This document shows, piece after piece, positions 1-40,685 of a stretch of 40,685 bases of DNA. Source of the DNA: Macrostomum lignano. Its lineage: Eukaryota. A program made the translations under genes and the position numbers. The number at the start of each line of letters is the position of its first letter. Positions within the stretch are counted from its first letter, which is position 1. The notes below the pieces were generated by a model. The model was not told where the DNA came from. It worked only from the letters and a program-made list of their open reading frames with translations, and ran no database searches. The stretch is from assembly GCA_002269645.1 (NCBI GenBank), contig NIVC01003845.1:1-40685 (forward strand), read 5' to 3'.

Positions 1-332
1 CTGGCCCTACTATCGCGACCTCCCGGAGCCCTGCATGTTTATCTGAACTATTGAGGTGAACTAACTTTTGCGTTGCCTTTAATAACAATTTTGCCTTTTA
101 TAATACTTTTATAATAGTTCGTTTTGCTTCCATAATAGTTCTCACTTTAATGGTTTACCTACATAATAGTTCTATCACAACCATTTTATGCACCAATTGT
201 TTTAGCACTGAATTGTGTTTTCTGCACCTTGCTTTGCACCTTTTCACCTGCATTTTCCTACGATATCAATTTTTCACTGTATACATATAATATAGTATTT
301 CGTTCAAAATTTGATATATAGAGGAGGAAAGT
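1..332 (+). repeat. 3' internal end (ORF3 tail, 3' UTR, PPT at 320-331) of an upstream copy of the same Gypsy element
   Basis: 1-332 matches 7945-8276 (one substitution seen, 200 vs 8144). It includes the last ORF3 codons (...WPYYRDLPEPCMFI*) and AGAGGAGGAAAG just before the LTR. Confidence 0.8.
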
Positions 333-1097
333 TGTACTAGTGCTATGCCTTTATCATAGTATACTCGAATGTTCTTTCAATGTAATAACTGTATATTCGA
401 ATCTTTCTTAGAAACTGAATCTACGCGAACGCCAAATAATAGTTTGTTTTAATGCGCGAATTAAATTGGAGAATTATTTTTTGTTTTAATCGTATGTGGG
501 GAAAATCACTATATATAGGAGCGGTTTTGCGACAAATATACTCTAACTGTCTTTTACCGTGAGCAAATAATTGCGAACAGAATAAGCAGTTCAATCTAAA
601 CCATTTCAAAGTCTTTGAGCTAAATAGCGACTTATTTATTTGCAAAACCTGTGAAACGATTCTAAGAAATTTGCTAAGAGAAGGGAATTGGGACTAATTC
701 TTGGAGATATACCAAGAGAGGCGCCGTGACCCTCTAGTCTCGGTGAACGCCCGATTAGGACTATACACTAATACATATACCAGTACTAGACCGCTCAGGC
801 CATAAGCTACTAGAACGCTACCAGAAAGCAAGCCATAAGCTACCAGAAACGCTACTAAGAACGCTACCAGAAACGCTACTAAGAACGCTACCAGAAATAT
901 TTAAATGAAATTCTAAGAAATAGTTAGGGAGTAAAAGCAAGTATAATCAGGATAACTGTAGTTGGCAAATCGGTGGGATTAAAATTGATAAAGTAAGAGG
1001 TGAAAGGCCTGTAACAACTTTGGTGGCAGCTCGTAGGATATTTAATAAACACTAATAGTTAGAAGTTTAGAAAGACAGAGCCAAAAGGCCTGTCACA
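333..1097 (+). repeat. 5' (possibly shared) LTR, 765 bp
   Basis: Starts TGTACTAG one base after the PPT and ends GGCCTGTCACA just before the PBS. Near-identical to 8277-9044 (1 substitution and 3 single-base homopolymer indels seen). The left boundary is inferred from the PPT. Confidence 0.85.
799..897 (+). repeat. Short tandem repeats inside the LTR (GCCATAAGCTAC / AACGCTACCAGA / AACGCTACTAAG units)
   Basis: Visible direct repeats, also present in the 3' LTR. Confidence 0.8.
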
Positions 1098-1099
1098 GC

Positions 1100-1118
1100 T
1101 GGTGGCAGCGGTGGGATT
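1100..1118 (+). promoter_or_regulatory. Primer-binding site, tRNA-Leu (AAG/TAG type)
   Basis: TGGTGGCAGCGGTGGGATT lies 2 nt after the LTR. Its reverse complement AATCCCACCGCTGCCACCA has the T-stem/acceptor/CCA layout of metazoan tRNA-Leu 3' ends. Confidence 0.88.
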
Positions 1119-1196
1119 AGAGAAACGGCGCGAACTCTTAAAGCTAGATTCAGAAGAATTCCGAAGATAATTTGAAAAGTTTTTCGTAGAGAAAAG

Positions 1197-2174
1197 ATGA
1201 ATCAGAATCAGGCTAATGACGCCATCGCCATGCTGGCAGAAGAATTGCGAAACCGACTAGAGATAGGGCCGATGAGACACGTTAAGATTCAGAAATTCAC
1301 ACCTACGCAAGACATTCGGATCTGGCTAACAGCCTTCGATCAGCGCTGTGAAGTAGAAGGGATAGATGAGGAACATAGGAAGCAGGAATTGCTAGCTAAT
1401 CTGGACCTGTCCACTGCATTCGCAGCGGTACAGCGCCTAAATCTGCCCGAGGATCTTGAATACGAAGAGTTCAAAGAGCGACTGATTGAGCGATTCGGAA
1501 GAATCGGTAGTTCCGCAGAATTCAGAGAGGAGTTTCGTGGAAGAATGCAAGGCAGAAATGAGCCTGTAGAGACTTTCGCAGACTGTTTGATCGAGCTGGC
1601 ATCGCGTGCATTTCCGAATATGACGGTTGAGCAAAGGGAAGAAGAAATTGTTGAGCAATTCATCAAGGGAATCAGAATTCCGTCAGAGACCCGTGAGAAG
1701 CTAATCTTTGCGCAGCCAGGCAATTTACAAGAGGCTAGAAGAATGCTAAGAAGGATGGAGGCTGCGTGGAACATGTCTCACAAGAATGTCAACATGAGAA
1801 TGGCCAAAGGCGAAGGCGAGAGTGAGCAGAAGGCAGATCAGGAGAAGCTTGAGGACATCATCAAGAAGCAGAGAGCAGAGTTAGAGCAACAGAAGAAGGC
1901 GATTGAGGAGCTGATGGAAGAGAAGAGAGCTAGCCGTCAGCAGTATCATCCGCAGAATCAATATCAAACGTACGCTCAGGTCGCTGGACCGCCGCAGCAG
2001 CCGAGATATCGGCCGCAGCAGCAGCAGCAGCAGCAGCCAGTATGGCGCGGTCAGCCTCAGTTCAACAGGCAGCCACAGCAACAGCAGCAGCCTCGAGCCT
2101 GCTACAATTGCGGGAAGCTTGGCCACATGGCGAGGAATTGCCAGAGCGCTAGGCCAAACGGTCAGCGAGTGTGA
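1197..2174 (+). CDS. gag: Gag (capsid-like domain, coiled coil, Q-rich linker, CCHC zinc knuckle)
   Basis: 325 aa ORF with a retrotransposon-gag-type segment (FRGRMQGRNEPVETFADCLIELASRAFP) and a C-terminal CYNCGKLGHMARNC. Confidence 0.95.
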   Translation: MNQNQANDAIAMLAEELRNRLEIGPMRHVKIQKFTPTQDIRIWLTAFDQRCEVEGIDEEHRKQELLANLDLSTAFAAVQRLNLPEDLEYEEFKERLIERFGRIGSSAEFREEFRGRMQGRNEPVETFADCLIELASRAFPNMTVEQREEEIVEQFIKGIRIPSETREKLIFAQPGNLQEARRMLRRMEAAWNMSHKNVNMRMAKGEGESEQKADQEKLEDIIKKQRAELEQQKKAIEELMEEKRASRQQYHPQNQYQTYAQVAGPPQQPRYRPQQQQQQQPVWRGQPQFNRQPQQQQQPRACYNCGKLGHMARNCQSARPNGQRV

Positions 2175-5100
2175 CTACCAGAAGCAGCAGGGAAACTGAG
2201 TAGCGAGGGCCGCTTTGCGAGGCCACGTCCCTCTAGCAACAATTATCGCGAATTTCAGGCCTCTGAATTTGTAAATAATGCGTATCGAAGTAATGCCAGA
2301 CAGTATAGTAACAGCAGAACGCATGCCGAATTCAATAAATTTCACAGAAAACCAAATAAAAATTTTGCACCTCGTGTACATACGCCGCTTGCACCTAGTC
2401 ATGCGTCTGCCAGCCACAGTAGGCCGAATAATAAAGTACAAAGTACAGTAATTCCGAATGAGCATTCGAAGAAAGAATTCGAAGAAGATACGGAGAGAAA
2501 AGGACGAGAAGCAGTCGTCAATGGAATGCTAAGAAACCGAAAGGTCTACTTCCTGCTAGACACAGGAGCTGGACATAATTTCCTAAGCAAGAGTACTTGG
2601 AAAAAGATGTTCAGAAGTGATGAAATTGAGTTGACTACTAGAAGAGTGACTACGTTTGACGGATCAAGTGTGCGAATTGAAGGAGAAGTCAGAACGAAAA
2701 TACGATTCGGAGAGATAGAGATTGAGACAGAGTTCCTGCTGTGCAATCACGAGTGTGACGACATACTCGGGATGGAGTTCTTCATGAACTTCTGCGACAG
2801 CATCAGCCTTTCCAGAGGAATGCTTGTATTAAAAGAAGGGACCTGCATCCCAATTCAGTTTACAAAATTACCCGTACGGGTTTGCCGAATTTACAGCCAT
2901 AACAGCGTGACTATACCAGCGAATAGCGCTCTTCGAATTCCAATTAGAATGACTAAAGGATCAGAAGCTAACTATGGAACGCCAATGGTCATTGACACCA
3001 TTGGAGGCCAAGTGACTACGAAGAGAAATTCCTTAGAGATGATTCCTACTCTAGTGACCATGAACGATGGAACAGGAGTAGTGGAAATAATCAATCGACA
3101 GAATGACGATATCAGACTGACAAGATCTACGCTGATTGGAGTGGCCAAACCCTTGAAGCCAGGAGGCCTGGCCTACTCTATTAACAGCAAAGGTCAAGCC
3201 AGTTCAGATGATGCAATTAGGACAGTGAAGAGTGAAGAGAGTGAGTACAGCTGGATAAACGAGATCGATTTAGGAGAAGAGCTAACATCAGAACAGAAAG
3301 GACTAGTGATCGATTTGCTAAAGAAGAACAAGGAAGCATTTTCGCAGACCAACCAAGACATGGGTCTCACCCATCTTGTGACTCATGAAATATCTCTAAA
3401 AGATACCACACCGGTCAGGATTCCAACACGCAGAATTCCACCACATCTGCAAAAGCAAGTAGATGAGCAACTTGACGACATGCTTGCTAAGAACCTGATC
3501 CGACCATGCTATAGTACTTATTCAACGCCGCTAGTGATAGTTCCTAAGAAGGATGGATCCATAAGAATCGTCAGTGACTTCAGGGTCCTGAACTCGAGAG
3601 TGAACTATTACCCATATCCATTGCCGAACATACAAGAGACTTTCGCTCAGTTATCTGGAAGCAAGTACTTCAGTAGTCTAGATTTAAACTCTGGATACTG
3701 GCAGGTACCTATCAAAGAAGAGCACAAATTTATGACAGCCTTTTCCACCCTTACCAGAGGCCAGTTCGAATATCAGGTCATGGCACAGGGCTTGTCTAAC
3801 GCTCCTGGTACATTCCAGAGACTCATGAATTTGGTGCTGATGGGAATACAGCACAAATTCGCGATGTCGTACATAGATGATATTGTGACATACTCAGAGA
3901 AATTCGAAGATCATCTCGGTCATCTGCAAGAAGTATTTCAAAGACTAATCTCAGCAGGACTAAAATTAAGACCAAAAAAGTGCAACTTGTTTCAGAAAGA
4001 GCTAAAGTACTTAGGGCATATCGTAGGAAGAGAAGGGATTAGAACAGACCCAGCTAAGATCGAAGCGATACAGTCATGGCCTACGCCGAAAGAGGTCAAA
4101 GAACTGCGAAGCTTCTTGGGGTTGTGTAACTACTACTGCAGATTTGTAAAGAATTACGCAGAGGCAGCGCATCCACTATTTCAATTAACTAAGAAAGGTA
4201 TTCAAAACTTTAGGGAAAAGTGGACCAAGAAGCATGACGAGGCTTTCCAGCAGTTGAAGCAGAGAATGACATCGACCGAAGTACTCGCGTACCCAGAATT
4301 CTCAGAGAACGAAAATGTTCGAATGGTATTAGACACCGACGCAAGCGAAGACCGAATTGGTGCTTGCCTGGGTCAAATACAATCGGACGGGGTTGAAAGA
4401 CCCATTGCTTACTTCAGCAGAGCAATGAAAGAGTCTGAGAAAAGATATCCGATTACCAGAAAAGAGCTATTAGCGCTAGTAGATGGCATGAAACACTTCC
4501 GATTTTACCTAATTGGCAAAAGGTTTCTGGCCCGCACAGACCACAAGGCAATTCTATGGCTATTGCGCCAGACCGAAGCCCAAGGAATTCTCGGAAGATG
4601 GATTGAAAGACTGAGTGAGTTTCAATACGATATTGAGCACCGCAGTGGAGCCAAACATTCCAACGCAGATGGATTGTCACGGCGACCCTCGGAACCACCA
4701 GTTGAACAGAAAGATGCTAAGATCAAAGAGAATGAGGCCGAAATTCCTAAGATGACAATAGAAACCAGCGCTGTGAAACAAGTCGTGACTAGCAGCGTGA
4801 AAGATCAGAGTTGCCAGACCGACTTCACAGAAGAGTATGAATCAGATTCCGAAGACGAATTCGCAGATGATGAATACGAAGATGCCAGTGATCAGTTCGA
4901 AGATGATGATGACATCTATGAAGATGCAAGAGACTATTTCGAAGAGGAAGAGACAGTGTGCAGAAAGCTTCTGACAGATTACCTCTCGGTTCCATTGAAG
5001 AAAGAGCAGCTGACTTCAGCGCAGCATGCTGATCCTTCTATAAGAACCTTGATGGACTGGAAGCAGAAGAAAGTGCGTGAGCCGAAGTTACCAGAAAATG

Positions 5101-6716
5101 CATCCGGAGAATTGAAGAAGATGGTTAAGTTCTACGAGCAGATGAAAATCGAAGATGAAATGCTGACAGTCAGTGAAGACGGTAAACGAAAAGTAGTATT
5201 GCCAGAGAAGATTGAGAAAGATGTATTCAAAGAGCTGCACGACAGTCCGCTAGCAGGCCACCTAGGTCGGGACAAGACGCTACAGCGAGTCCGAGACCGA
5301 TTCTGGAGGCCGGGGTTAGTGACTGCAGTTGAAAAGTACATCGCAGAATGCATCCCGTGTCTGGAAAGTAAAAGCGGAAATAAAGTACGAGCACCGGTGC
5401 AGACCTTTCCGATATGTGAGCCATTCCATCGGCTGCACATAGATTTGATCGGTCCGATATCAAAGGAAAGCAGAAGAGGACACCGATATGTACTTACTGT
5501 TGTAGATAGTACAACGAAGTTCCCATTCGCTTTTCCGGTTCGGAATCAGAAATCCGCTACTGTTATCAAAACGATACAAGAGAGAATTTTCAGCGAGTAT
5601 GGCCAGTGCCAATGGATACACACTGATAATGGCAAGACTTTTGTAAGTCACCAATTTCAGGCATTCTGTACCCTATACGGCATTAAGCATACTTGCACTA
5701 CGCCTTACCATGCTCAGAGTAACGGGCTTGTCGAAAGATTTAACAAGCAAATTAAATCGATTGTAACCTGTTTGATTGAAAAGGATCATTCAGATTGGGA
5801 TCTGCTCATACCCGCCGCTTTGGTAGCTGTGCGAACCAGTGTTAATCAAACTACTGGGTTCACACCACACTACTTACTATTCGGGAGAGAAGCAGATTTG
5901 CCAATAGATAGCATTGTGAAAAGGCCAAGACTATACCGAGACTATCCTAGTTATGTGCTGGATCATGCGAAGAGAATCGAGGAGACAAAAGCAATTGTGC
6001 GAAGACAACTCGAAAAGGTGCGAGAGAAAAGGCAAGAGGACGAAGTTGAGAATCGTCAGCCTAAAAATGTGCCAGTTGGCTGTCTCGCTCTCATCAACAA
6101 CCCTCAACTTCACCAAGAGGAGAGCCACAAGTTTCATCGAAAGAAGAGAGCAGCCTATCGAGTACTTGCGAAGATATCAGACACAGTGTTCCGTGTGCAA
6201 AGAGAAATCAATGGCGAAAGGAGCGGAGAAAAACTATTAGTACATAGAAATAATCTGACTCCAGTGCCGAAATCCGAAATTGATTTACCAGAGGAAATTA
6301 ATAATAATTTAAAACCAGCACCAGTGTCAACTAAGAAGAAGGAATCGCCGAAGCCGAAGAAAAGAATTTGCCATAGACAAAAAGAAGTTAGAATTCCAGA
6401 AGTTCAAATTTTAGAGGAGGAAAGCTCAGACGAAGAAAACAGAATTCAATGGAGAGTATTCGCAGATCCGAATTCGCAGAGTGAAAACGAAGGAAATGAA
6501 GAATTGAACAGTGAGAATACAGAGAGAGCGACTGACTCAGATGAGCCATCAGAAGAAGAAGAAGGAGCAATAGAGTTAGAGGAGGAACGTGCTAACACAG
6601 TAGGAGGCTATAATTTGAGACCCCGAGACAATAGAGTGACTCAGCAAGAGAGAGAAAGAGAAGGCGCGACAGGATTTGTGCCCCGAAGGCGCTATGCGAG
6701 ATATTTAGCACCTTAA
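2175..6716 (+). CDS. pol: Pol (aspartic protease, RT, RNase H, integrase), in frame with gag behind a single TGA
   Basis: LLDTGA (PR), YIDDI (RT), LDTDAS (RH), H-x6-H...CxxC and DLIGP/TDNG/ERFN (IN). I translated 2175-2525 by hand and found no stops, so the frame is open from the gag stop onward. The first ATG (2526) is only about 10 codons before the PR active site. Confidence 0.95.
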   Translation, partial: LPEAAGKLSSEGRFARPRPSSNNYREFQASEFVNNAYRSNARQYSNSRTHAEFNKFHRKPNKNFAPRVHTPLAPSHASASHSRPNNKVQSTVIPNEHSKKEFEEDTERKGREAVVNGMLRNRKVYFLLDTGAGHNFLSKSTWKKMFRSDEIELTTRRVTTFDGSSVRIEGEVRTKIRFGEIEIETEFLLCNHECDDILGMEFFMNFCDSISLSRGMLVLKEGTCIPIQFTKLPVRVCRIYSHNSVTIPANSALRIPIRMTKGSEANYGTPMVIDTIGGQVTTKRNSLEMIPTLVTMNDGTGVVEIINRQNDDIRLTRSTLIGVAKPLKPGGLAYSINSKGQASSDDAIRTVKSEESEYSWINEIDLGEELTSEQKGLVIDLLKKNKEAFSQTNQDMGLTHLVTHEISLKDTTPVRIPTRRIPPHLQKQVDEQLDDMLAKNLIRPCYSTYSTPLVIVPKKDGSIRIVSDFRVLNSRVNYYPYPLPNIQETFAQLSGSKYFSSLDLNSGYWQVPIKEEHKFMTAFSTLTRGQFEYQVMAQGLSNAPGTFQRLMNLVLMGIQHKFAMSYIDDIVTYSEKFEDHLGHLQEVFQRLISAGLKLRPKKCNLFQKELKYLGHIVGREGIRTDPAKIEAIQSWPTPKEVKELRSFLGLCNYYCRFVKNYAEAAHPLFQLTKKGIQNFREKWTKKHDEAFQQLKQRMTSTEVLAYPEFSENENVRMVLDTDASEDRIGACLGQIQSDGVERPIAYFSRAMKESEKRYPITRKELLALVDGMKHFRFYLIGKRFLARTDHKAILWLLRQTEAQGILGRWIERLSEFQYDIEHRSGAKHSNADGLSRRPSEPPVEQKDAKIKENEAEIPKMTIETSAVKQVVTSSVKDQSCQTDFTEEYESDSEDEFADDEYEDASDQFEDDDDIYEDARDYFEEEETVCRKLLTDYLSVPLKKEQLTSAQHADPSIRTLMDWKQKKVREPKLPENASGELKKMVKFYEQMKIEDEMLTVSEDGKRKVVLPEKIEKDVFKELHDSPLAGHLGRDKTLQRVRDRFWRPGLVTAVEKYIAECIPCLESKSGNKVRAPVQTFPICEPFHRLHIDLIGPISKESRRGHRYVLTVVDSTTKFPFAFPVRNQKSATVIKTIQERIFSEYGQCQWIHTDNGKTFVSHQFQAFCTLYGIKHTCTTPYHAQSNGLVERFNKQIKSIVTCLIEKDHSDWDLLIPAALVAVRTSVNQTTGFTPHYLLFGREADLPIDSIVKRPRLYRDYPSYVLDHAKRIEETKAIVRRQLEKVREKRQEDEVENRQPKNVPVGCLALINNPQLHQEESHKFHRKKRAAYRVLAKISDTVFRVQREINGERSGEKLLVHRNNLTPVPKSEIDLPEEINNNLKPAPVSTKKKESPKPKKRICHRQKEVRIPEVQILEEESSDEENRIQWRVFADPNSQSENEGNEELNSENTERATDSDEPSEEEEGAIELEEERANTVGGYNLRPRDNRVTQQEREREGATGFVPRRRYARYLAP

Positions 6717-6965
6717 ACCATGACGTAAGCAATTTCCCATAAGAAACAGTGTTAAATAGTTAAATTTCCGTATTAGAATTACTTATCTGCTTATAAAATT
6801 TGACATGCTGTACATAGAGCGAATCTGTAAATACCATATTAATCTACAAAATGCGATCTTTAACTTGATACTTTACTCAAGAAAATCTATCAAAAAATAA
6901 AAAAGTTATAAAAAGAAATAGAAAATCCATAAAAATTTAGTTGTCAAATCTGTCAAATCTGGCAT

Positions 6966-7033
6966 GCCCCGCCCCACGCGCGAGGGAAGTGCTTCGAAGA
7001 GGTCCAGTTTTCCGGCCCGCCAGCCTATAAATA
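6966..7033 (+). promoter_or_regulatory. Candidate internal promoter for ORF3: GC box (GCCCCGCCCC, 6966-6975) and TATA box (TATAAATA, 7026-7033)
   Basis: Consensus Sp1/KLF-type box and TATA in a GC-rich island about 80 nt upstream of the ORF3 ATG, downstream of an AT-rich spacer after pol. Confidence 0.6.
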
Positions 7034-7114
7034 CGAGCACCCCGCAGCCCCCACAGATCCCATAGCTCACTGCTAGCTTCCTTTCTATTCTAAGAGTCAT
7101 TCGAAGAGAACCAT

Positions 7115-7990
7115 ATGGATAACTCAGTCGACATTCTGCAAGAGTTAATCGGTGACCTGTCCGAAGAGATTGAGCCTCAGCCGGAGCCTAATGTTGACGA
7201 GAACGAGGCGCCGCTACGTTGTCCAACAAGACCAAAGGCGCCTGGTGTAAGCAACAAAAGGCCGAGGGCATCGCCACAAGCATCATCGCCGTGCCGCCAA
7301 TTAAACGTGGAAGGCCCCGAGCAGAAGCGCGCCGCCCTGGTGGCAGCACAGGCAGCTGCGCCCGTGCGCTCCTATGTTGTCAAGGCCACGCCAGGATCAT
7401 CAACATCAAGCCGAACGCAGCAGTTGGTGTCACCGCCAGCTGCCCCATCATCGAGAAAGACCCCGGCACCACGGCAGAAGAAATCGACAGCTGCGACACC
7501 GCCAGCTCAGCAGCCAGCGTCGCAGCCGAGCCTGCAATCAGCGCAGCAGTCAGCGCTGCAGCCGAGCCTGCAATCAGCGCAGCAGTCTAGCCAGCCATCA
7601 GCACTACAGCCGAGCCAGCAGCAATCGAATTCGCAGAGAGATTTTCATCGCATCGTCCGAGAACTTGTGGAGACTCGCGGAGCAGAGGTGGAAAAGCTAC
7701 GCTTCCACATTGAGCAATACGCACTGAAAGTAGCATACCACCGATCCGACAGCCGACAGCGCTACCCCCAATGCTCGCAAATTTGGACACACCTGAAGTT
7801 TCTGAGGGATCAATTCAGTTACCAGGAAGCTGTCGCTGTTCTCCAGGAAGTCGCCTATCGCCTCCAGCGAGCTATAAGAGCCAACCCGCCGCCAGCGCTG
7901 ACGGTCCTCGACGAAGAGTACCGATGGTTTTTCGCTCAAGTCGGCTGGCCCTACTATCGCGACCTCCCGGAGCCCTGCATGTTTATCTGA
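7115..7990 (+). CDS. ORF3, accessory protein of unknown function (not env-like)
   Basis: Intact 291 aa ORF between pol and the PPT. Acidic N-terminus, KRPR NLS-like motif, S/P/Q/A-rich low-complexity middle and a ~115 aa complex C-terminal domain. No signal peptide or TM helix apparent. Confidence 0.75.
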   Translation: MDNSVDILQELIGDLSEEIEPQPEPNVDENEAPLRCPTRPKAPGVSNKRPRASPQASSPCRQLNVEGPEQKRAALVAAQAAAPVRSYVVKATPGSSTSSRTQQLVSPPAAPSSRKTPAPRQKKSTAATPPAQQPASQPSLQSAQQSALQPSLQSAQQSSQPSALQPSQQQSNSQRDFHRIVRELVETRGAEVEKLRFHIEQYALKVAYHRSDSRQRYPQCSQIWTHLKFLRDQFSYQEAVAVLQEVAYRLQRAIRANPPPALTVLDEEYRWFFAQVGWPYYRDLPEPCMFI

Positions 7991-8263
7991 ACTATTGAGG
8001 TGAACTAACTTTTGCGTTGCCTTTAATAACAATTTTGCCTTTTATAATACTTTTATAATAGTTCGTTTTGCTTCCATAATAGTTCTCACTTTAATGGTTT
8101 ACCTACATAATAGTTCTATCACAACCATTTTATGCACCAATTGGTTTAGCACTGAATTGTGTTTTCTGCACCTTGCTTTGCACCTTTTCACCTGCATTTT
8201 CCTACGATATCAATTTTTCACTGTATACATATAATATAGTATTTCGTTCAAAATTTGATATAT

Positions 8264-8275
8264 AGAGGAGGAAAG
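8264..8275 (+). promoter_or_regulatory. Polypurine tract
   Basis: AGAGGAGGAAAG followed by T and then the TGTA LTR start. Confidence 0.75.
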
Positions 8276-8276
8276 T

Positions 8277-9044
8277 TGTACTAGTGCTATGCCTTTATCA
8301 TAGTATACTCGAATGTTCTTTCAATGTAATAACTGTATATTCGAATCTTTCTTAGAAACTGAATCTACGCGAACGCCAAATAATAGTTTGTTTTAATGCG
8401 CGAAATAAATTGGAGAATTATTTTTTTGTTTTAATCGTATGTGGGGAAAATCACTATATATAGGAGCGGTTTTGCGACAAATATACTCTAACTGTCTTTT
8501 ACCCGTGAGCAAATAATTGCGAACAGAATAAGCAGTTCAATCTAAACCATTTCAAAGTCTTTGAGCTAAATAGCGACTTATTTATTTGCAAAACCTGTGA
8601 AACGATTCTAAGAAATTTGCTAAGAGAAGGGAATTGGGACTAATTCTTGGAGATATACCAAGAGAGGCGCCGTGACCCTCTAGTCTCGGTGAACGCCCGA
8701 TTAGGACTATACACTAATACATATACCAGTACTAGACCGCTCAGGCCATAAGCTACTAGAACGCTACCAGAAAGCAAGCCATAAGCTACCAGAAACGCTA
8801 CTAAGAACGCTACCAGAAACGCTACTAAGAACGCTACCCAGAAATATTTAAATGAAATTCTAAGAAATAGTTAGGGAGTAAAAGCAAGTATAATCAGGAT
8901 AACTGTAGTTGGCAAATCGGTGGGATTAAAATTGATAAAGTAAGAGGTGAAAGGCCTGTAACAACTTTGGTGGCAGCTCGTAGGATATTTAATAAACACT
9001 AATAGTTAGAAGTTTAGAAAGACAGAGCCAAAAGGCCTGTCACA
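8277..9044 (+). repeat. 3' LTR, 768 bp
   Basis: Matches 333-1097. Similarity ends exactly at ...GGCCTGTCACA (9044), followed by unrelated AT-rich DNA. Confidence 0.9.
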
Positions 9045-11190
9045 AAAACACATTCCTAAAGCATGGCTCTAGGTTAAAGATATAAAAGTAAAATATAGAT
9101 TAGCAATAAAAAAAAGAATTTTTTATAGTAAACAGTAAAAAAAAGTTTTTAATTTACATATTATCACTCTTGATGTTGATGTTGATATTAGGCAAAGCCT
9201 AATAATGACAATCGCTTAATGTCTCCAAAAAGGTTCTTTAAGACTTTAATTAATACATAAAAAATAATATCATAAAATATTAAAATATACTAAAATGCGT
9301 ATGGTATATTTTGATAAAAATCCTAGTTAGGTCGGAGCGCAAGCATAGACCGAGATAAGATGCAGTACCCAACCCACCACACATAAAATGCACAATTTCT
9401 GAATTGAAAATGGTGTAGAATAAAAACAGTACGTGCTAGGGACAAACAGTTTGTTAATAACTCATGATTTCTTCCTTCAAAATAGAAGATCATTACTTAA
9501 AATGCTTTACTATCTGGTATCAAGTAGATTGGTTAATACATTATGCCTATCATATAATTAACATATTTGCTTGCTATAAGCAAGAATAAGAATATAAGAT
9601 ATAACTATTAGATTAAGAATGGCCTTTTAACAATATTTTAGTGAAATTGATTTGAATTTGATTCCATAAAAAAGGAAATTAACACTATAATCTTTGATAT
9701 GATATGATCAGTATTGTTTTAACTTTCTGAAGTTGTTTAATCTAATAATTTTCTGGCTATTAACTTAATGAGGTCAAACTTTTATATAGGCCTAGCAAAA
9801 GTTACTACAGTAAAAAGACAAAAACTATTAAATAAATTGATTAACTGTCAGATTTTTCATTAAAGATACTAACAAAATAAAACACTAAAATATAATATTC
9901 AAGCCATCCTGTCTGTTGTACGAAAAACATCATAAATAGACACCGAATCATTAAAAAAATTGCAATGCAGGTGTAAACTCACTACAGGCGGCTTAGACAA
10001 GTACGCGCCTAATTCTGCACTGCAGCACTGTTGCAGAGTTTACTGATAACTTTTCGAGATCTTACGAAATTCAAGTTCCATCCTTAAATTGAAAGTTTCA
10101 AGGATTCACGAAAATAAAAAGAATTGGTTGAATCAAACGATTCAGCTTCGATTATTCGTGAATTAAAACAAAAGCACTCCCACAATATCAGACCGTTGCA
10201 AGTAATCATTTTACAGATGCTTTAAATTTCGTTTTTTAGCTGATTGATTCGTTTTTCTCACAGTAAGAAAAGAAAAAATTGTTGAATAATAGTGAGTCAT
10301 TTGGAATAATGCTCAGAAAATCATCATTCGTTCTATTTCTGTCGACAGGGATAAGAATAGCAACTGGGAAATTAAGTGGGGAAACCCAGAGATAGAAAGT
10401 CCATTTAAGGACAAGGGAGAACTGACAAATCGTTAGCTATAGAGAACTCCACACCTTCAGCCTCTTGCACATGTCCCGAGATGCGCGTCTAGTTGACCTA
10501 GTGCCTAAAAATGCACGCTGCTATATTGAATTTTTAGTCGACAAGCAAAATGTGCAGAAAAGTCGAATATCGCGTTATCCAATATACTAAAATCCTATAT
10601 ACTAAAAATGAGTTGTCTGTGGGTAGGTAGGTAGGTAGGTATGCGATAGATTTCAGAAAAAAATGGCTCAACCGATTTTCTTCAAACTTGCACCATTCGA
10701 TCAGAAATTTTCCTGGGACGGTACATGCATCTTGGCTAAGAAATTGCTCAATATTAAAGGGATTAAATATTCGAAAAACATGCTTTTTTGCAAAGGTCAA
10801 GCAGCTCTTTCGACCTGAAATGCATTGCAAGAATGCTAGAGAAAAAACTGACTGACTGAATTCCAATTGTGATAAAGATTGCATCACAACAAGTTGAAAA
10901 CAGTGCCGAAGAAATGCACACACGACTTGATTTAAATTGCGTAACCATATTGCTAACTTGAATTGAGACTGATACTGGCTGACTGAGAAATTGATTATGT
11001 CATAACTTTTTACTCCAATTGACTTGCTGTAAGAATTGAATTATAAGGGCCACAATTCATGTTCTCCAATTGAAAAGAGATAGCCCTGATGCGAACAGAC
11101 TGGAATGCTAATGTAGCGACCTGGGTTCGAATCTTAGTAGTACAAAAAGATTTTTTTATTAAAACACCTTAAAAACACAACAAAACTGCT

Positions 11191-14100
11191 AAACATCAAA
11201 GAAGCGCAATGTCAAACATAGAAGAGCCAACATATCGAACATAAAAGAGTTACCATATCAAACATAGAAGAGCCACCATGTCGAACATTAAAGAGCCACC
11301 ATGTAGAATATTGAAGAGCCACCATGAAGAACATTAAAGAGCCACCATGTCAAACATTTAAGAGCCACCCTGTCAAACATAAAAGAGCCACCATGTCGAA
11401 CATTTAAGAGCCACCCTGTCAAACATAAAAGAGCCACCATGTCGAACATAAAAGAGCCACCATGTCAAACATAAAAGAGCCGCCATGTCAAACATAAAAG
11501 AGCCACCATGTCAAACATAAAAGAGCCACCATGTCAAACATAAAAGAGCCACCATGTCGAACATAAAAGAGCCACCATGTCAAACATAAAAGAGCCACCA
11601 TTTCGAACATTAAAGAGCCACCATTTCGAACATTAAAGAGCCACCATTTTGAACATTTAAGAGCCACCATTTCGAACATTAAAGAGCCACCATTTCGAAC
11701 ATTAAAGAGCCACCATTTTGAACATTTAAGAGCCACCATGTCAAACAATTAGAAGCCACCATGTCAAACATTAAAGAGCCACCATGTCGAACATTTAAGA
11801 GCCACCATTTCGAACATTAAAGAGCCACCATGTCGAACATTAAAGAGCCACCATGTCAAACATTTAAGAGCCACCATGTCAAACATTAAAGAGCCACTTT
11901 GTCGAACATTAAAGAGCCACCATGTTAAACATAAAAGAGCCACCATGTCGAAAATAAAAGAGCCACCATGTCAAACATAAAGAACCACCATGTCAAACAT
12001 TTAGGAGCCACCATGTCAAACATATATGTGACTTTATGTCAAACATTAAAGAGTTACCATTTCAAACCTTAAAAAGCCACTATGTCGAACATTAAAGAGC
12101 CACCATGTCTAACATAAAAGAGCTATACCATGAAGAACATTAAAGAGCCACCATGTGGAACATAAAAGAGCCACCATGTAGAATATTAAAGAGCCACCAT
12201 GTCAAACATTTAAGAGCCACCATGTCGAACATTAAAGAGCCACTATGTCAAACATTTAAGAGCCACCATGTCAAACATATATGTGACTTTATGTCAAACA
12301 TTAAAGAGCCACCATGTCGAACATTAAAGAGCCACCATGTGAAACATTAAGGAGCCACCATGTCGAACATTAAAGGGCCACCATGTAGAACATAAAAGAG
12401 CCACCATGTCGAACATTAAAGAACCACCATGTCGAACATTAAAGAGCCACCATGTCAAACCTAAAAGAGCCACCATGTCGAACATTAAAGAGCCACCATG
12501 TCAAACATAAATCTGGCATGATGTCAAACATTAAAGTGCCACCATATCGAACATTAAAGAGCCACCATGTCTAACAGTAAAGAGCCACCATGTCGAACAT
12601 TAAAGGGCCACCATGTAGAACATTAAAGAACCACCATGTCGAACATTAAAGAGCCACCATGTCAAACCTAAAAGAGCCACCAAGTCGAACATTAAAGAGC
12701 CACCATGTCAAACATAAATCTGGCATGATGTCAAACATTAAAGTGCCACCATATCGAACATTAAAGAGCCAACATGTCAAACCTAAAAGAGCCACCATGT
12801 CGAACATTAAAGAGCCACCATGTCTAACATAAATCTGGCATGATGTCAAACATTAAAGTGCCACCGTATCGAACATTAAAGAGCCACCATGTCTAACAGT
12901 AAAGAGCCACTATGTCAAAAATTAAAGGACCACCATGTCGAACATTAAAGAGCCACCATGTCAAAAATAGAAGAGCCACCATGTCAAACATAGAAGAGCC
13001 ACCATGTCTAACATTAAAGAGCCACTATGTCGAACATTAAAGAGCCACCATGTCTGACATAAAAGAGCCACTATTTTGAACATTAAAAGCCACCATTTCG
13101 AACATTAAAGAGCCACCATGTCGAACATAAAAGAGCCACCATGTCAATCATTAAAGAGCCACCATGTCAAACATAAAAGAGCCACCATTTTGAACATAAA
13201 AGAGCCAACATGTCAGACATTAAAAAAGCCACCGTATCAGATATAAGAGTTACTATGTAGAACAAAAAAGAGCCACCATTTCGAACAAAAAAGAGCCACC
13301 ATGTCAAACATGAAAGAGCCACCATGTCAAACACAAAAGAGCCAACATGTCAAACATAAAGAGCCACCATATCAAACATTTAAGAGCCACCCTGTCGAAT
13401 ATCAAAGAGCCACCATGTCGAACATTAAAGAGCCACCATGTCTAACATTAAAAGTCACCATGTTAAACATTAAAGAGCCACCATATCAAGCATAAAAGAG
13501 CCACCATGTCAAACCAAAAAGAGCCACCATGTCGAAAATTTAAGAGCTAAAATGTAGAATATAAAAGAGCCACCATGTCAAACCTAAAAGAGCCACCATG
13601 TCGAACACTTAAGAGCCACAATGTAAAACATTAAAGAGCCACCATGTAAAACAAAAGAGCCACCATGTTAAACATAAAAGAGCCACCATGTAGAATATTA
13701 AAGAGCCACTATGTTGAACATTAAAGAGCCATCATACTGAACATTAAACAGCCACCATGTCAAACCTAAAAGAGCTACCATGTCAACATAAAAGAGCTAC
13801 CATGTCAAACATTAAACAGCCATCATGTCAAACCTAAAAGATCCACCATTTCGAACACTTAAGAGCCACAATGTAGAATATTAAAGAGCCACCATGTCAA
13901 ACAAAAGAGCCACCATTTCTAACATTAAAGAGCCACCATGTCAAACATTTAAGAGCCACCATGTCAATTATATATGTGTCTTTATGTCATACATTAAAGA
14001 GCCACCATTTCGAACATTAAGGAGCCACCATGTCAAACATTTAAAAGCCACCTTGTCAAACATTAAATAGCCACTTTGTCGAACATTAAAGGGCCACTGT

Positions 14101-14275
14101 GTCAAACATAAAAGAGCCACCAGGTTAAACATTAAAGAGCCACCATGTCAAACAATAAAGAGCCACCATGTCAAACATAAAAGAGCCACCATGTCAGACA
14201 TTAAAAAGCCATTGTTTCAAACATAAAAGAGTTGCCATGTAGAACATAAAAGAGCCACCATGTCAAACATAAAAT
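11191..14275 (+). repeat. 23-bp satellite array, consensus GAGCCACCATGTC(A/G)AACAT(T/A)AAA
   Basis: Direct tandem repetition over ~3.1 kb with moderately diverged monomers. Confidence 0.95.
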
Positions 14276-14361
14276 TTACACAATTTCAAACGTAAAAGTA
14301 AGCGAATTTTAAAGGAGCCACTATAATGCTAAGGAAATTGTCGCACTAGCTACTTATTGTC

Positions 14362-14792
14362 TGGTGGATGCTTGCTATTTGGGGATGCTATCTATGTAGG
14401 GGATGCTTGCTATCTGGGGGATGCTTGCTATCTGGGGGATGCTTGCTATCTGGGGGATGCTTGTTATCTGGGGGATGCTTGCTATCTGAGGGATGCTTGC
14501 TATCTGGGGGATGCTTGCTATCTGGGGGATGCTTGCTATCTGAGGGATGCTTGCTATCTGGGGATGCTTGCTATCTGGGGGATGGTTGCTATCTAGGGGA
14601 TGCTTGCTATCTGGGGGATGCTTGCTATCTGGGGGATGCTTGCTATCCGGGGGTTGCTTGCAATCTGGAGGATGCTTGCTATCTGGGGGATGCTTGCTAT
14701 CTGGGGATGCTTGCTATCTGGGGGATGCTTGCTATCCGGGGTTGCTTGCAATCTGGAGGATGCTTGCTATCTGGGGGATGCTTGCTGTCTTG
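14362..14792 (+). repeat. 18-bp minisatellite GGGGGATGCTTGCTATCT
   Basis: Tandem copies with variable G-run; explains the spurious GDACYL/GGCLLS ORFs. Confidence 0.95.
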
Positions 14793-15550
14793 GAATGATT
14801 TCTTTTTGCATTGCACTTCCTTTGAGTATTTTGTCTGTTTTCTTTGCGAAGGCTTTTTTGGCTATCTTTTTGTTACTTGTAGAGAACAGAGGTTCTATAC
14901 AGATGTCCCCCAACGGGGGGCGAAGATTGCTAGTCCTATATACTAAAAATGAAAATCTTGCTTGCTTGCTTGCTTGCTTGTAATCGATTAGAGAAAAAAT
15001 GGCTTAACCGATTTTCATGAGACTTGCACTGTTCGATCAGAAATTTTCCCGTGACGGTACATGCATCTTGGCTAAGAAATTGCTCCATGTTAAAGGGATT
15101 AAATATTCGAAAAACATGCTTTTTTGCAAAGGTCAAGCAAACTTTTCGACTTGAAATGCATTGTAAGAATGCTAGAGAAAAAACTGACTGGTTGAATTCT
15201 GATTCTGAAATAGATTGCATCATAAATGAATTGTAACTCCGACTTGAATTGCGTCACAGTATTGAAAATGCAGTGTGGAAGCGTAGCACCAGACGTGATT
15301 TAGATTGCGTAACCATATTGTCAACTTTAATTGAGACTGATACTGACTTGCCTGGGAAATTGATTATGTCATAACTGCTTCGTTAGTGAGTGTTGAATTA
15401 TATAAGTGCTACAATCTCATTTATAAATTCAATAATAGCTAGCCTAGATGTGAACAGACTAGACTGCAAATGCAGCGACCTGGGTTCGAATCTTAGTAGT
15501 GAAAAGTTTTTTTATTAAAAGCTTTTATTAAAGGACAAATAAAGGACAAA

Positions 15551-18500
15551 AGGCGTCATGTAAAAAAGCATAGAAGCGTCATGTAAACAATCATTGAAGC
15601 GTCATGTAAAAATCATAGAAGCGTCATGTAAACAATCATAGAAGCGTCATGTAAAAAATCATAGAAGCGTCATGTAAACAATCATAGAAGCGTCATGTAA
15701 AAAATCATAGAAGCGTCATGTAAAAAATCATAGAAGCGTCATGTAAAAAATCATAGAAGCGTCATGTAAACAATCATAGAAGCGTCATTTAAAAAATCAT
15801 AGAAGCGTCATGTAAAAATCATAGAGTTTAAAAGATCATAGAAGCGTCATGTAAAAAATCATAGAAGCGTCCTGTAAAAAATCATAGAAGCGTCATGTAA
15901 AAAATCATAGAAGCGTCATGTAAACAATCATAGAAGCGTCATGTAAAAAATCATAGAAGCGTCATGTAAACAATCATAGAAGCGTCATGTAAACAATCAT
16001 AGAAGCGTCATGTAAACAATCATAGAAGCGTCATGTAAAAAATCATAGAAGCGTCATGTAAACAATCATAGAAGCGTCATGTAAAAAATCATAGAAGCGT
16101 CATGTAAACAATCATAGAAGCGTCATGTAAAAAATCATAGAAGCGTCATGTAAACAATCATAGAAGCGTCATGTAAAAAATCATAGAAGCGTCATGTAAA
16201 CAATCATAGAGTTTAAAAGATGATAGAAGCGTCATGTAAAAAATCATAGAAGCGTCATGTAAAAATCATAGAAGCGTCATGTAAAAAATCATAGAAGCGT
16301 CATGTAAAAAATCATAGAAGCGTCATGTAAACAATCATAGAAGCGTCATGTAAACAATCATAGAAGCGTCATGTAAACAATCATAGAAGCGTCATGTAAA
16401 AATCATAGAAGCGTCATGTAAACAATCATAGAAGCGTCATGTAAAAAATCATAGAAGCGTCATGTAAAAAATCATAGAAGCGTCATGTAAAAAATCATAG
16501 AAGCGTCATGTAAACAATCATAGAAGCGTCATGTAAAAAATCATAGAAGTGTCATGTAAAAATCATAGAGTTTAAAAGATCATAGAAGCGTCATGTAAAA
16601 AATCATAGAAGCGTCATGTAAACAATCATAGAAGCGTCATGTAAACAATCATAGAAGCGTCATGTAAACAATCATAGAAGCGTCATGTAAACAATCATAG
16701 AAGCGTCATGTAAAAAATCATAGAAGCGTCATGTAAACAATCATAGAAGCGTCATGTAAAAAATCATAGAAGCGTCATGTAAACAATCATAGAAGCGTCA
16801 TTTAAAAAATCATAGAAGCGTCGTTTAAAAAATCATAGAAGCGTCATGTAAACAATCATAGAAGCGTCATGTAAAAAATCATAGAAGCGTCATGTAAACA
16901 ATCATAGAAGCGTCATGTAAAAAATCATAGAAGCGTCATGTAAACAATCATAGAAGCGTCATGTAAAAAATCATAGAAGCGTCATGTAAAAAATCATAGA
17001 AGCGTCATGTAAAAAATCATAGAAGCGTCATGTAAACAATCATAGAAGCGTCATGTAAACAATCATAGAAGCGTCATGTAAACAATCATAGAAGCGTCAT
17101 GTAAACAATCATAGAAGCGTCATGTAAAAAATCATAGAAGCGTCATGTAAACAATCATAGAAGCGTCATGTAAAAAATCATAGAAGCGTCATGTAAACAA
17201 TCATAAAAGCGTCATTTAAAAAATCATAGAAGCGTCGTTTAAAAAATCATAGAAGCGTCATGTAAACAATCATAGAAGCGTCATGTAAAAAATCATAGAA
17301 GCGTCATGTAAAAATCATAGAAGCGTCATGTAAAAAATCATAGAAGCGTCATGTAAACAATCATAGAAGCGTCATGTAAAAAATCATAGAAGCGTCATGT
17401 AAACAATCATAGAAGCGTCATGTAAAAAATCATAGAAGCGTCATGTAAACAATCATAGAAGCGTCATGTAAAAAATCATAGAAGCGTCATGTAAACAATC
17501 ATAGAAGCGTCATGTAAAAATCATAGAAGCGTCATGTAAAAAATCATAGAAGCGTCATGTAAAAAATCATAGAAGCGTCATGTAAACAATCATAGAGTTT
17601 AAAATGATAGAAGCGTCATGTAAAAAATCATAGAAGCGTCATGTAAAAATCATAGAAGCGTCATGTAAAAAATCATAGAAGCGTCATGTAAAAAATCATA
17701 GAAGCGTCATGTAAACAATCATAGAAGCGTCATGTAAACAATCATAGAAGCGTCATGTAAACAATCATAGAAGCGTCATGTAAAAATCATAGAAGCGTCA
17801 TGTAAACAATCATAGAAGCGTCATGTAAAAAATCATAGAAGCGTCATGTAAAAAATCATAGAAGCGTCATGTAAAAAATCATAGAAGCGTCATGTAAACA
17901 ATCATAGAAGCGTCATGTAAAAAATCATAGAAGCGTCATGTAAAAATCATAGAGTTGTAAAAATCATAGAAGCGTCATGTAAAAATCATAGAAGCGTCAT
18001 GTAAACAATCATAGAAGCGTCATGTAAACAATCATAGAAGCGTCATGTAAACAATCATAGAAGCGTCATGTAAACAATCATAGAAGCGTCATGTAAAAAA
18101 TCATAGAAGCGTCATGTAAAAAATCATAGAAGCGTCATGTAAACAATCATAGAAGCGTCATTAAAAAATCATAGAAGCGTCATGTAAACAATCATAGAAG
18201 CGTCATGTAAAAAATCATAGAAGCGTCATGTAAAAATCATAGAAGCGTCATGTAAAAATCATAGAAGCGTCATGTAAAAATCATAGAAGCGTCATGTAAA
18301 AAATCATAGAAGCGTCATGTAAACAATCATAGAAGCGTCATGTAAAAAATCATAGAAGCGTCATGTAAAAATCATAGAAGCGTCATGTAAAAAATCATAG
18401 AAGCGTCATGTAAACAATCATAGAAGCGTCATGTAAAAATCATAGAAGCGTCATGTAAACAATCATAGAAGCGTCATGTAAAAAATCATAGAAGCGTCAT

Positions 18501-20025
18501 GTAAAAAATCATAGAAGCGTCATGTAAAAAATCATAGAAGCGTCATGTAAACAATCATAGAAGCGTCATGTAAAAATCATAGAAGCGTCATGTAAAAAAT
18601 CATAGAAGCGTCATGTAAAAAATCATAGAAGCGTCATGTAAAAAATCATAGAAGCGTCATGTAAAAAATCATAGAAGCGTCATGTAAACAATCATAGAAG
18701 CGTCATGTAAAAATCATAGAAGCGTCATGTAAACAATCATAGAAGCGTCATGTAAAAAATCATAGAAGCGTCATGTAAAAATCATAGAAGCGTCATGTAA
18801 AAAATCATAGAAGCGTCATGTAAAAATCATAGAAGCGTCATGTAAACAATCATAGAAGCGTCATGTAAAAATCATAGAAGCGTCATGTAAACAATCATAG
18901 AGTTTAAAAATCATAGAAGCGTCATGTAAAAATCATAGAAGCGTCATGTAAAAAATCATAGAAGCGTCATGTAAAAAATCATAGAAGCGTCATGTAAAAA
19001 ATCATAGAAGCGTCATGTAAACAATCATAGAAGCGTCATGTAAAAATCATAGAAGCGTCATGTAAACAATCATAGAAGCGTCATGTAAAAAATCATAGAA
19101 GCGTCATGTAAACAATCATAGAAGCGTCATGTAAAAATCATAGAAGCGTCATGTAAAAATCATAGAAGCGTCATGTAAAAAATCATGGAAGCGTCATGTA
19201 AACAATCATAGAAGCGTCATGTAAAAAATCATAGAAGCGTCATGTAAAAATCATAGAGTTAAAAATCATAGAAGCGTCATGTAAAAAATCATAGAAGCGT
19301 CATGTAAACAATCATAGAAGCGTCATGTAAAAATCATAGAAGCGTCATGTAAAAATCATAGAAGCGTCATGTAAACAATCATAGAAGCGTCATGTAAAAA
19401 TCATAGAAGCGTCATGTAAACAATCATAGAAGCGTCATGTAAAAATCATAGAAGCGTCATGTAAAAATCATAGAAGCGTCATGTAAAAAATCATAGAAGC
19501 GTCATGTAAAAATCATAGAAGCGTCATGTAAAAAATCATAGAAGGTCATGTAAAAATCATAGAAGCGTCATGTAAACAATCATAGAAGCGTCATGTAAAC
19601 AATCATAGAAGCGTCATGTAAAAAATCATAGAAGCGTCATGTAAAAAATCATAGAAGCGTCATGTAAAAATCATAGAAGCGTCATGTAAAAATCATAGAA
19701 GCGTCATGTAAACAATCATAGAAGCGTCATGTAAAAATCATAGAAGCGTCATGTAAAAAATCATAGAAGCGTCATGTAAAAATCATAGAAGCGTCATGTA
19801 AAAAATCATAGAAGCGTCATGTAAAAATCATAGAAGCGTCATGTAAACAATCATAGAAGCGTCATGTAAAAATCATAGAAGCGTCATGTAAACAATCATA
19901 GAAGCGTCATGTAAAAAAGAAGAAGTGTCATTAAAGAAGCGTCATGGAAAAAAAAGAAGCGTCATGTAACGAAGCGTCATGTCAGAAGCGTCATGAAAGA
20001 AGTGTAAAGAAGCGTCATGTAAAAA
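15551..20025 (+). repeat. 23-bp satellite array GAAGCGTCATGTAAA(C/A)AATCATA, highly homogeneous
   Basis: ~4.5 kb of tandem monomers, with 22-bp variants arising from A-run length. Confidence 0.97.
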
Positions 20026-20858
20026 TTAAAAGAAGCTATTGTGCTGTGCTGGGGAGACTTACTGAGATGTCAAGGCTTACGGAGAAAAACTGAGATTACG
20101 GGGGGGGGGGTTTCTGAGCTGTCAAAGCAAAAGTCAGAAACTACTTCAAACTTCATGTACTTTCCTCAATTTTTTATTACATTCTTTGTTGGCTCGCCAC
20201 GGGGGGCGCTGATAGAAGAAGAGTCATGTGAAAAAGAAAAGAAGCACTATGTATACATAAAAGAAAAGTCATGTCGAAGTTAAAAGATTCATTTGGGAAT
20301 TGCTACGATGTCAAGGCTTGGAGGGAATCGTTATAGTGCTGTGATTCTTAAAGAAGGAATCACTAAAATGTCAAGGCTTAGGGGAGAAGAATTGCTGAGA
20401 TTTCAAGGCTTTAGGTTGGGTTAAAGTTAGGTTTAGGTCAGGTTTGGGTTGAGGGTTAGATTTTAGCGGGTTTCAAGGTTAACAGGGGATTTTTCAGATA
20501 TCAAGGTTTATGGGGGGCATTCCTGACATGTCAAGGCCAACGGGGGGAATAGCTGAGATTTCAAGGCTCATGGGGGAATAAATGAGATGTCAAGGCTAAA
20601 GTCAGAAGCAAGGACTACTTAAGTAGTCCTTGGTCAGAAGCTACATGTAGTCTATTGAAAACTTTTTTTCAATATTTGTTGGCTCCTCACGGGAGGGATC
20701 GCTGATAGAAAAAGCGTAATGTAAAAAATAAAAGAAGCTTCATGTCGAAGTTAAGAGATTCATTTGGGAATCCCTACGATGTCGAGGCTTCCAGGGAATC
20801 GCTATAATGCTGTAGTGCTATAATGACTGTTGGAGAGAATTACTGAAATGTCAATGCT

Positions 20859-20916
20859 TTAGGGTTAGGGTTAGAGTTAGGGTTAGGGCTAGGGTTAGGG
20901 CTAGGGTTAGGGTTAG
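20859..20916 (+). repeat. Interstitial telomere-like (TTAGGG)n tract in the tail of B
   Basis: About 10 TTAGGG/CTAGGG units; a more degenerate tract lies at ~20411-20460. Confidence 0.85.
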
Positions 20917-21740
20917 AAGGTTGACAGATTTTTTAAGATTTCAAGGCTTATGGGGCATTGCTAAGATGTCAAGGGGATTGATATGCTAAGGCTTGTGGGG
21001 GGATTTTCTGACATGTCAAGGCTTACAAGGTATAATGCAAAGAGACGCTTACATGTAGTTTATTAAAAAAACTTGTACTGCATTTTTTTGGCTCCCCAAC
21101 GGGGGGCGCTGATTGCTAGTCTAAATATACTAAAAATGGTCTGTCTGTGTCTATCTATCTATGTGATCGATTAGAGAAAAAATGGCTGGACCGATTTTGT
21201 TCGAACTTGCACTGTTCGATCAAAAATTTTCCCGTGACTGTACATGCATCGTGGCTAAGAAATTGCTCGATGCTAAAGGCATTAAATATTCGAAAAACAT
21301 GCTTTTTTGCAAAGGTCAAGCAGCTCTTTCGACTTGAAATGCATTGTAAGAATGCTAGAGAAAAAACTGACTGGTTGAATTCTGATTCTGAAATAGATTG
21401 CATCATGACTGAATTGTAACTCCGACTTGAATTGAAAATGCAGTGTGGAAGCGTAGCACCAGACTTGATTTAAATTGCGTAACCATATTGTTAACTGATA
21501 CCGACTGACTGAAAAACTGATTATGTCATAACTGCTTCGTGTGATTTACTCTATGCTTGGATTTTAAAGTGTTGAATTATATAAGTGCAAAATTTGATGT
21601 TATCAAAACGATGAGAGCTAGCCTAGAGGTAAACAGACTGAACTGCTAAATGCAGAAACGATGGTTCGAATTTTCATAGAGTATAATTTTTTTTAATTGA
21701 AGCTTTTCAACGTCAGGAAAACTAAAAGACTTTTTAAAAA

Positions 21741-24195
21741 GAATCGTCATGTAAAAATCGTAGAAGCGTCATGTAAAAAATCATAGAAGCGTCATGTAAA
21801 CAATCATAGAAGTGTCATTTAAAAAATCATAGAAGCGTCATGTAAACAATCATAGAAGCGTCATGTAAAGAATCGTAGAAGCGTCATGTAAACAATCATA
21901 GAAGCGTCATTTAAAAAATCATGGAAGCATCATGTAAACAATCATAGAAGCGACATGTAAAAAATCGTAGAAGCGTTATATAAAAATCATAGAAGCGTCA
22001 TGTAAACAATCATAGAAGCGACATGTAAAAAATCGTAGAAGCGTTATATAAAAATCATAGAAGCGTCATGTAAAAAATCATAGAAGCGTCATGTAAAAAA
22101 TCATAGAAGCGTCATGTAAACAATCATAGAAGCGTCATGTAATGAATCATAGAAGCGTCATGTAAACAATCATAGAAGCGTCATGTAAACAATCATAGAA
22201 GCGTCATGTAAAAAATCGTAGCAGCGTCATGAAAAAATCATAGAAGCGTCATGTAAACAATCATAGAAGCGCCAAGTAAAAATCATAGAAGCGCCATGTA
22301 AAAAATCATAGAAGCGTCATGTAAACAATCATAGAAGCGCCATGTAAACAATCATAGAAGCGTCATGTAAACAATCATAGAAGCATCTTGTAAAAAATCA
22401 TAGAAGCGTCATGTACAAAAATCATAAAAGCGTCATGTAAAAAATCGTAGCAGCGTCATGAAAAAATCATAGAAGCGCCATGTAAAAAATCGTAGAAGCG
22501 TTATATAAAAATCATAGAAGCGTCATGTAAACAATCATAAAAGCGTCATGTAAACAATCATACAAGCGTCATGTAAACAATCATAGAAGCGTCATGTAAA
22601 CAATCATAGAAGCGTCATGTAAAAAATCATAGAAGCGTCATGTAAAAATCATAAAAGCGTCATGTAAACAATCATAGAAGCGTCATGTAAACAATCATAG
22701 AAGCGTCATGTAAAAAATCATAGAAGCGTCATGTAAACAATCATAGAAGCGTCATGTAAAAAATCGTAGCAGCGTCATGAAAAAATCATAGAAGCGTCAT
22801 GTAAAAAATCATAGAAGCGTCATGTAAACAATCATAGAAGCGCCATGTAAACAATCATAGAACCGTCATTTAAAAAATCATAGAAGCGTCATGTAAACAA
22901 TCATAGAAGCGCCATGTAAAAAATCGTAGAAGCGTTATATAAAAATCATAGAAGCGTCATTTTTAAAAAATCATAGAAGCGTCATGTAAACAATCATAGA
23001 AGCGTCATGTAAACAATCATAGAAGCGTCATGTAAACAATCATAGAAGCGTCATGTAAACAATCATAGAAGCGTCATGTAAACAATCATAGAAGCGTCAT
23101 GTAATTAATCATAGAAGCGTCATGTAAAAAATCATAGAAGCGTCATGTAAACAATCATAGAAGCGTCATGTAAACAATCATAGAAGCGTCATGTAAAAAA
23201 TCATAGAAGCGTCATGTAAACAATCATAGAAGCGTCATGTAAAAAATCATAGAAGCCTCATTTAAAAATCATAGAAGCGTCATGTAAACAATCATAGAAG
23301 CGCCATGTAAAAAATCGTAGAAGCGTCATATAAAAATCATAGAAGCGTCATGTAAACAATCATAGAAGCGTCATGTAAACAATCATAGAAGCGTCATGTA
23401 AAAAATCATAGAAGCGTCATGTAAACAATCATAGAAGCGTCATGTAAACAATCATAGAAGCGTCATGTAAAAAATCATAGAAGCGTCATGTAAAAAATCA
23501 TAGAAGCGTCATGTAAACAATCATAGAAGCGTCATGTAAAAAATCGTAGAAGCGTCATATAAAAATCATAGAAGCGTCATGTAAACAATCATAGAAGCGT
23601 CATGTAAAAAATCATAGAAGCGTCATGTAAAAAATCATAGAAGCGTCATGTAAAAAATCATAGAAGCGTCATGTAAAAATCATAGAAGCGTCATGTAAAC
23701 AATCATAGAAGCGTCATGTAAAAAATCATAGAAGCGTCATGTAAAAAATCATAGAAGCGTCATGTAAAAAATCATAGAAGCGTCATGTAAACAATCATAG
23801 AAGCGTCATGTAAAAAATCATAGAAGCGTCATGTAAACAATCATAGAGTTTAAAAGATGATAGAAGCGTCATGTAAAAAATCATAGAAGCGTCATGTAAA
23901 AAATCATAGAAGCGTCATGTAAAAAATCATAGAAGCGTCATGTAAAAATCATAGAAGCGTCATGTAAACAATCATAGAAGCGTCATGTAAACAATCATAG
24001 AAGCGTCATGTAAACAATCATAGAAGCGTCATGTAAAAAATCATAGAAGCGTCATGTAAAAATCATAGAAGCGTCATGAAAAAATCATAGAAGCCTCATT
24101 TAAAAAGTAATGAAAGTGTCATTTAAAATATTAAGAAGCATCATGGTAGAATAAAAGAAGCGTCATGTCAGACATGAAGGGTGTCATGTAAAAAT
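21741..24195 (+). repeat. 23-bp satellite array of the B type, more diverged proximally
   Basis: GAAGCGTCATGTAAA(C/A)AATCATA monomers plus variants such as CGTAGAAGCGTTATATAAAA. Confidence 0.95.
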
Positions 24196-24536
24196 TAAAT
24201 GCAGCTATAATGCTGTGCTGGGGAGAATTACTGAGACGTCAAGGCTCTCAGAGAATAACTGAGATTACGGGAGGGGGGTTTCTGAGATGTCAAAGCAAAA
24301 GTCAGAGGCTACTTCAAAGTTCATGTACTTTACTCAATTTTTTATTGCATTCTTGTTGGCTCGCCACGGGGGGGCGCTGATAAAAAAAGCGTAATGTAAA
24401 AAATAAAAGAAGCTTCATGTCGAAGTTAAGAGATTCATTTGGGAATCCCTACGATGTCGAGGCTTGCAGGGAATCGCTATAATGCTGTAGTAGTGCTATA
24501 ATGACTCTCAGAGAGAATTACTGAAATTTCAATGCT

Positions 24537-24597
24537 TTAGGGTTAGGTTAGGGTTAGGGTTAGGGTAGGGTTAGGGTTAGGCTAGGGTTAGGGTTAG
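24537..24597 (+). repeat. Interstitial telomere-like (TTAGGG)n tract in the tail of C
   Basis: About 10 TTAGGG-like units at the position homologous to the tract in B. Confidence 0.85.
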
Positions 24598-25871
24598 AAG
24601 GTTGACAGATATTTTTAGATTTCCAAGGCTTATTGTTGTAATGCTGAGATGTCAAGGGGGGAAGTTGATGTGTTAAAGCTTGTGGGGGGGGAATTATTGA
24701 CATGTCAAGGCTTACAAGGTTTGACAGGAGATTTTTTAAGATTTCAAGGATATATGTAGCTTATTAAAAAACGTGTATTGCATTTCTTTGGCGCCCCTAC
24801 GGGGGCGTAGATTGCTAGTTCAATAACTAGAATTCTTGCTTGGCTTTCATGCTAACATAAATATATCAAAAGAGACCACTTTCACTGAGCAGTGGATATA
24901 TATTATGTTCGTGTTACTTTTAGACATTTTTATTATGAAATAATTAAATAAAGAGTTGTTATAGCTGTAAGTACTATAGTTTGCGAGGCAGTGATCACAG
25001 CGTAGTAAAATGAGGGAGCGAGATGGAAACTAGTCAGATTTACACTGGCCCACACACACGTGTATATAGTCACACTCATGCGCCTGTAATAACCAATAAA
25101 TTTGAATCCAAACCTATGGCTACATTGATTCATGGCTTAAACTACAGACGAGAAGTCTGGAGAAGCTAGCTATTAGTCATTTCATTTTTACAACGGATAT
25201 ACAACAGATCCTGACAACATATAGTGCCGTTTTTGCCTTCAAATTTTTTAGGCTAATTTTATATTTATAATGGCTATATTGACTTCTTGTGCTCACGCAG
25301 GAAAAGGTTCTGATTAATGATTGTATTAAACCTATTAAACTCTTAAAGGAAGGACAATAGCAAAAATCAAGGTAAAAAATCACATATGAGCTGTACTAAT
25401 TCAAATTTGAGTCATTAGATAAAAATACAAGAGCTTCAGTAGATTTTAGGCTAAATTTTAAGTCAGCGATTCTCAGCGAACTCAGTGAACTCAGAAAAAA
25501 CACCCAGTTTTTTTATCACATTTTTAAGTTTCCACCCCAAAAACTTTTCTTTGATCTCAGCTCTCGCGATTGTCGTCTCAACTGTGAGTGATGCGCTTTG
25601 CGCCACAAGCTAGGCCCCAGCTTAGGCTGGTGAGGAGAGAGCCGAGAGTAATGGCTAGAATTGTATTAAGGCTGTCACTTGTTAACCACTGGTTTCGGGG
25701 TGATAACTTTAACATGTTGCTGAGTGTACATGTACGAGCATATACTCCAACAGCTACCGGTATTATTCAATAATGTTTGATTCAGAAGGTCGGATACATG
25801 CAAATGGCTTTAACAGCAGAAGTTATAAAACATTGTGGTTATTCAGCCGACGAGTCTTGCGAAGTCGAACA

Positions 25872-27305
25872 CTAGTCAGCGTCGGACTTGGTCTTGATCC
25901 TTTCGGCCACAGCTGCCGTAAATGCAGCGCCCTTTCCACTACCGTCCTCGGCAAGAATCAAGTGGGTATAAACATCCTCACAATGAATGTCTAGAAATTC
26001 TTGAATGAGAAACTGCAATTTCGGGTGCTTTTTGTACAGAGAGCCATCAACCGCGATTGCGACCTCAGTGCGCTGAATGCGCTCGACGAACACGGACAGT
26101 CCGGCAGCGACAATCTGAGCTGCGCGCACCGACAAAGCGTTCGCCAGGTACCGAACAACGTGGTAGTCCTCATCAGAGATGCTGCTCAGTTTCAGCTCCT
26201 TCAGACAGCGGTATGTTTGGCTCAGGTCTCGGTGATTGTCCTGCTCTACTCGAGAGATGAAGGATGAAGGGAAGCTGCCTGGTGTAAGCAGCGCCGGAGA
26301 CGGCTGGCCTCCGAAGACGAGACCCTCGTCGCAGAGCTTCACGAGAGTGACGCGAGCTAGCTCTCCGAGGTACATTCCGCTGAAAAGCTTCTCGAACGTG
26401 TACGTTCCGGCATAGAGCGACTCGTTATCCAGCTGGAAGTCGAACTCAGTCTTGAGAAACTTGATCACTCCATTGTCTCCGAACGCACCCCACTCAGTGT
26501 TCACAATGACGTATTCGTACTCTTGAAACTCGGACGGCGAATGTCCAGTCAGAGACTGCCACTTTGGAATGTTGCAGATTCTCTCCATGTAGCAGACGTT
26601 GCTGCCGGTTCCCATGATGAGCCCGATACCGCACGATGCGTCCATGAATGCACCACTCATGAGTGTTCCAGTGGTGTCGTTCAGAACTGCGAGTACGTCG
26701 ATTTTGAGCGAGTGTTTGTTGATTGCGTCTTGCAGAAGCTTCACCGGATCTTTTCCGATTCCGTCTTTGATTGATAGGGACTTGTTCAAACGCTCGATCA
26801 CACCGGAAGTAAGAGAGGTGAGTCCCAGAGGGTATGAGTACGTGAATCCGAGCGGAATTCGCTTTTCGGAGCTGTCCAGCTTCTCCTTGTGGACGAACTC
26901 GGCCAGCTTATCAGCGATAAAGTCAAACAACTCGGCTGCCGTTCCCTTGAGTCTCTCAGTCGGGATGGCAAAGTTCTCGCAGCTGCTGAAACACCTGCTG
27001 CCACTGCGCAACGAAACATCGAGAATTCGAAAGTTTGTTCCGCCGAGATCCAGCGCCAAGAAGTTTCCTCTCTCGGAACCGTTAAGCAATCCGCGAACAA
27101 ACGTGACAGCCATTTGAAGCGAGCTCGCTTTCCTTTGTTCTGGGTCATCGCTGAGTCCTTTCTCAATCTCCTCCCTGAGTCTATCTTTGAGCTCGCAGAT
27201 CTGTTGATGGCTTATTATGAACTTGCTTATCATGGACTTTATTCGCCAATCTTTTTCCGAGGTGACTTCCATATCCAATCGACTTGATCGTCTGATACGA
27301 CTCAT
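25872..27305 (-). CDS. Hexokinase (~50 kDa single-domain type), intronless
   Basis: 477 aa with LALDLGGTNFRI, LGFTYSYP, NDTTGTL, GTGSN, NTEWGAFGD, FEKLFSGMYLGEL, VDGSLY and EDGSGKGAA. Confidence 0.95.
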   Translation of the reverse strand: MSRIRRSSRLDMEVTSEKDWRIKSMISKFIISHQQICELKDRLREEIEKGLSDDPEQRKASSLQMAVTFVRGLLNGSERGNFLALDLGGTNFRILDVSLRSGSRCFSSCENFAIPTERLKGTAAELFDFIADKLAEFVHKEKLDSSEKRIPLGFTYSYPLGLTSLTSGVIERLNKSLSIKDGIGKDPVKLLQDAINKHSLKIDVLAVLNDTTGTLMSGAFMDASCGIGLIMGTGSNVCYMERICNIPKWQSLTGHSPSEFQEYEYVIVNTEWGAFGDNGVIKFLKTEFDFQLDNESLYAGTYTFEKLFSGMYLGELARVTLVKLCDEGLVFGGQPSPALLTPGSFPSSFISRVEQDNHRDLSQTYRCLKELKLSSISDEDYHVVRYLANALSVRAAQIVAAGLSVFVERIQRTEVAIAVDGSLYKKHPKLQFLIQEFLDIHCEDVYTHLILAEDGSGKGAAFTAAVAERIKTKSDAD

Positions 27306-28259
27306 CCTGACCTTTGTAAGCTAGTACAGAGCAAAGTATGTGTACTCGTGATAGTGCGACTGGGCACAGTGTTGCTTCGAACTGAGATCTTATAGCTTTG
27401 TCGGTGCCTAGGAGTAGAGGTGTGGCTAGAACTGCATATTTTAGCTAAATTGATTCATGTTTATGTTAAAGTACAGTGACTAGGTGAGAATTGCTTCGCT
27501 TGAATTCGCTATCTCTGTCAGATCAGACAGAAGCAGCTTGTGAGCCTCCTTCCTTAATGGACCGCGGCTGCGCTTGATTTGCATTTCATTCTAGTCGCAC
27601 ATCTGCGGCATGCCGAATCACCCGTGTGAGAAAAAAGATTCAGTGAGAATTAATGAAATCGCAGAGGTTTTTCTCATATCTTGCAGTTTCTTTTGCTTAC
27701 ACAAAACTACACCACATGACACCAGAATGTCACTTGTGGGCTTGCAGTTAACGGTGCAAAGCGGTTTGTCTTTTTTATTTATCGAGGTATGCAACTAGGC
27801 ATTATGGAATTCAATTTGTGCGGCTTGCAAAAGATCGAATCTATTTTATGACCTCGAACCCTTAAAAATCCACAAGGCTTGCACAGCAAATTGAAAAAGC
27901 AAATGCATAGTCAAACAATGTTTCATGCTGATCTGTAGCTCGTTAAACCTAATTGAATACGTTACAGATCAACTTCGCAAAAAACACTTTGCATTAAAAA
28001 CACGGCTCAAAATATTCAAGGATCGAGTCACTGATGCAAGAACTTGGCTGTGAATTTCACATTCAGCCATCAATTGCTTGTCGAACAAGGCAGCGCAGTA
28101 CATATGTGAATATGTGATTTATACTACTCTCAGTACAATTTTTGGCTGTAATGCAGCCTGAAGTTTGGTTGACTGTAGTGACAAGTGTGTCCCGTCGATG
28201 CGCAGCCAGTGTCTAACCTTCGAGTTATTCGGCAGTCAGAGCGATGAATAAAGACTGCT

Positions 28260-29132
28260 ATTGAGCCAATTCACTCTTCAGCTCAGCCTCCCAGCGCGAA
28301 ATAGCTTCTTAAACAGGCGTGAGGAAAGGACTGCATTGATAGCAGCCTCTTGACATCGACATTGCCGGGGACCCCGTAGTCTTTGGCATTAATATGAGAA
28401 CTTACGCTATCGATGGTGATGTGGCAGTTGGCTTCAAGAAAAGCTGCAATAAAGTTTTTTATGGTGATGTGCAGGAATTTTCCTTTGTCACACCCTTTGT
28501 TATGCGTGTAGAATTGACGTAGAAAAATATCTAGCTAAGAAAATGGTGATGCGCAGTCCCTTTCGCAAGCCGCCCTGTCAGTACAGTGCCATCCGCTTCG
28601 TGAGCGACCTTGCAACCGGTGGAACGACCAGGGCATTAAATCCGAACTCATCGATGAATATATTTTATGGATTGTGAGAACTTCCGCTAAACAAAATCAC
28701 TCGCAAAACTCCAAGCGCGTCAATCACCGGGGGTGTTTTTCCGGCTGGTAGATCCATCGCCAGCTGCCTATTGTATAGGGCACCATTCTCACTGATACAA
28801 TTGTCCGTGAATTGAAACTTATTTGGAAAATGTTGCCGCAGATTAGCATTCAATTTCCTTAACGTAATGAGCAGGTTAGATTCAACGAATGCCTGCATCT
28901 CCATATTCCACTCGACTCGCTTCAACCCAAATTTTAGGAGCGTTTCGATTTTTCCAGAACAAACAGTCGTATACTCGTACGTTGTTGTTCTTTTGACATT
29001 GAGATGTCCTGCAAAAGCGGTGAAATCCTCCCCTTGTTCAAAGGCTCCGATGATCCTACCTCTGTCAGCATTATATCAGATACTAATCCTGTTGTTGGTT
29101 CGGCGAATTTTTTGACCGTTAGCCACGCCATG
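28260..29132 (-). pseudogene. Degenerate IS630/Tc1-like DDE transposase (coordinates approximate)
   Basis: Hand translation of the minus strand gives HTH region DRGRIIGAFEQGEDF..AGHLNVKRTT, then FVESNLLITLRKL, FIDEFGFN, ITIDSVSSH and SPFLTPV*EAISRW, with stops and frameshifts. No TIRs found. Confidence 0.75.
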
Positions 29133-29377
29133 ATCTTGTGCTCCGAAGCTGTTGTGTTGTCCGCATTCTCACCGCCTTCCTCAAACAGTTCTTGATCTTG
29201 CTTTTCCATCTTGTCTTTTTCGCAAGGGTACTCGTTCTAATAGATATTTTTGTTGCCCTATCCAAGGACAACTTTATCACGCGATCCTATCATAATATCA
29301 TTATGATCCTAAAATCCTTGGTCCTATCATTGCATAGAAAATATGCAACTGGTTTAAAGCAATATGAAGAAAAAGGC

Positions 29378-30445
29378 TTACCGAATGCAATGATTCGTGT
29401 ACATCTTGGACAAACCGGCCTTCTCGCTCAAGTTTCGCATGAAACGCAGGAAGTAGTTCTCCCCGCGATTCTGCTTTGTTGAGAACATAGGCTGTCCATT
29501 GGAATCCGTGTTGGATAGTGGACGCGGGAACAGATGGTTGTCCTTGGTTGTTGGAGGTAGCAGTTGTAGATATCTCCTCACTTTGGCCGTGTCGTAGATC
29601 CGAGCTTGTTTGTTGTCCGGCCTGGCCTTCGCCTTCACAGGATCGGCTGACTTATTCTTCGTTGGCAGAGCAGGAAGACAGTAGTACTCCTTGCCGTCAG
29701 AATCCGTGTGCAATTCAAGCGAGTCCCTTTGTCTCAGGAACTTCAGATGCTCCTGGCCACGCTCTCCAAAGGAGTAAAGAACATAGAACAGAAATTTAGC
29801 CTGCTCGATTTCAGCCGTAGTCCCTTCAAAGTAGCACCGCAACTTCTGCATGTCGCCTTCTTCAATTGGTTCATACTGCCTGGTGCAGCCACCATCTCGA
29901 TGGAAATCACGAACCTTGACACGCAGCATCTCGTTGCAGGAATTGAATTCCTCACCACCGATTATATCGACAGGCAGCTTCAGAACCATGCGTAGGAAAC
30001 GCTGAATTCCAGCCCGGATACAGATGAGAGAGGCCGGCGAGTAGAACGAGCCATCCTGTTTCTTCAGCTTGAAGTAGAAGTACCGAAGATATTGGTTCAA
30101 TGTAGGATTGTTGACATGCTGAATGTTGCGCAGATTCTCCCCTTCCAGGAAGTCTCGAAAACGTTGGCCATGCTGGTACATCTGCTTCCGAGTATCCTCA
30201 GGCAGACTCTCGATCTCGATTCTGTCCATCTCGGAAACGTCTATCTTTTCATCTCCATCGATCATTGGCAGCCCAGTATCAGCTGGACCATTTTGGACAT
30301 ACTTCAGGAACGCATCGAAATCTTCGTCGTGCCGATCAACGGCAGAGGATTCCGAGAGGAAGTTCAGTTCATCCTGCGTGATGTTGCCGAGGTCCTCACA
30401 CGGGAGGTTACCCCAATTAATATAATGTATTATCGGGTCGCTCAT
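29378..30445 (-). CDS. Crypton-type tyrosine recombinase (DUF3504-like), C-terminally incomplete as read
   Basis: LNQYLRYFYFKLKKQDGSFYSPASLICIRAGIQRFL, FGERGQEHL (first catalytic R), TKNK and YTNHCIR (HxxR). The distal H/W and catalytic Tyr are not in this ORF. Confidence 0.8.
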   Translation of the reverse strand: MSDPIIHYINWGNLPCEDLGNITQDELNFLSESSAVDRHDEDFDAFLKYVQNGPADTGLPMIDGDEKIDVSEMDRIEIESLPEDTRKQMYQHGQRFRDFLEGENLRNIQHVNNPTLNQYLRYFYFKLKKQDGSFYSPASLICIRAGIQRFLRMVLKLPVDIIGGEEFNSCNEMLRVKVRDFHRDGGCTRQYEPIEEGDMQKLRCYFEGTTAEIEQAKFLFYVLYSFGERGQEHLKFLRQRDSLELHTDSDGKEYYCLPALPTKNKSADPVKAKARPDNKQARIYDTAKVRRYLQLLPPTTKDNHLFPRPLSNTDSNGQPMFSTKQNRGENYFLRFMRNLSEKAGLSKMYTNHCIR

Positions 30446-30686
30446 GATGGACAGAAAACTCTTGAATCAACAGGTTTGGACAGACTACTTACTGCCTGGG
30501 AATCCCTCACACAAACCCCTTCACCCCCACTGAAAGTTTTGCCATAGACATTTCAACCCTCCATTCAATCAATAGGATTGTCATTGCCATGAACTCTCCA
30601 CGCCTTTTGGCTTTCGTGCCATAGACGTTTGTGCCTCCTCCTTCTGGGCCACTTCGATTCGTGCCATAGATATTTCCTGCAATGAA

Positions 30687-30788
30687 GTTAACTGGAAGAG
30701 AGAACTCCAGGCAACGGCCAAATTTCCACTCGCGGCTAGCGCCGCTCGTGGCTTTGGCCGTTGCCTGGAGTTCTCTCTTCCAGTTAAC
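30687..30788. repeat. Perfect 36-bp inverted repeat with a self-complementary 30-bp spacer
   Basis: GTTAACTGGAAGAGAGAACTCCAGGCAACGGCCAAA (30687-30722) and its exact reverse complement (30753-30788). Confidence 0.95.
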
Positions 30789-30876
30789 CCCCCATTATGC
30801 AGTTTAACGGGAGTTTTAGCCATAGACGGTTAGTCCAGTTTTATTAAAGTTAATGCTTCTCTTTTACAACCTCTAA

Positions 30877-31663
30877 AACTTCCACAGCAGGACTAAGCCA
30901 GGGAAGCCTCTATGGTCGCTGCGCTCCCCAGGAAGGGACACTCACCCGCCCCACCCCACTCCGCTATACAAGTTGAGGGGAATGGCATAGAATATGAAAT
31001 GATGCTGCTGCTTATCGATTTCTCGCTAGAGCAGTTTGCACGCGAACTTTTGTAACACCTCTCGTATTTCATAGCTTGCTAACTGGAAAAAGAATATATA
31101 CACAGTCGGAGCTTCTGGAAAATGGATCTCTGCAATTCCCCGAAAGTGGACAGCAGCAGAGTTTGAGAAGCTGCGCTGCGATCCTGCGATGTTTTGCGTT
31201 GAATAGTGCAAACCGCATCTTTCTATGACTTTTAGTTAAAAAGTTATCAATCATAGAAATGAATAAACGTTGCATTTTTCTATTCATTCACTGCTTTCCA
31301 ATTGGGTTTTTTCATTCACTGCTTTCCAATCTGAGCCAGTTAGCACTCCATTCTATTCTTTCCTCCATGGTTTTTACCCCTAAACTTGTATGCTGCCTAA
31401 ACTAGTGTCCCTTCCTGGGGAGCGCAGCGACCATAGAGGCTTCCCTGACTAAGCATAAAGGGGAATCCATCGGTGAATTCCTTGAAAGTCTACGGAAGCT
31501 GGCTATCACGAGTGGCTTTGAAAGATTTTTAGATGATGCACTGAGAAACTGATTTTTCGTTAGCCTCAGGAATCATCTGATCCAGCAACGACTGCTGCAA
31601 GAATAAAACTTGACCCTGTCGGACGCGCTCACCCTAGCAACTGCAATCGAAGCAGCGGAGAAG
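30877..31663 (+). pseudogene. Gypsy gag relic, interrupted by a MITE
   Basis: Removing 30899-31447 and one TSD copy gives NFHSRTKHKGESIGEFLESLRKLAITSGF, followed after disablements by FLDDALRN*..LRNHLIQQRLLQE*NLTLSDALTLATAIEAAEK. Confidence 0.75.
30899..31447. mobile_element. 549-bp MITE with perfect 44-bp TIRs (CAGGGAAGCC...) and 7-bp TSD ACTAAGC
   Basis: TIRs at 30899-30942 and 31404-31447; TSD at 30892-30898 and 31448-31454. Confidence 0.92.
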
Positions 31664-32363
31664 GGTGTGTTGAGCTTATCGGAGAAATTTGAGAAACTGA
31701 AACAAGCTGAAGAAAGCGGACAGGTTGCAATATCAATGACAGGGGCGAATGTTATACATTGATAAAGAACTCCAGATTTAGATCTGCGAGCTTCCGATTG
31801 GCCGAGCAAAAACTGCTTGTATTCAAGCGCTTGTTTTTAAGACTACTTTTTTAGGCTCATGTAGCTGTGCAACGCTTACAAGTATCTTCGCATGAACAAA
31901 GCAATAACATGCATGTGATTGAGGGGCAAAGGTAGCAGGTACGAGTACATTAAATTTATTTAATTTAGTGGGCTACTTAAAAAGACAGCGACAATCGAAT
32001 AGATTAGAATTTAGTGTTTTCTGTCGGATTCAAAATAGAAAAAAGGTCTTTAAGCGTCAAAAAGCTAACGGGTCTTTTACTCCAATATCGTGTAGATTAA
32101 TGGTACCTCGTAACTTCGTGTTACTTGGCCGTTTCGGACTAAATTTATAGAGAATGAAACAAATCGAAAAAGATAGGATCGATATTCGACTCAAAATGGA
32201 ATGACAAAATATTTAAGCATCAACTTGGGCAATAAAAGCAAAGCAGCAAAGCGGATGTACTGCAGATCTTGATCCGATCAGATTCGGATCTTTCACAGTC
32301 GGGAGTCAAAGCAAACAAAAAGGCACTATTGCCACAACCTGCTCTCAGAAAGATAATTCACTT

Positions 32364-33802
32364 TTACTCGCCATTTGAGGTCTCGTCCCTTCGAAATCTG
32401 TCAACAACAGCAGCGGTGAAGGCCGCGCCCTTGCCGCTGCCGTCCTCAGCGTGTATTAGCCTTGTATGCGTTCTTGGGCAGTACTTGTCCAGGAACTCCT
32501 GAATCAGACCTGGTAGCACAGGATGTTTGGTGAATAGGGACCCGTCGACCGCGATTGCGACCTCAGTGCGCTGAACGCGCTCGACGAACACGGACAGTCC
32601 GGCAGCGACAATCTGAGCTGCGCGCACCGACAAAGCGTTCGCCAGGTACCGAACAACGTGGTAGTCCTCATCAGAGATGCTGCTCAGTTTCAGCTCCTTC
32701 AGACAGCGGTATGTTTGGCTCAGGTCTCGGTGATTGTCCTGCTCTACTCGAGAGATGAAGGATGAAGGGAAGCTGCCTGGTGTAAGCAGCGCCGGAGACG
32801 GCTGGCCTCCGAAGACGAGACCCTCGTCGCAGAGCTTCACGAGAGTGACGCGAGCTAGCTCTCCGAGGTACATTCCGCTGAAAAGCTTCTCGAACGTGTA
32901 CGTTCCGGCATAGAGCGACTCGTTATCCAGCTGGAAGTCGAACTCAGTCTTGAGAAACTTGATCACTCCATTGTCTCCGAACGCACCCCACTCAGTGTTC
33001 ACAATGACGTATTCGTACTCTTGAAACTCGGACGGCGAATGTCCAGTCAGAGACTGCCACTTTGGAATGTTGCAGATTCTCTCCATGTAGCAGACGTTGC
33101 TGCCGGTTCCCATGATGAGCCCGATGCCGCACGATGCGTCCATGAATGCACCACTCATGAGTGTTCCAGTGGTGTCGTTCAGAACTGCGAGTACGTCGAT
33201 TTTGAGCGAGTGTTTGTTGATTGCGTCTTGCAGAAGCTTCACCGGATCTTTTCCGATTCCGTCTTTGATTGATAGGGACTTGTTCAAACGCTCGATCACA
33301 CCGGAAGTGAGAGAGGTGAGTCCCAGAGGGTATGAGTACGTGAATCCGAGCGGAATTCGCTTTCGGAGCTGTCCAGCTTCTCCTTGTGGACGAACTCGGC
33401 CAGCTTATCAGCGATAAAGTCAAACAACTCGGCTGCCGTTCCCTTGAGTCTCTCAGTCGGGATGGCAAAGTTCTCGCAGCTGCTGAAACACCTGCTGCCA
33501 CTGCGCAACGAAACATCGAGAATTCGAAAGTTTGTTCCGCCGAGATCCAGCGCCAAGAAGTTTCCTCTCTCGGAACCGTTAAGCAATCCGCGAACAAACG
33601 TGACAGCCATTTGAAGCGAGCTCGCTTTCCTTTGTTCTGGGTCATCGCTGAGTCCTTTCTCAATCTCCTCCCTGAGTCTATCTTTGAGCTCGCAGATTTG
33701 TTTATGCGTCGGGAAGAATTTAGTGATGATAGACTTGATGCGCCAATCCTCCTCGCTGGTCACTTCCAAATCCAGCCGACTAGACCGTTTAACTCGGGGC
33801 AT
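32364..33802 (-). CDS. Hexokinase paralog 2, intronless, with one frameshift (pseudogene or sequencing error)
   Basis: Same motifs as paralog 1. The T3 run at 33361-33363 corresponds to T4 at 26863-26866 and splits the gene into the 168 aa and 311 aa ORFs. Confidence 0.85.
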
Positions 33803-36075
33803 TGTTTTAGACTAGAATACTTGAACTTCGTTGGAAAACAGCTCGCGACTGCTATACTTCTGACCTCCAATTTTCTCAGTGCTTAGCGAAAGATTTTCAA
33901 GACTGCCGGACAGAAATTGATTGGCGTATTATATCTGCTTTTGAAGAAGACTCCCCTGCTTTTGTGTTTGAGACTAACAGCAACGCTAAGGACAGCTTAT
34001 CTAAGAACGCCTTCTATGTGGTCTTATCAGCGGGCAGTCCCAGCCGAGCTGTGAAACTCCTGTTTTATTTGCTTGTTGCTATCTGGCTTAGTGTACATGA
34101 TCGCTGTTTAACCGTAACATAGCTTCCCGTACAAGTTGCTGGGCTCTATGCACAGTTATTTGTGTCTTTGCAAGCTCTTTTCAAAAGCTTTTTTATTCTT
34201 AAGATAACAATGACCCTGCGGTAGGCAAGGATTGTTGGCCTTTGAATTTTAATGCATACAGCAGATATCGCGGTAAAAATTAGAGCCAATTGCTCAGAGT
34301 AGTATAGATATATAACTAAACGCATTTTTTGATGTTAGTCTGCAGTTTTTTTTGCTTGGGTTCACTTCGTACGGTTATGAGACCACCTTTCTCTTATCTG
34401 TTGCTTTTGACCACACGCGACACAACTTTCTAACCCTCTTTGTGGTGGCGTCGGTCAATTTGACATGACAAATGTACTATCAGTTTAAATGGTGGCTTTT
34501 GATTTTTTGACTCTGTAGCTACACATTTTATAGCATTTAATGTCAACAATGTCAGCGGTTTCTGGGAAAGAATTAAATAGTGCTTCATGATGTGGTTTGG
34601 ACACTTAGTGGCTAACTATGCTAAATATAGTCGAAGTACAAGATCATTGGATTTTGGCTGACGGGAGGGGGTTTCATAAGACCGAAATTTCTCAACGCTG
34701 AAAATTTTGCGTGGTCCTCGTTATATTAAGTTTTCTAAGTTGTGAAATTTTAGTCTTGTGAAAGCGACCCGGACTGGCATCTTCAGGTCTGTTTTCTGAC
34801 GACGAAAAAGTTCTGAGAGATCTTTGCAATTCTGTCCAATCGTGCAATCCTGTGAAATATTTTTGTTCCAATCTAATATTTTAAGTTGACATGAAATTTC
34901 CATTTTGATCCGAGAGAGACTTGGACTTTGGTTGCACCTTGTTTTGATGCCACGGGACCTCGTCTGCAGTTTTTGATTATTAAAAATGAGGCAGTTAGTG
35001 ACACTGACAGTTTTTATGACAAGTGACACGGCAGTGCTATGTCTGTGTTCATGCTTATACTACGCAATATACTCTTGGTAGATAATCAGCAATGATACGA
35101 CTGGCCCATATTTTGTAGGTAAAACACAACAATCATATGTATAAAATGGGATAGTTTTTTAAATGCCCCCTTGGTGTCACATAGCCTATACATCGTCCCC
35201 CAATTAGCTGACCAATGGGGAAACCTGATCGCTCAAATACAGTGGCATTTCGGTAAAGCCATGCAGGAAATTGCTGGAGTTACATTTCTCTTTGGATACT
35301 TACATCGACCTTGATTGGAATTTCCAATCCAATGTGCATCAATGAGAGACTTAGGCGAATCAAAACAGTCCCAATTCAGCTCAGCGGAGTGAAATATCGA
35401 TGGCTGTGGATTAAATGAACCACGTCACAAATGGAATCAATCTTACATGTCGATCAAATTTCTATTCAAAAGAGTATTTCTTTGGCCATTCGTTTTCAAA
35501 GTTTCCGGATTCTGATTCTTCAATTTACCATGCAGTCGTGAAAATTAAGAAACAGTCTCTGCGCAACCACTCACAAAAGCTAGTTTTAAAGTACAAATAC
35601 TCTTCTCTTCATTCAACTGAGTGGCTTATGGACTTTCTTTCTTTAGTCAAGTAACCCACGTAGTGTCAAAGAGAAAGTATTCTGTACGAGCTATATGTAG
35701 CTGTGTATTGAATAGACAATACTTTTGGACCATTCTAGCCATCGTACATTAAACATAAACTTGTTGCCATAAACTTACTTTTTGATCAAAGCAACTGAAT
35801 GAGACAATGACTGCTGTAATTTTGCATTTATTCTATCGCATTGTATTTTTCTTTGCATCCTTCTTGAGTGTTAGTAATAGAACAGAAAGCTTTGCTACTT
35901 TGAGTAGCATTCAATTAATTGCAGCCTTGATTCGTGCAAACAACGAATGGGCGTCCACTGAAGTAGAAAAAAATCTGATTGGTCCACAAAAAGCTATACA
36001 TTACAGTGGCATTTAATGCTATCTATCTAGAAGCTTATGGACGCGAATCGCTAATCTGCTTAGGTTTCCATCTTT

Positions 36076-36483
36076 ATGAAATTCGCATCATTTCGTGCAG
36101 TTGGTCTTGCTGGCTGCTGCTTGACCTGCCTGCACAGATGGCAGAGAGCTCTGGCTGCTGCCGGTGTCGAGTCCATCAATTCGACCCTGAATGCGTCAGG
36201 CAACTGGAGTGTCGACGGCGTCGGAGACAGCGAAATTGACGAGCACAATCATCCACCATCTGCGTCCAGATACCGATCGGCATTTGTTCTCATAGTCAGT
36301 CTGAGCGCGATGTGCCTTCTGGCGATGGGCTTCCTGGCCTACGGCCTGTTCTCCCGCGCCGAGGCCATCAAAGATGACGACGCTGCGGCCGAGATGGACT
36401 TGGATCAGGCCATGTTCGGAGGCCTGCACGACGGAGTTGGCGGCGGCGGCGGCGGCGGCGGTGACGGAGGTTTTGGCGACTGA
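36076..36483 (+). CDS. Small type I single-pass membrane protein of unknown function
   Basis: 135 aa ORF in a GC-rich island. Signal-peptide-like N-terminus, three sequons (NST, NAS, NWS), hydrophobic AFVLIVSLSAMCLLAMGFLAYGLF and an acidic Gly-rich tail. Confidence 0.6.
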   Translation: MKFASFRAVGLAGCCLTCLHRWQRALAAAGVESINSTLNASGNWSVDGVGDSEIDEHNHPPSASRYRSAFVLIVSLSAMCLLAMGFLAYGLFSRAEAIKDDDAAAEMDLDQAMFGGLHDGVGGGGGGGGDGGFGD

Positions 36484-37547
36484 TTTTTCACCGAAATGTT
36501 TCTACTGCCTGTTACTGTGCTGTTTTACTTGGGCCAATTTAACCAATACTTTCAATTGAAACGGATTCACTTGTCTACCAGAGTCCAGAGACCGTGTTGC
36601 TATGGTGGTATAGTTAGTTCTGATGAACTCTGAGCCAATCGGATCGACGACTTAAGTATTGTTTAAGTAAGTAGTCCTTGCCCTGAGCACGCAAACGCAC
36701 AGATAAGTACGACAGGCACACACTCTCACAGGATGTACAGGCGGTCCTGACTTGTCTTTACGGGTAATTGTTACTCTGCATACCCCTCGTGGTAATGGTG
36801 AGAGTTTAGGACCAAAATGTTACTAATTGCAAAACTGCTATATGCTTTTAGTTTCTGGTAAAAAAACTAGTGGACGTGAGACAGATTATTAGGTTGAAAC
36901 TGAAGTAAATATTCTTACAGCTTGTCAGATCTTGCGACTCTGTCAAATAAAGGAAGCCCATTTGGCTCGTTAGTCCAAATTTGATTTCTCTCTGCATGTG
37001 CTCCCTCTACAGGTTACTGATGATCCCCTGCCTCTATCTGTTAGCATGTCTTTTGTATTTGAACTATGCTGATTAACTCTCTCTTGCGAATACCTATATT
37101 TGCCGAGTACACACCACCAATGCTGATGCTAATATTGAGGTTTTTTGTTTCGCAAATAGGAATTACGCGCAAACTGTGTGCGTCAAAGTTCGCGCAGTAA
37201 ATACCGTTTTTCGATTCGCGTGAAGCCAATCTTCCTTCGCAAATATACAGTATAAATGCCTTCGTGGTTGTAAATAACGTACGAGTATATGGCTGCTGTC
37301 TATCTGAAGTGCTGCCGGCCACAAATCGATCAGCATCAGGTTCTGTTCAGGTCTGTTTGACCGGATTGTCACTGCAGGTTTACTGCAGTCTCTGACTCAT
37401 CAATGCAGTTCCACTATACGGTTCGGTTGCGCTGATGGATTGAGGGCGCAGTAACAATCCGATAGTTAAACTGTGGACGAATCGTGCGCGGTCCGTGCTC
37501 CCGCAGGATATTGACCAGCAGCCAGGCCTCTAAAGCACTAGCCAGTC

Positions 37548-37582
37548 CAGGGAATATTCTACTCTATGTAGAGTATTCCCTG
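37548..37582. mobile_element. 35-bp palindromic transposon remnant (CAGGGAA...TTCCCTG) with 7-bp TSD GCCAGTC
   Basis: 15-bp arms with one mismatch; direct repeats at 37541-37547 and 37583-37589. Confidence 0.7.
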
Positions 37583-39747
37583 GCCAGTCCCTCTATCTAG
37601 ATCGGGGGCAGAACAGGAAATGTAACTTCCGCAAAAGCAAATTTGCATTAGATTTTGCTGCGAACGGGAAAATAACAGAAGGTTAGGACTCGTTGAATCA
37701 CTTTAGTCCGCTGAGACCATCTGCTGGCTCCCAAAAGGCGAGCCATATTTGAATTTTCTAGTAAACCAGCTGCAGATTGCGGGGGCGGGTTTTACCTAAA
37801 AATGCTGGACTCTTCGTCTATTCGTCTATGGATATTCGTCTATTTAAGGGTCCGCTTCTCCCGTGTTTTCCCATGGAAGCCCAGAAGCATCGGTGATGAG
37901 CAGTACATACGCGTACTTCTTTAAACTTTGCCAAATTTGGCTAAGCATAAACAGATCTGTATATGGATTCTCAACGTTGACAAAGGAAGATTTGAAGCCT
38001 AGCCTAGTGAGGGATGCGTGGAATCAATACACATAAAATTTGGGCTGGGCACGCAGCTCAGATCGGAGAAGGATGCGTTGTTTGTTGATTAAGATGTTTG
38101 CAATCAATATTTCAGCCGGGGCTTGATGTAGACTGTCGCTCTGAGCGGGCGGGCGGCTATTGCAGCCCCATGCTGCAGCAGAATCTAAGCTATTACGAGT
38201 ATAAGCTGCGAATAAGCGAGGCGAACACGCGCCCAGGTGACTCCACACGCGTAAATGCTGGGGGAATGTGTTTAGGCCACGCGAAATATAATCCAGACAG
38301 ATAGAGAGGAGGGCCTTTCAAGAGGCAGACAGACAAGGGAATGGAAATAGAATAGGTCTCGTCACATTTTCTCTGCAAACCGGATAGAACTAATGAGAGA
38401 AAAGGGATTACGAAGCTTATATAATATGCCTATGTATAGATACTCTTATGCAGCTGCCTATATATACTGCATGCGGACTGCATTGGGTCTCAATATGGAC
38501 GACTACATGCATGCAATCAATTTTAGAGTTATTTACATTTTGCAAAATCCCGAGATGATATGCGCAAATAGGGAATTATCTCCCAGTATTATTGTTTCAT
38601 GACGCAAATTCTAGTTTTTTTATGAGATTACACCGTTTACATGTATTCGCCATTGACTAAATTACATATAAATTGTCAAATTACATTAGCGAAATAGAAT
38701 TGTGAAGCCGAAAAAATGGAGTGCGTCCGAGTGCCACTTCAATCATCCGAGATGCGTGCATGACAACCGAAAATAATTCCAACGAAAGGCATCTCCAACG
38801 AAGCATCAAATTATAAAACATGCAAAATGCTATTGCAAACACAGCTCTGAATTCTGTGTTCGCTTCTAAAAATGATCAATAATAGATCGTCCATCGCTGC
38901 TTCAATAAGCCTCAGCTTCCAGAATTGACTCAGCCAGTCAGTTCGTGGATACAATCTGGGGTAATTACGTAGATTGGATAGAAAATTCGCCTCAATCGAA
39001 TAAATATTTACACTTGAATAGAATTAATGGCCTTCGCGCATCACCACAGCGTAAGATGAGTAAACGTAAAGACGTAAAGCATATGTATCACCATATAGGC
39101 TTGGGTGTACTTCTGTGCAAACAAAGCATTTTGTTAATTCGCAGGAGGGCGTCGAAGTAACGGAATGCAAGTAATGAGACCTATGATGCACGTAATGGGC
39201 ACCAGCTTGTAATTCACGCCAGTTTAGAAAATGATGCAGCTGTCAGCACGTACGGCCCGGTTCTATCTTAGTTAATCACCGCAAAAATACGACCATATAA
39301 TGGGCTGTGTGAAATTCGATCCCATTTTTGCGCTGCAAGCCATTCAATTTTTAATGAACCCGGCCGCTGACGGATGTGAGACATATGGGTAAAGAAAACA
39401 CGGGTACAGTAACTATAGTATTAAATATTTAGTAATTATGCTCGCTTGCGTTCGGTTTCGCTTAACTGAAAGGCTTACTCCATAGCACATCGTTGTACTT
39501 TTACAGGCATATATAAGCGTAGTACCTCATACGCGTACGTAAAAGTCATTTCGAAAGTGAAACGCAAGGGATACGAGCACACGGATACACACGGACCTAC
39601 CTATACTTTTGGGTATGTAAAAATTGAAGACTTTTGAACATTATATGCTGCATGCTACACATATTGCTCAACTACTGCAGCGCCAGATACTACGAGGGGT
39701 GTCCCAGAAGTATGTGTCACTTTTGCTTGCTTCCACAAGTATATATA

Positions 39748-40361
39748 CCTTTTCAAGCTGGACTTTGGCAAAAGTGACTTCAATTTTGGCAGCCCATAGA
39801 AAAAGCATACGCCTGCCAGCAACATGTCTATGGTCAACTGTGGTAGAATCGGTTAGAGCGTGCATTCAACTTTGGCAAAAGTGAGCGAATTTTGGCAACT
39901 CAACCGAACAAGATGCCGAACGCGCGTATATCGCTGCAGGATCGAGAACGGCTGGTGCGCAGCTACCAAGAAGGAAGAGACTGGAGACGACTGGCGAAGG
40001 ACCTCGACATAAAGAGAACCACGGCCGACACAATTATCCACAGGTTTGTCACTGAAGATCGCGTTGCGCTGAAGCAACGAGGAGGAAGCCGTGAGGCCAA
40101 AATTTACACCACCAATGTTAAATGCTGTGACTCGGTTTGTTGAAGAGAAGCCCACCATAAGGTTGAGGGAGATAAAGGAGAAGATGGAAGCCGAACTTCC
40201 AGGCGCACCTGGCGTGTCGGTGCAGGCAATCAGCCTGGTTGAATGCACGCTCTAACCGATTCTACCACAGTTGACCATAGACATGTTGCTGGCAGGCTTA
40301 TGCTTTTTCTATGGGCTGCCAAAATTGAATTGTCACTTTTGCCAAAGTCGAGCTTGAAAGG
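39748..40361 (+). mobile_element. Internally deleted Tc1/IS630-like element with ~123-bp TIRs and TA flanks
   Basis: TIRs at 39748-39870 and 40238-40361; TA at 39746-39747 and 40362-40363 (exact ends uncertain by a few nt). Confidence 0.88.
39913..40237 (+). pseudogene. N-terminal DNA-binding fragment of a Tc1/IS630-like transposase
   Basis: MPNARISLQDRERLVRSYQEGRDWRRLAKDLDIKRTTADTIIHRF..RGGSR, then after a frameshift near 40104, TPPMLNAVTRFVEEKPTIRLREIKEKMEAELP..VSVQAIS. No DDE domain. Confidence 0.8.
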
Positions 40362-40685
40362 TAAATATTAATGTGTGTTAAAAAATCATATGCCTTAAAA
40401 GTCAGCGGCTTATTTTAACTTTCATACCATGAAAGTCCGATTTTTATAAGTGCTTCCTGCTGTAAGCAGCATGCATTTGTTTGCATACCCTTAGCCATAG
40501 AAATACCACCACATAGTACTTCTATGCTCACTCAGAAGAAAGCCACAAGTAGAGCTGCTCAAGCACAGAGTTGCAAGACAGCAGCTGCAAGATCTGTTCC
40601 AGTCATGGACCAGATACCCTTGTGACTTTGAATGCCGACAATTTTTTTTTGGAGTCGAGGTAATGAATTTTTCATAAGATATTCA

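Follow-up and report, generated by a model that had tools for sequence, protein, structure and literature searches.

The question raised by this locus is how the integrase of an LTR retrotransposon without a chromodomain reaches chromatin. To our knowledge, how integrase finds chromatin is unanswered for most LTR retrotransposons, and chromodomains and the Ty1/Pol III association cover only a few lineages. In chromoviruses, the chromodomain is the C-terminal targeting module of the integrase. The element considered here lies in the window, a stretch of 40,685 nucleotides from the flatworm Macrostomum lignano (assembly GCA_002269645.1, contig NIVC01003845.1), and its integrase tail contains the octapeptide GGYNLRPR. 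The features of the element and of its integrase tail are as follows.

333 to 1097 (+): 5' LTR, TG...CA, 765 nt, common to an upstream tandem copy
1100 to 1117 (+): primer-binding site, beginning TGG and presumably tRNA-Leu-like
1197 to 2174 (+): gag with a CCHC zinc knuckle (PF00098, E=1.6e-7; PF03732, weak)
2175 to 6716 (+): pol ORF of 1513 aa, in the order PR-RT-RH-IN by Pfam
5202 to 6263 (+): folded integrase with H2C2 domain, catalytic core and SH3-like CTD (PF17921, PF00665, PF22938; AlphaFold model)
6294 to 6713 (+): predicted disordered integrase tail of about 140 aa with an acidic middle (pLDDT <50)
6333 to 6365 (+): basic segment KKKESPKPKKR, one Lys of which is aligned throughout
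6423 to 6452 (+): second conserved island SSDEENRIQW, an acidic run with an invariant Trp
6603 to 6626 (+): GGYNLRPR, with the conserved core YNLR at 6609-6620 and the putative arginine anchor at 6618-6620
6681 to 6695 (+): PRRRY, a second arginine/tyrosine element kept in closer families
7115 to 7990 (+): ORF3, an additional ORF located after pol and before the 3' LTR, with a low-complexity N-half and a five-helix C-domain
8277 to 9044 (+): 3' LTR, with a polypurine tract just before it

The TG...CA LTRs, the primer-binding site, the polypurine tract, and gag followed by PR-RT-RH-IN identify the element as a Ty3/Gypsy LTR retrotransposon. Its two LTRs align with 1 mismatch and 3 gap columns. 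The upstream tandem copy is cut by the contig start, so that bases 1-332 repeat 7945-8276, and tandem elements with a common LTR also occur on another contig (G000:C2404; L003, L004, L117). The gag stop TGA of the window copy is in frame with pol (2160-2200) and is a mutation or an assembly error; in nine regions of related copies, the gag stop directly follows a GGGAAAC heptamer, which is typical of -1 frameshifting. A long acidic linker (4690-4960) joins RNase H to integrase within pol. The absence of a visible chromodomain from the integrase, remarked upon in the earlier note, agrees with the Pfam search, in which PF00385 gave no match after the integrase CTD at E<=0.1, and no folded element was modeled past residue 346. 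The element is thus outside the chromovirus type. Foamy viruses have an env gene and a Gag without a zinc knuckle. The window element is not a spumaretrovirus, having the motif on its integrase, a CCHC knuckle in its Gag, and ORF3, without a Pfam match, as its sole extra ORF.

ORF3 is an orphan accessory gene. A TATAAAT lies upstream of it at ~7026, and every related family that was checked has retained its five-helix C-domain (pLDDT 92), at identities as low as 25%. It matched no Pfam family, none of 4021 candidates of 160-510 aa was a homologue, and Foldseek gave no match at E<=0.001; the best VIA Z was 7.7, a score that is uninformative for a helical bundle. Elsewhere in the window, two 23-nt satellite arrays and one 18-nt array (11191-24168) start downstream of the element at a distance of ~2 kb. 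The translations of two intronless ORFs at 25872-27320 and 32364-33811 (-) look hexokinase-like by eye; the latter ORF is split by a frameshift near 33300-33400. A 362-aa ORF at 29378-30466 (-) has a weak QRICH1 match (E=0.002) and resembles, in our estimation, a fragment of a Crypton-type tyrosine recombinase.

The codons GGA GGC TAT AAT TTG AGA CCC CGA at 6603-6626 encode GGYNLRPR in frame with the pol ORF, with the Tyr 35 residues ahead of the pol stop, and the terminal segment of pol reads VPRRRYARYLAP. The earlier note had placed this peptide at the same position of the integrase tail, together with an acidic stretch, KKKESPKPKKR and the terminal VPRRRYARYLAP, and all of these are present in the translation. 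Its claim of identity to the chromatin-binding peptide in the Gag of prototype foamy virus (PFV) also holds, as the PFV peptide in Table 1 of PMC12125541 begins with GGYNLRPR, an 8/8 match. From the composition of the tail, the expected counts are 1e-5 for YNLRPR and 2e-8 for the 8-mer, values which ignore the post-hoc choice of the motif. A PDB sequence search with a 25-aa peptide gave 0 matches at E<=10 in a library without chains of <20 residues, which may miss the PFV and lamin peptides. With an alignment as query instead, ribosomal L3 was the sole match (E>=0.11, on the GFVPRRR part) and was taken as chance.

In an AlphaFold2 model of the integrase, for which an alignment of 46 rows was used, the zinc domain, the core and the SH3-like CTD are folded up to residue 346, and only loop follows beyond the CTD. 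The pLDDT is <50 across most of residues 357-496, including the motif at residues 460-467, and the motif is thus predicted to lie in an accessible disordered region. Within the same tail, SSDEENRIQW may be a phospho-regulated docking motif, and KKKESPKPKKR is a possible NLS in the subfamily of the window element. KKKESPKPKKR as a conserved partner of the motif was ruled out, as the segment dissolves in diverged families.

An integrase search of the genome returned 86 matches, of which 50 were examined, namely the best 30 and 20 picked across the remaining 56. YNxR is present downstream of the CTD in 44 of these 50 loci (41 in frame, 3 past a frameshift), copy counts that are not independent events because the assembly has been described as redundant. 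The in-frame motifs comprise 20 YNLR, 11 YNFR and 10 YNTR. Among the other six loci, one is truncated, one was missed by the anchor pattern though YNTRS is present, and the four most distant have no YNxR. The motif persists in relatives with as little as ~60% integrase identity, whose tails have just 22-27% identity, and synonymous codon changes are seen within it across 14 lineages spanning this distance. In these lineages, the invariant residues of the 146-aa tail are five, K, W, Y, N and R; as the 14 were chosen for carrying the motif, this invariance is partly circular, and 44/50 is the unbiased count. The nearest sister family (L047-L050, P0003; integrase identity 47-54%) is without YNxR and has RPxRxRxxPxR instead.

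The residues around this core are less constant. In 11 of the 16 closest loci the motif reads YNFRM, so that L, P and the second R are lost, several of these loci having intact pol frames; YNFRM is the motif of the commonest young subfamily. Other relatives read YNLRP, YNLRR and YNTRS. GG was ruled out as part of the motif, being found in two loci only (L001, L002). Judged from these alignments, the full 8/8 identity to PFV is partly coincidence, because GG is confined to those two loci and the basic segment is lost in diverged relatives, and the real unit is YN[LTF]R. The Tyr and the putative anchor Arg are conserved while the flanks diverge. The earlier note had named lack of conservation in related elements as an outcome that would refute it, and the count of 44/50 is the opposite result. 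It had also drawn attention to the motif together with the basic segment upstream; of this pair, the Tyr and putative anchor Arg are kept, but KKKESPKPKKR is not the conserved part.

The motif is not restricted to this genome. Foreign proteins (246) were pooled and filtered to retain those with a full CTD, without RT downstream and with a tail of 30-350 aa, by which 90, 14 and 37 were dropped, respectively, and 105 were kept. The enrichment of YxLRxR in Gypsy integrase C-termini that the earlier note had suggested looking for is present: the pattern occurs in 9 of the 105 tails, where shuffling gives a mean of 0.1 (at most 2 in 500 shuffles), and at a density of 0.74 per 1000 aa in the tails against 0.01 in the rest of the same proteins. 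With looser filters, it occurs in 11/144 tails, every time within 70 residues of the C-terminus. About 90% of the foreign Gypsy tails are without it. One foreign Gypsy tail (P0050) reads YNLRSR, and 3 of 5 Copia matches have YxLR between the integrase CTD and RT, one of them as GYNLRPR. On a 109-row integrase FastTree, YxLRxR is scattered, with 9 changes, 7 of which are forced by well-supported branches; for shorter cores, a quick IQ-TREE required 5 changes, 2 of them forced. These counts suggest repeated gain or loss of the motif. A single origin within Gypsy is unsupported by the FastTree count.

Other lineages have RYPxR, RRSxR, TRSGR or RPxRxRxxPxR at the same position of the tail, often with PxRY/F after it, which is also the PFV arrangement, and intermediates such as RYNTRRQVRPP are present in the clade of the window element. 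The RRSxRxRxxP type presumably resembles the CENP-C motif. Other Gypsy families of the M. lignano genome (L051-L080) end in RRSGRQRRRPDFY or TRSGRxVRF, which are further arginine motifs. Arginine motifs of any class occur in 70/144 tails against 19.4 in shuffles, the patterns being post hoc. They occur in 69/131 tails without a chromodomain and in 1/13 with one (Fisher p=0.002), a contrast drawn from post hoc patterns and non-independent related rows, seven of which also supplied the chromodomain profile. YxLRxR alone showed no significant exclusion with the chromodomain (0/13 vs 11/131, p=0.6).

A pattern scan of the genome, in which Phe and Ser were also admitted, gave 231 matches against 97 for a reversed control. 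The first 30 loci of the scan comprise 12 of a second Gypsy family, 3 of the clade of the window element and 15 unrelated; among a further 20 hand-picked loci, 11 belong to the second family, with HG, HT, HP or HS preceding the motif. The Pol of this family ends in YNLRPR and a stop after variable residues, and its integrase core is 25-28% identical to that of the window element. One member (L177:1122-8231 on G000:C102) is a single long ORF of 2370 aa, in which the zinc knuckle is separated from the protease by ~1000 residues containing 15 Cys and 7 NxS/T sites. Hydrophobic stretches at aa 493 and 1087 flank this gag-pol insert, which is env-like and gave no Pfam match at E<=0.01.

The YN[LTF]R core belongs to a known kind of peptide. 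In PFV Gag, R540Q leaves almost no nucleosome binding at physiological salt, whereas Y537Q reduces it ~5-fold (PMC12125541), and there is strict conservation of Y537 and R540 among foamy viruses while R542 is variable (PMC6042332). In the 2.3 A cryo-EM structure of lamin A, the Y, N, L and R of YNLRS touch the H2A-H2B acidic patch (bioRxiv 10.1101/2024.08.05.604734). The contact residues named in the PFV and lamin papers are all present in the host histones, namely E56, Y57, A60, E61, E64, D90 and E92 of H2A and V41, Q44, H106 and E110 of H2B. In the window peptide the Y-x-L-R core is the same and its Tyr lies at -3 from the putative anchor Arg; L is replaced by F or T in its relatives.

PFV Gag (aa 534-546; PDB 5MLU as cited in PMC12125541) and the window element have all eight residues of GGYNLRPR in common, the Tyr and anchor Arg are conserved on both sides, and both peptides belong to the integration complex of a retroelement. 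Both have a P..RY element after the motif, PRRRY in the window element loosely resembling the PQRY downstream of the PFV motif, with a longer and variable spacing in the window element. In contrast, the PFV motif is on Gag, in a Gly/Arg box, and that of the window is on the integrase tail, where relatives differ in GG, P and the second R. Lamin A (aa 579-583) also has the Y-N-L-R core in a disordered tail, but it is a host structural protein unrelated to integration, in which modest affinity is reported to be offset by high concentration. The motif is thus a generic YNLR-type short motif, special neither to the window element nor to foamy viruses. KSHV LANA, HCMV IE1 and MLV p12 are described in PMC9040877 and PMC6021111 as short arginine-anchor peptides with a proposed chromatin hold on the viral genome or pre-integration complex; their flanking residues differ from those of the window motif, and none of them, as described there, is on an integrase. 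In the Tal1 paper (PMC11735389), the Ty1 integrase C-terminal region is said to bind Pol III (supplement), one R/K change in the Copia integrase tail (Tal1/EVD IN2) redirects insertion, and Copia integrase tails are called generally unconserved; no acidic-patch mechanism is named in the available main text and five supplements. Ty1, Tal1/EVD, the chromovirus modules and, putatively, the window element are alike in having targeting information on a variable, disordered integrase C-terminus.

Taken with these binders, YN[LTF]R is probably a recurring arginine anchor that docks into the H2A-H2B acidic patch and thereby tethers integrase to nucleosomes. Its Arg would enter the pocket of H2A E61/D90/E92 and its Tyr would pack at the H2A/H2B groove. 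The tail would stay on the mature integrase, and the ~110-residue linker would give the integration complex the reach to grip the target nucleosome or its neighbour. Such a tether, in an element without a chromodomain, would raise the local concentration on chromatin and may steer insertion sites. The earlier note had proposed a tether of this kind, and it is partly supported, by the conservation of the motif, the second family and the YxLRxR enrichment; the likeness to foamy viruses on which it was built is not foamy-specific. Points against a tether are YNFRM in 11 of the 16 closest loci, RPxRxRxxPxR in the sister family, the ~90% of foreign tails without YxLRxR, and the lack of significant exclusion between that pattern alone and chromodomains. 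The plant NMCP1 motif described below also suggests that motifs of this type may be read out in other ways.

It is unlikely that the motif instead belongs to a signal for nuclear import or for localisation to the nuclear rim. The tail is basic, K[KR]x[KR] shows mild enrichment among tails (23/144 vs 13.3), and the plant NMCP1 motif RYNLRR (R/Q/HYNLRR/H) is described as NLS-linked and required for nuclear-rim localisation, a result that would equally fit chromatin binding. The Lys-rich segment is the unconserved part of the tail. Some relatives read RRHPY, which we take to resemble the PY-type NLS consensus, but most variants have no P ahead of Y, and a motif whose Y and N never vary but whose basic neighbours do is presumably unlike the classical consensus. 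The conservation itself demonstrates a function and not its partner, and with a long acidic tract adjoining the motif and a Pol III-binding Ty1 integrase as precedent, the peptide may be imagined to dock to a different acidic partner, for example a histone chaperone, some chromatin factor, or the capsid or acidic tail of the element itself. This is quite unlikely, since the same four residues occur in two unrelated proteins that are both reported to bind the acidic patch, and the recurrence of the motif in Gypsy and Copia suggests a target that is universal and conserved.

A basic integrase end that binds nucleic acid (target DNA, cDNA or genomic RNA) would account for the many shapes of the arginine-rich tail ends, which are expected if charge dominates. 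However, the ordered invariance of Y and N, together with the enrichment over composition-keeping shuffles, points to a shaped pocket and makes this reading very unlikely. Chance, or descent from or transfer with foamy viruses, is the most improbable account, and barely credible: the unconserved GG means that the 8/8 identity overstates the likeness, but conservation and enrichment exclude chance for the core, and transfer is unneeded given the 9 changes on the 109-row tree and the occurrence of the motif in lamin A. The preferred reading is that of a nucleosome tether. A wider form of it, in which Gypsy and Copia elements without a chromodomain commonly tether through a terminal arginine anchor, is offered tentatively, as a conjecture we would not yet favour. 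YNLR, RYPxR, RRSxR and TRSGR may then be interchangeable acidic-patch grips, foamy-virus Gag may use the same device, and small changes may retune insertion.

Full-text searches, including one for the literal motif, found no report of it in retrotransposon integrases; subscription papers were mostly outside these searches, so an earlier report is possible. In the available text of the acidic-patch review PMC9040877, the word 'retrotransposon' does not occur. The motif is real, conserved, recurrent and of a known kind, at a location for which no report was found. Integrase tails are usually described as unconserved, and a recurrent four-residue motif at the tail end contrasts with that description. 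The anchor motif may also account for target switches by a single arginine, as in Tal1/EVD. For many of the remaining lineages, a four-residue histone anchor would be one simple and cheap hypothesis, and transgenesis is available in the flatworm host.

Follow-up and report, generated by a model that had tools for sequence, protein, structure and literature searches.

In the flatworm Macrostomum lignano, a young Ty3/gypsy retrotransposon has a third open reading frame (ORF3) between its pol gene and its polypurine tract; judged by its conservation and its pattern of substitutions, this frame is a real gene under purifying selection. The product belongs to an orphan family and is neither env, nor Tas or Bet, nor CERV. 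The element lies in a stretch of 40,685 nucleotides (positions 1 to 40,685 of contig NIVC01003845.1, assembly GCA_002269645.1), which is referred to below as the window. To account for these observations as a whole, we propose that ORF3 is a selected accessory gene that has its own TATA-type promoter and specifies a trans-acting, probably nuclear, adaptor; we consider this explanation somewhat favored.

Structure of the element

The order of the Pfam domains in pol (protease, RT, RNase H, integrase) and a gag with a CCHC knuckle place the element in the Ty3/gypsy group (Metaviridae). It is young, its 5′ and 3′ LTRs being 99.5% identical in a self-comparison, and its pol is 98% identical to the M. 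lignano protein PAA58172. The features of the element and its immediate surroundings are as follows.

1..332, forward strand: tail of the internal region of an upstream tandem copy, comprising the 3′ end of another ORF3 copy (14 codons and the stop) with the 3′ UTR and polypurine tract that follow it, and joined to the shared LTR
333..1097, forward strand: 5′ LTR, 765 bp, TGT...ACA (self-match; ends fixed by other copies)
1100..1118, forward strand: putative primer-binding site TGGTGGCAGCGGTGGGATT, assigned by its position 2 nt past the LTR
1197..2174, forward strand: gag, 325 aa, with a CCHC zinc knuckle, intact (ORF and Pfam)
2526..6716, forward strand: pol (protease, RT, RNase H, integrase), 1396 aa counted from the first ATG, intact (ORF and Pfam)
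6717..6960, forward strand: AT-rich spacer from pol to the ORF3 unit, GC about 0.2 (composition)
6961..7060, forward strand: promoter-like GC-rich block, with a predicted transcription start at about 7050-7065 (motifs and cross-lineage alignment)
6967-6975, forward strand: GC box CCCCGCCCC
7001-7009, forward strand: GGTCCAGTT
7026-7033, forward strand: TATAAATA, 89 nt before the ORF3 ATG
7061..7114, forward strand: predicted 5′ UTR, nearly invariant among close copies
7077-7091, forward strand: pyrimidine tract, followed by AG at 7093-7094, which is found 20 nt before the ATG and might act as a splice or trans-splice acceptor
7115..7990, forward strand: ORF3, 291 aa, ATG at 7115, stop at 7988-7990
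7991..8263, forward strand: 3′ untranslated region of the internal part
8264..8275, forward strand: polypurine tract AGAGGAGGAAAG (purine run, in a region that can also be aligned with locus L010)
8277..9044, forward strand: 3′ LTR, 768 bp (self-match; TGT...ACA ends)

The self-comparison matched window positions 1-1097 to 7945-9044 at 99.5% identity, which raised the possibility that ORF3 resides inside a long LTR, in U3. This possibility was ruled out by other copies of the element. Four of them (L001 to L004), retrieved through their pol proteins, start at window position 332/333 and stop at 9044/9045 in the copy alignment; 4-bp target duplications surround the TGT...ACA ends (ACTG in L003, ATTT in L004 and ATCT in L002); and L001 shows a complete LTR-internal-LTR-internal tandem array. 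The C-terminal residues of ORF3 (aa 278-291) were placed by tblastn at window 2-43. Positions 1-332 are thus the tail of an upstream tandem copy, so that the LTR starts at 333 and 8277 and ORF3 is internal. An earlier note on this DNA had placed ORF3 between pol and the polypurine tract, and the boundaries listed above bear this out.

The earlier note had also described the element as a member of a regulated, complex-retrovirus-like lineage, in part because of an apparent readthrough arrangement. As an analogy the description is fair; its readthrough argument, however, is weak, since the five other copies of the family have pol in the −1 frame with respect to gag, and the same-frame arrangement is peculiar to the copy in the window.

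ORF3 encodes an orphan protein

All of the motifs named in the earlier note were present in an intact frame of 291 aa, including the acidic N-terminus (ILQELIGDLSEEIE at aa 7-20), the KRPR motif at aa 48 and the decapeptide QPSLQSAQQS, which occurs twice (aa 137 and 149). The protein is organized as follows.

aa 4-18: acidic amphipathic helix
aa 31-51: conserved motif EAPLRCPTRP...NKRPR
aa 70-90: KRAAL-helix
to about aa 166: disordered P/Q/S/A-rich linker
aa 167-275: helical bundle (AlphaFold2)
aa 277-288: conserved tail GWPYYRDLPEPC

AlphaFold2, run with a five-sequence alignment, predicted helices at aa 167-209, 221-233, 236-253 and 259-275 with pLDDT of about 80-95, in agreement with the helical C-terminal domain of about 115 aa that had been suspected from the letters. 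Outside this domain the same model has one short helix (aa 68-81) and is otherwise disordered.

The hydropathy of ORF3 peaks at 1.02 (Kyte-Doolittle, 19-residue span) and the net charge of aa 1-30 is −10; with hydropathy this low and an N-terminus this acidic, ORF3 has no membrane helix or signal peptide, and the earlier statement that it is not env holds. None of the hallmarks of env (signal peptide, membrane anchor, fusion-protein fold) was found, nor did ORF3 match an entry in Pfam, in PDB or among viral structures. A Pfam search with ORF3 and all members of its family gave no family even at E up to 1, and a sequence profile search of PDB gave no match. Foldseek comparison of the ORF3 models with PDB (both models) and BFVD yielded nothing better than E of about 0.3, so the C-terminal domain, for which the earlier note had advised this search, has no known relative in those two collections. 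The Pfam, PDB and BFVD searches likewise gave no sequence or structural link to known regulators; as to Tas and Bet in particular, there was no Pfam hit at E up to 1 and no Foldseek hit below E 0.1 in PDB or BFVD.

One could envision that ORF3 acts outside the nucleus as a particle- or membrane-associated factor, for example as an env substitute in cell-to-cell spread or as a prenylated adaptor. Some Drosophila Gypsy elements that lack env are reported to spread from cell to cell by means of small non-env proteins (bioRxiv 10.1101/2025.03.14.642691, partial text), and the window ORF3 ends in Cys-x-x-x, a CaaX-like terminus that it shares with L004 and L006. However, in three other lineages the cysteine is at −3 and not −4, and we rejected CaaX prenylation because the position of this residue varies between lineages. 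ORF3 moreover has no hydrophobic segment, is mostly disordered and carries a basic NLS-like motif. We therefore regard a non-nuclear role as very unlikely.

ORF3 is under purifying selection

At 58% GC, a frame of 291 codons stays open by chance with a probability of roughly 3e-5. We determined dN/dS on intact copies by the Nei-Gojobori method. For the whole ORF3 gene, omega was 0.11-0.22; by region it was 0.09 for aa 1-60 and 0.28 for the linker, and in the C-terminal domain dN was 0.12 while synonymous differences were beyond saturation. Since pol in the same copies gave omega of 0.13-0.27, ORF3 is, by this ratio, as constrained as pol. Among six close copies, pol was unbroken in all six and ORF3 was intact in four, each of the other two having a single frameshift. 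A frameshift in the ORF3 of L004, seen in the nucleotide alignment, was an artefact of alignment at 72% identity; direct translation showed the frame to be intact.

Of the four outcomes that the earlier note had listed as speaking against its reading, three are neutral evolution, disruption in most related copies and a match to a known env or a captured host exon. The omega values (0.1-0.28) are not those of a neutral sequence, most close copies retain the frame, and no match to a known env or host exon was obtained.

These data also bear on whether ORF3 is a functionless chance frame in GC-rich, low-complexity sequence. The region is indeed GC-rich and repetitive and contains ORFs of 111-123 aa in other frames, and the protein has no Pfam or structural match. 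Against this, the frame and its motifs are kept in homologues whose synonymous divergence is saturated, omega is 0.1-0.28, and the fold of the C-terminal domain is predicted with confidence. The shared motifs and the signature of selection refute the chance-frame reading, which we regard as scarcely credible.

ORF3 homologues occur in several Gypsy lineages of Macrostomum

An exact-protein look-up and a word-indexed homology search with ORF3 found no relatives. Four homologues were recovered when 1.84 billion representatives were searched exhaustively with phmmer; their genomic contexts, together with one more homologue found in a flank, revealed the same unit in several diverged Gypsy lineages. 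In all, at least five diverged lineages have an ORF3 homologue, placed either after pol or in a derivative that lacks pol.

On the minus strand of L002 there is a 345-aa ORF downstream of a pol whose integrase and tail are 71% identical to those of the window element; ORF3 identity is 33%. L006, a Logan contig (run SRR28338156), has the order pol-ORF3-LTR-gag and an ORF3 of 251 aa, with identities to the window of 88% for RT, 65% for integrase and 31% for ORF3. The same annotated 349-aa protein is encoded at L008 and L009, two independent insertions of a pol-less derivative of roughly 6 kb, and the LTR pairs within these insertions are 99.9-100% identical. L010 is a related pol-less element whose ORF3 has one frameshift. 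Finally, L007 is a solitary, truncated ORF3-like unit (P0135) that is annotated as a gene; there is no LTR, gag or pol within 10 kb, and the unit faces away from the neighboring gene. P0135 lacks the N-terminal half and has one premature stop in the aligned tail. It is the only relative of ORF3 outside elements, and it shares the element-type upstream block. No copy of the window family has ORF3 annotated as a gene.

Across lineages the ORF3 proteins are only 30-45% identical, and they share a common architecture: an N-terminal acidic amphipathic helix, variable disorder, EAPLRxPTRP...NKRP, a KRAAL...AP(V/I)(R/K)S helix, a further disordered stretch rich in P/Q and, finally, a helical domain (about 115 aa) that ends in GWPYYRDLPxPCxF. 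In two lineages the NLS-like core is without its fourth basic residue. The Ty3/gypsy clade that bears ORF3 is restricted to Macrostomum.

In a sister family (L005), whose pol is 49% identical to that of the window element, an unrelated ORF occupies the place of ORF3. When this ORF was compared with the ORF3 family profile, only the 15-residue acidic helix was matched, with a probability of 1%. The acidic amphipathic helix is kept even in this otherwise unrelated protein.

The region of ORF3 has a GC content of 0.58, versus 0.44 in pol, and is flanked on both sides by AT-rich spacers, which makes it a compositional island. Such an island, with a promoter-like block of its own, could be a host gene that was captured together with its promoter and rides as a passenger without serving the element, or the true function of ORF3 could lie in a host copy such as the solitary P0135. 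The existence of that homologous unit outside any recognizable element, and the unrelated ORF at the same place in the sister family, are in keeping with capture. Yet no homologue outside elements was found except P0135, which is itself truncated and interrupted, ORF3 omega is pol-like across lineages with saturated synonymous sites, and ORF3 is intact in recently transposed pol-less derivatives, where a useless passenger should decay. A host gene without benefit to the element is therefore, in our opinion, quite improbable, and we continue to regard ORF3 as an accessory gene of the element.

A conserved promoter-like block precedes ORF3

The GC box and TATAAATA, which the earlier note had reported before ORF3, were found at the positions listed above. 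Its further claim was that ORF3 is self-promoted. The nonamer GGTCCAGTT occurs exactly once per ORF3 unit, always upstream, in eight of the ten loci; in the window there is one match, versus 0.14 expected. A TATA-like box follows 15-25 nt after the nonamer, and in five lineages this box is 89-97 nt before the ATG. The TATA is canonical in the window family, L010 and L007, as well as in L006, which has no GGTCCAGTT; it is degenerate in the L002 minus-strand unit and in L008/L009, where a CCAAT motif is found upstream. When the window was aligned with L010 from the pol stop to the polypurine tract, only two non-coding islands could be aligned, namely the core at 6995-7073 (E 9e-8) and the region of the polypurine tract. 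The solitary L007 unit has the same upstream block and its own AATAAA, and the annotation from which its gene call derives is based on transcriptome data (PMC5730564). A heat-shock element was considered as well and rejected, as the sequence was not canonical by eye when compared with the pattern in PMC12801592.

Because the block is conserved across lineages and precedes an annotated solitary unit, an internal promoter is the best reading of these data. The claim of self-promotion is upheld to this extent, by a GGTCCAGTT-TATA block that is conserved and keeps its distance to the ATG across diverged lineages and by a solitary annotated unit with the same block, all of which is indirect support. 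We think that the upstream block is probably a working promoter.

An alternative is that ORF3 is a real accessory gene that is expressed by RNA processing of a full-length, LTR-driven transcript, either by cis-splicing, as for retroviral env and Cer1 cerv, or by spliced-leader trans-splicing upstream of the ATG. The pyrimidine tract at 7077-7091 and the AG that follows it could serve as the acceptor, and similar Y-rich-AG sites precede the ORF3 ATG in other lineages, although chance sites of this kind are frequent. In M. lignano about 39% of genes are trans-spliced and polycistronic units are cut (PMC5730564), and Cer1 produces its CERV protein from a spliced mRNA (PMC10309623). In addition, the annotated P0132 gene model begins upstream of the putative TATA, a start more in keeping with read-through transcription of the element than with a subgenomic RNA. 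What RNA processing leaves unexplained is why the TATA and GGTCCAGTT are held at a fixed spacing to each other and to the ATG despite divergence of the coding sequence to saturation, and why the solitary L007 unit is annotated as a gene though it has no upstream LTR. RNA processing is therefore the less probable route, albeit one with appreciable weight, and the internal promoter is retained in the model discussed below.

ORF3 coding blocks are exchanged between lineages

Close copies differ from one another mainly in ORF3. Over most of gag-pol, L004 does not differ from the window at all (100% identity), but over 7233-8132 the identity is only 72-85%; for L001, L002 and L003, identity to the window is 86-92% over 6933-7232 and about 99% elsewhere. 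The divergence sets in within a few bases of the ORF3 ATG, and the promoter-like block and 5′ UTR that precede it are nearly invariant. L003 is a chimera of two N-terminal ORF3 alleles. At synonymous sites the swapped blocks have diverged by 0.9 to more than 1.7, and pol by 0.003-0.05. A similar transition was observed between the pol-less elements L008 and L010, which are 93.7% identical up to the ORF3 promoter and cannot be aligned beyond it. Recombination between co-existing lineages explains these blocks, though not their match to the ORF3 coding region.

Discussion

Several parts of this picture have precedents. LTR retrotransposons with a non-env extra ORF are already known from rotifers (PMC5408684), plants (PMC11963269, partial text) and C. 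elegans (Cer1, PMC10309623), and foamy viruses express regulators from an internal promoter (PMC13220597, partial text). The ORF3 gene itself is mentioned neither in a survey of 137 LTR families of M. lignano (Mag, CsRN1, Gmr1/Osvaldo and others) nor in the genome annotation paper, and literature searches with the gene identifiers of ORF3 homologues, and with Macrostomum plus ORF3, found nothing.

Among the known systems, CERV of the C. elegans Ty3/gypsy element Cer1 has several traits in common with ORF3: both are non-env proteins of invertebrate Gypsy-type elements, restricted to their lineage, fast-evolving and devoid of homologues elsewhere (PMC10309623). Export of Cer1 genomic RNA requires CERV, which is active in the nucleus and bears candidate motifs for nuclear import and export (PMC10309623). 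CERV differs from ORF3 in being a protein of 517 aa translated from an mRNA that is spliced from five exons and has exons in common with gag, and in having three structured domains (H, M and G, one of them G-protein-like) plus a Cys-rich loop (PMC10309623). ORF3, in contrast, is a single unspliced frame after pol that specifies one helical bundle, has no Cys-rich loop and is preceded by an apparent promoter of its own. The two are not homologous by the exhaustive phmmer search, whose hits were only the four Macrostomum-type proteins, with no nematode protein among them. CERV is, by analogy, the best functional model for the possible role of ORF3.

With respect to layout, the element resembles foamy viruses, in which a second promoter downstream of pol yields 3′-coterminal regulatory and accessory transcripts for Tas and Bet (PMC13220597, partial text); the corresponding promoter here is a predicted one. 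Foamy viruses differ in that they are vertebrate retroviruses with env, and their internal promoter is located within env (PMC13220597, partial text). LTR elements of bdelloid rotifers carry varied non-env third ORFs after pol that, like ORF3, are exchanged modularly between lineages; those that are non-env are recognizable enzymes (GDSL esterase/lipase, DEDDy exonuclease), whereas the orphan ORF3 of Macrostomum is no enzyme and is largely disordered (PMC5408684). In plant Ty3/gypsy elements such as Retand, a long region between pol and the 3′ LTR holds extra ORFs of obscure function (PMC11963269, partial text). These elements are of another kingdom and clade and have no homology with the ORF3 element. 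We know of no description of a conserved TATA-type promoter in the plant elements with extra ORFs. By analogy, then, ORF3 resembles CERV in the kind of role it might have and foamy viruses in layout, and it is a member of none of the protein families compared here.

How might ORF3 work? According to our model, it would be transcribed from its own TATA-type promoter in the GC-rich island, about 60-150 nt upstream of the ATG, and the short mRNA would run to the polyadenylation site of the 3′ LTR. In trans, and probably within the nucleus, its product would serve as an adaptor and aid expression of the element through transcription or RNA handling. The basic KRP(R) core matches the classical monopartite pattern for nuclear import, a second basic cluster (KRAA) is present, and the long P/Q/S-rich linker has two more short motifs that are conserved. 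An amphipathic helix, these basic clusters, the lack of a membrane segment and the intact ORF3 of recently moved pol-less derivatives suggest an adaptor that is soluble, probably nuclear, acts in trans and is of benefit to the element. Taken by themselves, the sequence motifs leave a nuclear location about evenly balanced. The more specific role of a regulator, be it of transcription, RNA export or silencing, is a tentative assignment from short motifs that we would rate as rather doubtful; this applies as well to the transactivator or anti-silencing protein that the earlier note had suggested.

A still broader scenario is that an invertebrate Ty3/gypsy clade has independently evolved a complex programme, in which an internal promoter would give rise to a subgenomic mRNA, and this to a trans-acting nuclear regulator of the Tas or the Rev/CERV type. 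The coding block would be swapped as a cassette through conflict or co-adaptation with a host factor, and P0135 would be a host-adopted copy. We offer this scenario as a speculative one that is unlikely to hold in full.

Accessory regulators are a hallmark of complex retroviruses. Those of LTR retrotransposons are, to our knowledge, barely known, CERV of Cer1 being the one studied case. ORF3 provides a second, unrelated accessory example, present in several active-looking families of one flatworm, and its conserved internal promoter block and the allele swapping that is limited to ORF3 are concrete, checkable signatures. Because M. lignano offers transgenesis, 5′-end RNA libraries and a genome browser, the acquisition of regulators by retroelements can be examined in this organism largely with existing data.

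Variation within ORF3

Comparison of ORF3 in the window (7115-7990, plus strand) with the other genomic copies of the element at L001-L004, and of the diverged homologue at L008 with that at L010, identified allele blocks with saturated synonymous divergence that are restricted to the ORF3 coding region. Outside this region, the copies bearing the divergent blocks are 99-100% identical. Two of the N-terminal alleles are combined as a chimera in L003.

The window ORF3 ends in CMFI (7976-7990), in which the cysteine lies fourth from the end in a CaaX-like arrangement, and a similar end is present in L004 and in L006, a locus with a diverged homologue. Since ORF3 ends in C-x-F in three other lineages, prenylation is doubtful.

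Arrangement of gag, pol and the LTRs

The gag and pol genes of the window copy (1197-6716) share one frame with a single stop between them. In all five of the other copies with which this region was compared (L001-L004), the frame of pol is shifted by -1 with respect to that of gag, the difference being due to a single frameshifting indel, and the readthrough layout noted earlier therefore seems to be peculiar to the window copy.

The window element is part of a tandem array in which one LTR (333-1097) is common to two internal regions, and the contig starts within the upstream one (1-332). L001 (7750-24067) carries a complete example of such an array. We also observed that a lookalike of the LTR end and primer-binding site (PBS), GGCCTGTAACAACTTTGGTGGCAGCTCGTAGGAT, recurs within the LTR (1006-1040), approximately 80 nt before the genuine junction of LTR end and PBS (1087-1118).

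The rest of the window contains the following features.

11191-14274, 14360-14790 and 15553-24168: large satellite arrays, built from 23-bp units of two kinds (134 and about 375 copies) and from an 18-bp unit
25872-27305, minus strand: complete hexokinase-like reading frame (Pfam Hexokinase_1 and _2)
29378-30445, minus strand: 355-aa ORF that matches the QRICH1 domain weakly (E 0.002, short of the Pfam cut-off)
32364-33802, minus strand: near-duplicate of the hexokinase-like frame, split across two frames

ORF3 units in pol-less and solitary contexts, and the ORF of a sister family

The ORF3 unit is retained, together with a gag remnant and a pol tail, in three pol-less derivatives. These measure about 5.7-6.1 kb, and the two LTRs of each are 99.9-100% identical. 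Two of these, at L008 and L009, are independent insertions that encode the same 349-aa annotated protein.

L008 6393-12473: pol-less derivative
L009 6476-12390: pol-less derivative
L010 5932-11609: pol-less derivative
L005 13848-14675: 275-aa ORF of a sister Gypsy family (pol 49% identical)
L007 9780-10480: solitary ORF3-like unit (P0135, 118 aa, gene Mlig026206.g2)

The 275-aa ORF of the sister family begins 4 nt past the pol stop, with neither a spacer nor a promoter block between the two. It has no detectable homology to ORF3; both nevertheless contain an acidic helix of the EFLQMLLD type and resemble each other in general layout.

The solitary unit bears the GATGCGGTCCAGTT-TATA block found in ORF3 units as well as its own AATAAA, and no LTR, gag or pol is present within 10 kb of it. 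Its protein, P0135, is without the N-terminal half, and the aligned tail is interrupted by a single premature stop. The solitary unit could be either a relic or a copy appropriated by the host.
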